Below are positions 1-64,000 of a stretch of 64,000 nucleotides of DNA, one piece after another. Source of the DNA: Octopus sinensis (Eukaryota); assembly GCF_006345805.1 (NCBI RefSeq), contig NC_043007.1, forward strand, positions 19,220,001 to 19,284,000, given 5' to 3'. Position 1 is the first letter of the stretch, and the number at the start of each line of letters is the position of its first letter. The position numbers were made by a program, and so were the translations under genes. The notes below the pieces were generated by a model. The model saw nothing but the letters and a program-made list of their open reading frames with translations. It was not told where the DNA came from and made no database searches.

Positions 1-1270
1 ACTATTCAATTTGATTTAATGGTCGTCTTTCAAGTCTGAGAGAAATGGTTTGTGCCACATGTTAACACACTCCCTCCATCAAATCAATGTTACCTGAACA
101 GGCAGGTGCACAGTGTGTCACATGTCAGGTGTCGAAAGTGATTGGTGTGCAAGGTGAGATGAAGCATTTTGCCCAAGAACACGATGCACCACTCGGTCTA
201 GGAATTGAAACCACGATCTCGCTATCACGTGTGCAGCAGCCTAACCACAAAGCCATGCGCCCTGACATTAGCACATGACCACCACTATACGTTTTGGTGG
301 AAGGGATATGTTGTCAAATTAATGGACTTCACCCTACTCCTTTTTTTTATTGCCCATCTCTCACCGTGACCCTTAAAAGGTGAAGGTAAAAACCACCTTT
401 TCCCCTAGCAGGATTTGAACTCAGAGCGTAGGAGGTGGAAAGTAAATTCCATAAGGAATGTTTTCCATCATTCTATTGAATCAGCTTTTAAAACAACAAC
501 AATAACAATGGTATTAAATTTTGGCACAAGGCCAGCAATTTTAGGGGTTACGGGAAAGTCAGTTGCATTGACCTCAGTGCTTAACTGGTACTTATTTTGT
601 CAACCTGGAAAGTCACAATAATCTAGAACCTATCTTGTGTCTAACTGTCAGCAGCAGAAACAATAGAATGTCTTAGTCTTAGTTGTCAGCAGTAATAACA
701 TAAGACCAGTGGTTTCACATATCAGCAGTGTTAATATAGAAGCTATCATGGTCTCCATTGCCAACAGTGATAATTAGTGTATTTTTTAAGGTCTCAGCTG
801 TTATTAAGAGTAAATTATTCTTCATCAGGATATCACATGTCAGCATTTGTAAATTAACCCCTCTTTTATGTTAGCAGTTAGTCATAGTAAATTAGTACTT
901 CTCATAGAATGTTAGTAGTGGTAAGCTGGTACTATCTGTTATTTTGCTGAGGTCAACTTTGCCTTTCATTCTTTCGGGGTCGATAAATTAAGTACCTGTT
1001 GCATACTGGGTCGATCTATTTGACTAGGCCACTTCCCCACAAAAATTTGGGCCTTGTGCCTCAGGTACAAAAGAATAATAAACTAATGTTCCAGTTGCGT
1101 CCACTTTCGGTATCAACTACAAACAGTGGTAGACTGACATTGTCTCTGGTTTAAGTGGTCAAAAGCTAGAAACCAATGTCCTCTCTCTGACTCGGCTGTG
1201 AGTAGTGCTAAAACTGGTACTGTGTATCAAACCTGAGGAGCCAGCAGTGGTAGGCTATGTTCCATCTCTA

Positions 1271-2140
1271 TGTCGGCTGTTAGCAACAGCAATCTGGAGT
1301 CCTTCTCTGGGTTGGCTGTTAGCAACAGCAATCTGGAGTCCCTCTCTGTGTCGGCTGTTAGCAACAGCAATCTGGAGTCCCTCTCTGTGTTGGCTGTTAG
1401 CAACTGCAATCTGGAGTCCCTCTATGTGTCGGCTGTTAGCAACAGCAATCTGGAGTCCCTCTATGTGTCGGCTGTTAGCAACAGCAATCTGGAGTCCCTC
1501 TCTGTGTCGGCTGTTAGCAACAGCAATCTGGAGTCCCTCTCTGTGTCAGCTGTTAGCAACAGCAATCTGGAGTCCCTCTCTGGGTCGGCTATTAGCAACA
1601 ACAAACTAATGTCTTTCTCTTCTTGACTCGGCTGTTAGCAACAGCAATCTGGAGTCCCTCTCTGTGTCGGCTGTTAGCAACAGCAATCTGGAGTCCCTCT
1701 CTGGGTCGGCTATTAGCAACAACAAACTAATGTCTTTCTCTTCTTGACTCGGCTGTTAGCAACAGCAATCTGGAGTCCCTCTCTGTGTCGGCTGTTAGCA
1801 ACAGCAATCTGGAGTCCTTCTCTGTGTCGGCTGTTAGCAACAGCAATCTGGAGTCCCTCTCTGTGTCGGCTGTTAGCAACAGCAATCTGGAGTCCCTCTC
1901 TGTGTCAGCTGTTAGCAACAGCAATCTGGAGTCCCTCTCTGGGTCGGCTATTAGCAACAAAAAACTAATGTCTTTCTCTTCTTGACTCGGCTGTTAGCAA
2001 CAGCAATCTGGAGTCCCTCTCTGTGTCAGCTGTTAGCAACAGCAACCTGGAGTCCCTCTCTGTGTCAGCTATTAGCAACAACAGACCAATGTCTTTCTCT
2101 TCTTGACTCGGCTGTTAACAGCAGCAATCTAGCATCTCTC
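1271..2140. repeat. 39-bp minisatellite with a 43-bp variant unit
   Basis: Unit tgtcggctgttagcaacagcaatctggagtccctctctg; A units start at 1271, 1310, 1349, 1388, 1427, 1466, 1505, 1544; variant units at 1583, 1704, 1942, 2063. Confidence 0.97.
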
Positions 2141-4166
2141 CCTCTCTGTCTTGACTTTTAGCAGCAGCAAATTAGTATTCCTATCTGTATCGGCTGTTAG
2201 TAATACTAAACAAGTACTGTGTCAAAAGAAAGTAGCCAACAGTGACATACTCCGCCCCATCAGCTGTTATAAGTGGTAGACTTACATCTTTGTCTCTGTC
2301 TCGGCTGTTTTCAGTATTAAACTGGTACCTTCTATTATCACATTGTCAGTAGTTACTGGCAGCATTCTTGACCTCAGTGGTCATTTGTAATAGTCCAATA
2401 TCTACCTGGATTTCAGCTGTTAAAAATGGTGTACTGCAGTCATTCTTGACCTCAGTCAAGAGGGTAGTAGACTAGAAGAGTAGCAGTCAGAGTAGAATCG
2501 AGTAGAGGTCATCCGAACATGCGACATAACATTTTTTTAAGATGGTACGGTGTGATTTTGAGGAACATTTGGAATATTTCTCATAGCTCTGATGTCTTTG
2601 TTGGCTCAAACGGTCAAAAGTTTTTGCAAGAGGAGACAAAAATAACAAGACACATCAATCAGGCATTTTTTTCAACAGCCAAGAATACAAAGTCAGGAAA
2701 GGTGAAAGAGATTCTTTGAAAAGAGCAGAAACAAGAAGCTGTAACATTCATGGTTTTCTGAAGGGTGACACGTAGGTGGATAATGCTTTGAAGCAGCAAC
2801 AAAAATTAGGAAGACAATGTGAATTTCTGGCCCTTTTACAAGGCAGATTCTTAGCAACACAAGTAAACCTCTCCTAAGTTGTCTGCTGCCTTTGTACAGG
2901 GGTAGAGAGGTTTTGTTGGTTTTGCAGATTCAGGGAGCAATGCTTAGTGAATTAGTCACCTCTTGACAAGGTAAAACAAAAGCTGATAATTTGAAGGATA
3001 TAAAAACTAGATAAATCCAAATTAATAAAAAACAAACAAAAATTTAAAAAAATAACGGTCCAGGTTGTTGAATTTCACAAAGAATTGTGTTGAAGCAAGA
3101 TTATCTGTCTCAATTGTGTAACCATTTAGCATTATGTTGTTTGTTTGTTCCTTCTCGAGCCATGCCTGGCTCATAAGGGCCGGTTTCCCGGTTTACTTGG
3201 CATATAGGTTCCCCACCTGGACGGGACGCTGGTCCGTCGCAGGTGAGCTGCAAGATGCAGGAGGAAAGAGTGAGAGAAAGTTGTGGCGAAAGAGTCAGCA
3301 GAAGTTCTGCCATTACCTTCTGCCGGAGCCGCATGGAGCTTAGGTGTTTCGCTCATAAACACACACATCGTCCGGTCTGAGATTCGAACCCGCGATGCCT
3401 CGACTGCGAGTCCGCTGCTCTAACCACTAGGTCATGTGCCTCCACCTTAGCATTATGTCAATGGAAAATAAAATCTACTGAAAACCTTCTTCTCAACCCC
3501 TCTACCCCACATTCTAAGATGAGGTTGTAATTCATCCCTGTAGACAGAGGCAGTGGGAGCACTGTAAAATTGACCAGTGTTTTGCTAGCATGCAATGTCA
3601 GAACAAAATAAATGTCAGATTTAAGTTTTTAAAATTATTATTTTTTTTGTGTGTTGTTTTCTTTTTAAAGAGAACTCATTCTAGCGACATGAATATTAAT
3701 TCCATATCGGATAAACAGCTTTATATCAGACAACAACAACAACACCAGTAATAACAGCATCAACAATAACAATGAGATATTCATGCAAAGCAATTCCAAC
3801 TGGGATTTGAAACTGTTTCAAATGCGGTTTGCTAATTGATTTCCAATCAACATTACAGCCAGGACGAAAGAACAAATTCTTTTAGACAGATTCCAGGCCT
3901 TGAATTTACATGAAAAGAAAACCTGATAGTCTGTTGTTTATGTCTTTTTTTAATAATGAGGTTTCAAGTTTTTAGCAAAATAGATATCATGAAATAACCA
4001 CAATAGAGATAAGGAGAAAAAAGGGGTCAGGCTTTGTTGAGAATATAATGTCTTTTTTTTTGGTAAAATGGTAAAATAATGAATTTAATTTAGGTAGAAG
4101 GCCAGAAATGTGGCAGATGAGTACGGCCAATAAAATGGTGTCTAATAATTCAATGCTTACTCTCTC

Positions 4167-4578
4167 TCTTTCTCTTTTACTTGTTTCAGTCATTTGACTG
4201 CGGCCATGCTGGAGCACCGCCTTTAGTCGAGCAACTCGACCCTGGGGCTTATTCTTTTGTAAGCCCAGTACTTATTCTATCGCTCACTTTTGCCGAACCG
4301 CTAAGTGACGGGGACATAAACACACCAGCATCGGTTGTCAAGCAATGCTAGGGGGACAAACACAGACACACAGACATATACACACACATACATATATATA
4401 TATATACATATATACGACGGGCTTCTTTCAGTTTCCGTCTACCAAATCCACTCACAAGGCTTTGGTCGGCCCGAGGCTATAGTAGAAGACACTTGCCCAA
4501 GATGCCACACAGTGGGACTGAACCCGGAACCATGCGGTTGGTAGACAAGCTACTTACCACAGAGCCACTCCTGCGCCT
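4167..4578 (-). mobile_element. tRNA-derived SINE family A (~420 bp with an internal AT/CA microsatellite); representative copy
   Basis: Head gcaggagtggctgtgtggtaag...ggttcagtccc (A/B-box like). Other copies near 10375, 11660, 12318, 19520, 26370, 26955, 30860, 49720, 50063, 56985, 57365, 59950. Confidence 0.85.
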
Positions 4579-4745
4579 ATGTATTTTATGTATTTTATCA
4601 GCAGAAATGTTCTAGATTTGTAGATTTGTATCTTGTAACAGTATTTATTTATGAACCTTGATGTTTTGAATCGGAACCCTGCAAGGTCAGCTTTGCTGTG
4701 TATCTTTCTGGTTTACACACACAAACACAAACACACACACAAACA

Positions 4746-4802
<57 letters not shown>

Positions 4803-5054
4803 CATGTGCAAAAAAAAAATTACTCAAGTGTGTTGTTGCTAAGCTCTGGGTAAGATTGTTGGGGCTGACTTTATGATCAAAAGGCATTCCATCCATGACC
4901 ATTCCATCCTTTTCAACTTAGTCTTCGGCTTATGTTTAAGTGTGTTCGATGCCGTTCGGAGAGTTTTGGTTCTTTCGGAAGCAGAAAACAGTTGCGAAAA
5001 ATGCAAAGGTTAATATCTTACAGTTTTGGTGAATTCTTTGGTGGGAGAAAAACC

Positions 5055-5085
<31 letters not shown>

Positions 5086-5100
5086 ACAGTGAAAAACAGG

Positions 5101-5144
<44 letters not shown>

Positions 5145-5519
5145 AAATAAAGTGGAATGACCACTAAAGTGGACACCTAATATGCTAAACAGAGACGTCA
5201 GATCACCAGTACCACGAAGAATGTGTTCTCAAGAAAAATCACAGCAAAACGCCAAAATGCAAAAATGAGCAAGAAAATGAAAATATATGAAATAAAACAC
5301 GATTACCTATGTACCAATGGTTTCACTTGTTAATATCTATGTATGCAAACATGAAAATATCTGCAAGAATCATCAATGTATTTATATATATGGTTATAAT
5401 CCATCTAGGAGAGAGCTTACATGTTTTTCTTATATGTACAATTTCGTAACTCCTATTAGTAAATAAAATATATGTAATGGTGAAGAATACCAAAAATTTC
5501 TTCCAATCTCTTGTTTTGA

Positions 5520-5552
5520 CACACACACACATACACACACACACACACAACA

Positions 5553-5595
<43 letters not shown>

Positions 5596-6152
5596 TATAT
5601 ATATAATATATATAATATATATACATATATATACACATATATATATATACACATATATATATATATATATATATAGATATATATATATATATATATACAT
5701 ACATACATACATACATATATATATATATATTATATATATATATACATACATATATATACATATATAAGAGAAGTGGGTGGGGCAAAAAAACTGGAAGCAA
5801 TACCATAAAGAAGTCAACAGAGAACAACAATAATTACTGAGGTTATATAAAACAAAATAATAGAAGCAGTAAAGAGAATGGAATCACGTGAAGGTGGGTT
5901 CAATTCCAGTGAGAGTCAGGGTGAGGGTTGCAGAAAACTATTTGTTTAGTTACATATAGCTATTGTGTGTGAGTTTGGGTGGGTATTATAAATATATGCA
6001 TATGTGTGTGTATATATATATATATATATACATACACACACACATACTTATACGCACATTCACACACACACACATACATACATATTTATGTATACATAGC
6101 TACATACATAAATATACATATATGTATGTATATACATATACATATATGTATG

Positions 6153-6195
<43 letters not shown>

Positions 6196-6210
6196 GTATA
6201 TATATATATG

Positions 6211-6252
<42 letters not shown>

Positions 6253-6375
6253 TGTATGTATATATATGTATATGTATATTATATATATATATATATATGT
6301 AAATATATATAGACACACAGACATTCAAATACATATACACAGAAGCACACATAAACACACACACACACACACATA
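5520..6375. repeat. (CA)n/(AT)n microsatellite blocks downstream of the ASL-like gene
   Basis: Direct read; two long interrupted AT tracts. Confidence 0.95.
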
Positions 6376-6552
6376 CAAGTTATTCTCCAAAAAACACGAA
6401 CAAGAAAACCCAGTCTATAACAAGTGAACACAATAAATAAATAAATTAATTTGTCAGAGATTCTTATAAAGTCCAAAGTTTTTTCTAACAAACGGTGAAA
6501 GGTGTTGGTAGGTGTGAGCATTCCAATGATTGGTTATTGATCTGCAGATTGA

Positions 6553-8202
6553 TTATCTTTGGAACGACATCCATTTCTTCAACTGATCTATTTGAAGCTG
6601 TACACTAGCGTGACTTGTCCCTCCCGGAAGTGTGTATTGCTCTACGCTGTTGTTATAATTCCATACAGATTTTACATCGAGGTCAAAAACAGGACTAACA
6701 GATCTAAGCTCAGCCAGAGAGAGTTTCGAAAAAGTGACCCCCTTTTTCTGTGACAGTCTGACACACATTCCAACCAGGCTGTGCGCCTTGTCAGCAGGTA
6801 GGCCCTTTCGTACCATGTAATATTCCAAGTCTGGCAATAACATATCTTCACTTAGGGAAGCTTCCATTTTGTCTGGGTTTATTTTCAAAGAAGAGAGGAT
6901 CGCTCTGGTTATTGGTAAAGCGTTCACAATTGTCTTGTAAATATCAAACATTCCTTTGGCATTTGATAAGAAATCATTGTTGTGTAGGTTTGAGAATTCC
7001 TTCAAGACACTCAACATGTCGGTGTATTCACCAAAGATGTGATTGGTTTTACCACGGATTTCTTCCAAGCTGCGAGCATTCTCGTTCGAAAAGCTACTGG
7101 CGTTATTTTGAACATTGTGTAGTGGATGGGAAAGTTCAACAAACCCGAAATCTTTCGTACTGTATAAAATAAGGTCATTAGCCAAATTGTGGAAGTGAGC
7201 TGCCATGATTGACGCCCAGGCAACATATTCAAAGATGATGTCTTGGTCGTTGACAGCGTCAATGCTGTTTTCTATGATGTCAGCAAACCCGAGCTCTTTG
7301 GCCAAAAACATTCGGTCAACCCCAAAAGGGTTTCCTGCTAGTGCCCCGCTTCCAAGTGGCAGCAAGTCAACTCGTGAAAGTAGATCCATAAGTCTTTCAA
7401 TATCTCTTTTGATTTTCCAACCGAAGCTAAGCAGCCAGTGACTCCATCTGATTGGTCGCGCTTGCTGCATCACGGTGTAGCCAGCCATGAGAACACCAAG
7501 CTCCTTCTCTGCCCGCTCAGTGATGACACCCAAAAGCTCAATCAGATCACTCTTATGAACGCTGATGGCATTTTTCTGCCACAGTCGAAGACTTGTCGCT
7601 AACTGGTCATTGCGATCCCAGCCAGCATTTAACTTATTTGCCGCTGAACCAATCAACTCTGCCAGGCGCCGTTCATTAGCAGCATGGACATCTTTATCAT
7701 CCGGCTTCAAGTCAAACGTCCCGTTTTCCCACTCCATTCCAATCATTTCAAGACCATCCAAAATGTTATGACACTCTTTTCTCGTGAGGAGGCCGACCCT
7801 TGTCAGGCTTTTGGCATAGGCCTTACTGCATTCGATGTCCTCTTTGAAGAGATTGTAATCAACAGTTTGAGCAATGCCATAGTTCTGTAGATTGTCTTTT
7901 GGAGAAGTTACGAGATGCGTTCCGTGGGACTTGGAACTGTTTACCACTGACGGTTGAGTGATGGCATCTTTCAGAGTCAAATGCAATATTTCGTGGAAGC
8001 TTTTGGTGAAATTATGTCTAAAACGGGTGCCGTTGGTGAGATTTGATTTTGAGGTCTTCTTGGTGGGAGTCGTCTGCGTTGACACTCTTGTCTTGCTGTA
8101 GAAAGCACTCATTGGACCCAGAACGAAAATCAATAGCAGTAGGGTCACCGTGAAGATGATCATGATGAATGATTTCATGAAAGAACGGTAAAGGCTCTGC
8201 AT
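6553..8202 (-). CDS. Argininosuccinate lyase-like protein, 549 aa, single coding exon; N-terminal hydrophobic anchor and stalk; catalytic motifs degenerate (probable pseudoenzyme)
   Basis: Uninterrupted ORF that aligns by eye to nearly all of human ASL (SKAY, ANERRL.ELIG, RNDQ, PIRWSHW, LPLGSGA.AGNP.GVDR, DLILY.TK.F.FV.LS, YY.VRKG.P, SVEQY...GGT). The supplied ORF starts at TTG 8235. The first ATG is at 8202, with an in-frame TGA upstream at 8250-8248. Symbol withheld because it is unlikely to be the ASL orthologue. Confidence 0.93.
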   Translation of the reverse strand: MQSLYRSFMKSFIMIIFTVTLLLLIFVLGPMSAFYSKTRVSTQTTPTKKTSKSNLTNGTRFRHNFTKSFHEILHLTLKDAITQPSVVNSSKSHGTHLVTSPKDNLQNYGIAQTVDYNLFKEDIECSKAYAKSLTRVGLLTRKECHNILDGLEMIGMEWENGTFDLKPDDKDVHAANERRLAELIGSAANKLNAGWDRNDQLATSLRLWQKNAISVHKSDLIELLGVITERAEKELGVLMAGYTVMQQARPIRWSHWLLSFGWKIKRDIERLMDLLSRVDLLPLGSGALAGNPFGVDRMFLAKELGFADIIENSIDAVNDQDIIFEYVAWASIMAAHFHNLANDLILYSTKDFGFVELSHPLHNVQNNASSFSNENARSLEEIRGKTNHIFGEYTDMLSVLKEFSNLHNNDFLSNAKGMFDIYKTIVNALPITRAILSSLKINPDKMEASLSEDMLLPDLEYYMVRKGLPADKAHSLVGMCVRLSQKKGVTFSKLSLAELRSVSPVFDLDVKSVWNYNNSVEQYTLPGGTSHASVQLQIDQLKKWMSFQR

Positions 8203-8411
8203 GATGGGTTTTGTAGAATTGATCAAAGAGCGCAATACGGAGGGAGATCAGTGAGATGTGATGGCTCGTTTCCAAGACGATGAGTTGGAAGACAGAACAA
8301 TGGTCATTAAAAAAACAATATAAAATGGGAAAATAAAACAAAATGGAATAAATGGAACTATTACAATAACAGGATGAAGACGGCCAAATTTCTTCCAGTT
8401 GGTCAGGCAAC

Positions 8412-8432
8412 CTGTGAAAGAGAAGTAAACAG
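8412..8432 (-). promoter_or_regulatory. Probable splice acceptor of a 5'-UTR intron of the ASL-like gene
   Basis: Minus strand reads gtttacttctctttcacag|gttgcc, a pyrimidine tract plus CAG about 210 nt upstream of the ATG. Confidence 0.55.
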
Positions 8433-8459
8433 GAATTAGTTATACCCGACAGATACATT

Positions 8460-8706
8460 CTTTACATACATACATACATACATACATACACACATATATA
8501 CATACATACACACACGTACATACATACATACATAAATACATACATACATACATACATACATACACACGTACATACATACATACATACATACATACACACA
8601 CACATATATACATACATACATACATACATCCACACACACACATATATATACATACACACACACACACATATACATACATACATACATACATACATACATA
8701 CATACA
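8460..8706. repeat. (TACA)n microsatellite
   Basis: Direct read. Confidence 0.95.
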
Positions 8707-9914
8707 TAATATATTTATCAAATACACATTATGATGGATATATATTGCAAACATAAAAATATTTCACATGCATGAAAAAAATTGATTTGATGCACTCAAG
8801 GGAGAGAGAGAGAGCGAGAGAGAGAGAGGGAGAGAGAAAGAGAGAAAGAGAGAGGGAGAGAGAGAGAGAGAGAGAGAACATGTATGATTTGTTTATTAGG
8901 TTTTTTCATCAATAAAATATGCATTTGGGCATGAGGCTAGTAATTTCGGTGAAGGCGGTAAGTCACTTAAATTGACCCAAGTACGCAACTGGTACTTATT
9001 TTATCGACCTCAAAAGGGTGAAAGGCAAAGCTGACCTCATCAGAGTCTGAACTCAAAACATAAAAACTGACCAAATCTCCAGAAATAGTTTCAATTGTCT
9101 TGCTTTTCTCTTGTCTATGATGTTCACTCTTGTAAGCTTTCTGCCAACCGACGTCTTTGGAATTTGTATGAACCCTTCTTTTATTTCAGGGAAGCTCTTT
9201 ATGCTACGGTGACCTCTTGCCTTGCTTGGGACAAGATCATCAGAAAAATCAAATAGACAATTTTCCCTTAATCAACAACGGCACATAAAAAAAAACACCA
9301 TCCGAGCATGGCCGTTCGCCAGCCTCGTCTGGCACCTGTGTCGGTGGCACATAAAAAGCACCCACTACACTCACGGAGTGGTTGGCGTTAGGAAGGGCAT
9401 CCAGCTGTAGAAACATTGCCAGATCTGACTGGCCTGGTGCAGCCTTCGGGCTTCCCAGACCCCAGTTGAACCGTCCAACCCATGCTAGCATGGAAAGCGG
9501 ACGTTAAACGATGATGATGATGAAAGAGATGAATGTGAAAACCTTTTAAACACTCTACGAGGGAATTGGCACGAACTGCATCAAGTACAGAACCATAACT
9601 GGAAAAACAGGCTGTTCAGGACAAACATAAAACCTTTCAAACTGGGTCTTTAAATAATAAATGAAAACAGCTGTAAATTGCCTGAAAGACTCTCAGTGAA
9701 GGGACATAAAAAACAGTGTAGGAAAACTCTAAATCTTCTGATGCTTACATGAACAACCACATTGCTAGGTAAGCACAAAAAAGTTGAAGCTACGCCATCA
9801 AAATACAGGGTGTTCAAAAAGTCTCTCTGCAGTAAGAGTTTTATTGTAAAATATTTCTAAGATGGTATAAGACTACAAAAGAATATATCAGACTTTAAAA
9901 AAAAATTATAGATA

Positions 9915-10214
9915 TACTAGCAGTATCGCCTGGCGTTGCTCGGGTTTATAAGGGAAATAACTATATAAGCATTTTTAGAGAGTTACTTCCCTTATATAAA
10001 CCGAGTAAAAAATGCGGTAAAAATGCGAAAAAATGATGGTAAATTTTTTTATCATCGTAGACGCACGCTAATACCCAGAAGGGCTCGATATGAATCACGA
10101 CTATAAGATACCCGCTTTTGGTTAAACTGCACTGCAAAATGTGGGAGTAGTTAGGAATCTAAATCGGAGGAGACAGACTCTCACACACACAACTTCAGTT
10201 TTATATATAAAGAT
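9915..10214 (+). mobile_element. Non-autonomous Helitron/Helentron-like element
   Basis: Starts tactagcagtatcgcctggcgttgctcggg; ends (ca)n...ttttatatataaagat. Reverse copy at 47755-48121. Confidence 0.6.
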
Positions 10215-10576
10215 GCGGTGATGAATGAGTCGTCCTTCATTTTCAATACATAAGTTGACTCTTCTACACATGTTTTGAAATACATCTTGGTGAGTCAGGA
10301 TGAAAGCAATTCACTGTGGAGGGACTTTTTGAACACCCCATACAAATGAATATCTTGAGGGATTATTCTTTTATTTGTTTCAGTCACTTTGACAGTGGCC
10401 ATGCTGGAGCACTGCCTTTGTTTGAACAAATCGACCCCAGGACTTATTCTCTGTAAGCACAGTACTTATTCTATTTGTCTCTTTTGCCGAACTGCTAAGT
10501 TACAGGGATGTGAACACATCAACATCGGATGTCAAGGGATGGTGGGGGGGACAAACACAGACACAGACACACATAC

Positions 10577-10609
<33 letters not shown>

Positions 10610-10955
10610 AGTGTGTTTATGTATATATGATGGGTTTCTTTCAGTTTTTGTCTACCAAAACCACTCACAAGACTTTGGTTGGCCGAGGCTATAGTAGAAG
10701 ACACTTGCCCAAGATGTCATGCAATAGGACTGAACCTGAAACCATGTGGCTAGTAAGCAAGCTACTTACCACACAGCCACCCCTGCACCTTGTTGGGAAA
10801 TTTTTTAAAAACCCTTAATTCTTTAGTGTTTATATTACTTTGCCAAATGTGGTGCCTAATTATTCACATTGTCTGGAATTAATCCTGCATTATCTTGTAG
10901 ATTTCAGATTTTGATGATGCAATTGTTTATTCTTAAAACGACATTGTAGGGTAGG

Positions 10956-10982
10956 TTAGGGTTAGGGTTAGGGTTAGGGTTA
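10956..10982 (+). repeat. Interstitial telomeric repeat (TTAGGG)4+
   Basis: Direct read; lies inside a piggyBac-type MITE. Confidence 0.9.
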
Positions 10983-11813
10983 AGATCACATCTGGCCAAT
11001 TTGAACATAAAATAAATAGAATATCTGAGTTGGACATGGTCAGTTTAAATGCTAAAAGGTTAAATAAGAAAAGCAGTTTGGAAATGGTAAAATTAAAACT
11101 TTAAAATGCCAAAATCGATTTCCATTTCAAGGGAAAACTTTCAGAGAAAACTAAATCTATTAATCTTATTAATTATAAACGTCAAATGAAGAGGAAGATT
11201 GCTTAGCAACCGCGTGGTTTCAGGTTCAGTCTCACAGCATGGCATCTACTATAGCCCCCGGCTGATCAATGCCTTATGAGAAAATTCGATTGGAGAAAAC
11301 TGTGTCGAAGCCTGTATAGTGTGTGTGTGTGTGTGTGTGTGTATCTTCGCCCCAGCACTTGCCAGTCGATGTTTACGTCTCCGTGACTTAGAGGTTCGGC
11401 AAAACGGACTGACAGAATTAGTGCCAGGCTTATAAATATAAGAACTGGGGTCGATTAGTTGAAGCAAACCCTTTAAGTCTATGTCCCAGCATGGCCGCAG
11501 TCCAATAACTGAAAAAAATATTTATAAAAAGAGGGGAAGAAACCATCCCCTTTACATGGAAAGAGGGGGGAAAAGACGAACTAAAGAGTTTTCTCCCTTT
11601 AACTACGTTCTCACAGGCCAGGACGCGTTGTTTTAAAATTTTTATTAAAGATTTATACAGAGGAGTGGCTGTGTGGTAAGTAGTTTGCTTACCAACCACA
11701 TGGTTCCGGGTTCAGTCCACTGCGTGGCACCTTGGGCAAGTGTCTTCTACTATAGCCCCAGGCTGATAAAAGCCTTGTGAGTGGATTTGGTAGACGGAAA
11801 CTGAAAGAAGCCC

Positions 11814-11863
<50 letters not shown>

Positions 11864-12974
11864 ATGTGTGTGTGTGTTTGTGTGTCTGTGATTGTCCCCC
11901 CAACATCGCTTGACAACCGATGCTGGTGTGTTTACGTCCCCGTAACTTAGCGGTTCGGCAAAAGAGACCGATAGAATAAGTACTAGGCTTACAAAGAATA
12001 AGTCCTCGGGTCGATTTGCTCGACTAAAGGCGGTGCTCCAGCATGGCCGCAGTCAAATGACTGAAACAAGTAGAAGAGTAGAAGGATAGGTTTCGGACAC
12101 GCCTTTTTGCAGGGGTTTCCATGACAACGACCTATAAGCTGTTCCGCCGTAGGAGGTAACCTTCCAAAACACCGAGTAGTACCAGATTGGAGACCTGACT
12201 GATATCTTGTACCATAGGGAACTCTGCTATAACGGCAAGGGCGCCTCTGACCTGATCGCCCGACCTACTTGAAATAGTGGCTTAAATCTCTCTCATATTG
12301 TAAGTAACCTCTTTTTTTTACTTGTTTCAGTGATTTGGCTATGGCCATGCTGGAGCACCGCCTTTAGCCGAGCAAATCGAACCCAGGACTTATTCTTTGT
12401 AAGCCTAGTACTTATTCTATCGGTCAATTTTGCCGAACAGCTAAGTTACGGGGACGTAAACACACCAGCATCAGGTGTCAAGTGATATTGGGGAAACAAA
12501 CACAAACACACAACATACACACATGCGTACACACACACATACACATATATATATATATATATACGTATATACGACGGGCTTCTTTCAGTTTCCGTCTACC
12601 AAATCCACTCACAAGGCTTTGGTGGGCCCGAGGCTATAGTAGAAGACACTTGCCCAAGGTGCCACGCAGTGGGACTGAACCCGGAACCACACAGCCACTC
12701 CTACGCCTATATAACCGTTTAAAAAAGAGGAAGGACGTTTAATACCATACTCTTGGATATATTGTGTCTGAAATAAACGAACAGAGTGAGAGAAACAATA
12801 AGGAAATAGATGTAAATGTCACGGTTGGAATGTCTTTGTCCATAAGTTTGTTTGGTCAGGTCTGACCACAGGGTAAAGAACACCCGCAACAGGGCTACAA
12901 CTAAAACCTTTGCGGCGTTTCTACAGGGCCTCACTCAACTTGCTAGAAATAACAACTAAATGTTCTTCAAAGTA

Positions 12975-13352
12975 TTGGGTTGTCCGGAAAGTTCGTGCCG
13001 ATTTTTAAACGAAAGAAAAAGGTCAATAAATACTTGCCATTACATTTTTAATCAACCAAATATGAACCATTTTGTTGCATAATGCGTCTCCATCTTTCCT
13101 TTAACTTGAAAATACCTATTTCTTTATTACCCACAAAGGGCTAAACATAGAGGGGACAAACAAGGACAGACATAGGTATTAAGTCGATTACATCGACCCC
13201 AGTGCGTAACTGATACTTAATTTATCGACCCCGAAAGGATGAAAGGCAAAGTCAACCTCGACGGAATTTGAACTCACCCTCTTTTCAGAACTGAGGTGGT
13301 TTCATGGCAAAGAATTCATCAAGGTATCTTTTTATGTCGTCCAAGGAATTCC
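12975..13352 (-). mobile_element. Partial copy of the same mariner, interrupted by a SINE at ~13116-13276
   Basis: TA plus the same TIR; sequence collinear with 18133-18350 on both sides of the insertion. Confidence 0.85.
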
Positions 13353-14174
13353 GTATGGGTGAATTGTTGCTATTCTGTGATACATATTTGCTGCAAGGTG
13401 AACTGTGTGCTGTTTGAGAATTTAGTGCATTGGTCACAGACACCGGATATAAACATCGCTTGCATCGATTTTTTTTTCTTTGTTTGATGGATGTCCTGCC
13501 GTAATCAATCGATTCATCCGAGCCACTACACACATACAGATACCATACGGTTGTCCGTCCGCACAGAGTCACACAAACACGACTGCATGTACACACACAC
13601 AACCATGCATACACTGTGCATTGCTGCACCATTAAAGCTAACGAGGGTGTTACTACACGAGAGCTCAACATATTAGGAATATCGGCTAAACTCCACTAAA
13701 ATCGCTTCATGCTGTCTTAGATAAGTTAGGACAGCCGCAGCTAAAACCCCTTCGGTAATAGATTTGCTCAAGGAGAACTGACAAGGAAAAAAGCCGGAAT
13801 ATCAGTGATGAACAGGGTGTGTTGGCAAGGGAGATCACCCATGTTAGCATAGAACTGGTAGAAATGTTATTCAGCCAAAAGACACTCCTGTTGGAACAGA
13901 CTTATGACCAAAGGTGTTCTAGCCACGATTGCCTTAGTTTCTGTAAACCTAGGATGACAGTGAGGTTTGGCTGCTGTATCTAGCTGATTCAACGACCACA
14001 TTAATGCTCCCTTGTATCAGTAAGAGAAATGAGATTCAGTGATTTAGTTAGACTTTGTGTTTTAGAAGTTGATGCGGAAGTTTGCACTTTGTTACATATA
14101 AAATTATTTCTTTCGAATAGACACATTGTCCCTTTCCAAATCCAACCCCTTTTTGTTTTTAGTGAAGAGTATCA

Positions 14175-14465
14175 TCACCATCATCATCATCATCGTTTAA
14201 CATTCGCTTTCCATGCTAGCATGAGTTGGACGATTTGACTGAGGACTGGCGAACCAGATGGCTGCACCAGGCTCCAATCTTGATCTGGCAAGGTTTCTAC
14301 AGCTGGATGCCCTTCCTAACGCCAACCACTCCGAGAGTGTAGTGGGTGCTTTTACGTGCCACCGGCACGAGAACCAGTCAGGCGGCACTGGCAACGGCCA
14401 CGCTCAAATGGTGTTTTTTTACGTGCCACCTGCACAGGAGGCAGTCCAGCGGCACTGGCAATGAC
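14175..14465 (-). mobile_element. Retroposon family C with (GAT)n tail; representative copy
   Basis: ...ggagtggttggcgttaggaagggcatccag...gacgttaaacgatgatg. Copies near 9280, 42100, 45175, 48765, 52812, 53810, 54490, 62710. Confidence 0.8.
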
Positions 14466-14874
14466 AAGTTTTATTTAATATAAGCAATCAAATCGACCTC
14501 AAAATATCACCAACCATTCTACTTATTTTGGACAGACGGAAAACACACAGAAGCCAGACAGAATTTGAACTCAGAACAGTGAAATATCAAGTTAATTACA
14601 GAGAAGCCTCAATACTAAATGTGATAAAAGTCGCAACAAAAGAATCCTTCCTCTTCTATAAATTCCTCTCCCAACAGATATTTTATAAAGTATTTGCTAA
14701 CGTGCTATTAACCCAAACATCGCCACACTTTTGGTTGTAGCTGAACATATGCGTGAGACTGAAGTGTGGCCAATAGTTACATTCAGGAACAGAATCCAAG
14801 CTCCACGCGTATCTCCCCAGAAGCTCGACGCCACGCTATGATGCATGCATTCACTACATTTAGTTTAATTCATC

Positions 14875-15293
14875 GGATATTTTCGGTTTGAACGGCAGTT
14901 TTTAACATAATTTCTAGGTAACTAAAAAATTTTAAACTTCGTATACTGGTAGAATGTGTTTATAAAACATCTTTTTCTCTTGGCTTTATTGAGAAAATTC
15001 TATAGTTTGTAAGATATTTGTTGGTTTTTTTTCTTCAATTTCTGCAATTTCAACCAAACAAATACGTCTATTGGGGTAAAAAACATTCTGTGCCGTATGA
15101 ATATGTCCCTCGTTTAAGAATCAGATTGGGTTTATTTACATTTGTGAAGAAAAAAAAGATACCCTTTCCTCCACCCCTAACCCTAACCCTAAAACAGTTT
15201 GAAATGCAATAGATCGATACTAGGGTCATAATTATGGGTGACAATTTCATATGACACCGCTAGAAAAAACTGCCGTTCAAACCGAAAAGATCC
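14875..15293. mobile_element. 419-bp MITE with ~29-bp TIRs starting GGAT and an 8-bp TSD (Merlin-like?)
   Basis: TIR ggat(a/c)ttttcggtttgaacggcagttttt; perfect TSD aattcatc (14867-14874, 15294-15301). Confidence 0.88.
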
Positions 15294-16139
15294 AATTCAT
15301 CTTCTAATGTAATAATTCTGTTTCTGGCACACGGCCAGCAATTTTTTGAGGAGAGGGGAGAAGTCGATTACATCGACTCTAATGTTCAGCTGGGACTTAT
15401 TTCACCGACTCGTAAAAGAGGAAAGACCAAATCAAGCTCAGTGGTATTTGAACTCAGAACGTAAAGAGCCTGTCACCATGGATCAGTATGTGTGGTTGCC
15501 TGATGTTGTCGAGGTGGTGAACGAAGACATACTTCGTTGGTTGCATGAATAATTGATGCAAAACCTGCGAACATTTAATTCTTTTGTTGAGACATTTAAC
15601 TGAAATATTTATTGTTGCACATAAAGATGGTTGTCGATGGAGATTTACAGTTAACGATATTAATAATTACAGACTGGGAGAGAAACACTGTTCTGAGATT
15701 GCAGAAAGTTATCTTTACAACAATATGTCGGTTTAGCACATACGAAATCACTGCGTTCTCTTCGTAGCGACAAATGTCCTTGGTTGTCTGGCTTAGGCCG
15801 TGTGCACAAATATCTGGAATCATTAGAGAGATAAGAGTAGAGGAACCTGTCGCTGAGCTGCCTTCGACATTTTGCCTGGCAAGAAGAAAGACTTATGATT
15901 GAGTCGGCCGCTCTCAACGCTCTGCAAAGAGTTTAGGCGCCAAAACGGATTTTTCAGAGATTTCCTGACACGGATTTTCACTATTTTATCTCGGCAATAT
16001 TTTCCGTTCACACATCTGACCCCAAAGGGCATATTTCAAAAACGTATACATTATACTACTTCTACAGTTCTTTTAAGTCACTCTAATTTTATTTTTATGG
16101 ACAACAAACAAAAAAATATGTTTGCCAACCAACATGGAC

Positions 16140-17050
16140 ACTCGTGTCTGTTAGCCCACTCAACATCTACATACCGTGTCTATTTACGCAGCTAATTTCC
16201 ATACACTGTGTTTATTTGCTCAGCCAATATAAACACTGCACCTATTTGTCTCACAAATATCTACACACTTCATCGATTTGTCCAGTTAATTTCTACACAC
16301 CGTATCTGTTTACCCAGTCAGTATCTATATACCAAGTCTATTTGCCCATCTAATATTCATATATCAATATATTGTGTTTATTTGCTCAGCTAACATTCGT
16401 ACATGGAGTCTATTTGTCCAGCCAATATAGACAAACTGCGACTATTTGTCTAGCAAATATCTATAAACTGCATCTATTTGCCCAGTTAATATTCACATAC
16501 TCCGTTTATTTGCTGAGTCAACATCTACAAACCGTGTTTATTTGGCCATTTAATATCTACTTACCACATCTATTTGCCCGTCCATATTTACCCTTCCCGC
16601 CTAACTACAGATCATGTATACAATATCCAATTCGTCTCACCGATGTCTACACACCGTGTCTGTTTGTTTAGCCAATCAATAACTACACACCGCACCTATT
16701 TGCCCATCCACATCTGCCCTCCATGCCTATCTACATATCATATACACGATATCTATCCAGCTAAACAACATTTATCCACCGTGTGTCTATCTAGCTGTAT
16801 AAAACTAGCCATGTGCATCCAACTGAGATTTATAATTCATGTCCATCACGCAACCAGTCACCATCCACCAGCCACTATCTAACGGTTGAAGAGGAACAAT
16901 ATATATGTATTTATATATTATATATTATTATTATATATATATACAATCTGTGTCTATCCAGTTGATATCTTTCATAGGCTGTGCTTATCCGACAGAGATC
17001 AATAAACTGTGTCTATCTGATCAATATCCACAGATATTGGTGCCTATCTA
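16140..17050. repeat. Degenerate ~32-bp minisatellite
   Basis: A tattt(g)-like core recurs at 16181, 16213, 16243, 16275, 16307, 16339, 16379, 16411, 16443, 16475, 16507, 16539, 16571. Confidence 0.8.
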
Positions 17051-17347
17051 GCAGGCAAAAAACATTCCGTATTGGAAAGAAGGAACAAGTGATGCTGATG
17101 GAAAACTAATCAATGGAAACTCTGCTATATTCTAAGACTCGAATTTCATCAGTGAACAGACACCCTCTCACTCGGTTCCCCTCCCCCCGCTCCCGCCTAT
17201 CTGTTTCAATCTTTCTCTGGTTTAACCCCCCACCACCTCACTGACACTTGCCCCCGTATCAATAACAGAAGCCTCCCCTTCGTCTTCTCCCACCTCAACT
17301 ACACTTTCGTACCACTCTCCCTTACCCCCTACCTTTCTTTCTTTCTT

Positions 17348-17380
<33 letters not shown>

Positions 17381-18132
17381 CCGCCATCGATACCATAATT
17401 CCACCAATAATAGATATTCTTTGATCGCTAACTCACTTTCATAGACGCCCACCCCCATTTTGCTCCCCCTCTTCTCTTCACTTTTCCTCCCCCATCATGG
17501 TGGCGACATTAATAAACTCACTCTCTCTCTCTCTCCCTCCTTCTCTCCCTTACAATTCTTCGCTGCCAATTACCATAGTTCTGAGACTGATAAAAATATT
17601 ACACAAAATAACAAAATTGAGAAAAAATACGGGAGGGTAGCGACCTGCCAACTAAATACAGTAGCGTCTCACATATGTAATAGAGTCAGTTGGAAAAAAA
17701 TCGATTAAATTCGATTATCTATACACTTAGCAGACGAAAACTCCCTCTAAGAAACATCAAAGAAGGGAGATAATTCCAATAAGATCAATTAATTGAAATT
17801 TTGTTAAAATTTAAAACCAACAAAATGGTAGAGGACACATTTCTGTTTTATTGGATTTATTGAAGCAGATTCTCCTTGGCAAATATCACTGTCTTGGGCC
17901 CCGGGGCCAGCTGTCCGGTTTCCATGGCGTATAAGTAACCGAAATCACAATTTTTTTTCATTGAACAAGACGCCAGTCCGTCGCAGGGTGACCGATTTAC
18001 AGCTGAGTGGACTGGGGCAATGTGAAATGAAGCGTTTTCTTCAAGAACACATAACACCGTCCAGTTCCGGAATTGAAACCATGATCTCGCAACTGTGAGC
18101 ACAACACCCTAACCGCAAAGGCTAGTAATATA

Positions 18133-18698
18133 TTGGGTTGTCCGGAAAGTTGTTGCCGATTTTTAAAGGAAAGAAAAAGGTCAATAAATACTTGCCGTCA
18201 CATTTTTAATCAACCAAATATGAACCATTTTGTTGCACAATGCGTCTCCATGTTTCCTTTAACTTGAAAATACCCTCTTCCCAGAATTCAGGTGGTTTCA
18301 TGGCAAAGAATTCATCAAGGTATCTTTTTATGTCATCCAAGGAATTGAAATTTTTACCATGAAGACTATTCTGCAGAGACCTGAATAAGTGTAAATCCGA
18401 AGGAGCAATATCTGATGAATATGGAGGGTGGGGTAACACATCCCAGCCGAACTGCAGCAATTTTTGTCTGGTTTCCAAAGCATCAAGTGCCGAAAATGAA
18501 CTTTCTTATCTTCCATTTTAAAGGGTTACTGGATTAACACAGGTTATAGGAACATAAACCTTCTTCCACGAAAAGATAGCTTAAACTGTGCTCTAAATGG
18601 AGGTTTAGTCAAATCCTATCTTATGGACCCAACCATGTTCTAAAATAAGTCGAAAGGTAAACTACGATAAATCGGCACGAACTTTCCGGACAACCCAA
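18133..18698 (-). mobile_element. Internally deleted mariner (Tc1/mariner) element
   Basis: ~30-bp TIRs (ttgggttgtccggaaagt / actttccggacaacccaa) with TA on both flanks; encodes the transposase C-terminus WDVLPHPPYSSDIAPSDLHLFRSLQN. Confidence 0.93.
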
Positions 18699-19064
18699 TA
18701 TTTAATTGACTAAAAGCTTCAAGGAGGTGCCCTTGAATAACTGAGACGACAGAATAACAGAATACAAGTTCGACTAGAGGAAACCATTCTTGTTGTTTAA
18801 CCTTAGGTCGGCTTTGGGATCGTAAGCAGACTCAGTCCTAAAGGTATTCTGGTCATCATTCACGCATCTTTTCGATCAGACATGTATCTAAAAGTACATA
18901 ATTAAATGCAGTGATTGTCGACCATTTTTACCAGCAGCACATTTAGGAGCAGATGAAAATATTGCGGCTCACTTGATACAAAAACAAAAAAATTACTTTT
19001 AAAAAGTATAATTTTAAATGTTTTTATGGCGTAAAACTATAAATTGTTAGAAAAGTCATGAATG

Positions 19065-19428
19065 TAGCGAATGTGGAGGTATTATTTTCAGTTGTATTTG
19101 TTTGTTTGTTTGTCCATGGACAAGATATCTCAAGAACTGTTGGATGAATTCGGATGAAACTTTCGTGGATGTTTGACCTCGTGACTGGCACAAACTGATT
19201 AGATTTTGGGATCGATCCAGTACTGGACAAGGATTCTGGATTATATTTCCTGTTTTTTTTTTTTTTACTTAATTTTTGAGAGTAGTTGGGTTCATTTTTA
19301 GTATTCTCGTTCGTGAGAGCAATCGAGTATATTTCAGATATTCTCATTTTAAAAATCATCTCCAGCTAATCGTTGAGGGGACATTGGTGTTGCCTTGGCG
19401 GAGGTTTGCGCTCTCTGAGTGCTCTTGT
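19065..19428 (+). mobile_element. HINE/DINE-like element (second family)
   Basis: (tttg)n, then ggacaagatatctcaagaac...gatgaaacttt; 3' end ccttggcggaggtttgcgctctctgagtgctcttgt with a hairpin. Partial copy at ~53232-53420. Confidence 0.55.
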
Positions 19429-21110
19429 CTTTAAATGAATTCTTCAAAAAGAACATAGTGCTACCACGTGTCATTCTTTAATTGCATGTGTCTATAATTA
19501 TTAACTTATCGTTGGCGCAGGCGTGGCTTTGTGGTAAAAAGTTCGCTTCCAAACCACATGGTTCAGAGTTCAGTCCCACTGCATGGTACCTTGAGTAAGT
19601 GCCTTCTATTATAACCTTTGGCCGACCAAAGCCTCGTGAGTGGATTTGGTAGACGGAAACTAAAAGAAACCGTATGTGTATATGTATGTGTGTATGTGTG
19701 TGTGCGTGTGCCTTTGTGGACGTGTTCATCCCCTACCAGCGTTTGACAGTGAAGGTGTGTTTATTGCCTTATAACCGAGCGGTTCGGCCAAAGAGACCGA
19801 TAGGATAGGTAACCGGCTTAAAAAAAATAAGCGCGTGGATCGATTCGTGTGACAAAAGTTCTTCAAGGTGGTGCCCCAGCATGGCCGCAGTCCAATGCCT
19901 GATTCAAATAAAAGATGAAAGATAAATGTATGCAAGAGTGTTGTTGTTGTTGCCGAAATGGCCACATGGAATGTTCTCGACGATACGGATGTCTCCAGAA
20001 GGAACGCAAAATGGATGTGCTTTGTTGTAATCTTTCTTTTACTCTCTTGTCTCAGCGATTGGACTGCGGCCATGCTGGTGCACTGCATTGAAGCGTATAA
20101 TCGAACAAATAGACCCCCCCCCACCAGTGTATTTCTATCGGTCTCTCTTGCTGAAACGCTAAGTTACAGGGATGTAAACAAAGCAACACCTGTTGTCGAG
20201 CGGTGGTGAGAGACACACACAACACAAACATAAAGACACACGTGCGCGCGCACACACACACACACACATATATACGATGGGCTTCCACGCAGTTTCCGTC
20301 TATTTACTGAACCTCTCTTTCGTTTCAGAAAACGATAAAAATATTCTATGACACTTGCTCACAGACAAACAACAGAAAGCACACACACACACACACACAC
20401 ACACGCTCGCACACACGCACACACACGCACACACACATACACACGCACACACACGCACACACACACGCATACACACACACATGCATACACACACACATGC
20501 CTACACACGCACACTCACACACACACGCACACACACACACACACACACGCACACACACACACACACACACACGGATGTTTGTATGTGTGTGTGTGTGCGT
20601 GTGTGTGTGTGTGCGTGTGTGTGTGTGTGCGTGTGTGCCAAACATCAATCAATAAGCCGGACTTCATTTTTCCCAGAACAAACAAAAAAACCCGAGATCA
20701 GTGTTTTAATAATTGACGTATCAACAGCGAATGTCTATTGTGGCAAGGAAACAAATCGAAAAAGGAGAAGAAAAGAAAAAAAGAAAAAATAGAAAAAGAA
20801 AAATGGCAAGCAACAGCAATTATTGAGGCTTTTCAATTAATGGACATTAAAAAGCAAAGAAAAACGGGAAAAACACGTGCCAGAACCATCGCTTTTGTAA
20901 TGGTTACAACCAAAATGATATACAATCGCTTCTGATGTCCTGACATCGTCATGTTAGTTGAAAGGACTGCGAAGAGACATTGCACCCCATTCCAACCAAC
21001 ACCTTGGCAGGGTGGGTTGTAGACAGAACTGGTACTCCGTCGGTTATGACGACGAGTGTTCCAGCTGGTTCGATCGACGGAACAGCCTACCCGTGAAAAT
21101 AATGTGCAAG

Positions 21111-21818
21111 TACTAGCGTAGCTAGAGGCTGTGCCGTCCGGGGCGCGAAAAAAATTTTTTCCCACGAGAGTTCCGGACCCCAGTTATGGACTCATTTGCA
21201 TACAGCCAATCATAGCTCAGTTATCAAACTAATTTATGAGCGTATAACAAGCGATGGGCGATAAGATACGGTCCCTTGGGTAAGGAATGACCATGCTTCT
21301 TTTCACTTTTAATAATGTTTGTTGTTCTTGTTCTTGTTTCAACCATGGATGCCTCTGCGTAGTTATTTGTGTTGTTGTTTACTTTGTAAAACAGTAAAGG
21401 GGAGAGGGTTGCTAGCACATCACCCTCTACCCACATTTTTCCCATCCGCATCTTTACCATATGGGGCCCTAACAAAATCCGATAACAGGTATAGATGCAA
21501 ATCTATCCAATCACTTGTCTCCTTCTAAAATCAGGCATAACTTGGCGATCGGTCGACTTACAACATCGTTCTTCATCTCGAGTTTACTTGATAAAAGTGT
21601 GTTTGTTAACATAAGGTCAGGGTGAGCTCTGATTGGCTGTATGCAAATGAGTTAAATATTGGGGTCCAGAACTCTCGTGGGCAAAAAAATTTCGCACTCG
21701 GAGCGACCCTTACGTTTGCCGCCCCCGTACCCCACAAAAAACACATATTGCCTGCAGCAGACCCAAAGGTGGTGCCCCTTTAAAATTGCCCCCCGCCCCA
21801 TACCTTGCTACGCTAGGG
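21111..21818. mobile_element. hAT-type MITE inserted in a tRNA-SINE
   Basis: 8-bp TSD tgtgcaag (21103-21110, 21819-21826); TIR core tagcgtagctag / cttgctacgcta; the host SINE continues across the insertion. Confidence 0.8.
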
Positions 21819-22289
21819 TGTGCAAGTGGCTGAGTACTCCACAGACATGCGTAACCTTAATGTAGTTTTGGGTGAGGTGAGACGGGAGAGGGATGACGCC
21901 CCACCCCCACCGCACTTCTCCACCATCACCACCACCACCACCACAACCACAGCTACGCTACCGAATTCTCACGAAGAATTTGTTAACCTTGAAAATTTAC
22001 CTGTACGTATTTTCCAAACTTGCACCTGATTCTTTCAGGTGTAAGAAGAGGAAACAAACTGTCGCATCCATCAAACCGTAAATTATAATGATAATAATAA
22101 TAATAATAATAATAATTATAGTAATGATGATGATGATGATGATGATAATAATGGTGATGATGAAGATCATGGTGATGATGATAATGATGTCAAGTTGTTC
22201 CCCAAACAGAAGGAATTTCGGAGAAGGCGTTCTGTAAGTTAAGAGATCAATATAGTATTGGAAACTAAAATTGGATTGGAATGAAGTCA

Positions 22290-22819
22290 AAGAGTTTAGA
22301 CGGGAGAGAAATGTCTTGGAGAAAGTCGTTGAGTTATTGTGTGAAGGGTGAGGGGAGAGGAAAGAGGAGAGATAGATAGAGAGAGGGGGGAGAGGGGAGA
22401 TGGAGATGAGAAAGAAGGGTGGTGGAGAGTGAGAGGGATGAGGAGAGGAAAAGAGGGTAGGAGAGTTAAAGATAAGAAATAGAGAGAGGAGAGAGGAGAG
22501 AGAGAGAGTTGAAGGGAAAATAAAATAAAAAAGATAGAATGGAAGTGAAAGGAAGGAAAACGAAAGTGTAAGAGAGAGAGAGAGAGATTCAGGACGATGG
22601 AGATGAGAGACAAGGGTGGTGGAGAGAGGGATGAGGAGAGGAAAAGAGGGTAGGAGAGTTAAAGATAAGAAATAGAGAGGAAGAGAAAGAGAGGGAGAGA
22701 GAGAGCAAGGAGAAGAGAGAGATTTGTATGGAAGAGAAAGAGAGATATAGTGTGAGGAAGACGAGAGTGAGAAGGGGAGCGAATGGATGGGAGGGAGGGA
22801 GAGTCTGAGAGAGAGAGAA

Positions 22820-22870
<51 letters not shown>

Positions 22871-22960
22871 TCTAACCAAATACGTCTGCTTTAACATTTT
22901 GAAAAGGAGTATTTTGTTGTCAAAGCAAAGGTGATGGGGGTGGATAGAGAAGGAGAGAGA
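22290..22960. repeat. Polypurine (GA-rich) low-complexity tract
   Basis: Strongly purine-skewed on +, with an internal ~80-bp duplication. Confidence 0.9.
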
Positions 22961-23029
22961 GGGTGTGTGTGTGTGCATGTGTGCATGTGTGTGTGTGAGT
23001 ATATCTGTGTGTATGTCTGTTCATATATA

Positions 23030-23595
23030 AGTGTCCGTGTATGTATGTATGCGTGTATATATGTATGTATGTGTGTGTGTATGTGTGTATGTATGTATGT
23101 GTGTGTATGTATGTATGTATGTATGAATGTATGTATTTTTCTCTTTTTTCTCTTTTTTTCTAGTTTCAGCTTATGAGCTGTGGCCATGCTGGGGCACCGC
23201 CATTAATGTATGTATGTATGTATGTATGTGTATGTATGTATGTATGTATGTATATATGTATGTATGTATGTGTTTGCATGTATGTGTATGTACGTATGTA
23301 TGTATGTATGCATGTATGTATGTATGTGTGTATGTATGTATGTGTGTATGTATGTATGTATGTATGTATGTATGTGTATGTGTGTATGCATGTATGTATG
23401 TATGTATGCGTGTATGTATGTTTGTGTGTATGTGTATGTATGTATGTATGTATGTATGTATGTATATGTATGTATGCGTGTATGTATGTGTGTGTGTATG
23501 TATGTATGTATGTATGTATGTATGTATGTATGTATGTTTGTATGTATGTGTGTGTGTATGTATGTATGTATGTATGTGTGTGTGTGTGTATTATA
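23030..23595. repeat. (TATG)n microsatellite, interrupted by a short SINE tail
   Basis: Direct read. Confidence 0.95.
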
Positions 23596-26500
23596 CGTAT
23601 GTGTTTGCCTGTGAGGGAGAGTGACGGAGGGGGAAAAGAGGTGTAGATTGTAACAGGAGAGATCGAATCGTATATATCATGTGATCGATAAATCAATGCG
23701 GTAACGGTGGAGTAAATTGGAGGAGGGCGAAGAAGGTGGTTTAAAAGTATTGTTGGGTAGAAAATGTGTAAATGTGTGTGTGTGTGTGTCTATAGATGCA
23801 TGTGTATGGAGTGGGGAAGTGGGTGGTGCCGTACCCCCAGCGCAGACGTTATAGAAGTTTCAGTATGGCCAGACAACTTAAGTATTTAACTCTTTTCTTC
23901 ATCCACCACCACCACCACCACCACCAACAACAACAACGTCACCACTACCACCGCCAACGCCGACCACACCATCATCGCCTCCACCTCCACCTCCACTTCC
24001 ACCACCACCACCACCAACATCCATTGCCAAAAACAACAACAAGCAATACTAGACGAGCCCCCACTACTACTACTACTACTACTGCTGCTGCTGCCCATGC
24101 TATTACTACTCTCACAACAGCAACAAGCGCCACCATGAAATTGCGCAGCTGGAGCGTGTGCCGTCCGGGGCAGCTCCAGAGTTTGCCTCCCCACCCTCGG
24201 GCCTGCGCTGCTTATACAAGATTATACAGGAGACCCAAAAGTGCTTCCCTCCACTCCACTCCAATAAAAGCGTCGTCCAGGGCGGAGGCGGACCGCCCCC
24301 TAGGGCCCTCCCTAGCTACACTGCAGCTACGACACATACTGCAGCAACAATAACAGCTAAAAACCACAAAACTAATTCACTTAGTACGACCACACTAGCG
24401 GTACTGTAACACCACCACCACCAACAGTAACATGACAAAACCGTAAGTACCACTAGAGTACTACTACCGCTTCCACTACATCATCAGTAACACTAGCACA
24501 ACAGTAGCATTACCCATACTGTACCACCTGAGTACTACTACAAATCTACAAACATCACTATTCCACAATACTTATTTACAATGGACAGATATGTGTCCTC
24601 ACTTTGTTTTTTGTTATCACAACGTTTCGGCTGATGTATTCTCCAGCCTTCATCAGGTGTTCTGGTGGAATTTCAAACTCAACCCTTTATTTGACTAATG
24701 GGGTACAATGTTCTCATTCCTGAGGTATGTTGCTGATGTTATTTTTCTGTTGATATCATTTTTTCAACAATAGCAGGGGCATTGTAGTATTGGAGGCAGT
24801 AAAAGGGTTCTGGTAGTTGTATAGAAGTGGTGTATCGCCTAGGTATCTCTTGCCGAGCAAATACAGTCTATGCAGACTTATACAGCAGATCCAAAAGTGT
24901 TGCGCCCATAAAAGCGTTGCTCGGGGCGGACCGAACCATTGCTGCCCCTAGCTATGCAATTGTACGTCACTAACTCCACTGAAATGTGCATGGATGTCAC
25001 AACATCTCATTGAGAAACACGACTGAATAGAAAAATATTTTATAATTGTGACAAGTTCTTTTAGGAATGGTCATGTGGTGAAAAAGTTTGCATCGTAACT
25101 ACGTGGTTTAGGGTATGATCTCACTGTGTGACATCTTGGAACAAGTATCTGCTATCATAGCCAGGCCCATCGCTAGATTTTAGTGTTTGCAGGAGCCGCA
25201 GAACATTTTGGACGGGACACTCTAATTCGCAATAATACGAAAGTAGATTTTCGGAAATACGAATCCCCGTAATTAAAAAAAAAAAAGTTTTGACGATTTC
25301 TTCGAATTTCATTTATACATCGATTAGGAATCGGTAATTTCTTTTCTCAAAATTTTCCATTTCTAAAAATTTCCATTTTTCAAAATTTCCACTTGCGGAA
25401 AACCTGAAGAATGTATTAATTTTTCCAGTGACAGCCTCAAGGGAAGACCAATGTGTGAAAAATATACTTCACTGTCAAATGTAGCTGCTAGCAAAACGAG
25501 TTGCTTAGTGAAACTAACCAATTTCTACCTCCTTCATTACACACACACACAATTTCCTGTCTCCGTTTCATAGTAGACAACGGACTGTAACTTTTTTATT
25601 CATTTACTTTTTCGAAAATTCTTTTCGAATTATGTTTTAAGCCTGGGAGACAATGACTACGCCAAAAAAAAAAAAAACCTAAAATGTTTTCCATTTGATG
25701 CCCACCACATTGGAGTGTGCAACGAGTCGTAACTTGTTAGGATTTAGAACTATTATTTATAGTCTTAAGTTTAAGGTTTTGGGTTAGGCCGAGGTTTTAC
25801 GTTTCGAATTTACGGGTCAGAATTTAGAGTTATATGAAGAAGGGTTGTACTTTTGAAAATTTTTACAGAATCGCAATCACAACCGTTTTGAGGAGAAATC
25901 GGAAGAAATTGTCGAAGAAAGAAACGAAAACCAGATGGTTCTGGTAATTCACTTGGTGTCCTACTTCTGAAATTCCATTAATTCTAAAATATTATGTTGA
26001 TGAAAATATTTGTTGATGATTTTTGTTTACGCTATTTAATCACTTCTGATATTTTAATAATATCGATATTTTAATCAATGTATGAATAATCTAGAAGGTT
26101 TGCCCTATATTTAAACCAAATGCAGTGAAAACGAATTCTAAAGTTTGTTAGGCTATTGAAAATTTGTAGACGAAATTTATAAAACAATTGTTAAATAATT
26201 TAATTAGTTTAATTAAATGAATTATATTCAATTAAAATCTGATATACGAAATTTATAAACTGATTGTAAAATGATTTAATTAGCAATTACTAACACAGTT
26301 ATTAGATAAATAAAAAAAAAAGCATTAAAATTAATTTAATTTAATTTGACTTATGTTTTATCATTTACAGATTTCAGTCATTAGACAGGGACCATGCTGG
26401 AGTACCGCCTTGAAAGAGTTTAGTCGAAAGAATCGACCCAGTATCCTTTTTTTTTTAATTCTAGCAGTCTTTTGCCGACCTGCTAAGTTACGAGCGCGTA

Positions 26501-26759
26501 AACACACCAACACCGGTTGTCAAGCGATGGTGGGGGACAAATACACACACACACAAACACATATGCAATGGGCTTCTTTCAGTTTCCTCTACTGATTTCA
26601 GTCACAAGGGTTTGGTCGGCCAGAGGCTATAGTGGAAGACACTTGCCCAAGGTGCCATGCAGTCGGAGTGAACCCACAACTATGTGGTTGGGAAGCAAAC
26701 TTCTTACCACACAGCCACGCCTGGGACAGAGATATTTAAAGAAAAACTTAGCAAGGTTT

Positions 26760-27167
26760 AGTTTACTCGTGTCACTATCTAAGTGTCTAAGTATAACAAG
26801 ATTGCTATTTTGTTAATGTGTCATAAAATGCCGATATGAGAAAGATGACTTGAAAGACGCATTCTTTGCAGCGAATGTGGAGGATGCAGCATATAATTTG
26901 TAAACTTCTGGAAAAGCAGCCTTAAATGGATATAGGGACGAACAGACATCTATTCTTTTACTCTTTTACTTGTTTCAGTCATTTGACTGTGGCCATGCTA
27001 GAGCACCGCCTTTAGTAGAATCAAATGGACCCCAGGACTTATTCTTTGTAAGCCTAGTACTTATTCTATCGGTTTCTTTTGCCGAACCGCTAAGTTACGG
27101 GGACCTAAACACACCAGCATTGGTTGTCAAGCGATGTTGGGAGGACAAACACAGATATATAACATAT

Positions 27168-27198
<31 letters not shown>

Positions 27199-28030
27199 CA
27201 TATATATAGCCCGAGGCTATAGTAGAAGACACTTGCCCAAGATGTCACACAGTGGGACTGAACCCGGAACCATGTGGTTGGTAAGCAAGCTACTTACCAC
27301 ACAGCGACTCTTACGTCTACAACTTCTTAGAAGGAATGTTTTCTAAAATGTAAAGTTTGGCAATGAATAACTCGTAGTAAAACGAACTGTCCAAGTTGTT
27401 TATGTTTACGAGTTCAGAAATAGGAAATAAATTTGAAACTTCTAAAAATTCTTCTGGCTCGACAGACAAAGCCTCTACAGCAGCAAATATCGTTGTGCTG
27501 TGTTCATTAAAGCGACATCAGAGTTCTTCTATGCCGTTATGAAAAATATTATTGTAAATACGATTAAAAAGTACGTATTTGTTGTCGGAGTCTCTATGAA
27601 TAGGCGTTGATATTAATCCATTTTGACAAAGCATTGAACCAGTTAGAAAATCCCTCAACTTGAAACGATTGTCAAGATTCTGGGATGTACAAAAACGACG
27701 CCAGCAATAACAGAAAGCAGTCTTAGACTGAACTGAGAATTCTAACCAAAGTCAGCCACTGAACCACGAAGCACAGAAGTCTCGTTTTTCTCTATTTACT
27801 GCATTCTTCAGGATGATGCATTGTTAATTCTCGTTGACATGGCATCATATCTAATCCATACAAATCAAGTTTGGGAGAAATATCAAGTTGTGTTGGTTCC
27901 ACGACATCAGCTGCTAAAGGAGTTGAAGTTTGTGGAACCGTTGCAGATTCGGTTGATTGTGGCCGAGCTGAATTAGAAGAAATCTCTTCGGTCTTGTGAT
28001 TCGGACAAATTTTGGAATTTCTAACCAAAA
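26760..28030 (-). pseudogene. Decayed hAT-type transposase C-terminus, split by a SINE (~26955-27310)
   Basis: Manual translation gives ...IYNNIFHNGIEEL*CRFNEHSTTIFAAVEAL..., then LYPFKAAFPEVYKLYAA...SFS...MTH*QNSNLVIL, which resembles the hAT dimerisation domain. Stops and indels are present. Confidence 0.62.
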
Positions 28031-28715
28031 ATAGAGAAAATGGTTCTTTGTTGTTTCAGTGTTTTCTAAATTCAAATTAATTACAGTTTTTTTTTTAGTT
28101 CAAATAAAATGAAATAAAAATGCTTTAAAGGAAAGCCAATAATTAAAAATGGTTTTCTCAGAAGCCGAAACGGTCCTTTCTGAATCTATATTTGTCTGTG
28201 AGTTGTTGCACGATTTTTGATCAAAGGGATATTTTTATTATTCAATTTGTGAAGTCAAAATTTCCACTTGCGGAAAATCTGAAGAATGTATTAATTTTTC
28301 CAGTGGCAGCCTCAAGGGAAAACCAATGTGTGAAAGATATACTTCAATGTCAAACGAGTTGCTTAGTGAAAGTAACCAATTTCTGTCTCCCTCATTACAC
28401 ACACTCTCATACAAGTGTGGAACATTTACATTCAGTACTCGGAGTTTCCCGACATCAGCGGATGTGATTTCATCCGATTTCCAGTCGGTGATCAACACAC
28501 GTGCTACCGTTCGCCAGTTCTCGAGTGAGGAAATCGGATAAACTCATACCCGATGCTGCTGGCAAACTCCGAGTACTGTATGTGAGTGTTCTCTGCTTGT
28601 AGTTTGTATTATATATAGTCCTCTATTTCAGTGATAACAAGGTCTCCTTCTTCCGTAGTTATAGACATCATCATTCAGCTCATACGCTTCATTAACGCTC
28701 CTTCTCGTTTTATGT

Positions 28716-28748
<33 letters not shown>

Positions 28749-29346
28749 GCGGCGAGCTGGCAGAAACGTTAGCACGACGGGCAAAATGCTTAGCGGTATT
28801 TCGTCTGCCGTTACGTTCTGAGTTCAAATTCCGCCGAGGTCGACTTTGCCTTTCATCCTTTCGGGGTCGATAAATTAAGTACCAGTTACGCACTGGGGTC
28901 GATATAATCAACTTAATCCGTTTGTCTGTCCTTGTTTGTCCTCTCTGTGTTTAGCCCCTTGTGGGTAGTAAAGAAATAGGTATTTCGTCTGCCGCTACGT
29001 TCTGAGTTCAAATTCCGCCGAGGTCGACTTTGCCTTTCATCCTTTCGGGGTCGATAAATTAAATACCAGTTACGCACTGGGGTCGATATAATCAACTTAA
29101 TCCGTTTGTCTGCCCTTGTTTGTCCCCGCTGTGTGTAGCCCCTTCTGGGCAGTAAAGAAATAGGTATTTCGTCTGCAGGTACGTTCTGAGTTCAAATTCC
29201 GCCGAGGTCGACTTTGTCTTTCATCCTTTCGGGGTCGATAAATTAAGTACCAGTTTCGCACTGGGGTCGATGTCATCGACTGAATCCCTTTGTCTGTCCT
29301 TGTTTGTCCCTTCTATGTTTAGCCCCTTGTGGGTAGTAAAGAAATA
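28749..29346 (+). mobile_element. SINE family B, long-tail variant, as a head-to-tail trimer (184-bp period)
   Basis: Head gcggcgagctggcagaaacgttagc...gagttcaaattcc; tatttcgtctgc recurs at 28797, 28981, 29165. Family B copies are abundant across the window. Confidence 0.88.
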
Positions 29347-32300
29347 ACACACGCACACATATATACATATATATATATATGTAGGATGTCCATGTTTTCG
29401 CTCAGTAAAAGATTATTGTCTCCAGTATTTTCCCTAAGACTTTAGCTGACCCCCCCTTCTCCACCACCCTCGTCATCGATATCAATATATTGGCGTTTGT
29501 GACGATGATGGTAAAGAAGAGCAATGCCAGCTACAGTCCCCAGGGGGAGGGGGAAATGGAGACTTTAATCTTGTACAGAACGAAAATAAAAACAACATAT
29601 TGTGTATGTGTGTGTAAACATATTTACATTTCATCAGTACTACTCCTAATTTATTGCTGTTGTTGCTATTGTTCCAATTATTTGTTGCTGTGGATACTGT
29701 TTTTTGCTTTCATTCAGTATAATTTCCTTCGGTTTTCTATTATCTCCCGAAGGAATTTTTTGACCAACCTTTTTGGTTCATTTTTTTTTTTTGCTTCAAA
29801 ATTAATTACCTATTTCTTTACTACCCACAAGGGGCTAAACATAGAGGGGAGAAACAAGGACAGAAAAACGGATTAAGTTGATTACATCGACCTCAGTGCG
29901 TAACTAGTACTTAATTTATCGACCCCGAAAGGATGAAAGGCAAAGCCGACCTCGGCGGAATTTGAACTCACAACGTAACTGCAGACGAAATACCGCTAAG
30001 CATTTCGCCCGGCGTGCTAGCGTTTCTGCCAGCTCGCCGCCTTTTCAAAATCAATTACCGTTCTTGGTGCTGGTTTGAGAAGAAAAGTTAAGAGAATGAA
30101 GTCTTCAAAAGGTTTATTCCAGGAAGTAGTTTTTATTAACTGTACTTTCTCAATCCGAGGGGCATCATTGAAAAGTAGAGAGTAGGGTTAGGGTTAGGGT
30201 TAGGGTGGGACGTAATGGCATCCAGAGTCTCCACCTCATTTTGGCAACGGGTCCAATCATAGCTTCGAGTCTCACCTAAACTTTTCCTTCCGTTCTGTAC
30301 TCTACATGAGCCGTTCTTCAGCAGGTCCGGTCACTTGGCAACATATTGTCTTTCTTTTGTATGAGAAGAGGATGTTAGCGAAGGGTATATTGGATAATAT
30401 AATCTAAGATAAACTATAATTTCTGAAAAGGTGGGATAACCATGGCAAGAATGTCTTAAGGTGATAATCTGCTCGATCAGGGTTAACGTGAAACTAAACG
30501 ACAATAGTATGTGTGGCGAATTGGTTCCGGACCCCTGAGAGGAATTTTATCGGAAGGAACAAAGTTTCTTCCAGATGACGAATGGGTGTGGAAAAACGGA
30601 TGTTAAATGAAGACGACGATGATGATGATGATGATTTGCAAATTTATATTAATGAAAGTTTTGACCAATCAGTAAAATTAGAGATAAAAGGATATTTGCA
30701 GTGCAACCGTCTCCAATACTTTAATTGATATTATATTCTGAACGAACTGTTGTCCAATTAATTAGGTGCTCGTGTTAATGGTTTGAAATATTTTCATCAA
30801 AAAACCAGTGTAAAACTGAAATACTGATGAAATTTAATTCCAAATTATTATTAGAAGTGGCAGGAGTGGCTGTGTGGTAAGTAGCTTGTTTACCAACCAC
30901 ATGGTTCTGGGTTCAGTCCCACTGCGTGGCATCTTGGGCAAGTGTCTTCTGCTATAGCCTCGGGCCGACCAATGCCTTGTGAGTGGATTTGGTAGACGGA
31001 AACTGAGAGAAGCCTGTCGTATATATGTATATATATATGTATGTGTGTGTATGTATATGTTTGTGTGTCTGTGTTTGTCCCTCTAGCATTGCTTGACAAC
31101 CGATGCTGGTGTGTTTACGTCCCCGTAACTTAGCGGTTCGGCAAAAGAGACCGATAGAATAAGTACTGGGTTTACAAAGAATAAGTCCCGGGGTCGATTT
31201 TCTCGACTAAAGGCGGTGCTCCAGCATGGCCGCAGTCAAACGATCGAAACAAGTAAAAGAGTAAAAGAGAGAGAGAAGAGTATATAAAATATCTTAATAA
31301 TTCTCAGTATCATAACGGCGTTCACATATCTTTTATCTTTTACTGGTTCCAGTCATTGGATTGCGTCCATGCTTGAGTATCGCTTTGAGGAATTTTTAGT
31401 CGAATGAATCGACCTCAGGACTTACTTTTTTGAAGCCTGGTGCTTATTCTATCGGTCTCTTTTACCGAATTGCTAAGTTACGAGAAGGTAAGCCTCAAGA
31501 CTGGTTGTCAAGCGGTAGTGGGGGACAAAGACACACACACAATGGACTTTTTTTTAGTTACCGTTTACCAAATCCACCCAGAAGGCTTAGTTTGGCCCAA
31601 GGCTACAGTAGACGACATTTACCCAAGGTCCCACAAAGTAAGACTAAACTCGGAACCACGTGATTGGGAAGCAAACTTTTTACCACACAGCTACGCCCGC
31701 GCCTATAAAGAATGACCGAATTCCACGCTTAAAGCACCGGTGGGCAGGTAATAGTGGTACTGCTTGGTAAATGTTTGCCTCAAGAGATTGTTTTCACCAG
31801 TAGAGGTATCGTGACAGGTGTTTGTTAATAAATTTATATTAGTGCTAACACGCTATCTTAAAGAAAGCGGGATGATCTAACATTTTTTAAACACTATATC
31901 TAAGACGGTAAAGTGTGAAGTGAGATATATTAAAGCTGCTATTTCTTGCTTATCGTGCAGCCATGTAGAAACTCTTTGGTATATTAAACTGAATAGGAAA
32001 TTGTTGGCAGCAGTTGCGGAGGGGTAAAAAAAGTAAGAAATATTTTTTTACATATATTTTTTATTTTTAATTTATTTGTTTCAGCCATTGGACAGTAGCC
32101 ATGCCGAGGGAACTGCACTGAAGGGTTTAGTCGAACAAATCGACTCCAATATTAGATTTTAAAATCTGATACTTATTCACGTTGGCTCTTGTGCTGAACT
32201 ACCAAGTTGCAGGGATATAAACAAACTAATACCGGCTGTCAAGCTAAAGAGGGAACAAACACAAACACGAAAACACACATACAAAGCATTGGTAGGTTCG

Positions 32301-33881
32301 AGGCGACAGTAGACGACACTTGTTTAAGGAACGTGCCGCAGAGTGGCTCATGATTGAAAAGCTTACACGTTTCAACGACTCCAAATTCATTCATTTATAC
32401 AACAAGTAAATGGTCAAAATACAATGGAAACTCACAAAAATTCTGGAAATCCGAACCCCAATTTCCAAATTGAGTGACAGAAATAAGGGGGACATCAAAG
32501 CACTTTATGTTAAATGCATAATGTTGAAATACGAGCTCACTAAAACCAATTTAATAAAGCATGTTTCTTCAGTTAAGCATAAAAATATTCTGTAATAAAC
32601 TCAACTTCCTAATAGGTTATCAAAGCTGTTGTTTTCCGGTCGTAAAATAACGAAAATTAGAAGCGGGGTTAGCAGCGGTTGTAGCATATCCTGCGTCGAT
32701 CCTTTAAGAGAAATTACCAATACAGGAACCATTTTATCATCAGTTGCAGCTCATTTGAAACCACAGAACAAACTACGAGCAACAAATGTTATTGTTTCGT
32801 TCTTTACGGAGAGAACAAATTTAAGAGATAAAGTAAGAAGGAGCTCTCGTTGGTTTTGAACGAGTCAACTACTATTGATTTCGAATTTTGGCACAAGGCC
32901 AGCAATTTCGGAGGAAGGGGGTTAGTTGATTGTTATTTCTTTATTGCCCACATGGGGCGAAACGTAGAGGGGACAAACAAGGACAGACGAACGGATTAAG
33001 TCGATTATATCGACCCCAGTGCGTAACTGGTACTTAATTTATCGACCCCGAAAGGATGAAAGGCAAAGTCGACCTCGGCGGAATTTGAACTCAGAACGTA
33101 ACGGCAGACGAAATACGGCTACGCATTTCGCCCGGCGTGCTAACGTTTCTGCCAGCTCGAGTCGAATAAAATTGTTGGGGGTAAGTTTGTGTGTGTGTAT
33201 GTGTTAAGTAGGCAAATGTTTTGTGCAGTGGTTCTTCATCAGAGCGAAAACATAGGAACGTGTTCGAAGTTCATCGCCCGAAGCACACAAGATTCACTGA
33301 TAAACATTACAAAGGTGTTGATACATCCTGCTACAGCGGCGTATTGCAGGCAACTGATGCATAACTCCAAAGAAAAGTGGGGCGATAATGGGGTAGTGAT
33401 TCATGTAAAACAACAAAACAATGGGTTTCTTTAGGTTAAGTTTTATTTGTGAAATACAGTTGCTTTGGATTTGCTTCAGAAAGGGGTATATGTTTGTGAT
33501 GGTTAGTGGGGGTGGGGGCACTAGGAATGTGTTCTGAGTGTCAAGGGGGCAGCAGCCCGAAAAAGTTTAGGAACCACTGATCTAAACCCTTCAAGACGGC
33601 GCTCCTGCATGGCTGCGGTCCAATGAGTGACACAAGTAAAAGATACAAAATATCTCGTCAGTCCAAATAATCGAATGTGTCCTTGCAGGTGTGGCTTAAG
33701 GGAGATTTGGCTATTGTTTCTGGCAGGCCGATGACCTTTCGTTAGCTCATAGGTGTGTGGATATGTGTGTGTGGTTGATTTTATTAGTGACAAACACAAC
33801 AGACTGGAATAAAATCGAAGCCAACGTTCTCTCATACATTACTGTGACATCCTCTTCACTTCCTCAGTGGTTATCACTCAG

Positions 33882-34260
33882 TGGAGGCGCAATGGCCCAG
33901 TGGTTAGGGCAGCGGACTCGCGGTCATAGGATCGCGATTTCGATTCCCAGACCGGGCGTTGTGAGTGTTTATTGAGCGAAAACACCTAAAGCTCCACGAG
34001 GCTCCGGCAGGGGATGGTGGTGATCCCTGCTGTACTCTTTCACCACAACTTTCTCTCACTCTTACTTCCTGTTTCTGTTGTACCTGTATTTCAAGGGGCC
34101 GGCCTTGTCACTCTCTGTGTCACGCTGAATATCCCCGAGAACTACGTTAAGAGTGCACGTGTCTGTGGAGTGCTCAGCCACTTACACGTTAATTTCACGA
34201 GCAGGCTGTTCCGTTGATTCGGATCAACCGGAACCCTCGTCGTCGTAACCGACGGAGTGC
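33882..34260 (+). mobile_element. tRNA-derived SINE family D; representative copy
   Basis: tRNA-like head ggaggcgcaatggcccagtggttagg...ttcgattccc with no acceptor stem. Relatives near 3134-3450 (-), 21036-21890 (-, split) and 59591-59912 (+). Confidence 0.75.
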
Positions 34261-36727
34261 TTCCTAGGTTATCACTCACGCAGTCTATTATGAATTACTC
34301 GTTTCAATCAATGGACTGCGGCCATGCTGCAGCAACGCTTTTGACGGGCGTAGTCGAACAAATCAACTTCATTGCTAAGTTTAAACAAAAAAAAAATCTT
34401 GTACACATTCTATCGATATCTTTTGTCGAACCGCAAAGTTGCGGGGGACATAAACAAACCAGCACCAGTTGTCAAGCAGTGCGAGTGAGGGACAAATAGA
34501 CACAAACATATAAAAATATATGGCGTTCTTTCGATATTGAGCAATCTTTCGGTACAAGTACCATAACTGCCAATTACTGTTTGTTTACATTTGAAAAAGA
34601 AGATCGTCACTTTCCGTAAAGTGTTTTTTTATATATGTGGGGTTAGGGTTAGGGTTAGGAGTGGGGGAAGGCTTTCCTTTTTCTTCAGAAATGTAACTAA
34701 ACCCATGTGGGTTTATAATTGGCAGTTATGTTACTTGTACCGAAAGATCGCCATTTATGTGATGATGGAAGGTTGTGTACTAATATACAAAGGAAAGCCA
34801 AAGTATACATACACGACGGTCTTAGCCCACAAATTCCATCAACAAAATCGATTCATAATGCACTGGTTGACCCGAGCCTATCGTAGAAGACACTTAGCCA
34901 AAGTGACGCGCGGTGGCACTGAATCCGAAACGGCGTTGTTGTTAAGTGAGCTTTTTAACCACAGTCATAGCTACGCCGATATAGTTGAGGATTCATCCTC
35001 GCCCAACGCCCAAGCATTTTCATGACATTTACACCAAGACCAATCGATTCATAATGCACTGGTTTCCAGTAAAACGAAGTCAGTGGATGTTAATGTCCCC
35101 TCACCTCAACTTTGCACAGATTTATATTTTTTATCAAAGCCATTTGTGTCATCGTTTCTTTTTCGGGAGTTGTGAAACCTGGATTACAATAGAAAAACTC
35201 TCTTTTTCCGAAGCTGGAAGGGTGTGACTCTAAGACAAAATTTGGCTGCTATTTTTTGTATTTTGCAAGTCGAGTTACACCGTAGAGCAGAATTTTTCGA
35301 AGTTCTTTGTCGCGACTCATTTTATTTATCTCGCGATCCACCGAAGGGTCAAGACCCACAGTTTGAAAAACCATGGTTTATATTCGGCACTTTGACCCCA
35401 TTTGCGTTTTTTTCCTTCTTTTCTTGTCGCGACTCATTTTATTTATTTCGCGACCCACTGAAGGGTCGGGACCCAAAAAACGCTGCCGTAGAGGTTCTCT
35501 CGTTGGACTGATCAGAGATGAGAGTTGTTTCAAGCAGTCGCCCTTCATCGAATCGAAGAAATTAGAGCAGTTTTGGAAATTAGAGTCGTTTTAAATGCAC
35601 AAGATTCGCGTTTAATTATTAGAAAAGCACTGATATAGGCGCAGGCGCAGGCGTGGCTCTGTGGTAAAGAGTTTGCTTCCCAAATCACATGGTTCCGGGT
35701 TCAATCCCATTGCGCCTGCATAGAACTTTGGGCAAGTGTTTTCTGCTATAACCTTGAGCTGACCAAAACCTTGTAGACAGAAAATGTAAGAAGTGCGTCG
35801 TGATATTTGTGTGTGTGTGTGTGTGTGGGTGTGTGTGCGTGTGTGTGTGTTTCTCTCCCACCACCGCTTGACAACCGGTGCTGGTATGTTTACGTTCCCG
35901 TAACTTAGTGATTCAGCAAAAGAGACTCACAGAATTAGTACCAGGCTTTAATAAGTAAATAAGTTTTTGGGTCGATTCATTCGACTAAAAACTCTTCAGG
36001 GTAGTGCTCCAGCATGGCCGCAGTCAAATGACTGAGATAAGTTAACGAAAACATAAAAACTACATCCTGCCATAAAGGTGTGAAGCTGAGGTGAACCCCA
36101 GATGCACAAGAATTACCAGAACAGGAACGAATTTTCGCATCCCCTGCCCCGCCACTGCGTCCAGGTAACGATTGTAATCGCGTACTAGCGAATTCCGATC
36201 GTGTAGTAAAGGACACTCGAGAAATATAAGTAAATCACTCCGTCCACAGACCTGCCACATGAATCAAGGAACAAGTCAAGTGCGGGTCGCCAACTCGGAA
36301 AAGCGTGCAACCTTGCCCCAAGTATTTCAACACACCTAACTGCCGTTCAAGAATTTGAACCTGGAGATCTCCATTTCCAGCGACTTTGAGGACCACCTCC
36401 CAGTGGTGTTGGGCGTCAACGAAGAGCCCTCGACTACAAGACGATCAAAGTTTTTCTTTTTTTTTCTTCCAAGGTCTGGGGTCTCCCACCCCTAAGCACT
36501 AGACCATCACCTAATCACCCTTACCCGTCTTGTTGCTTAACAACAACAACAACACACCTAACTCAAGAAATGAAAGCACATATATTCGTATCGTTCACAG
36601 GGTTTAGTTAACTCAAAGGTTAACAAAGCCCAACCGAAATGGGTAAGTTTGGCGATGGCCCTTTTATGACAGGAGCATATTTTCGGATTTGACAGACATG
36701 ACAGGTCGAGCTTCCATGGCTTCTCTA

Positions 36728-36774
<47 letters not shown>

Positions 36775-37399
36775 GAAAGAGAGAGAGAGAGAGAGATGCA
36801 AAAATAAAGTGTGGAACAGTGTTTCTTAACCAGGGTCCTTGTGGTCGCTGGGGGTTCATGTAAGGGGGCCACGCAAGCGAAATAGTAAATTGAAGATCCA
36901 CAGTTGTAGTTTAGGGGCCCATGAAAAAAGAATGCGAGTTGGGTTTCTTTCTCTGACAATTTACATAGGTCAACTTACACGAGTTAATGTGTGAAAAGCA
37001 AAATAGGGATTTTGAAAAACGTGTCCATAAAACTAGTTTTTAAACATCGAATGACTATGGGGTTTCACTAGAATAAAACAGTAATCAAAAGGGATCCAGA
37101 GGTAAACAAAAACTAAATGAATAAATAAAAGAGGTTGAAAGAACCAACGGATAGAATAACAAAAGCCGAATGAAACATCAAACGAATTTGCTGAATAAAT
37201 TATTTGGATTAGAAGAAGGCAAAGAAGGAAAATACTACAGGAGACCCTAGGCAATAACAATTTAGAGATGAATTAATTCAAACACGCAACGTTCTTAATC
37301 ACACACACACACACACAGCTTTCCTTGCATTTGAAAAGAACGACAATAAATCATATTTATTATTCATAACCCACGTTGTATTGATACTCTGATAATTAT

Positions 37400-37453
37400 C
37401 TCTCTATCTATTTATCTCTCTATCTACCTATCTATCAATCTATCTATTTATCC

Positions 37454-37517
<64 letters not shown>

Positions 37518-37518
37518 G

Positions 37519-37582
<64 letters not shown>

Positions 37583-37770
37583 CCTATCTATATTTACACA
37601 TACATAAACACATTACTATATCTTTGCATATACACACATGTAGTGTGCGTGCACGTATGTATGTATGAAACAATATGTATGTGTGTATGTATGTATGTAT
37701 GTATGTATGTATGTATGTATGTATGTATGTATGTGTGGATGTATGGATGGATGCATGCATGCATGCATGT
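37400..37770. repeat. (TATC)n then (TATG)n microsatellites
   Basis: Direct read. Confidence 0.95.
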
Positions 37771-38729
37771 GTGTACGAGTCTACATGTTGAACACTCAAG
37801 GCCAGCGCGTGCTAAACACATGAAGGAAGAAAGAAACAATTACACACCGTTGTAGACATGGATATTCTTAATTTCGCCTCAAATGCAATTATATAAGTTG
37901 AATAGTCAGAGGCCAGATTGTTTGGGAAATACGATTGGCAAAAAGCACACACACACACACAAACACACACACAAAACAATTACCCTCTGCTATTGATTTA
38001 CTCGTTATCACACTGTCGTATGTGATAACATGTTGAGTTAACTGCAGGCGTCGGTAAGTCGTCATCACATTTTTACGGTCAAAAGAGAAACTGCCAAGCC
38101 TCACCACTTAAAAAAAACAAAAACCCAAAAAGCGAAAAGACCACACACACACATAAGCATACACACGGACACGCATGCATGCATGCACGCACACACACGT
38201 GTGTATATATATGTATGCATGCATGTAGATAGCATGCAGGAATGTATGCATAGGTGCATAGCATGATGGAGCGATTATGCAGCGCTTCTCGCTTAACGTA
38301 TGTGTTAAGTTTCACAGAGATCGTCTGATAGAGGCGAATCTGTATGTAATAAATGTGATATTCCGTGGGTGTTAGCGCTTTTACCCCCCTGCCACCTCTT
38401 CACGCCCGTTAAATACAATAACAGTCTCCGTTCGACTATTTATTGCTCTAAAACATCTGTCGATCCTCCACCCCCCCCCGCCACCCCGCCGCCAGCGTTT
38501 CTTCTAATCTTAAACATAAAAACATAAACAAACAGGCTGCTACTTTCTCTTTCATCCATATGCAATAATTATCCGTCTAAGAATTCATTCATAATCCACG
38601 CTTCATTGGTAGTTTAGTAAAACACACACACACACACAAACATACAATACACACACACACAAACAAGCAAAATACACACACATGCATATACAAAGTATAC
38701 ATACATTTAATATATTTGAATAGCTATAA

Positions 38730-38809
38730 AACATATATATTGCATATATACATATATATACTGCATATATATATATATATATATATATATGCATATATAT
38801 ATATTGCAT

Positions 38810-38887
<78 letters not shown>

Positions 38888-39152
38888 CATATATATATTA
38901 TATATTGCATATATATATATATATATATAATATATATATTATATATATTATATATATATATATATTATATATATATATATATATTGCATATATATATATA
39001 TATTGCATATATATATATTGCATATATATATATATTATATATATATATATATAGATAAATAGATAGATGGATGGATGGATGGATGGATGGATGGATGATA
39101 GATAGATAGATAGATAGATAGATGGATGGATGGATGGATGGATGGATGGATG

Positions 39153-39220
<68 letters not shown>

Positions 39221-39245
39221 TGTTGCATACATATATATATATACT
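38730..39245. repeat. (AT)n / (GATA)n / (GGAT)n compound microsatellite
   Basis: Direct read. Confidence 0.95.
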
Positions 39246-39299
39246 CACACACGCTGCATAAATAAGAGAATAACATAAATATAATGAGAGACTAAAAAC

Positions 39300-39638
39300 A
39301 AATACCTTTGTTGATGTTTCACAGCATTTTCGTTGCAGTAAATTAATGGACGTCGTTAATAAAAGTGGAAGCGAAATTAGGCGGCGACTTCGGAAATAAA
39401 TGTTAGACGTCAGGTGCGAGTGTTCCAAGCACCTGCCACCAATTAAACCATGCCAATTACATCGGCTGCTCGAGGCTGGCAATGTCAATTACCGCCCTTG
39501 TTTCGCAGAACTTTCCCAACTCTTCTGCGTGGAGATGGAAAAGAAGTTAAGAAAAGCAACCGTGTCGTGCTTTAATTAGAGTGGAACTCTTTTGTGACAG
39601 AAATTAATTAAGGACTTCTTTGAAATATTACAACCAAG
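39300..39638. promoter_or_regulatory. Probable FCF1 promoter / 5'-UTR
   Basis: Non-repetitive, CpG-enriched stretch (gcggcgacttcggaaat, cgtcaggtgcgag) directly upstream of the ATG exon. Confidence 0.5.
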
Positions 39639-39641
39639 ATG
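39639..39641 (+). CDS. FCF1: FCF1 coding exon 1 (ATG only)
   Basis: ccaagATG|gtgagt, a strong donor in phase 0; the next exon lacks a Met; CpG-rich DNA lies upstream. Confidence 0.8.
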
Positions 39642-39755
39642 GTGAGTATGGGAGCACATGTCTTGGCGATTCTGCCTTTAATGTCTTATTTTGTGATGTT
39701 TTCTTGCTTATTGGGGAAGAATATATTATTTCTGAGGAAGATATATTATGTTTAC

Positions 39756-40152
39756 GGATCTTTTCGGTTTGAACAGCAGTTTTTAAAAATAATTTCCACG
39801 CAACTAAACACTTTTAAACTTCGTATACTGGTAGAATGTATTTATAAAACATCTTTTTCTCTTAGCTTTATTGAGAAAAGTCTATGGTTTGTAAGATATT
39901 TGTTGTTTTTTCTTCTTCAATTTCAACCAATCACTGACGTCTATTGAGGTAAAAAACATTCTGTGCCATATGAAAATGTCCCTCGTTTAAGAAACATTGG
40001 GTTTATTTACATTTGTGAAGAAAAAAAGATACCCTTCCCCTTAACCCTAAAAGAGATTGAAATGCAATAGATCGATTCTAGGGTCATAATTATGGGTGAC
40101 AATTTCATATGACACCGCTAGAAAAAAACTGCCGTTCAAACCGAAAAGATCC
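39756..40152. mobile_element. Second copy of the same MITE, in FCF1 intron 1
   Basis: Same TIRs and body; TSD atgtttac / atgtttat (7 of 8 match). Confidence 0.88.
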
Positions 40153-42719
40153 ATGTTTATACTATCATTTCTCCACAGCAAATATAAGATATCCCTGTTT
40201 CTTGTCATGTTTACGGTCCTTTATATGTATCCATGTATTTGTTTATTTCGTTTCTAATTGAGTTCGCTAAGGAGATGGGGGTGATTTGTTTCCTTTTTTC
40301 ATTTTTTTAGTGATGAATTTTGGTTTCGTTAATTGATTTTTTTAAATAATAATAATGAAATTATTGTATACAGTGCTCAGGTGCATCACAACTTGTCAAA
40401 AAGTGCGTATAAAGCATATGCAGTAATGTACAAATGCCTGGGAAGTGAACAATGTATGAGTCAGATAGATGCTTGCGTGTGTATGGAGGGGAGAAAATCA
40501 GGTTGGCGAATCTCAGGAAGCATGGAAGTTTTGAAGGATGCAGTGCTCCGACAACTAACAACTGATACATTAACGTAATACATTAGTGTTTCGCTGTTCT
40601 GTGTTCGAATTTTGTTGAGGATCGACTTCGATAAACTCTCACTATAAACTGTTGCTGAGTGTGTTCGCCTTAAAAATCAATTAAGAAACGAAAAATCCTC
40701 GACTGAAAATAAAAACAACCAATTCAAAGTATTAAAAATTTAGCGAAACTTCTGTTTCGAAGGAATCTAATCAATGATGAAATACACATAGGACCATATT
40801 TAAAAAAAAAAAAACAATTTGAATTTAGCACCTTAAAAGCGAGGATAGCCATGCACCAAATCCACTTTGACAAGTTTTTGGTGAATTAATGTTGTGGTGT
40901 ACTAATTGTTACCACTATGTTCATACGAGCAACACGTTGTTTATTCGTTAAAATAATCAAACATCGCCGATTCATTTGGGTCCTAAACTCATAAGTAAAA
41001 TACAAACAGGAAAACAGAATAATAATTCAGATATGTATATTAATTTTTTCCAATTTAAAAATATACATTAAGAGAGATATTGTATATTTCAATAACAGTA
41101 TTACGTACAAGATTCTTGTAGAAGCGACCAAACAAATCTTACATGCAACTCCACAATACTATCCTTGTTAAATATATTTTTATACTTAAAAGGTATTTCT
41201 AAGTGTACATACAGTAGTCATTATCATCATTATTATTATTATCTGCCGAGGCTGACTTTGTCTTTCATCCTTTCGTGGTCGATGAAATAAGTACCAGTTG
41301 ACCACTGGGGTCCATGTGATCGACTTAACCCCTCCCCTACTTAATTCCAAGCCTTGTGCTTAAAGTAGAAATTATTATTATTTTTATTATTTTGAAAATT
41401 GAATGTTGTATGTTTTTGTCTTAAAGTCTAATTTCACTTTGTTTTTTCTTTTGGGTTTCCAACCGTGTTTTAAACACTCACATGGTTGTTGTGCGAAAAT
41501 ATTCCATACAAAAAGTAGAGTTGAATTTTATCAAATCGTGGCCTAGTGGTTATGGTGTTTCATTCACGATCGCCAGATCGTAGGGTCAGTTTCCCAACTG
41601 GGATCAAAACACTTCATTTTACGTTGCTCTGGTGCTGTGCATGTCAAAGGATAGACCCAAACGTTTCCTCTGCGCATCATAAAAGGCGACTAAAAAAAGA
41701 CCTTGAGGTCAGAATAGTTCCCCTACCTCGTAAAAGCCTCACCAGTAATGACGACCCAAACAGACCCATGTGTTGCAGGGTTGTTGCTTTAGTGACGCAA
41801 AGGTGTCTCAGTCTATATGGAGAAGGACGCCTCCATATACAGAGAGACTTATTCCAAGTTTTATAATATATCAATTATCACCATCATTTCACGTCTGTCT
41901 TCAATGCTGTCATGAGTTAGATGGATTGACATCTGAAGTGTTTGAAATTGTATACAGTTTTATGTTATATGTATACAAAAGAATACCCCAGTACCTGGCA
42001 TACATGACAAGAACAAAGGTTGGCAGTTTTCTCTCTTGTTGTGTGTATCAGATGAAGAAGAAACATAACAAGGGATAAAGATGCTGTGGAACCTGTCCAG
42101 CCCATCATCTTCATCGTTTAACACCCGTTTTCCATGCTGGCATGCGTTGGACGGTTTGACTGGGGACTGGCAAGCCAGGAGGCTGCACCAGACTCCAATC
42201 CGATCTGGCAATGTATCTACAGCTGGATGCCCTTCGTAATGCCAACCACTCCAAGAGTGTAGTGGGTGCTTTTTACATTCCACCAGCACGAGAGCCAGAC
42301 AGGTAGCACTGGCATCAGCCATGTATTGATGGTGCTTTGTATGTGCCACCGACACAGGGAGCTGGTCAGGCGGATCTGGCAGTGACCCACACATGAATGG
42401 TGCTTATTGCATGCCACCAGCACTGGTGTCAGCCACAACTACAATTTCCTTTTGATTTTGATTTACTTAAGCATGGGACATAAAATGATGACGATGATTC
42501 TATATATCTTTTACTTGTTTCAGTCATTAGACTGTGGCCATGCTGGAGCACCACTTTCAGGAATTTTTAGTTGTATGAATTGACCCCAGAACTTTTATTT
42601 TTAAAGCCTGAATGAAGATAATAATGGTAGATGCCTGCTTGCTTGTAAAATGGTGTGTGGGTGGTGATTAGTTGTGTCTTCTTAATATTCTTCAACATTT
42701 CTATGTTTTGTTGTTTCAG

Positions 42720-42793
42720 GCGAAAACAAAATCAGGAAGTAACAAGAAATTTGCTTCAATGAAACGGATGATAAGTTTGAAAGATGCTCGGAT
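42720..42793 (+). CDS. FCF1: FCF1 exon 2 (AKTKSGSNKKFASMKRMISLKDAR)
   Basis: tttcag|...|gtaagt; resembles human FCF1 KKTRKYATMKRMLSLRDQR. Confidence 0.92.
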
Positions 42794-43120
42794 GTAAGTG
42801 TCTGTTATATTACTATGGTACTCCTAACCTAATATGTGTTTGTAACTATCTTTGTAATTACTATTACCTATTTCTTTATTGCCCACAAGGGGCTAAACAT
42901 AGAGAGGACAAACAAGTACAGACTAACGGATTAAGTCGATTATGCTAGGCATTGAATCCCTACTAAGAAATCAATTCCCTACAGTGTTTGGGGGGTTCAC
43001 CGATTCAACTGGTTCTGTGGTTTACCCCTATATTTGGTTTGTTTTATTAAGTGCTCTACAGAGGGTCACTGTTTCGATATTTTGTGGTTAAAGAATTATG
43101 GTCTCTTCATTAGCATTTAA

Positions 43121-43324
43121 CCCTTTCATTACTGTATTTCTGTTGAGATGATCTGTGTTTCTTTCAATTACTTTAAATACAACAGAAAATTTGGTAAAAT
43201 AATTTAGCTATCATTCAGCTAGTGTTAGGAACATAAATTGTGACTAAGATTTGGTTGAAGGTCTTAATTCAAAACTTAGGAAAACAAGGCAGTTGTACTC
43301 AGAGCCAGGTTGGTATCAAAAGGG
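43121..43324. mobile_element. piggyBac-type MITE, family 1
   Basis: TTAA|cccttt...aaaggg|TTAA. Confidence 0.85.
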
Positions 43325-43585
43325 TTAATGCCCATGTTCCCAGCCTGTAGGGTTTGGACAGTTTGACAGGAACTGGCAGTCCAGGAGATGCATCGAGCGC
43401 CAATGGTTTTGGGTTCAGTCTCACTGTGTGGTTCTTTGGACAAGTCTCTTCTATATAGCCCCAGGCCAACAAATGCCTCATGAGACCATTTGGTTGATAG
43501 AAACTGAGGAAGGTGCGTGTGCACCCATCTCTTAGTGGTTGGCAAAAAAAAAAAAAAAAAAACTAGAATAAATATTAGGCTTTAA

Positions 43586-43788
43586 CCCTTTAGTGTTTAA
43601 ACCGGCCATATCCGGCCAAAAATATTCAAACTGGCCAGATCTGGTCTCATACCAACCCTACAATATCATTTTAAAAATTAACAGCTACCTCATCAAAATC
43701 TCATAGCTACAAGATAATGCATGATTAGTTCTAAACAATGTGGATAAAAAAGGATTAATTTTGGTAGAATAATGTGAACACTAAAGGG
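43586..43788. mobile_element. piggyBac-type MITE, family 2
   Basis: TTAA|ccctttagtgtt...aacactaaaggg|TTAA, perfect 12-bp TIR. Related copies lie near 10819-11059, 44040-44212 and 54878-55097. Confidence 0.88.
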
Positions 43789-45765
43789 TTAAAAACAAAA
43801 TTACTAAGGTTGATTTGTTCAACTGAACGTTTCAAGGTGGTGCTGCAGCATGTCTGTAGTCTTCTGATTAAACCAAGTAAAAAATATAGAAGAGATGCTG
43901 TCAGAAAATTGGTTCTGAATTTGGTAGTTGTTATCCCTGTTTGCTTTTGGCTTTGGCAGTTAATCATTGCCTGGTTTATTTCTTTATCTCTAAAACTGAT
44001 TCCCAGTGGATTGCTATGATTGTGTGTTGTTTAACCTTTTAACATTCAGATACTATAGAATGTAATATTTATTTATTTGCATTGCTTTGAATGAATCATC
44101 ATCACTGCCTTGTTTCTCTGAGATTTTGATGATGTGATTGCTTATTCTTTGGAATAACATTGTAGCATAGGTGTGAGGGACCAGATCTAGCTGGTTTAAA
44201 AGACAAAGGGTTAAATGAAGATTATTGCTAGAAATAGCAGCAACTACACTCAGAATATAATAGCTTTTCTAGCAGAGATTTGGTTGAGGATAGAATCTTT
44301 TGTGACTAGAAAGTGTTTGAGTTGTAGTTTTGGCATCCTGGAGACTGAGCTTCATCAATTTGCACAGGCTCTAAAGTTCCTACCATTTTTTCTATTTAGT
44401 TAAAGGAAACAATATGAGTAAATTTCACAATACATGTAGAACCAATCACTTATGGATTGAGTACCTCTAACAGTTAACTGATGCATCTTATTATAAGAGG
44501 CATCTTGAATGAAACAAAATTAATTCTAAAAGATTGCAATAGATTTTGTTACTTAAATCAGTATAATAGAGAAAACCTAAAGTAATTACCCTTTATGTTG
44601 TAGATCACACCCAAGTAGCACTGCATATTCTATGTATCTATGTCCTTGATGAGGGTTTGATCCTAGTGATATATCTGTTCCTATCCTAAGTCATTATGAT
44701 GTTATTGAAACTAACCCCAGCTCTCCGAGTAATCTTTTTACTCCTGACGAGTATAGTTTTTCTGAATGACTGCCTTGTTTCTCTTAGATTTTGATGATAT
44801 GATTGCTTATTTTTTTTAGAATAACATTGTAGCATAGGTGTGAGGGGCCAAATCTAGCTGATTTTGAACATAAAACAGGTTTAATATTATGGCTGGTTTA
44901 AAAGACAAAGGGTTAAATGAAGATTATAGCTAGAAATGGCAGCAACTACATACTGCTTCAGTTGTATTTTTGGCATCCTGGTGACTGAGCTTCATCAATT
45001 TGCTCAGGCTCTAAAGTTCCTACCATTTTTTCCATGATAGTTAAAGGAAACAATATGAATAAATTTCACGATACATGTAGAACCAATCACTTATGGATTC
45101 AGTACCTATAACAGTTAACTGATGCATCTTGAATAGTACAAGAAAAAAATTCTAAAATTTGACACAGAAAGGTAGCAATGGCACGTAACAAGCACCATCC
45201 GTTCGTGGCCGTCTGCCAGCTCCGTCTGGCACGTAAAAAGCACCCACTACACTCATGGAGTGGTTGGCGTTAGGAAGGGCATCCAGCCGTAGAAACACTG
45301 CCGGATCAGACTGGGCCTGAAGCAGCCTTCTGGCTTCCCAGACCCCAGTTGAACTGTCCAACCCATGCTAGCATGGAAAGCGGACGCTAAACGATGATGA
45401 TGATATCGACCCCAGTGCATCACTGGTACTTAATTTATCGACCCCGAAAGGATGAAAGGCAAAGTCGACCTCGGCGGAATTTGAACTCAGAACGCAGCGG
45501 CGGACGAAATACCACAAAGCATTTCACCGGGCATGTTAACGTTTCTGCCAGCTCGCCACCTTATTACCACTACTATTACCACTGATGCTGCTGTTACTAT
45601 GGAATGAGATGATTGGATTCAGCTGTTTGGATGCTGATGATGTAGCATGGCTGACTGGATGTTCAGCATGTTTTGGGCACTGGAAGCAAATGTACATCCA
45701 AGGGAGTAGAAATATACACATACAGATTGAGAGGGGTAGAGGAGAGAGAGATTAAAATTCCTTAA

Positions 45766-46351
45766 CCCTCTTGTTACTGTATTTATTTTGAAATGCTCTG
45801 TGTTTCTTTTAATTACTTTAAATATAACAAAGAATTTAGTAAAATTACTTAGTTATCATTCAGCTAGTGTTAGGAACATAAATTGTGACTAAGATTTGGT
45901 GGAAGATTTTAATTCAAAACTTATGGAAACAAGACATTTGTACTACAGAGCCACAGACAGTTTCAGCCATTTGAGATGTTCTGGGTTTCTTTCAATTAAT
46001 TTTAAATATAACAAAGAATTTAGTAAAATTACTTAGTTATCATTCAGCTAGTGTTAGGAACATAAATTGTGACTAAGATTTGGTGGAAGATTTTAATTCA
46101 AAACTTATGGAAACAAGACATTTGTACTACAGAGCCACAGACAGTTTCAGCCATTTGAGATGTTCTGGGTTTCTTTCAATTAATTTTAAATATAACAAAG
46201 AATTTAGTAAAATTACTTAGTTATCATTCAGCTAGTGTTAGGAACATAAATTGTGACTAAGATTTGGTGGAAGATTTTAATTCAAAACTTATGAAAAGAT
46301 ATTTGTACTACAGAGCCAGAGGCAGTTTCAACTGGGTTGGTAACGAAAGGG
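45766..46351. mobile_element. piggyBac-type MITE family 1 with an internal 184-bp triplication
   Basis: One pair of TTAA|ccct...aggg|TTAA ends; gttatcattcagc recurs at 45852, 46036, 46220. Confidence 0.88.
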
Positions 46352-46492
46352 TTAAACACATCTCTACATTTGGGCAGATGCACATTTGAAGCAATTGGAA
46401 GGGTGTGGTTTGAAGGAAATTTAGGCTATTATTTCTAGCATATAGAGAGACCACATTTGAGGTCTCCTCTTATGTCTTCTACTGATTCTTAA

Positions 46493-46713
46493 CCCTTTTG
46501 TTCCCATATTTCTGTTGAGATGCTTTATGTTTCTTTCAATTATTTTAAGTATAACAAAGAATTTAGTAAAATAACTTAGTTATCATTAAGCTGGTGTTAG
46601 GAACATAAATTGTGACTAAGGTTTGGTGGAAGATTTTAATTCAAAACTTATGAAAACAAGACATTTGAACTACAGAGCCAGAGGCGGTTTCAGCCAGGTT
46701 GGTAACGAAAGGG
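46493..46713. mobile_element. piggyBac-type MITE family 1 monomer
   Basis: TTAA|cccttt...aaaggg|TTAA; same body as 43121. Confidence 0.87.
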
Positions 46714-47642
46714 TTAATTGAATACAAGTGATATAAACACTTTCTCTTCATACACATATGCTCACAGACAGAAAGAGGAAAGGAGAGAAACATTAAAACG
46801 TCTGATGTCAACTAAGTCAGCATCGAATCAATGGTGCCAAAACAGATGCATCAAAATGTTTCATGGCTGTGCCAATATGTCTCCTAGCCCAAGGTGGGTG
46901 AGCTGGCAGAAACATTAGCACGCTGGGCGAGATGCTTAGTGGTATTTCGTCTGTCTTTACGTTCTGAGATCAAATTCTGCTGAGGTCGATTTTGCCTTTC
47001 ATCCTTTCAGGGTCAATAAATTAAGTACTAGTTGTGTACTACGGTTATCTAATCGATTTACTCCCCTCCCTAAAAAAAAATTTCAGGCCTTGTGCCTAGA
47101 GTAGAAAAAAAAAAAATCTCCTAGCCCTACTGTTAACTTTTTCTTTCTATTGTACCTCATGATCTAGGTCTGGACAGTGTGGTCATTCACACCGTCTGCT
47201 TAAACCTTTTGTTACTATATTTCTATGGAGATCTGCTGTTTTTGTTTTAATTAATTTTGGAAATAATGAAGAATTTAATCTGGCCGAAATATTCTACCTG
47301 TTTTACGTTAAAACTGCCCAAATTCAAACTCTCACACCTATCCTACAATGCCATTCTAAAAATATAGAAACATGCCATTGAAATCTCAAAGTTACAAGAT
47401 GTGTGATTAATTCAAAACAATGTGGATAGACAAGCAGTAATGCATGCCATGTAAAAAGCAGCCAGTACAGTCGGTAAAGGGGTTTGCATTAGGAAGGGCA
47501 TCCAGCTGTATTGCATGCTGTGTATTTTTAGGGTTAGCCACATTTAGGTGGCAAATATACTTCATGATGTCATGCAGCTACTGTTTATACCTTGTTCAGA
47601 GATTTATTATTGCTTATATATTTATCTTTTTCTTTTAAACAG

Positions 47643-47708
47643 AAAACATAATCAACAAAAACCTAAAAAAAAGAAAATCGACAAAAGTGATATAATTGTT
47701 CGAGATGC
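47643..47708 (+). CDS. FCF1: FCF1 exon 3 (KHNQQKPKKKKIDKSDIIVRD)
   Basis: Pyrimidine tract acag|...|gtaagt; phase 2/2 keeps the frame; Lys-rich segment like human KPKKKEKKD. Confidence 0.88.
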
Positions 47709-47754
47709 GTAAGTAATTCTTCTGTGCTGTTCATAATTTTTTTTTTATTCAAAA

Positions 47755-48121
47755 ATCTATATATATAAAGCTGAGGTTGTCTGTGTGTGTGTGGCAGGTT
47801 TGGTAGCCTTCAACTAACACTATCTCCTCCGAGACCCTGCGGCGCAAGTTGACCAAAATTGAGAGTATGATAGAAGAAGGCTTGCTCTTCAAATCAGACC
47901 ATGTTAACACCAAAAATTATTTACATCAAAAAGGTGCTTTTTTTTTCTATGAAAATCCCTATTTTTACGATTTTTTTTACTGCTGTGTCACCATTTTTCG
48001 GTGTATTTCAACCAGAAAAATGTTTACTTAAAGTGAATAACAAGCTAAATAATGCAAAATTTTTACTTCCAATTCTAAAGGGTCGAAACAAACCTGAGCA
48101 ACGCTGGGTGATACTGCTAGT
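47755..48121 (-). mobile_element. Helitron/Helentron-like element, second copy (FCF1 intron 3)
   Basis: Reverse complement of both termini of 9915-10214, with a different middle. Confidence 0.6.
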
Positions 48122-49037
48122 TCAGTTCATAAAATGTGTACATGTTGCGTAACTAGAGAGAGACGTCATGTATGTTTGTCACATGGCACAGAGATGTCTG
48201 GCTAGCAAACACCCATATGCTCAACAGTAGGGGCATGGCTAAACCAGGAGTCAGCAACAAGTGGACACCGTGGCCCACAAGCGATGCTCCAGTTCGCTCA
48301 GCTGTAGAAATGAGTTGCGATGTCACAGGTGCCAAGCTGTATCGGCCCCTTTGCCTTTCCCTTGGGTAACAGTGTCATGGAGAAGGGAGGCTGGGACACA
48401 TGGGCGACTGCTAGTCTTCCATAAACAACCTTACCTGAACTTGTATCTCAGAGACGAACTTTCTAGGTGCAATCCCATGGTAATTCATGACCAAAGGGGA
48501 TCTTTACCCTTGATATGTATATATATATATTTTGGATGGCGCTTGCAGAAGAAGAAAGCTGAAGTCAGGAAGGTAGATCTCAAGAAGAAATGACGAAATA
48601 CTGAGATGACTGGTGATTCACACTGCTTGAGAAGACCTGTCCACTTTACCAAAAATGCTGTTCTAAAAGCATTCTGTGTATGCTTGCAGTCCATTCTTCC
48701 CTCTCAACCCCGCCCTTCGCATCACTTCTCTGTCTAATGCAAATGACAGCTGTAATTCGTTGGTAATTTCATGGGTTGGACGATTTGACTGAGGGCTGGT
48801 GAACCAGATGGCTGCACCAGGCTTCAATCTTGATCTGGCAGTTTCTACAGCTGGATGTCCTTCCTAACACCAACCACTGTGAGAGTGTAGTGGGTGCTTT
48901 TATGTGCCACCGGTACTAGCAACAACCTTGCTTGAATATGTATATATTATAAATGAATAAAATAGATTTTAAAACAATGATGATAATATGTATTTGTCCC
49001 TATGTATGAAATCATTTAATCTTTTTCTCTTTTGCAG

Positions 49038-49186
49038 ACCACAGACCTCTTCTGCATTATTTTTCACTTACAACACCCAGTTGGGTCCACCCTATCGGGT
49101 TCTGCTAGACACAAATTTCATACATTTCTCAGTCAAGAACAAAGTGGACCTTTTCAAAGGTCTCATGGATTGTCTTTATGCTAAAT
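49038..49186 (+). CDS. FCF1: FCF1 exon 4 (PQTSSALFFTYNTQLGPPYRVLLDTNFIHFSVKNKVDLFKGLMDCLYAK)
   Basis: ttgcag|...|gtaagt; contains YNTQLGPPY..L.DTNF, the PIN-domain start. Confidence 0.96.
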
Positions 49187-50542
49187 GTAAGTTTTTTTTT
49201 TCTTTCTTTGTATTATTCATATATTTACATTTGCTTTGCAACCATGTGGTTTAGGGTTCAGTTCTAGTGTAAAGCACCTTCGCAGAATCCAGTGGCTTTG
49301 TGGTAAGAAGCCTGCTTCCCAACCACATGGTTCTAGGTTCAGTCCCACTGCATGGCACCTTAGGCAAGAAATTTCTAGGTCTTCATGCATATTCATAAAT
49401 GTTGGTAACTGGATGGTCATTCACTCTCCTGGGTTCACCTGCCCTTTGTTGGGTTTGTTTTTTTCATCCCACCCTACTCACCAAATAGGCTTGGAAGTAG
49501 TTGAGGGTTAGCTGCAGGAAGTGCATCCTGCTGTAGAAAATCTGCCTTGGTGAACTCTGGCCAGTTCATGCTGGTATGGAAAAGCAAACATCAAAACAAT
49601 GATTATTTCTTTTCCATTTTGTTGCACAATGCGTCTCCATCTTTCCTTACAGCCATGTAACTTGAACTCACATCCCTGTGATTACATGTCAAGTGCTTTA
49701 CCTTAAGCATCTTACGAACCACATGGTTCTGGGTTCTGCGTGGCACCTTGGGCAAGTGTCTTCTACTATAGCCTCGGGCCGACCAAGTGAGTGGATTTGG
49801 TAGATGGAAACTGTGTGTGTATGTTTGTGTGTCTGTGTTTGTCCCCCCAACATCGCTTGACAACCGATGCTGGTGTGGTTACATCCTTGTAACTTAGTGT
49901 TTTGGCAAGAGACTGATTGAATAAGTACTAGGCCTCCAAAGAATAAGTCCTGGGGTCGATTTGCTCGAAGGCAGTGCTCCAGCATGGCCACAGTCAAATA
50001 ACTGAAACAAGTAAAAGAGTATGTTATCCTTTTTGGCTGCTGTATAAAATTAGATAGTACTTAGGCGCAGGAGTGGCTGTGTGGTACGTAGCTTGCTTCC
50101 CAACCACATGGTTCCGGGTTCAGTCCCACTGCGTGACACCTTGGGCAAGTGTCTTCTACTATAGCCTCGGGCTGACCAAAGCCTTGTGAGTGGATTTGGT
50201 AGATGGAAACTGAAAGAAGCCCATCATATATATATATATGTGTGTGTGTGTGTGTTTGTCCCCCCAACATTGATTGACAACTGATGCTGGTGTGTTTACA
50301 TCCATGTAACTTAGCGGTTCGGCAAAAGAGATTGATAGAATAAGTACTAGGCCTCCAAAGAATAAGTCCTGGGGTTGATTTGCTCGGTTAAAGGTGGTGC
50401 TCCAGCATGGCCATAGTCAAATGACTGAAACAAGTAAGAGAGTATGTTATCCTTTTTGGCTGCTGTATAAAATTAGATAGTACTTGTCTTGCTGGTTTTT
50501 GGTGACCTCATAGATAAACACCTGATCTTTCCTTTTTTACAG

Positions 50543-50615
50543 GTATACCATATGTGACAGATTGTGTGTTTGGAGAATTAGAAAAACTTGGCAGCAAATT
50601 CAGAGTTGCCTTAAA
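50543..50615 (+). CDS. FCF1: FCF1 exon 5 (CIPYVTDCVFGELEKLGSKFRVAL)
   Basis: ttacag|...|gtaaga; matches human CIPCITDCVMAEIEKLGQKYRVAL. Confidence 0.95.
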
Positions 50616-50686
50616 GTAAGACCTTTACCTTTTTTCTGTCTGTTTCGTTTAATAATTAATATTGTGTGTTGACTGGCCTTTAAAAT

Positions 50687-50812
50687 ATTGGGTTGTCTGG
50701 AAAGTTGGTGCTATTTTTAAAGGAAAGAAAAATGTCAATAAATACTTGCCATTACATTTTTAATCAACTCAATATGAACCATTTCGTTGCACAATGTGTC
50801 TCCATCTTTCCT
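50687..50812 (-). mobile_element. Terminal fragment of the same mariner in FCF1 intron 5
   Basis: tattgggttgtctggaaagttggtgc... collinear with the 18133 end. Confidence 0.8.
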
Positions 50813-51055
50813 TACAGCCATGTAACTTGAACTCACATCCCTGTGATTACATGTCAAGTACTTTACCTTAAGCATCTTATAAAGCTAGATTTATAAATCT
50901 TAAAAATTGCAGAACAGTTCGTTAGTGGGCAATTTGAGAATAAATTATTTCCATATCTTTCAATATATCTCGATGTTTCTAAAGCAAACTTTGTTTGTTT
51001 ATTTTCATCGTAACTTGAATCTGATTTATTATTGTTACTTATTTTCCCATTTCAG

Positions 51056-51143
51056 AATCCTAAAAGATTCCCGCATTGAACGGTTGTCATGTCTCCACAA
51101 AGGTACCTACGCTGATGACTGTTTGGTACAACACGTGACTCAG
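51056..51143 (+). CDS. FCF1: FCF1 exon 6 (ILKDSRIERLSCLHKGTYADDCLVQHVTQ)
   Basis: tttcag|...|gtgatt; contains HKGTYADDCLV. Confidence 0.95.
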
Positions 51144-51146
51144 GTG

Positions 51147-51184
<38 letters not shown>

Positions 51185-52217
51185 AAAGATGGCGAACTGG
51201 TTGAATTGTTAACATGCTGGGGAAGATGTTTATCTGCATTTCATCTGTTTTTACATTCTCAGTTCAGATATCACCAAGGTTCAGTTTTCTATTTAAGAGA
51301 TGAGGAATTATGCACATTATTTGCATTATTTACAATTGATGGATATTGGTCCTCATCTTGTTTGTTTTTAACACAACATTTCGGCTGATATACCTTCCAG
51401 CCTTCAGCAGGTGTCTTGGGGAAATTTTCAAACAATAAGGTATTTTTCAATATTGTTATTATTCAGGTCACTGCCTGGGATCGAACTCGGAAGTTTGGGT
51501 TTAGTAGCCCACGCTCTTAACCACTATGCCATTTACCTTTCATCATTTTGGGGTCGATAAATTAAGTACCAGTGAAACACTGGGGTTGATGTAATTGACT
51601 GGTCCCCTCACCCAAATTTTAGGCTGTGTACCTGTAGTGGAAGAAATTACTATTACTATTAAAAAGGTGGTGAGCTGGTTGAATTGTTATCAGGCTGAGT
51701 AAGATGCTTAACTGCATTTTGTCTGTCTTTATGTTCTGAGTTCAAATTCTGCTGAGGTTGACTTACCTTTCATCCTTTCGGGGCTGATAAATTAAACTTA
51801 TTCCTGTCTTATGACTGTTGAAACTGTGGAATAAATGTGGTGCCAACAATTCCATGCTTCGCTTATTTAAATTCTGTGACTTTGCAAGTAACTTACTTGG
51901 TGATCCTTAAAGAGCATCTGGTCCACATTGTAAAGTGGCTGGCATTTGGAAGGGCATCCAGCTGTAAAAACCTTGCCAAAGCAGTTACAGAACAAAATCT
52001 GTAGTGTTTAGAGAAAAACATCATGATATTCAATTTATTTCATTTTCTAAATTCATTTTGCCTTTTGTCACTTTTCTGGTGTGAAAATAATTGAAATTGG
52101 CCATGATGTTTCTCAGTATCATTAGAGGCTTGGGATTGAAAACCAATAAAGGAAGAATCAAAGAATAATGTTGCATAGCTTTCATGTGCATTTTTTTTCT
52201 TCTTTCTGTATTCTCAG

Positions 52218-52312
52218 CACAAATGTTATATTGTTGGTACATGTGATAAAGACTTAAAACGGCGCATTCGCAAAATCCCTGGAGTTCCTATAATGTTCTT
52301 GCGGAAAGGAGG
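52218..52312 (+). CDS. FCF1: FCF1 exon 7 ([31 protein letters not shown])
   Basis: tctcag|...|gtgagt; contains [15 protein letters not shown]. Confidence 0.96.
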
Positions 52313-52339
52313 GTGAGTATTATTTGGCTTTGCAAATTA

Positions 52340-52382
<43 letters not shown>

Positions 52383-52564
52383 GGCAGTCAGCTGGCAGAA
52401 TCATTAGCTCACTGGAAAAAATGCTTAGCTGTGTTGCTACGAGGTCGACTTTGCCATTCATCCTTTCGGGGTCAATAAATTAAGTGCTAATGAAACACTG
52501 ATGTCAATGTGATTGACCAGTTTCCTCCTCCCAAATTTCAGGCCTTGTGCCTATAATAGAATGG

Positions 52565-52597
<33 letters not shown>

Positions 52598-54228
52598 GAA
52601 ATGTGGCAAGCTGGGAGAATCATTAGCAGGCTGGGTGAAATGCTTTATGGTATTTCGTCTGCCGCTCTGCTCTGAGTTCAAATTCCTTTCGTCCTTTTGG
52701 GGTCAATAAATTAAGTACCCGTGAAACACTGGAGTCGATGTAATCAACTACTCCCCTCCCCACAAATTTCAGGCCTTGTGCCTTCAGTAGAAAAGATTAT
52801 TATTATTATTGTGGCACGTAAAAAGCACCCACTACACTCTCGGAGTGGTTGGCGTTAGGAAGGGCATCGAACTGTAGGAACTCTGCCAGATCAAGATTGG
52901 AGCTTGGTGCTGCCATCTGGTTCGCCAGCCCTCAGTCAAAGTCGTCCAACCCATGCTAGCATGGAAAGCGGACGTTAAACGATGATGATGATGATTATCA
53001 TTATTAAGATGGCATACTAGCAGAACTGTTAGCACATCAGACGAAATGCCACTAAGCATTTTGTCTGTCTTCACATTCTGCGTTCAAATTCCACTGAGGC
53101 TGACTTTACTTTTCGTCCTATTGGGGTCAATAAAATAAGTACCAGCTGAGTACGAGGGTTGATGCTATCGTCTACCCCACCCAATTTCGGGCCTTGTGTT
53201 TATAGTAGAAAAGATCATTATTGTTATTATTATCTCCACCTTAGCAAAGACGGAGGTATTGTTTTCAGTCATGTTTGTTTGTTTGTCCCTGGACAAGATA
53301 TCTCAAGAACCGCTGAATGGATTTGGATGAAACTTTCAGGGATGTTTGGCCTCATGACTGGTATAAACTGATTAGATTTTTGTATTGATCCGGTTTTGAA
53401 CACGGATTCTGGATTATTTGTTATATTTACTTTACATGAAGTATTACAATCTTACATTGACTTTCAAATCTTTCTCTGATTATCTCCCTTGAAAGCATGC
53501 TCATGGTTTCCACTTAAGTTATGACGGTGTTGCTGTTTCCAAAGTTTTATTTTCATTTCTCTACTTGCGTCTCTATCTTAGTAGAAACTAACAGATATAG
53601 AAATCAAACGGCAGTACTGCCATAGAGAAAGAGTTGAGGTACCAAAAATAAGGGCCATAAATCGCTTCAATATTAATATTTTTCATGTTAATTCAAATAA
53701 TTTTGGAAAGGATTTAAATAAAAGGACCAACTCATCCGACACCCACCAATAAAATGTGCTTGAAATTAGGCAAAAGTCACTAATTTTCACTAAACGTATT
53801 TATAAGCTGATGGCACGTAAAAAGCACCAACCAATCGTGGCCATTGACAGCCTCCCCTGGCACCTAAAAAGCACCATCCGTATGTGGCCGTTGCCAGCGC
53901 TGCCTTGACTGGCTTCCATGCCGGTGGCACGTAAAAAGCACCAACCGATCGTGGCTGCTGCTAGCCTCCCCTGGCACCTAAAAAGCATCCATCCATATGT
54001 GGCTGATGCCAGTGCCGCCTTGATTGGCTTCCATGCCGGTGGCATGTAAAAAGCACCAACCATTCATGGCCACTGCCAGTACCCCCTGGCCTCCCAGACC
54101 CCAGTTGAACCATTCAACCCATGCCAGCATGGAAAACAGACGTTAAATGATGATGATGATGATACTCTCAGTTTTTAATCTTATTAACTGAACGATTTTT
54201 TTTGTTATTTTCTTTCTATATTTTTCAG

Positions 54229-54277
54229 ATATTCAATAGAAAGAATGCCAGATGCCTACGGAGCTCCACGGGTTTGA
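54229..54277 (+). CDS. FCF1: FCF1 exon 8 (YSIERMPDAYGAPRV*)
   Basis: tttcag|; TGA at 54275-54277. Exons sum to 597 nt = 198 aa plus stop, the length I recall for human FCF1 (rRNA-processing PIN nuclease, SSU processome). Confidence 0.95.
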
Positions 54278-54319
54278 AAGACTGGGTGGTGAGTGCGAGA
54301 GAGCGGCTTTATTATTGTT

Positions 54320-54325
54320 AATAAA
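54320..54325 (+). terminator. Likely FCF1 polyadenylation signal
   Basis: AATAAA 43 nt after the stop codon. Confidence 0.6.
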
Positions 54326-55693
54326 TAATGTTTATAAACAACACCATGTATTCTCATGTTTTCTCTCCTCAATGTTTCGTCTGTCTGCATAACATCATAC
54401 ATTACCTATTTCTTTATTACCCACAAGGGGCTAAACACAGAGAGGACAAACAAATGGATTAAGTCGATTATATCGACCCCAGTGCATAATCATCATCATC
54501 GTTTAATGTCCGCTTTCCATGCTAGCATGGGTTGGATGATTTTGACTGAGGGCTGGCGAACCAGATGGCTGCACCAGGCTCCAGTCTTGATCTGGCAGAG
54601 TTTCTACAGCTGGATGCCCTTCCTAACGCCAACCACTCCGAGAGTGTAGTGGGTGCTTTTACGTGCCACTGGCACGGGGGCCAGTCAGGCGGTAACTGGT
54701 ACTTATTTAATCGACCCCGAAAGGATGAAAGGCAAAGTCGACCTCGGCGGAATTTGAACTCAGAACGTAACAGCAGACGAAATACGGCTACACATTTTAC
54801 CCGGCGTGCTAACATTCCTGCCAGCTCGCCACCTTAATATCATTGTACATTACCATTAATGAAGTTCTGATCATAAACCCTTTAGCATTCAGATTACTCT
54901 GTCAAATGCTCTGCTTACTTATTCACATTGCTTTGGATTAACCATGCATTATCTTGTAGCTAAGACATTTTCACGATGTGATTATTTAGTTTTAGAAAGA
55001 CAATGTCGGTTAGGTGTGAGAGGCTACATCTGGCCACTTTTAACATAAAACTGGTAGAATATTTAGGCCGGATATGGCCGGTTTGAATGCTAAATGGTTA
55101 AACTAAGCTGCTAGACACAGAAATCTGAGTTCAAGTTGTGCCAAGAAGGTATTAGTTCTGGGGTCATTATTTGTCTGCCAACCGACTTCTCACGGTAGAT
55201 TTCTTTATATCCTCTCGGTTCTACATCAAACACAGGTCACTGACATATGTCTTCCTGTCTTCTGTAATCATTCCTATGTATCTTGTTTGTTTTCAAAGTT
55301 GCCGAAATGATCTTGGATCTCCTGGTTTCCAAGAAATTAGGGTCATCGCTGCATCATTAAACAGCTCTGAGTGCTACTCCTTTGTACTGGACATTGTGCT
55401 CATCATGATCCTGAAATCAACTGGCACTTTGGCCTACCTCTAAGGACTTTGACAGAGAATGGGACCATTCTCCGAAGTAGAGAATCCATCTCCCCCTCTT
55501 GAAATAAGCCTGATCTACTTTCTGTATATATGTATGTGTGTGTGTGTGTATATATATATACATATATATATAAGCACAGGCGTGGTTGTGTGGTAAGTAG
55601 TCGCTTACGTGCATGCGCCAGTTTATTCGCTGTGTTGATTTTTGATGAGACGGACGGAATATTTTGAGCTGCTTCACTGCGGTTTGTTGGTGA

Positions 55694-56820
55694 GTGTTGT
55701 ACCAGTGGAAAGGAATGTATTCGGATCTTAGCGAGTATGAACTATCCCCAGCAGAGGAGGAGCTCGTTAAGGCGGTAAACAGAATGGACGAGCATTTGGA
55801 AAGAGTAAAGAGTTTTGCTAAGGCGGCAGAGGTAAAGAAAAGGGAAGTGGACCTAACCGGACTGAAGGAGCTGAGTAAGATGACACAGAAGGTGGTCAGT
55901 GATGTAAAGTTATTACCCCCGAAAAGGGTTATGGTAAATATGGAAAAGAAGACCATTGCCTACAAAGTGCACTCAGTAGAGAGTAGGAAGGTGGAGCGGA
56001 TGGAGATGGAAAAAGTAGAAAAAGCTCTGAAGGGGCTTTTGAAGAAGTAAAATATATAGCAAAAGGAAACGGATATGGGACAGTGGTTGTCCAGATTAGG
56101 ACAGCAGAGGAGGCAAAGTGGCTGGCAAGTACAACTGTAAAAACTGAGGAACTAGTACTTCTACCCACGTACCTTGGAAGAAAGACTTCTAAGGTGAGGG
56201 TAGAAGGAATTCCACCTGATATAGAAGTGGCTTAGGTTGCGGCAGCTGTCCTCCAAGCCACAGAGATGGAGGAAGGAGACTATAAAGGAAAAATATTGGA
56301 AATTATCATATAAGCGAAGGCGAAGCAACTAGAAAATTTGGGAGAAATAGTATTGAGAGTATGGGTAGAGGGCAGAATTCTGCGATGCTTTAAATGTGGC
56401 CAAAAAGGCCACATTAGAGCACACTACCCTCTACAGAAGAAAACAATAGATGAAACAACAGATGAACCAGTTGTGGAGATGGCGGAGAAAAAAGAGGAAG
56501 AAAAGAAAGACGGACAAAAGGAGGAAGAATGGATAGTAACAGAGTAGAAGGAAGAAAAGAAAGAACACTAAGTGTGATGTGGTACCCCAGTCCAACTCCA
56601 TCCCACCCGCCCTATACAGACACCAGATCCACCCACTCCCTTTTCCCACAAGAAAAAAGAGCAGACACCACAGAATTTAGAAGACCCCTCCCCCAGTGAA
56701 AAAAGGTTACGGAAGAATCTTGTCATTGAGCAATAGTGAGAGTGGAAATAGAAGGACTAGACCAGAGACTAAAGACGAATTAGGACTCAGAGGCAGCGAG
56801 TGGTGTTACTCAGTGTAGGG
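55694..56820 (+). pseudogene. Decayed gag-like ORF1 of a non-LTR retrotransposon
   Basis: Fragmented frames (...LVLLPTYLGRKTSKVRVEGIPPDI..., RCFKCGQKGHIRAHYP = CX2CX4HX4[C>Y] knuckle, then a Lys/Glu-rich tail); stops and frameshifts. Confidence 0.7.
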
Positions 56821-58180
56821 TGAGTAGCAATCTCTTCATATTTTCATTTTTTAGATGTCATGCATGTTATCATAACCTTAATATATTTTCTCATGTTCCT
56901 TTTCAATTGTTATATGTCCCCACATGTTTTGTAGTGTCCCCTCTATAGGATGCCTTTATGGCAATTTAAAAGAAATAAAGTAGCTTACTTCTCAACCACA
57001 TGGTTCCGGGTTCAGTCCCACTGTGTGGCACCTTGGGCAAGTGTTTTCTACTGTAGCCTCTGGCCGACTAAAGCTTTGTGAGGGGATTTGGTAGACGGAA
57101 ACTGAAAGAAGCCCATCGTATATATATATACATATATATATATGTGTGTGTTTATTTGTCTACCCACCATTGCTTGACAAAACCGATCTTGGTGTGTTTA
57201 CGTCCCCATAACTTAGCTGTTCGACTAAAGAGACCAGTGAAATAGGTACTAGGCTTACTAAGAATAAGTCCTGGGGTCGATTTGTTCGACTAAAGGCAGT
57301 GCTCCAGCATAGCCATAGTCAGATTACTGAAACAAGTAAAAGAAAAAGAAAAAATATATTCTATTTGTTTCAGTCATTTGACTGTGGCCATGCTGGTGCA
57401 CCACCTTTAGTTGATCAAATCGACCCCGGGACTTATTCTTTGTAAGCCCAGTACCTATTCTATTGGTCTCTCTTGCTGAACCACTAGGTGACGGAGACGT
57501 AAACAGACCAACATCGGTTTTCAAGCGATGTTGGTGGGGACAAACGCAGACACACAAACATATACATGCACACACACACAAACACTATATATATATATGA
57601 TGGGATTCTTTCAGTTTCTGTCTCTCAAATCCACTCATAAGGGTTTGTTCGGCCCAAGGCTATAACAGAAGACACTTGCCCAAGGTGCCACGCAATGGGA
57701 CTGAACCCGGAACTATGTGGCTGGTAAGCAAGCTACTTACCACACAGCCACTCCTGCACCTATATATATATTTATATATACAGGTTGAGACACAGTTACT
57801 CTAACGCATCTGCCTGATCAGGGCATCTCGGGGCTAAATAACAATATCAGTAAAAAACCAAAAAGAAATACAAAAAAGCAACAACAAAACAAAAGTAGAG
57901 GAATTAGTTTTTTTATTTCTTTATCTTTTTTTTTTGTTTTGTGTCTCTTAATCCATAATTATAATTATTTAATTTATTTAATTTAAATTTCTTTTTTTTT
58001 TTTTAAATTCTTTTCAATTAGCGCAAGGTTATTTAAGTAAGGGAGGAGAGGAGCAAAGTTCACGGAGGGGCAGCGGGGCAGGGAAAGAGCGTGAGGGGGG
58101 AAAGAAATAGTGATGGCATGACTGAATGAGCAACGTTAGATAAATAGTAAGATTATTATTATTATTATTATTTTTATGTA

Positions 58181-58211
<31 letters not shown>

Positions 58212-59085
58212 TTTAAAATTTGTGGAAACAAATTGAGTGGAAATGATAACAGCAGAAAATAGATAAATATATATATACACACATACATATACACACATAT
58301 ACATGTACTTATATTGTCATCGTCATCATTGTCATTTAACATCCATATTCCATGCTGTCATGGGTTAGATGCATACATATATATTATGGTTATAGCAGTA
58401 TGGATGTGTTTATAAGTACGCATAAACCTCCTCTGTGTATATATATGTTTGTTTGAGTATATACATACATATAGAAATATCTATAGAGTCACATACTCAC
58501 AAACCCATACATAGACACTTGTGTATGTACATATGTATGTATATACCGTATTTTATTGTGTATAAGGGACTGTTTTTCTGTCAAAAATTAGGTTCAAAAA
58601 GTGGGAGTTTCTTATACATGGATAGTATTACAATCCCTTACAAAACCGTTTTTTCTAAATTTTAACCCCCCAAATTAGGGGGTTCCTCATATACATTAAA
58701 ATACAATATATAACACATACACACATATATATATAATTAAAGCTTATTCAGATACTTGTGTGTATATAGAAATAAGTGTGAATCTGTGTATGTATGTATG
58801 TGTGTGTGTATATATATATATATATGCATATGAGGCTGATGAATGTATGTAGATTCGTCGTATTATCATTCATATCAATACAGGTGTATAATTCAATATC
58901 TATATATATGTCATTACACCTATACATAAATGCATGGATAAATGTCTACACTCTTGGATTTTCTATGTATACATACCATCATTCAATCATTTGTATGCAT
59001 TTCTTTCTATAACAACACAAGTGTAATGTGTGTGTATATATATATACACACACACACACGAAGCCATACAGGCCTCATTTCTAGT

Positions 59086-59119
<34 letters not shown>

Positions 59120-60138
59120 TATACACACACACACATATGCACACATATAGTTATATATTCTTTTACATTATATATATTGAATTGTACTGTTGGCTGTACA
59201 AGTGTCCATGTGACTGTATGTATGTATATATATACACATGCAGACTGTTACCAATGAAATATTAACTGCTTGTATATTAAAATTTAATTTTAACAAATAG
59301 CTACGGAGTCTCAATATCGTATACCTGTTTATCTCTTTCTATGCATATACGTAGATGAAGAGCTTATTTTCAAAACCAGAATAAGTGCATATTTGGTTGT
59401 TTCATGATAATCATTAAAACACAATTTGCAAGCTGCTGGCTTCATGCACGTGAAATGTTTTGCAGTCAAACTGGGATGGATGCCATGGAGACAGGAGGCG
59501 AGTCTTAGTCTTCCAATCAAAAGTCATTCCGATGCCTGTATCTGGTTTTGAAATTAAGTTCTTCATTATGTTCATATATGTATATAAGTGAGGGCGCGTG
59601 GCTTAGTGGTTAGGGCATTCGGCTCATGATCGTAAGGTTGTGAGTTCCATTCCCGGCGACGCGTTGTGTCCTTGAGCAAGACACTTTATTTCACGTTGCT
59701 CCAGTCCACTCAGCTGGCAAAAATGAGTTGTACTTGTATTTCAAAGGGTCAGCCTTGTCACTCTCTGTGTCACGCTGATTATCCCCGAGAACTACGTTAA
59801 GGGTACACGCGTCTGTGGAATGCTCAGCTATTTGCATGTTAATTTCATGAGCAGGCTGTTCCGTTGATCGTATCAGCTGGGACCCTCGTCGTCGTAACCG
59901 GCGGAGTCTTTTTTTTAAGATGTATATATAGTCTTTTATTCTTTTCACTATGGCCATGCTTGAGCACTCCCTTTAGTTGAACAAATCGACCCCAGGACTT
60001 ATTCTTCATAAGCCTAGTACTTATTCTATCAGTCTCTTTTGCTGAACTGCTAAGTTATGGGGATGTAAACACACCGACATCAGTTGTCAAGCAATGGTGG
60101 GGAGACAAACACAGACACATAAATATATACACACATAT

Positions 60139-60201
<63 letters not shown>

Positions 60202-61261
60202 TATGTGACGGGCTTCTTTCAGTTTCCATCTGCCAAATCCACTGACAAGGCTTTGGTCAGCCCGAGGCTATAGTAGAAGACACTTGCCCAAGGTGCCACG
60301 CAGTGGGACTGAACCCAGAACTATGTGGTTCGTAAGCAAGCTACTTACCACACAGCCACTCCTATATACATACATATATGTATGTATGTATATATGGAAT
60401 TGATTTTATAAAGAGGAAAGCATTAACACACAAACAGACATGTATGCACGTTGGTGAGTGTGTGTATTTATTATAGATATGTATTACTAATGAAGGAATG
60501 GCAACTGAAGGGTATGTGGTGGGGGTGTATGAAGTTGAGATGGCGTTGGTTTCAAGGATGAGTAGTGAAGGTTTGTAGGTAAGTGGTTTGAGCATTCAAT
60601 TCAAGACCATTAGGGTCTGAGTTCGATTCCTAACTGCATGTTATGTCCTTGAGCAAGACACTTTATTTCACTTTGCTCCGGTCCACTCAGCTGACAAAAA
60701 TGAGTAGTACCAGTAATTCAAACAGGACCAGCCTTGCCACATTGTGTTGCACCGAATCTCTCTGAGAACTACCTTAAGGGTTACGTATGTTGGGAGGAGT
60801 ACGTTGGTCATTTAAACTGACCCCAGTAATTTAACTGGTGCTTTAGTTTATCAACACCTGTAAGGATGAAAGGCAAAGTCGACTTTGGCAGGATTTGAAC
60901 TCGGAACATAAAGGGGACATGTCTCAGTAAATCTGTGGCATCATATCTGATGCTTTTTCAGCTTCTGCTTCTTCACCAGGGGTGGGCAGGCAAGGATTAA
61001 GTCGATTACATCAACCCCAGAGCTTAACTGGTAGTCAACCACAAAAGGATAAAAGGCAAAGTCAACCTCAGCAGAATATGAACTCAAAACATAAAGATGT
61101 GCTAATGATTCTGCAAGCTTGCTACCTTCTGGTGCACTAATTAATAGCTTCTAACGAAGACAATAGTCTTCAGATGATTTTGAAGTCAAGTGGATTACAT
61201 TGCTCCCCAATACTACAGTGGTACTTATTTCAAGCGATAAAGGATGAAAGACAAAGTTTAA

Positions 61262-61482
61262 CCCTTTTGGTAGCAACCCGGCTGAAACCCCCACTGGTTC
61301 TGTAGTACAAATGTCTTGTTTTCAAAAGTTCTGAATTAAAATCTTCCACCAAACCTTAGTCGCAATTTATGTTCCTAACACTAGCTTAATGATAACTAAG
61401 TTATTTTACTAAATGCTTTGTTATATTTAAAGTAACTGAAAGAAACACAGAGCATCTTAAAAGAAATACTGTAATGAAAGGG
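61262..61482. mobile_element. piggyBac-type MITE family 1, opposite orientation
   Basis: TTAA|cccttt...aaaggg|TTAA; body is the reverse complement of 46493-46713. Confidence 0.87.
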
Positions 61483-64000
61483 TTAACTTGTCTGGATTTT
61501 AACACAGAATATAAAATATTGTCCGTAAAAGACATTTTGACTGATAGATTACCAATTCTGCTTATTCCACTGCCTTTATGGTGATTTCTTACCTGAAAAG
61601 AAGGCCATACATTTGGGACAGGTACTCTTTTTTTTTTGTCTTTTAAATCGTGGTCAGAGTTTGACTGGTGCATATTTTACCGATCCTGGAAAGATTAAAC
61701 AACATGGTCAATCTCACTAGGATTTGAACCTAAAAACATTTTGTCCATCCCTAATAGTAACAATGGTTTCAAACTCTTGGCACAACGCCTAAAGTTTTGG
61801 GAAAGGGGTGGGTGGCCCTAGTTGATTATAGTGACCCCAGTATTCAACTGGTACCTATTTTATTGACCCCCCCCCCAAAAAAAAAATACAGACAAGGGGC
61901 AAAGTTGACCTCAGCAGAATTTGAACTCAGCTTAATGATGGGTGAAATGTCACTAAGCATCTTGTCCAGTGTGCTAACAATTCTGCCAGCTTGCTGCCTT
62001 CAATAATAATAATAATCTCAAATTTTGGCACAATGCCATCAATTTAAGAGGAAGGGGTATTACCCAACGACATTACCTCGGTGGGACTTGAACTCAGAGT
62101 GTAGAGAGCCAGAAGAAATTTTGTCTGACACTCTAACTGTTCTGCCAGCAACAGTAAGAATGGATGACTGAATAATAATAAGTTTGTTTTGTAATGGTTA
62201 GGTCCTGGGTTCAATCCCACTCTGGTATATCTTGGGATGTGTTTTATCTCTTTTTTTTTCCCTATAGTTTTGGGGGTTTGTTGCTATAGAATGTGGGTCT
62301 ACTTCAGTACCATCGTCCAGCGGGCCTAGTTACCGGCAACCAATGAGATCTTGTATTTTGCAATATTCCAAAATGTGCTAATTCTGCAAAAGATACACAT
62401 ACTTTCAGCTGAGTGGACAGCAACAAATTGAAGTTTCTTGACCAAAGAGACAATGCACTGCCCGGTCCAGTAATTGAAACCTCGACATTATGACCACGAG
62501 CCCAACAGTTTATCTATTAAGCCATGCACCTACTATTCTTTAGTATAATGGAACTATTTTTTTTTCACTAAAGGCAGTAGAGTGTGTTTAGAAGGAAATT
62601 TGGCTGTCATTTCTAGCAGGTTGAGCAGTCACATAGATGCTCTCCTGTTGATTTATAAACAGTATATTAAGTGGGTGATAGCTTTAATTAAAACTCTAAT
62701 TAAAAATTGTAAATACCTGTGCTGGTGGCATGTGAAACATTTGAGTGAGGTCATCACCAGTGCCGCTGGACTGGCTCCTGTGCAGGTGGCACATAAAAAG
62801 CACCATTTGGACGTGGCCGTTGCCAGTACCTATTTCTTTACTACCCACAAGGGGCTAAACACAGAGAGGGGACAAACAAGGACAGACACACGGATTAAGT
62901 CGATTATATCGACCCCAGTGCGTAACTGGTACTTATTTAATCGACCCCGAAAGGATGAAAGGCAAAGTCAACCTCGGCGGAATTTGAACTCAGAACGTAA
63001 CGGCAGACGAATGGCCCTCGTGCCGGTGGCACATAGAAGCACCCACTACACTCTCGGAGTGGTTGGCGTTAGGAAGGACATCCAGCTGTAGAAACACTGC
63101 CAGATCAGATTGGAGCCTGGTGCAACCATCTGGTTCGCCAGTCCTCAGTCAAATCGTCCAACCCATGCTAGCATGGAAAGCGGGCGTTAAACGATGATGA
63201 TTAATGATACATCGACTGTGTTTCTTTTGCAGATTTGTTTTTACTTTTTCATTTTAGCGTGCTGTTGTGGTTAAGAAGCTTTGCAATCACATGGCTTGCA
63301 GTTCAATCCCATCATGCAGCAACTTGGACAAGAGACTTCTACTATAATTCTAAGCTGACCGATAACTTGTGAGATTTCAGTAGACAAAACTGTGTGAAAG
63401 TTTGTCATATACATGCATGTATGTATGTGTGTGTATGTATGTATTTATATATGTATCTATGTATGTGTGTCTTTCTTTAGTTTTATCTCAAGATTTCTTG
63501 CCAATAGAGAAAGAACCAGTTTCTAACTCAGATCCAAGGCTCCTTCTTTGGAATTTCAACATCAACAACAGGGTATTTTTGTTTGTATGTATATGTGCAG
63601 ACTTGTATGTTTTGTTTTATGTATGTATTCTCATGCATATAATTGCATATCTAGACATGCACATATATATCTAAATGATAAACTTCTGGAAAGTTTTACA
63701 GATTTTTACAGTTCCAGTGATGGATTGGATCTGTAGTCTTCGAATTAGCTTTCTCCTTCCTAGTTTTTAGAAGCCTAATTTGGGGGAGGTGGGGGATGAG
63801 TCGATTACATCGACCCCAGTGTACTTATCTTAATGCTCTCGGAAGGACGAAAGGTAAAGTTAACCTCAGCAGAATTTGAACTCAGGACATAGCGATTGGT
63901 GAAATACCGCTAAGCATTTCGTCCAGCATGCTAACGGTTCTGCCAACTCGCCGCCTTAATAATAATAATAATATTTTCTACTCTAGGCGCAACACCTGAA

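What the first reader, a model, noticed from the sequence alone, without database searches (positions are those of the whole stretch)
7060..7640. ASL-like protein with its catalytic machinery erased but the scaffold intact: candidate pseudoenzyme or neofunctionalised lyase
Seen: compared with human ASL as I recall it, all three conserved active-site regions are changed. LHTGRSRNDQ becomes LNAGWDRNDQ. GYTH160LQ becomes GYTVMQ (Val codon at 7473-7471). The family signature DAYSTGS281SLMPQK287KNPD becomes the unrelated, 2-aa-longer HPLHNVQNNASSFSNENAR. SER236D becomes NDQD, and STYNKDLQEDK becomes NLHNNDFLSNAK. The ORF is still open for 549 codons, and structural motifs (PIRWSHW, LPLGSGA.AGNP.GVDR, YY.VRKG, SVEQY..GGT) are retained. 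Known: His160 and the Ser281 loop are the acid/base machinery of the fumarase/ASL superfamily, and ASL has been co-opted before (avian delta-crystallin). Inference: divergence concentrated at the active site suggests selection for a non-lyase role, such as scaffold, ligand binding or a new chemistry. Simple decay would more likely have broken the frame.
Basis: partly seen in the sequence, partly recalled or inferred. Interest (0 to 1): 0.88.

Follow-up and report, generated by a model that had tools for sequence, protein, structure and literature searches.

The report
Membrane-anchored dead argininosuccinate lyase retrogene
Octopuses carry an intronless, membrane-anchored extra copy of the enzyme argininosuccinate lyase whose catalytic residues were replaced, yet it is kept under very strong selection, so it now has a new, still unknown, non-lyase job.

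Summary
Window 8202..6553 (minus strand) is one uninterrupted 549-codon ORF with an ASL/delta-crystallin fold (PDB E 1e-120; predicted model TM-score 0.93). His160 is Val, the SS-loop signature is gone, and Lys287, Tyr321, Lys323, Gln326 and Lys329 are replaced.

- **Not the only ASL.** The same genome has a 15-exon canonical ASL with intact motifs on another contig.
- **Origin.** The window gene is an old retrogene that gained an N-terminal hydrophobic anchor and a disordered stalk. Orthologues occur in three other Octopus species, in Argonauta and in cuttlefish.
- **Timing of the loss.** The cuttlefish orthologue has the same anchor but keeps every catalytic motif and is expressed as a spliced mRNA. 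The active site was therefore lost on the octopod stem (relative-rate test 89 vs 27 changes, p=9e-9).
- **Where the changes fall.** They concentrate in active-site segments (36/55 vs 16/89 near-invariant columns, p=1e-8).
- **Selection since then.** The protein has been frozen: dN/dS is about 0.03 overall and about 0.01 in the domain.
- **Pocket versus loop.** The remodelled pocket residues are invariant across octopods; only the former SS loop drifts.

Verdict: a selected pseudoenzyme or neofunctionalised protein, not a pseudogene. Its function, membrane topology and expression in octopus remain untested.

The parts
6553..8202 (-). Complete CDS of the ASL-like paralogue: 549 codons plus stop, with no intron in the coding sequence
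   Evidence: ORF list and translation. Identical to cluster member P0129 and 99% identical to O. bimaculoides XP_014774460.
8101..8202 (-). N-terminal anchor, residues 1-34 (MQSLYRSFMKSFIMIIFTVTLLLLIFVLGPMSAF): a single hydrophobic helix, signal-anchor type
   Evidence: Kyte-Doolittle 19-residue maximum 2.79 at residues 11-29, with no other such segment. The AF2 model has a helix at 2-34. There are 0 nonsynonymous vs 18 synonymous differences between Octopus and Argonauta, and 26/34 residues are identical to cuttlefish.
7864..8100 (-). Stalk, residues 35-113: disordered and rich in Ser/Thr/Pro/Lys. It includes the degenerate remnant of the ASL N-terminal arm (WGGRF lost) and two N-x-T sequons conserved across the clade
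   Evidence: pLDDT is below 50 for residues 36-105. dN/dS is 0.16-0.22, the least constrained part. Sequons at alignment columns 58 and 68 are present in all 7 anchored paralogues.
6556..7863 (-). ASL/delta-crystallin-fold domain, residues 114-549
   Evidence: Pfam Lyase_1 and ASL_C2. PDB E 1e-120. pLDDT mostly above 90, and Foldseek TM-score 0.93 to 1k7w. dN/dS 0.008-0.016.
7603..7632 (-). Conserved region C1 remodelled: LNAGWDRNDQ (H108N, T109A, R111W, S112D; R113-N114-D115-Q116 kept)
   Evidence: Invariant in four octopod sequences despite 10 synonymous differences to Argonauta across residues 188-206.
7465..7482 (-). Conserved region C2 remodelled: GYTVMQ. The catalytic His160 is Val244 (codon 7473-7471); Thr159 is kept
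   Evidence: Invariant in octopods. His160 is described as the catalytic centre in PMC12818424 and PMC2779060.
7240..7251 (-). NDQD in place of SERD (R236Q)
7072..7128 (-). Former SS loop (C3), HPLHNVQNNASSFSNENAR. The signature GSSxxPxKxN is absent, the loop is 2 aa longer, and it carries an N-A-S sequon. It is the only fast-evolving part of the domain
   Evidence: Argonauta has a different, 7-aa-longer Asn/Thr-rich loop (dN 0.29). pLDDT is below 50 for residues 361-373. The signature is defined in PMC11880804.
6955..6990 (-). Substrate-binding segment remodelled: NLHNNDFLSNAK (Y321H, K323N, Q326L, E327S, D328N, K329A)
   Evidence: Octopus and Argonauta differ at one residue here (A/I).
8203..8423 (-). 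5'UTR part of the coding exon (8203-8410), preceded by a candidate 3' splice acceptor ttacttctctttcacag|G (8411-8423)
   Evidence: Read from the sequence. The same tract and CAG are conserved in another Octopus species contig, L005. The cuttlefish orthologue is demonstrably spliced at an equivalent acceptor 45 nt upstream of its ATG. For octopus this is an inference.

Best explanation
The gene is a coleoid-specific retrocopy of argininosuccinate lyase (ASL).

**Origin.** A processed ASL mRNA was inserted before octopods and cuttlefish split. It acquired a 5'UTR exon and a new N-terminal extension: one very hydrophobic helix plus a disordered stalk of about 80 residues. This tethers the ASL-fold domain to a membrane. 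The domain most likely sits on the lumenal or extracellular side, as in a type II signal-anchored protein.

**Loss of catalysis.** In cuttlefish this tethered protein still has every catalytic residue. On the octopod stem the lyase machinery was dismantled in a burst of substitutions. The general base His160 became Val. The mobile Ser-Ser loop that carries the catalytic Ser281 and Lys287 was replaced by an unrelated Asn/Ser-rich loop. The basic and polar residues that hold the substrate's carboxylates and guanidinium (Arg111, Ser112, Tyr321, Lys323, Gln326, Lys329, Ser27) were exchanged.

**Present state.** The new pocket was then frozen by purifying selection at least as strong as that on the canonical enzyme. 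The octopus protein therefore most likely no longer cleaves argininosuccinate. It probably works as a membrane-tethered, presumably oligomeric, binding or scaffold protein (a pseudoenzyme) that uses the rebuilt pocket or surface to hold a different partner.

**Status of each step.**
- Shown: homology, fold, residue losses, intronless structure, second canonical gene, orthologues, selection, timing.
- Inferred: loss of activity, topology, oligomeric state, binding or scaffold role.
For: - **Fold and homology:**
- **Residue losses:** 52/144 near-invariant ASL columns are changed, against 6/144 in the cuttlefish orthologue. They are enriched in active-site segments, p=1.3e-8.
- **Signature absent:** the SS-loop signature GSSxxPxKxN, said to be present in all characterised superfamily members (PMC11880804), is missing.
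- **Catalytic network gone:** of the His160/Glu294/Lys323 network (PMC2779060), only Glu294 remains.
- **Retrogene:** the CDS is uninterrupted in Octopus (window), O. bimaculoides, Argonauta and a cuttlefish genomic contig. The canonical ASL of the same genome gives 15 exon-sized matches over 29 kb with intact motifs. Only two ASL loci exist in the genome.
- **Single origin:** the anchored clade is monophyletic (99/95) and sister to cephalopod canonical ASL (96/88). The N-terminal 95 aa alone match between cuttlefish and octopods at E 1e-12 to 1e-13 and match nothing else.
- **Burst, then freeze:** the octopod stem branch is 3.23 against 0.41 for cuttlefish. Tajima relative-rate test: 89 vs 27 changes, p=8.6e-9. 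The octopod crown is tiny.
- **Selection:** dN/dS is 0.03 overall and 0.008-0.016 in the domain. C1, C2 and residues 400-416 are invariant among octopods while synonymous sites are saturated. Binomial p is below 1e-34 against neutrality. Argonauta-Octopus DNA similarity is confined to the CDS.
- **Cuttlefish expression:** the cuttlefish orthologue is expressed and spliced.
- **Topology hints:** a single hydrophobic segment with KD 2.8; cuttlefish flank charges favour a cytosolic N terminus. Two stalk sequons have conserved N and T but a free middle residue in all seven anchored sequences. The stalk is disordered.
Against: - No activity assay was run. Arg113, Asn114, Asp115, Gln116, Thr159 and Glu294 persist, so some small-molecule binding or an unusual chemistry cannot be excluded.
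- There is no direct evidence of transcription in octopus. The only Logan contigs (L005/L006) are colinear with the genome. No polyadenylation hexamer was found within 650 nt of the stop.
- Topology is unresolved. In octopus the charge balance across the anchor (+2/+3 on the N side, +4 on the C side) does not favour type II. A lumenal ASL has no obvious substrate supply in cuttlefish.
- Tetramer formation is untested. Two residues reported to stabilise the double dimer are changed (E327S, K323N; PMC2779060).
- No squid or Nautilus orthologue was found. The age of the retrogene therefore rests on the tree and on the homology of the anchor.
Confidence: 0.6

Rival explanations
1. Neofunctionalised enzyme. 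The rebuilt, strictly conserved pocket catalyses a different reaction on a different substrate, one that is no longer a dicarboxylate, at the membrane or in the secretory pathway.
For: The replaced pocket residues (W195, D196, V244, R249, H338, N342, H407, N409, L412) are invariant from Octopus to Argonauta. This fits a specific site better than a passive scaffold. Several new histidines appear near former active-site segments, including H336-x-H338 and H407. The superfamily has produced new chemistries before: Tad1 decarboxylase, CMLE, CreD (PMC11880804).
Against: Every characterised member of the superfamily, including those with new chemistry, keeps the SS loop. Here the loop is lost and is the one segment that drifts, with indels between Octopus and Argonauta. 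No three-dimensional check of the new residues was possible because model coordinates are not exposed.
Confidence: 0.2
2. Cytosol-facing tether or regulator. The anchor holds the domain on the cytosolic face of the ER or the mitochondrial outer membrane. There the dead subunit binds canonical ASL subunits or other arginine/NO-pathway proteins, localising or damping them.
For: Octopus flank charges do not favour a lumenal C terminus. A catalytically intact tethered ASL in cuttlefish makes most metabolic sense in the cytosol, where argininosuccinate is made (inference). ASL active sites are built from three subunits, so mixed tetramers would be poisoned (PMC12818424). From general knowledge, mammalian ASL has a reported non-catalytic role in holding a NOS complex together (Erez et al. 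2011, not retrieved here).
Against: Two sequons are conserved in an otherwise fast-evolving stalk, and there is a further sequon in the new loop of both Octopus (NAS) and Argonauta (NKT). Cuttlefish charges favour a cytosolic N terminus. Identity to the canonical octopus ASL is only 44%. No interaction data exist.
Confidence: 0.12
3. It is still a working argininosuccinate lyase that uses substitute residues.
For: The fold, ASL_C2 domain, R113/N114/D115/Q116, T159 and E294 are kept. It is annotated 'argininosuccinate lyase' in NCBI records.
Against: His160 is Val, the SS-loop signature is absent, and K287, Y321, K323, Q326 and K329 are replaced. Missense changes at these positions abolish human ASL function in yeast (PMC12818424). 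An intact canonical ASL is present in the genome.
Confidence: 0.04
4. A decaying processed pseudogene whose frame is open by chance.
For: It is intronless, derives from a multi-exon parent, and has lost catalytic residues.
Against: The 549-556-codon ORF is open in five octopod sequences. There are 72 synonymous vs 10 nonsynonymous differences to O. bimaculoides, and 2 nonsynonymous vs 55 synonymous in the domain (p below 1e-34). Conservation between Argonauta and Octopus stops exactly at the CDS ends.
Confidence: 0.01

Closest known systems
Avian/reptilian delta1-crystallin (inactive ASL paralogue recruited as a lens protein)
   Same: It is an ASL duplicate kept for a non-catalytic job with the fold intact. 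These are the best structural matches (1u15, 1hy0, 1i0a).
   Different: Delta1-crystallin is a soluble cytosolic tandem duplicate with introns. It keeps His160, the SS loop and all catalytic residues, and its inactivity comes from subtle N-terminal and loop changes (general knowledge). The octopus protein is a retrogene, is membrane-anchored, and has lost the catalytic residues themselves.
Cuttlefish anchored ASL (P0004 cluster; Acanthosepion pharaonis 'argH' CAE1276449)
   Same: It is the orthologue. It has the same anchor (26/34 identical), the same stalk sequons and an intronless CDS, and it forms one clade with the octopod proteins.
   Different: It keeps WGGRF, LHTGRSRNDQ, GYTHLQ, STGSSLMPQKKNPDSLE and STYNRDLQEDKE. 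Only 6/144 near-invariant columns are changed, so it is presumably an active, membrane-tethered lyase. That kind of enzyme is itself undescribed.
Canonical cytosolic ASL (EC 4.3.2.1), e.g. human ASL 1AOS/1K62 and the octopus gene on C25
   Same: It shares the three-domain all-helical fold and the ASL_C2 domain, at 44-46% identity.
   Different: The canonical enzyme has no anchor or stalk, is multi-exon, and has a complete catalytic set.
Type II signal-anchored Golgi/ecto-enzymes (architecture only)
   Same: Both have a short N-terminal tail, one hydrophobic helix, a disordered glycosylatable stem, then a globular enzyme-fold domain.
   Different: There is no sequence relationship, and the topology here is inferred, not shown.
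Non-catalytic scaffold role of mammalian ASL in the NOS complex (Erez et al. 2011; recalled, not retrieved)
   Same: It is a precedent that the ASL fold can serve as a structural organiser independent of catalysis.
   Different: In mammals the same, catalytically competent, soluble protein does both jobs. Nothing here links the octopus protein to NOS.

Membership tests
Aspartase/fumarase (Lyase_1) superfamily | Sequence and three-domain helical fold | tested here: met
   Pfam PF00206 6e-57. PDB E 1e-120. AF2 model against 1k7w: TM-score 0.93.
Aspartase/fumarase (Lyase_1) superfamily | SS-loop signature GSSxxPxKxN carrying the catalytic Ser | tested here: not met
   The loop is HPLHNVQNNASSFSNENAR. 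It lacks the Gly, Pro and Lys of the signature, and it is different again in Argonauta. The signature is given in PMC11880804.
Aspartase/fumarase (Lyase_1) superfamily | Homotetramer with active sites built from three subunits | not testable with these tools
   Only monomer prediction was available. K315 and E294 are kept; E327 and K323 are changed (PMC2779060).
Argininosuccinate lyase (EC 4.3.2.1) | ASL-specific C-terminal domain (ASL_C2) | tested here: met
   PF14698 6.4e-15, above the cut-off.
Argininosuccinate lyase (EC 4.3.2.1) | Catalytic His160 in GYTHLQ (C2) | tested here: not met
   Val244, codon 7473-7471. This column is 100% His in 171 canonical ASLs.
Argininosuccinate lyase (EC 4.3.2.1) | C1 motif TGRSRNDQ and substrate-binding Y321/Q326/K329/S27 | tested here: not met
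   C1 is AGWDRNDQ, so R111W and S112D with RNDQ kept. Also Y321H, Q326L, K329A and S27A. The assignment of these residues as ligand contacts is from memory of the UniProt and delta2-crystallin literature.
Argininosuccinate lyase (EC 4.3.2.1) | Cleaves argininosuccinate to arginine and fumarate | not testable with these tools
   Needs an enzyme assay.
Pseudoenzyme | Homologue of an enzyme that lacks key catalytic residues yet is maintained by purifying selection | tested here: met
   Residue losses. dN/dS 0.03 overall and about 0.01 in the domain, across four octopod sequences.
Pseudoenzyme | Expressed protein | tested here: inconclusive
   The cuttlefish orthologue has spliced mRNA contigs. 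Octopus contigs are colinear with the genome. Expression in octopus is inferred only from selection and from annotated transcript variants.
Retrogene (processed copy) | Intronless CDS derived from a multi-exon parent in the same genome | tested here: met
   There is a single coding exon in four genomes. The parent gives 15 exon matches over 29 kb. The copy is sister to cephalopod canonical ASL.
Retrogene (processed copy) | Poly(A) remnant and target-site duplications | not tested
   None are expected to survive at this age. The flanks are microsatellites.
Type II signal-anchored membrane protein | Single N-terminal hydrophobic segment long enough to span a bilayer | tested here: met
   Kyte-Doolittle 2.79 over residues 11-29, the only such segment. 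Predicted helix at 2-34.
Type II signal-anchored membrane protein | N terminus cytosolic, C-terminal domain lumenal or extracellular | tested here: inconclusive
   Cuttlefish flank charges (+3 N side, +1 C side) and the conserved stalk sequons favour it. Octopus charges (+2 N side, +4 C side) do not.

The most novel reading that the evidence does not exclude
The octopod protein is not a passive relic. It is a cell-surface or lumenal tetrameric binding module whose former active site has been rebuilt into a new, strictly conserved ligand or catalytic site. Examples would be a sensor or receptor for a guanidino or amino-acid-like compound, or a new chemistry without the SS loop. It would have evolved from a previously undescribed class of membrane-tethered ASL that is still active in cuttlefish.
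Probability: 0.2. Interest if true: 0.8.

Novelty: new variant of a known kind. Interest (0 to 1): 0.6.

Why it matters
**A datable enzyme-to-pseudoenzyme transition.** The parent enzyme, an anchored but catalytically intact intermediate (cuttlefish) and the remodelled end state (octopods) all still exist. The steps of anchoring first, loss of catalysis second and re-freezing third can each be tested by experiment.

**A new kind of ASL.** It reveals a membrane-tethered form of a textbook cytosolic urea-cycle enzyme. No such form turned up in the held literature.

**An annotation error.** Public records call the octopus protein 'argininosuccinate lyase', which would mislead metabolic reconstructions of cephalopod arginine, NO and octopine metabolism.

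**A cephalopod lineage novelty.** It adds a retrogene-derived, lineage-restricted protein to the short list of cephalopod innovations with a traceable origin.

Tried and rejected
- **Pseudogene:** rejected on dN/dS and on intact ORFs in five octopod sequences.
- **Only ASL of the genome:** rejected. A canonical 15-exon gene lies on C25.
- **Substitutions typical of molluscan ASLs:** rejected. These columns are 97-100% conserved in 171 ASLs, including many molluscs.
- **Source of the anchor and stalk:** a word-based search with cuttlefish residues 1-95 and a full HMMER scan of 1.84 billion representatives with octopus residues 1-113 found only the clade itself. The single extra hit, P0190, is a low-complexity repeat protein.
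- **Squid or Nautilus orthologues:** none was found in two protein searches. Eukaryotic genomes other than G000 cannot be searched here, so absence is not shown.
- **Octopus expression from Logan contigs:** L005/L006 are colinear with the genome and end in microsatellites, so they are uninformative.
- **Literature:** no paper was found on this paralogue or its accessions. Searches for ASL structural papers listing ligand contacts failed. PMC12818424 mentions 20 active-site residues without listing them, and its supplements are not held.
- **Branch dN/dS on the octopod stem:** not attempted, because synonymous sites are saturated between octopods and cuttlefish.
- **3D clustering of the new residues:** not possible, because model coordinates are not returned.
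- **Other long ORFs in the window:** none has a Pfam family. No tRNA genes were found.
- **Tree caveat:** the Trichoplax sequence sits beside the anchored clade in the tree. I treat this as long-branch attraction.
Full report
**What is there.**
- The finding's coordinates (7060-7640) lie inside one long ORF on the minus strand.
- From the ATG at 8202-8200 to the stop at 6555-6553 it encodes 549 residues with no interruption.
- The window belongs to a 2.72-Gb octopus assembly (G000:C11:19220001-19284000).
- The protein is 99% identical to O. bimaculoides XP_014774460 and identical or nearly so to two O. vulgaris entries.
- Pfam finds Lyase_1 (6e-57) and the ASL-specific ASL_C2 domain (6e-15).
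- The closest solved structures are duck delta2-crystallin and human ASL at E about 1e-119 to 1e-120.
- An AlphaFold2 model built on a 70-sequence alignment has mean pLDDT 81.8, mostly above 90 in the domain. It superposes on 1k7w with TM-score 0.93.

To put numbers on it I aligned 171 canonical ASLs from animals, fungi and bacteria. I numbered columns with a 464-residue vertebrate ASL whose GYTH sits at 157-160, as in human ASL.
- Of 144 columns that are at least 97% conserved, the octopus protein differs at 52.
- The changes include H108N, T109A, R111W, S112D, H160V, Q165R, R236Q, Y321H, K323N, Q326L, E327S, D328N and K329A.
- The N-terminal arm is also changed (M21, F24, N25, S27, and WGGRF is gone), and the whole 275-291 loop is replaced.
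- Thirty-six of 55 conserved columns in these active-site segments are changed, against 16 of 89 elsewhere (Fisher p=1.3e-8).
- The pocket is remodelled rather than erased: R113, N114, D115, Q116, T159, D87, H89 and E294 survive.
- His160 is described as the catalytic centre, linked to E294 and K323 (PMC2779060, PMC12818424).
[quoted passage not shown] It is absent here.

**It is not the organism's ASL.**
- A search of the whole genome finds only two ASL loci.
- The other locus, on contig C25 (11863662-11892629), gives 15 exon-sized matches at 81-96% identity to O. bimaculoides canonical ASL for most exons. Its exons encode LHTGRSRNDQ, GYTHMQRAQPIRWSQW and STGSSLMPQKKNADSLE.
- The window gene has its entire CDS in one exon. 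So do its orthologues in O. bimaculoides, Argonauta hians and a cuttlefish genomic contig.
- An intronless copy of a multi-exon gene is the standard signature of retroposition.

**An added membrane anchor.**
- Ahead of the ASL domain lie about 113 residues that canonical ASLs lack.
- Residues 11-29 (SFIMIIFTVTLLLLIFVLG) have a Kyte-Doolittle mean of 2.79. This is the only such segment in the protein, and it is modelled as a helix at 2-34.
- Residues 36-105 are predicted disordered (pLDDT about 30).
- Nothing outside this clade matches the extension, either in a word-indexed search of 5.8 billion clusters or in a full HMMER scan of 1.84 billion representatives.
- The anchor is the most conserved part of the protein. 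There are no nonsynonymous and 18 synonymous differences between Octopus and Argonauta, and 26 of 34 residues are shared with cuttlefish.

**The key comparison: cuttlefish.**
- A cluster of sequences that includes Acanthosepion pharaonis 'argH' has the same anchor and stalk layout.
- It retains WGGRF, LHTGRSRNDQ, GYTHLQ, STGSSLMPQKKNPDSLE and STYNRDLQEDKE. Only 6 of the 144 conserved columns differ.
- Its N-terminal 95 residues alone match the octopod proteins at E 1e-12 to 1e-13.
- In a maximum-likelihood tree the anchored proteins form one clade (99/95), sister to cephalopod canonical ASLs (96/88). A Trichoplax sequence intrudes, which I read as long-branch attraction.
- Anchoring therefore came first, and catalytic loss came later, on the octopod stem.
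- That stem is 3.23 substitutions per site long, against 0.41 for the cuttlefish stem.
- With octopus canonical ASL as outgroup, a Tajima relative-rate test counts 89 lineage-specific changes in octopus against 27 in cuttlefish (p=8.6e-9).

**Selection.** After the burst the protein froze. Nei-Gojobori counts are as follows.

| Comparison | Synonymous | Nonsynonymous | dN/dS |
|---|---|---|---|
| Window vs O. bimaculoides | 72 | 10 | 0.03 |
| Window vs another Octopus species | 111 | 14 | 0.03 |
| Window vs Argonauta | 248 | 75 | about 0.03 (dS saturated) |
| ASL domain only, window vs O. bimaculoides | 55 | 2 | 0.008 |

- The remodelled C1, C2 and 400-416 segments are identical in all four octopod sequences.
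- The departure from neutrality has binomial p below 1e-34.
- Nucleotide similarity between Argonauta and the window begins 4 nt before the ATG and ends at the stop codon.
- The catalytically intact cuttlefish pair has the same dN/dS (0.03).
- The exceptions are the stalk (dN/dS 0.16-0.22) and the former SS loop. The loop differs in length and sequence between Octopus and Argonauta (dN 0.29) and is predicted disordered.

**Expression and gene structure.**
- Several cuttlefish contigs from RNA-type run series (L004, L015, L016, L020) share the CDS but diverge from a genomic-type contig (L019). The divergence starts exactly at a polypyrimidine-CAG acceptor 45 nt upstream of the ATG. They are therefore spliced mRNAs with a separate 5'UTR exon.
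- In the window an equivalent acceptor (ttacttctctttcacag|G) lies at about 8411/8410, 208 nt upstream of the ATG. It is conserved in another Octopus species.
- I found no direct transcript evidence for octopus. Expression there is inferred from selection and from the existence of annotated transcript variants.

**Topology.**
- Two N-x-T sequons in the stalk are present in all seven anchored sequences. The N and T are conserved and the middle residue varies (L/M/V and F/S/A). The new loop carries a sequon in both Octopus (NAS) and Argonauta (NKT).
- Cuttlefish flank charges (+3 on the N side, +1 on the C side) favour a cytosolic N terminus. Octopus charges (+2, +4) do not.
- I therefore favour a type II, lumenal or extracellular domain, but regard this as unresolved.

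**Mechanism.**
- The residues lost include most of the basic and polar groups that, in the canonical enzyme, bind the substrate's carboxylates and perform acid/base catalysis.
- The mobile loop that closes the site and carries the catalytic serine is no longer under sequence constraint. The rest of the former pocket is invariant.
- The best reading is a non-lyase, membrane-tethered binding or scaffold protein that uses a rebuilt pocket or surface.
- A new enzymatic chemistry is the main rival. A cytosol-facing tether that interacts with canonical ASL or arginine/NO-pathway proteins is a second.
- Residual ASL activity and pseudogene status are unlikely or excluded.

**Comparison with known cases and novelty.**
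- The nearest precedent is avian delta1-crystallin. That protein is soluble, intron-containing and keeps the catalytic residues.
- The octopus protein fails two defining tests of a working superfamily member (catalytic His and SS-loop signature) while meeting the fold tests. I file it as an ASL-derived pseudoenzyme, not as an ASL.
- No paper in the held library mentions it, and public records label it 'argininosuccinate lyase'.
- I rate it a new variant of a known kind, of moderate-to-good interest. The reason is the unusually complete evolutionary series: canonical enzyme, anchored active form, anchored dead form.

Noticed in passing
window 1261-2080 (minus strand): A 39-bp tandem repeat of about 21 copies. 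Its minus strand encodes IAVANSRHREGLQ units. This is the odd repetitive C-terminal tail of a 631-aa O. vulgaris isoform (P0130), which leaves the ASL-like CDS after Met463 (ATG|GTACGA, window about 6813). It is probably an alternative or spurious splice into a satellite.
   Followed up: partly
window 5323-6430 and 8463-8708: The coding exon is boxed in by long TA/CA-rich and (TACA)n microsatellites. Short-read contigs of the locus from another Octopus species end in them.
   Followed up: partly
window 28795-29346, with dispersed copies near 4167-4442, 10366-10577, 11319-12600, 26943-27153, 30992-31539, 35818-36057, 57163-57585 and 60024-60173: 184-bp units with a tRNA-like box (GGTTCAAATTCCGCCGAGGTCGAC) in a tandem array. 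The dispersed copies are places where one O. bimaculoides flank segment, L008:2387-3007, hits the window many times. Both look like abundant SINE-type repeats, but I did not check that they are the same element. ARAGORN calls no tRNA gene.
   Followed up: no
window 16001-18000 and 22001-24000: Extreme GC skew (-0.36 and +0.57). The second region overlaps an (ATGT)n array at 23206-23591.
   Followed up: no
L015 vs L020 (cuttlefish mRNA contigs), first about 35 nt: The two spliced cuttlefish transcripts differ at their extreme 5' ends. This suggests alternative first exons or start sites.
   Followed up: no
L007:9954-10000: The gene call for the cuttlefish genomic copy (P0127, 533 aa) is truncated. 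The in-frame ATG encoding MRNLHRSFMKS lies just upstream and aligns with the mRNA contigs.
   Followed up: partly
tree: The Trichoplax ASL (end branch 0.9) is placed next to the anchored cephalopod clade (90/78). This is almost certainly long-branch attraction. It slightly weakens the support for the exact sister relation to cephalopod canonical ASL.
   Followed up: no
P0014 / P0021 (canonical cephalopod ASLs): Canonical octopod ASLs carry an acidic/Pro-rich N-terminal extension of about 50-65 residues with a KRPRNSE motif. Other molluscan ASLs lack it. Its significance is unknown.
   Followed up: no

What the first reader, a model, noticed from the sequence alone, without database searches (positions are those of the whole stretch)
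7880..8202. Cytosolic enzyme fold fused to a signal anchor and glycosylatable stalk
Seen: the normal ASL N-terminus (KLWGGRF) is absent. In its place is MQSLYRSFMK, a ~19-aa hydrophobic run (SFIMIIFTVTLLLLIFVLG) and a ~75-aa Ser/Thr/Lys-rich linker. The protein has 7 N-x-S/T sequons: NLT, NGT, NFT, NSS in the stalk, and NGT, NAS, NNS in the domain. NAS lies inside the former catalytic loop. Known: basic residues, one TM helix, a stem and a luminal domain is the type II layout of Golgi enzymes and ectoenzymes; canonical ASL is soluble and cytosolic. Inference: the ASL fold has moved into the secretory pathway or cell surface. I know of no such ASL, so this may be a lineage-specific secreted or membrane protein class (gland, saliva, skin or egg-coat product).
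Basis: partly seen in the sequence, partly recalled or inferred. Interest (0 to 1): 0.82.

Follow-up and report, generated by a model that had tools for sequence, protein, structure and literature searches.

The report
Membrane-anchored, catalytically dead octopus ASL paralogue
Octopuses and cuttlefish carry an extra, intronless copy of the urea-cycle enzyme argininosuccinate lyase with a strongly conserved membrane anchor and a sugar-site-bearing stalk at its front end; the octopus version has lost the enzyme's catalytic residues yet is under very strong selection, so it most likely does a new, non-enzymatic job in the secretory pathway.

Summary
Window 6553-8202 (minus strand) is one uninterrupted 549-codon gene. 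It encodes a 10-residue basic tail, a 19-residue hydrophobic segment, a disordered Ser/Thr/Lys-rich stalk and a complete ASL/delta-crystallin fold.

It is neither an artefact nor a pseudogene. Orthologues with nearly the same N-terminus occur in four Octopus species or assemblies, in Argonauta and in cuttlefish-type decapods. Cuttlefish mRNAs are spliced in the 5' UTR and include the hydrophobic segment. dN/dS is about 0.02 for the ASL domain. Octopus and Argonauta have no amino-acid change in residues 1-35 although synonymous sites are saturated.

The canonical octopus ASL is a separate 16-exon gene, so this copy is a retrogene that predates the octopod-decapod split. Cuttlefish forms keep every catalytic motif. 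Octopod forms changed 56 of 167 near-invariant ASL columns, including the catalytic His, the Ser loop and a Lys, so they are pseudoenzymes.

A luminal or extracellular orientation (type II) is supported indirectly. Basic residues precede the anchor. Three sequons are conserved across both superorders. The ancestral cytosolic FNAS sequon has been lost. Topology, glycosylation, tissue and function remain untested. I found no paper on it. It is a new variant of a known family.

The parts
6553..8202 (-). Whole coding sequence (549 codons plus TAA) in a single exon: the anchored ASL paralogue
   Evidence: Identical to P0128 and to GCA_006345805.1 CM016869.1. Argonauta DNA similarity is confined to 8206-6553.
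8173..8202 (-). Residues 1-10, MQSLYRSFMK: short basic tail, predicted cytosolic
   Evidence: R6 and K10 are kept in all orthologues, with an extra R2 in decapods.
8116..8172 (-). Residues 11-29, SFIMIIFTVTLLLLIFVLG: hydrophobic signal-anchor or transmembrane helix
   Evidence: KD 2.79 against at most 1.65 in canonical ASLs. 35 of 20,000 shuffles reach it. No non-synonymous change between Octopus and Argonauta in residues 1-35, while 18 of 23 synonymous sites changed. AF2 predicts a helix at 2-34.
7927..8115 (-). Residues 30-92: invariant GPMSA motif, then a disordered Ser/Thr/Lys-rich stalk (33% S+T, 16% K+R) with sequons N54, N57, N64 and N88
   Evidence: pLDDT below 50. dN/dS 0.18-0.20. Composition and enrichment. 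N54 and N64 are kept in 8 of 8 anchored forms.
8035..8043 (-). Sequon N54-L-T, conserved in octopods and decapods
8005..8013 (-). Sequon N64-F-T, conserved in octopods and decapods
7870..7926 (-). Residues 93-111: degenerate remnant of the ASL N-terminal arm (formerly WGGRF...FNAS)
   Evidence: Alignment with the cuttlefish orthologue. PDB alignments begin at residues 93-113.
6556..7869 (-). Residues 112-549: ASL/delta-crystallin fold (Lyase_1 plus ASL_C2)
   Evidence: Pfam E = 6e-57 and 6e-15. PDB E about 1e-119. AF2 pLDDT mostly above 90. Foldseek TM-score 0.90 (target-normalised) to duck delta-2 crystallin. dN/dS 0.009-0.017.
7717..7725 (-). Sequon N160-G-T in a domain-1 loop, kept in 8 of 8 anchored forms (NKT in decapods)
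   Evidence: 6 of 38 canonical ASLs have it.
7603..7629 (-). Former conserved region C1: HTGRSRNDQ is now NAGWDRNDQ (residues 192-200)
7453..7482 (-). Former conserved region C2: GYTHLQRAQP is now GYTVMQQARP (residues 241-250). The catalytic His is replaced by Val244.
7069..7131 (-). Former catalytic loop C3 (SDAYSTGSSLMPQKKNADS) is now SHPLHNVQNNASSFSNENARS (residues 358-378). It carries sequon N367, is disordered, and is the most variable part of the domain.
   Evidence: pLDDT below 50 at 360-373. 15 of 24 positions differ between Octopus and Argonauta.
8248..8307 (-). Upstream ORF of 19 codons, in frame with the main ORF and closed by TGA. It shows the main ORF cannot start further upstream.
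8412..8413 (-). Candidate 3' splice-site AG after a polypyrimidine tract (ttctctttcacAG|gttgcc), possibly the end of a 5'-UTR intron. Unverified.
   Evidence: The motif is kept in a second Octopus species. By analogy only with the proven 5'-UTR intron of the cuttlefish orthologue.

Best explanation
The gene encodes a coleoid-cephalopod-specific paralogue of argininosuccinate lyase.

Origin. It arose as a retrogene before octopods and decapods split. Its coding region is a single exon, whereas the parent-type gene has 16 coding exons. It gained about 92 new residues at its 5' end: a short basic tail, an 18-19-residue hydrophobic helix and a flexible stalk.

Predicted topology (inferred). The helix acts as an uncleaved signal-anchor. 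The tail stays in the cytosol and the stalk and ASL domain lie in the ER/Golgi lumen or on the cell surface (type II). There the protein is N-glycosylated at conserved sites (N54, N64, N160). It probably assembles into the usual ASL tetramer, which would then be held by four anchors.

Activity. In cuttlefish-type decapods the catalytic machinery is intact, so that form may still be an enzyme. On the octopod stem lineage the active site was rebuilt: the catalytic His became Val, the Ser loop was replaced by an Asn/Ser-rich glycosylatable loop, KK became NE, and the WGGRF/FNAS arm degenerated. The result was then frozen by very strong purifying selection. The octopus protein is therefore a pseudoenzyme. 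Its conserved fold, anchor and remodelled clefts most likely serve a binding or scaffolding role rather than catalysis.

Shown: gene structure, orthology, loss of catalytic residues, selective constraint, and transcription and splicing in cuttlefish.
Inferred: topology, glycosylation, oligomeric state and non-catalytic function.
For: - Intact single-exon ORF.
- ASL family and fold.
- Orthologues with the same N-terminus in O. bimaculoides, O. vulgaris, a further Octopus species, Argonauta hians and cuttlefish-type decapods including Acanthosepion pharaonis.
- A separate canonical ASL exists in the same genomes (P0012, P0019). It has 16 coding exons over about 14 kb.
- Argonauta and decapod genomic copies are also intronless.
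- Spliced cuttlefish mRNAs from seven runs join a different upstream exon exactly at a genomic CAG acceptor 38 nt before the ATG, and they retain the hydrophobic segment.
- dN/dS: ASL domain 0.009-0.017, stalk about 0.2, no non-synonymous changes in residues 1-35 with saturated dS.
- DNA conservation with Argonauta is limited to the ORF.
- Of 167 columns at least 95% conserved in 38 canonical ASLs, 56 are changed in octopods and 8 in decapods. The octopod changes cluster in regions C1, C2 and C3 and in PSTYNKDLQEDK.
- The anchored clade is supported at SH-aLRT 96 and by 17 private residues. The octopod stem branch is 3.0 substitutions per site, followed by about 0.1 between Octopus and Argonauta.
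- Orientation: R6 and K10 (plus R2 in decapods) precede the helix, and decapods have no basic residue in the 15 residues after it. Sequons N54, N64 and N160 are kept in 8 of 8 anchored forms. Four of the only eight identities in stalk residues 36-66 are sequon residues. The FNAS sequon present in 36 of 38 canonical ASLs is lost in all anchored forms. In decapods that loss (N to G) is one of only 8 changes at conserved columns.
- AF2 predicts a helix at 2-34, disorder at 30-112 and 360-373, and a confident ASL fold.
Against: - No topology or signal-peptide predictor was available, and there is no experimental evidence on localisation, glycosylation or oligomerisation.
- In octopods the 15 residues after the helix carry two basic residues (K37, R39), so the charge rule alone is ambiguous there.
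- A very hydrophobic N-terminal segment can also insert with its N-terminus outside.
- The invariant G-P-M-S-A after the helix could be a signal-peptidase c-region.
- The total sequon count is not above chance.
- No octopus transcript was recovered. The Logan contigs for Octopus are genomic, so expression in octopus rests on gene models and on selection.
- A luminal role for an apparently active ASL in decapods has no known biochemical rationale.
- The placement of the paralogue within animal ASLs is unresolved.
Confidence: 0.6

Rival explanations
1. Secreted rather than anchored. The N-terminal hydrophobic segment is a long cleavable signal peptide, cut after the invariant GPMSA at about residue 33. 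This would release a soluble, glycosylated ASL-fold tetramer into a lumen, a secretion or the haemolymph.
For: The layout fits a signal peptide: an n-region with basic residues, an h-region, a helix-breaking Gly-Pro, then Ala at position -1. GPMSA is invariant from octopus to cuttlefish. The conserved sequons and the loss of FNAS fit a secreted protein equally well.
Against: The h-region is 18-19 residues, whereas typical signal peptides have about 7-15 (general knowledge from von Heijne's work). Met at -3 is a poor fit to the -3/-1 rule. Signal peptides normally evolve fast, yet residues 1-35 are the most conserved part of the protein: 27/35 identical between superorders, against 54% for the domain, and there is no non-synonymous change between Octopus and Argonauta. 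A conserved Ser/Thr-rich stem next to the helix is typical of type II proteins.
Confidence: 0.2
2. Cytosol-facing tether. The helix inserts with its N-terminus outside (type III, P450-like) or anchors the protein in the mitochondrial outer membrane or another organelle. The ASL domain would then stay in the cytosol, tethered to a membrane. That could serve local arginine/NO metabolism in decapods and a scaffold role in octopods. The sequons would be irrelevant.
For: Long, very hydrophobic N-terminal segments with short N-tails can adopt this orientation. Octopods have K37 and R39 just after the helix. An active ASL makes biochemical sense in the cytosol, where its substrate is. From my own knowledge, not tested here: mammalian ASL has a reported non-catalytic scaffolding role in NO-synthase complexes. 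The total sequon count is not above chance.
Against: The conserved basic residues R6 and K10 (plus R2 in decapods) lie directly before the helix. Decapods have a net negative flank after it. The positive-inside rule therefore puts the N-terminus in the cytosol. Sequons N54 and N64 survive in a stalk that is otherwise 26% identical, and N160 is kept in 8 of 8 anchored forms. The active-site FNAS sequon was removed even in the otherwise conservative decapod forms. High hydrophobicity (KD 2.8-3.0) favours SRP/ER targeting over mitochondrial outer-membrane targeting.
Confidence: 0.15
3. A non-functional retropseudogene or annotation artefact. On this view the long ORF and hydrophobic start are accidental.
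For: The coding region is intronless, catalytic residues are lost, the gene is flanked by microsatellites, and no full-length octopus transcript contig was found.
Against: The ORF is intact in at least 8 orthologues across two superorders. dN/dS is 0.01-0.03 with saturated dS. Conservation is confined to the ORF. The cuttlefish mRNA is spliced and was assembled in many runs. The replaced active-site residues are themselves fixed across octopods.
Confidence: 0.01

Closest known systems
Canonical metazoan argininosuccinate lyase (EC 4.3.2.1; Pfam Lyase_1 + ASL_C2), e.g. human ASL (PDB 1AOS) and the octopus's own ASL (P0012)
   Same: Same domain architecture and fold. Identity is 43-48% over about 440 residues (E about 1e-119 to PDB chains; target-normalised TM-score 0.90). 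Many structural and tetramer-core residues are invariant.
   Different: It has about 92 extra N-terminal residues with a hydrophobic anchor and a stalk. The coding region is one exon against 16. In octopods the WGGRF arm, HTGRS, the catalytic His, the GSSxMPxKxN loop and KK are lost. 56 of 167 near-invariant columns are changed.
Bird and reptile delta-crystallins (delta-1 inactive, delta-2 active ASL) recruited as lens proteins
   Same: An ASL duplicate taken over for a non-catalytic role while keeping the fold. These are the best PDB matches. The cephalopod case also has an active/inactive pair, here split between lineages (decapod and octopod).
   Different: Delta-crystallins are soluble, cytosolic, intron-containing tandem duplicates. 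Delta-1 keeps the catalytic residues (general knowledge). The octopus protein is a retrogene with a membrane anchor, conserved sequons and a dismantled active site. Nothing links it to the lens.
Type II single-pass membrane glycoproteins (Golgi glycosyltransferase-like layout; type II ectoenzymes)
   Same: Short basic N-terminal tail, one hydrophobic span of about 19 residues, a disordered Ser/Thr-rich stem with N-glycosylation sequons, then a globular C-terminal domain.
   Different: This is a topological class, not a homologous family. No sequence relative of the anchor-stalk module was found anywhere. I know of no type II protein with an ASL/fumarase-superfamily luminal domain, and none turned up in the papers searched.
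Extracellular pseudoenzyme domains (e.g. carbonic-anhydrase-like domains of receptor tyrosine phosphatases, cholinesterase-like neuroligins) and cephalopod enzyme-derived S-crystallins. Analogies from general knowledge.
   Same: An enzyme fold is retained under constraint after loss of catalytic residues and reused for binding or structure.
   Different: The extracellular examples derive from enzymes that were already extracellular. S-crystallins remain cytosolic. Here a cytosolic metabolic enzyme appears to have been relocated first (decapod state) and inactivated later (octopod state).

Membership tests
Argininosuccinate lyase / fumarase-aspartase superfamily (by descent) | Lyase_1 plus ASL_C2 domain architecture above the Pfam gathering scores | tested here: met
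   193.9 bits (cut-off 27) and 55.8 bits (cut-off 27.3).
Argininosuccinate lyase / fumarase-aspartase superfamily (by descent) | Three-domain, mainly helical ASL fold | tested here: met
   AF2 pLDDT mostly above 90 from residue 113. Foldseek TM-score 0.90 (target-normalised) to duck delta-2 crystallin and human ASL.
Catalytically active ASL (EC 4.3.2.1) | Superfamily signature loop GSSxMPxKxN with the catalytic Ser (Ser283 in duck delta-2 numbering) | tested here: not met
   Replaced by HNVQNNASSFSNENA in Octopus. Intact (GSSLMPQKKNPDS) in the cuttlefish orthologues.
Catalytically active ASL (EC 4.3.2.1) | Catalytic His in GYTHLQRAQP (His162 in duck numbering) | tested here: not met
   Val244 in all four octopod sequences. 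His in 38 of 38 canonical and 4 of 4 decapod forms.
Catalytically active ASL (EC 4.3.2.1) | C1 motif HTGRSRNDQ and the Lys pair of the C3 loop | tested here: not met
   NAGWDRNDQ; K373N and K374E.
Catalytically active ASL (EC 4.3.2.1) | N-terminal arm WGGRF...FNAS | tested here: not met
   Degenerate in octopods. Decapods keep WGGRF but have FGDS.
Catalytically active ASL (EC 4.3.2.1) | Cleaves argininosuccinate to arginine and fumarate | not testable with these tools
   Needs an enzyme assay on recombinant octopus and cuttlefish domains.
Type II (N-in, C-out) signal-anchored membrane glycoprotein | Single N-terminal hydrophobic span long enough to cross a bilayer, preceded by basic residues | tested here: met
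   19 residues at KD 2.79 (2.99 in decapods). R6 and K10 conserved. Predicted helix at 2-34.
Type II (N-in, C-out) signal-anchored membrane glycoprotein | Anchor not cleaved by signal peptidase | not testable with these tools
   No SignalP or DeepTMHMM was available. The h-region length and its extreme conservation argue for an anchor. GPMSA could be a c-region.
Type II (N-in, C-out) signal-anchored membrane glycoprotein | C-terminal domain luminal or extracellular and N-glycosylated | tested here: inconclusive
   Indirect support only: conserved sequons N54, N64 and N160, loss of the FNAS sequon, and stalk enrichment at P about 0.01. Glycan occupancy and topology need experiments.
Retrogene (processed copy of a multi-exon parent) | Intronless coding region while the parent-type gene is multi-exon | tested here: met
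   Single coding exon in Octopus, Argonauta and a decapod, against 16 coding exons in the canonical gene.
Retrogene (processed copy of a multi-exon parent) | Poly(A) remnant and target-site duplications | not tested
   Expected to have eroded, given saturated dS even within octopods.
Retrogene (processed copy of a multi-exon parent) | Derived from the lineage's own parent gene | tested here: inconclusive
   Free trees leave the position unresolved. The tree that joins the anchored decapod clade to canonical cephalopod ASLs has the higher likelihood (+10.9 lnL) and is not rejected (p-AU 0.69).
Delta-crystallin (lens-recruited ASL) | Sauropsid tandem duplicate, soluble, lens-expressed | tested here: not met
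   Cephalopod gene, anchored, on a different branch of the tree. Expression was not testable.

The most novel reading that the evidence does not exclude
Coleoid cephalopods have an ASL-fold protein family outside the cytosol (luminal or on the cell surface), about 300 million years old (my own estimate of the octopod-decapod split). It is still catalytically competent in cuttlefish-type decapods. That would imply luminal or extracellular argininosuccinate/arginine-type chemistry or a new substrate. In octopods the family was converted into a glycosylated, non-catalytic receptor or scaffold whose transmembrane helix has a sequence-specific function of its own.
Probability: 0.4. Interest if true: 0.8.

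Novelty: new variant of a known kind. Interest (0 to 1): 0.66.

Why it matters
The case records, step by step, how a cytosolic housekeeping enzyme can become a new kind of protein. First came retroposition, then gain of a signal-anchor and glycosylation sites (a stage still seen in cuttlefish), then loss of catalysis under continued strong constraint (the octopus stage).

- It adds a secretory-pathway or membrane member to the fumarase/ASL superfamily, which I know only as soluble enzymes and crystallins.
- It provides a natural active/inactive pair for studying how pseudoenzymes evolve.
- It flags a conserved, cephalopod-only gene of unknown function that current annotations simply call 'argininosuccinate lyase'. 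Metabolic reconstructions that count it as a second ASL in octopus would be wrong.

Tried and rejected
1. Origin of the anchor-stalk module. A HMMER scan of residues 1-110 against 1.84 billion representatives found only the protein's own cluster plus P0182 (E = 3e-5). P0182 is a repeat protein and the match is low-complexity. No donor gene was identified.

2. Octopus transcript evidence. The roughly 2.2-kb Logan contigs L004 and L005 looked like mRNAs. They are colinear with the window through the candidate acceptor and end in microsatellites, so they are genomic.

3. A 148-nt Argonauta-Octopus block 14 kb upstream (22124-22269) looked like a possible 5' exon or promoter. It is mostly (CT)n and (ATC)n around a unique core of about 35 nt, and cannot be interpreted.

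4. Sequon count as evidence. The total of 7 is not above chance, so I used conservation instead.

5. Literature. Six searches found nothing relevant. They combined ASL with cephalopod, octopus, cuttlefish, pseudoenzyme and signal anchor, and also tried the protein accessions and the SRA run accessions. The species and tissue of the cuttlefish RNA runs stay unidentified. The Sepia officinalis genome paper lists only its BioProject.

6. Other coding potential in the window. There are no other ASL pieces, and seven long ORFs have no Pfam hit.

7. Exact placement of the paralogue among animal ASLs is unresolved, and the trees carry long-branch warnings.

8. The two full-length searches had already shown no intermediate-scoring orthologues.
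Full report
**What is in the window.** The minus strand carries one uninterrupted ORF from the ATG at 8202 to a TAA at 6553-6555, 549 codons in all. The window is identical to part of GCA_006345805.1, chromosome CM016869.1. As far as I recall this is the Octopus sinensis assembly. The protein equals P0128, differs at one residue from an O. vulgaris model, and is 99% identical to O. bimaculoides XP_014774460. Pfam finds Lyase_1 (residues 114-360, E = 6e-57) and ASL_C2 (458-521, E = 6e-15). The best solved relatives are duck delta-2 crystallin and human ASL (E about 1e-119), with alignments that start at query residues 93-113.

**The observation.**
- MQSLYRSFMK is followed by SFIMIIFTVTLLLLIFVLG, with a mean Kyte-Doolittle value of 2.79.
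- Only 35 of 20,000 shuffles reach that value.
- None of 38 canonical ASLs exceeds 1.65.
- Residues 30-92 are 33% Ser+Thr and 16% Lys+Arg.
- The seven sequons are at N54, N57, N64, N88, N160, N367 and N517.

AlphaFold2, run with a 46-sequence alignment, gives a helix at 2-34, pLDDT below 50 for residues 30-112 and 360-373, and a confident ASL fold from about residue 113. Foldseek matches that model to delta-crystallin and ASL structures with a target-normalised TM-score of 0.90. Two details need correcting. The total sequon count is not above chance (mean 4.8, P = 0.19); only the stalk is enriched (4 against 1.3, P about 0.01). And the ASL N-terminus was not swapped out, as shown below.

**Orthologues change the picture.** Proteins with nearly the same N-terminus occur in Argonauta hians (P0002, 88% identity). 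They also occur in a cluster of cuttlefish-type decapod sequences (P0003, P0122-P0127, 53-55% identity). That cluster includes a truncated Acanthosepion pharaonis model. A decapod genomic contig, L003, has the same start (MRNLHRSFMKSFL...) once the gene call is extended 13 codons. The same genomes also hold a separate, canonical-looking ASL (P0012 in O. bimaculoides, P0019 in Argonauta).

The cuttlefish proteins have the anchor and stalk followed by a complete ASL, including MWGGRF, HTGRSRNDQ, GYTHLQRAQP and GSSLMPQKKNPDS. So the anchor and stalk (about 92 aa) were added upstream of a whole enzyme. In octopods the WGGRF/FNAS arm later degenerated in place.

A HMMER scan of residues 1-110 against 1.84 billion representatives found no other carrier of this module. 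The one weak hit is a low-complexity repeat protein.

**The gene is real, expressed and strongly constrained.** Four lines of evidence:
- Selection. Between Octopus and Argonauta, dS is saturated (about 2), yet dN/dS is 0.017 for the ASL domain and 0.20 for the stalk. In residues 1-35 there are no non-synonymous changes, while 18 of 23 synonymous sites changed. A second Octopus species gives 0.009 for the domain and 0.18 for the stalk. The decapod pair gives 0.03 overall.
- Extent of conservation. Outside repeats, Argonauta DNA aligns to the window only from 8206 to 6553, which is exactly the ORF.
- Start codon. An in-frame TGA at 8250-8248 closes a small upstream ORF, so translation cannot begin further upstream.
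- Transcription. In cuttlefish, contigs from genomic runs read ...TTTTCATCTTTTTCAG|ATCCGAGCACG 38 nt before the ATG. Contigs from seven other runs join a different sequence (...CAAAAAGAAAG|ATCCGAGCACG) at that same point, and they show a second alternative junction further upstream. These are spliced mRNAs with non-coding 5' exons and a single coding exon that includes the hydrophobic segment.

For octopus itself I found no transcript contigs. L004 and L005 are genomic. A conserved polypyrimidine-AG at 8413-8412 is only a candidate acceptor.

**Origin.** The canonical O. bimaculoides ASL gene has 16 coding exons over about 14 kb. The anchored paralogue has a single coding exon in Octopus, Argonauta and the decapod, which is the signature of a retrogene. 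The anchored forms group together (SH-aLRT 96). They also share 17 residues that are rare or absent in canonical ASLs, in addition to the N-terminal module, which the tree did not use. Their position among animal ASLs is unresolved. With the long-branched octopods removed, the tree that unites the anchored decapod clade with canonical cephalopod ASLs has the higher likelihood (+10.9 lnL) and is not rejected (p-AU 0.69). The simplest reading is one retroposition of the cephalopod ASL before the octopod-decapod split.

**Loss of catalysis in octopods.** Among 167 alignment columns at least 95% conserved in 38 canonical ASLs, decapod anchored forms differ at 8 and octopod forms at 56. The octopod changes hit every active-site element:
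- HTGRS became NAGWD.
- The catalytic His became Val244.
- R247Q and Q249R.
- The GSSLMP loop was deleted or replaced.
- KK became NE.
- PSTYNKDLQEDK became SNLHNNDFLSNA.

Almost all of these replacements are identical in Octopus and Argonauta. This matches the tree, which shows a stem branch of 3.0 substitutions per site followed by about 0.1 within octopods, compared with 0.18 for the canonical ASL over the same species pair. That pattern is a burst of change followed by constraint, not decay. The former catalytic loop is now the most variable part of the domain (15 of 24 positions differ between Octopus and Argonauta, against 21 of 414 elsewhere). It is predicted to be disordered, and it carries a sequon in both genera (NAS in Octopus, NKT in Argonauta).

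**Which side of the membrane?** This is inference, but several independent observations agree.
1. Conserved basic residues (R6 and K10, plus R2 in decapods) lie immediately before the helix. Decapods have a net negative flank after it. By the positive-inside rule the N-terminus stays in the cytosol.
2. No gap separates the invariant helix from residue 66, so there is no alignment freedom in this stretch. The stalk is only 8/31 identical between octopus and cuttlefish. Four of those eight identities are N54, T56, N64 and T66, which define two sequons.
3. N160 is a sequon in 8 of 8 anchored forms and in 6 of 38 canonical ASLs.
4. The FNAS sequon of the active-site arm is present in 36 of 38 cytosolic ASLs and is destroyed in every anchored form. 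In the otherwise conservative decapod proteins, N to G at this site is one of only eight changes at conserved columns. This is what one would expect if a glycan there would be harmful in the ER lumen.
5. The hydrophobic core of 18-19 residues is long for a cleaved signal peptide. It is also the best-conserved segment of the whole protein (27/35 identical between superorders), which is unusual for signal peptides and suggests a membrane-embedded helix with a function of its own.

From general knowledge, a span of about 19 residues bounded by K10 and P30 resembles ER/Golgi type II proteins more than plasma-membrane ones. That is a weak pointer.

**Explanation and rivals.**
- Best explanation (0.6): a type II signal-anchored, N-glycosylated, probably tetrameric ASL-fold protein. 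It is enzyme-like in decapods and a pseudoenzyme with a binding or scaffold role in octopods.
- Secreted form after cleavage at GPMSA (0.2): it shares the luminal location but fits the long and highly conserved hydrophobic segment less well.
- Cytosol-facing tether (0.15): it makes better biochemical sense for the active decapod form, but it conflicts with the charge distribution and the sequon pattern.
- Pseudogene or artefact (0.01): excluded by selection, conservation and the spliced mRNAs.

**Comparison with known systems and novelty.** By descent this is an ASL-family member (architecture and fold both met). The octopus protein fails every catalytic-motif test, so it should not be annotated as argininosuccinate lyase. 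Functionally the nearest analogy is delta-crystallin, an ASL duplicate reused without catalysis. Delta-crystallins, however, are soluble, contain introns, and delta-1 keeps its catalytic residues. The layout is that of type II Golgi enzymes or ectoenzymes, which is a topological class rather than a family.

Six literature searches found no description of an anchored or secreted ASL in cephalopods or elsewhere. Databases list the proteins only as 'argininosuccinate lyase(-like)'. I rate it a new variant of a known kind, with interest 0.66. It is a clean, multi-stage example of relocation followed by conversion to a pseudoenzyme in a lineage known for molecular novelty. Its function, tissue and topology are still unproven.

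Noticed in passing
window 1237-2225 (39-bp unit, about 21 copies; higher-order 359-bp unit): A tandem repeat about 4.3 kb downstream of the gene. Read on the minus strand, it encodes the IAVANSRHREGLQ repeats that form the odd C-terminus of the 631-aa O. vulgaris isoform model P0129. That model leaves the ASL ORF after ...LEYYM. It is probably an annotation artefact or an aberrant splice rather than a real protein tail.
   Followed up: partly
window 9380-9523, 45262-45404, 52847-53005, 54485-54642, 63061-63201; also L002 8522-8672, 16219-16360, 20568-20717, 21132-21208: A dispersed repeat of about 145 nt (SINE-like) occurs in at least five copies in the window. Argonauta has several copies at 72-90% identity. 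Its ORF translations recur as ...THYTLGVVGVRKDIQL.
   Followed up: no
window 22124-22269 and L002 1989-2129: A collinear block upstream of the gene in both Octopus (about 14 kb) and Argonauta (about 8 kb). It is mostly (CT)n and (ATC)n microsatellite but contains a near-identical unique core of about 35 nt (GTTTAGTTTCCAATACTwTATTGATCyCTT). Its meaning is unknown; it could be a regulatory element or chance.
   Followed up: partly
window 8248-8307 (minus strand): A 19-codon upstream ORF (MTIVLSSNSSSWKRAITSH*) lies in the presumed 5' UTR, in frame with the main ORF. The cuttlefish mRNA also has a tiny uORF (ATGAAGGATTAG).
   Followed up: no
window 5556-6311 and 8463-8880: The gene is tightly bracketed by microsatellites: (AT)n and (ATAT)n downstream, (TACA)n and (CT)n upstream. 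Short-read assemblies of other Octopus species break at exactly these points (L004, L005).
   Followed up: partly
P0012, P0019, P0014 (canonical cephalopod ASLs): The canonical cephalopod ASLs carry their own N-terminal extension of 33-64 residues, acidic and with a KRPR motif that resembles a nuclear localisation signal. Most of the other animal ASLs compared have little or no such extension. It shows no similarity to the anchor-stalk module.
   Followed up: no
residues 48-56 of all anchored forms (window 8035-8061): A small conserved stalk motif, KK-x-x-[KR]-S-N-[LVM]-T, is shared by octopods and decapods. The invariant dibasic KK just before the first sequon could be a processing or shedding site.
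   Followed up: no
window 55694-56050 (+) and other ORFs of at least 110 aa: Apart from the ASL paralogue, the 64-kb window has no ORF with a Pfam match. The 118-aa ORF at 55694-56050 is not low-complexity but has no family hit.
   Followed up: partly
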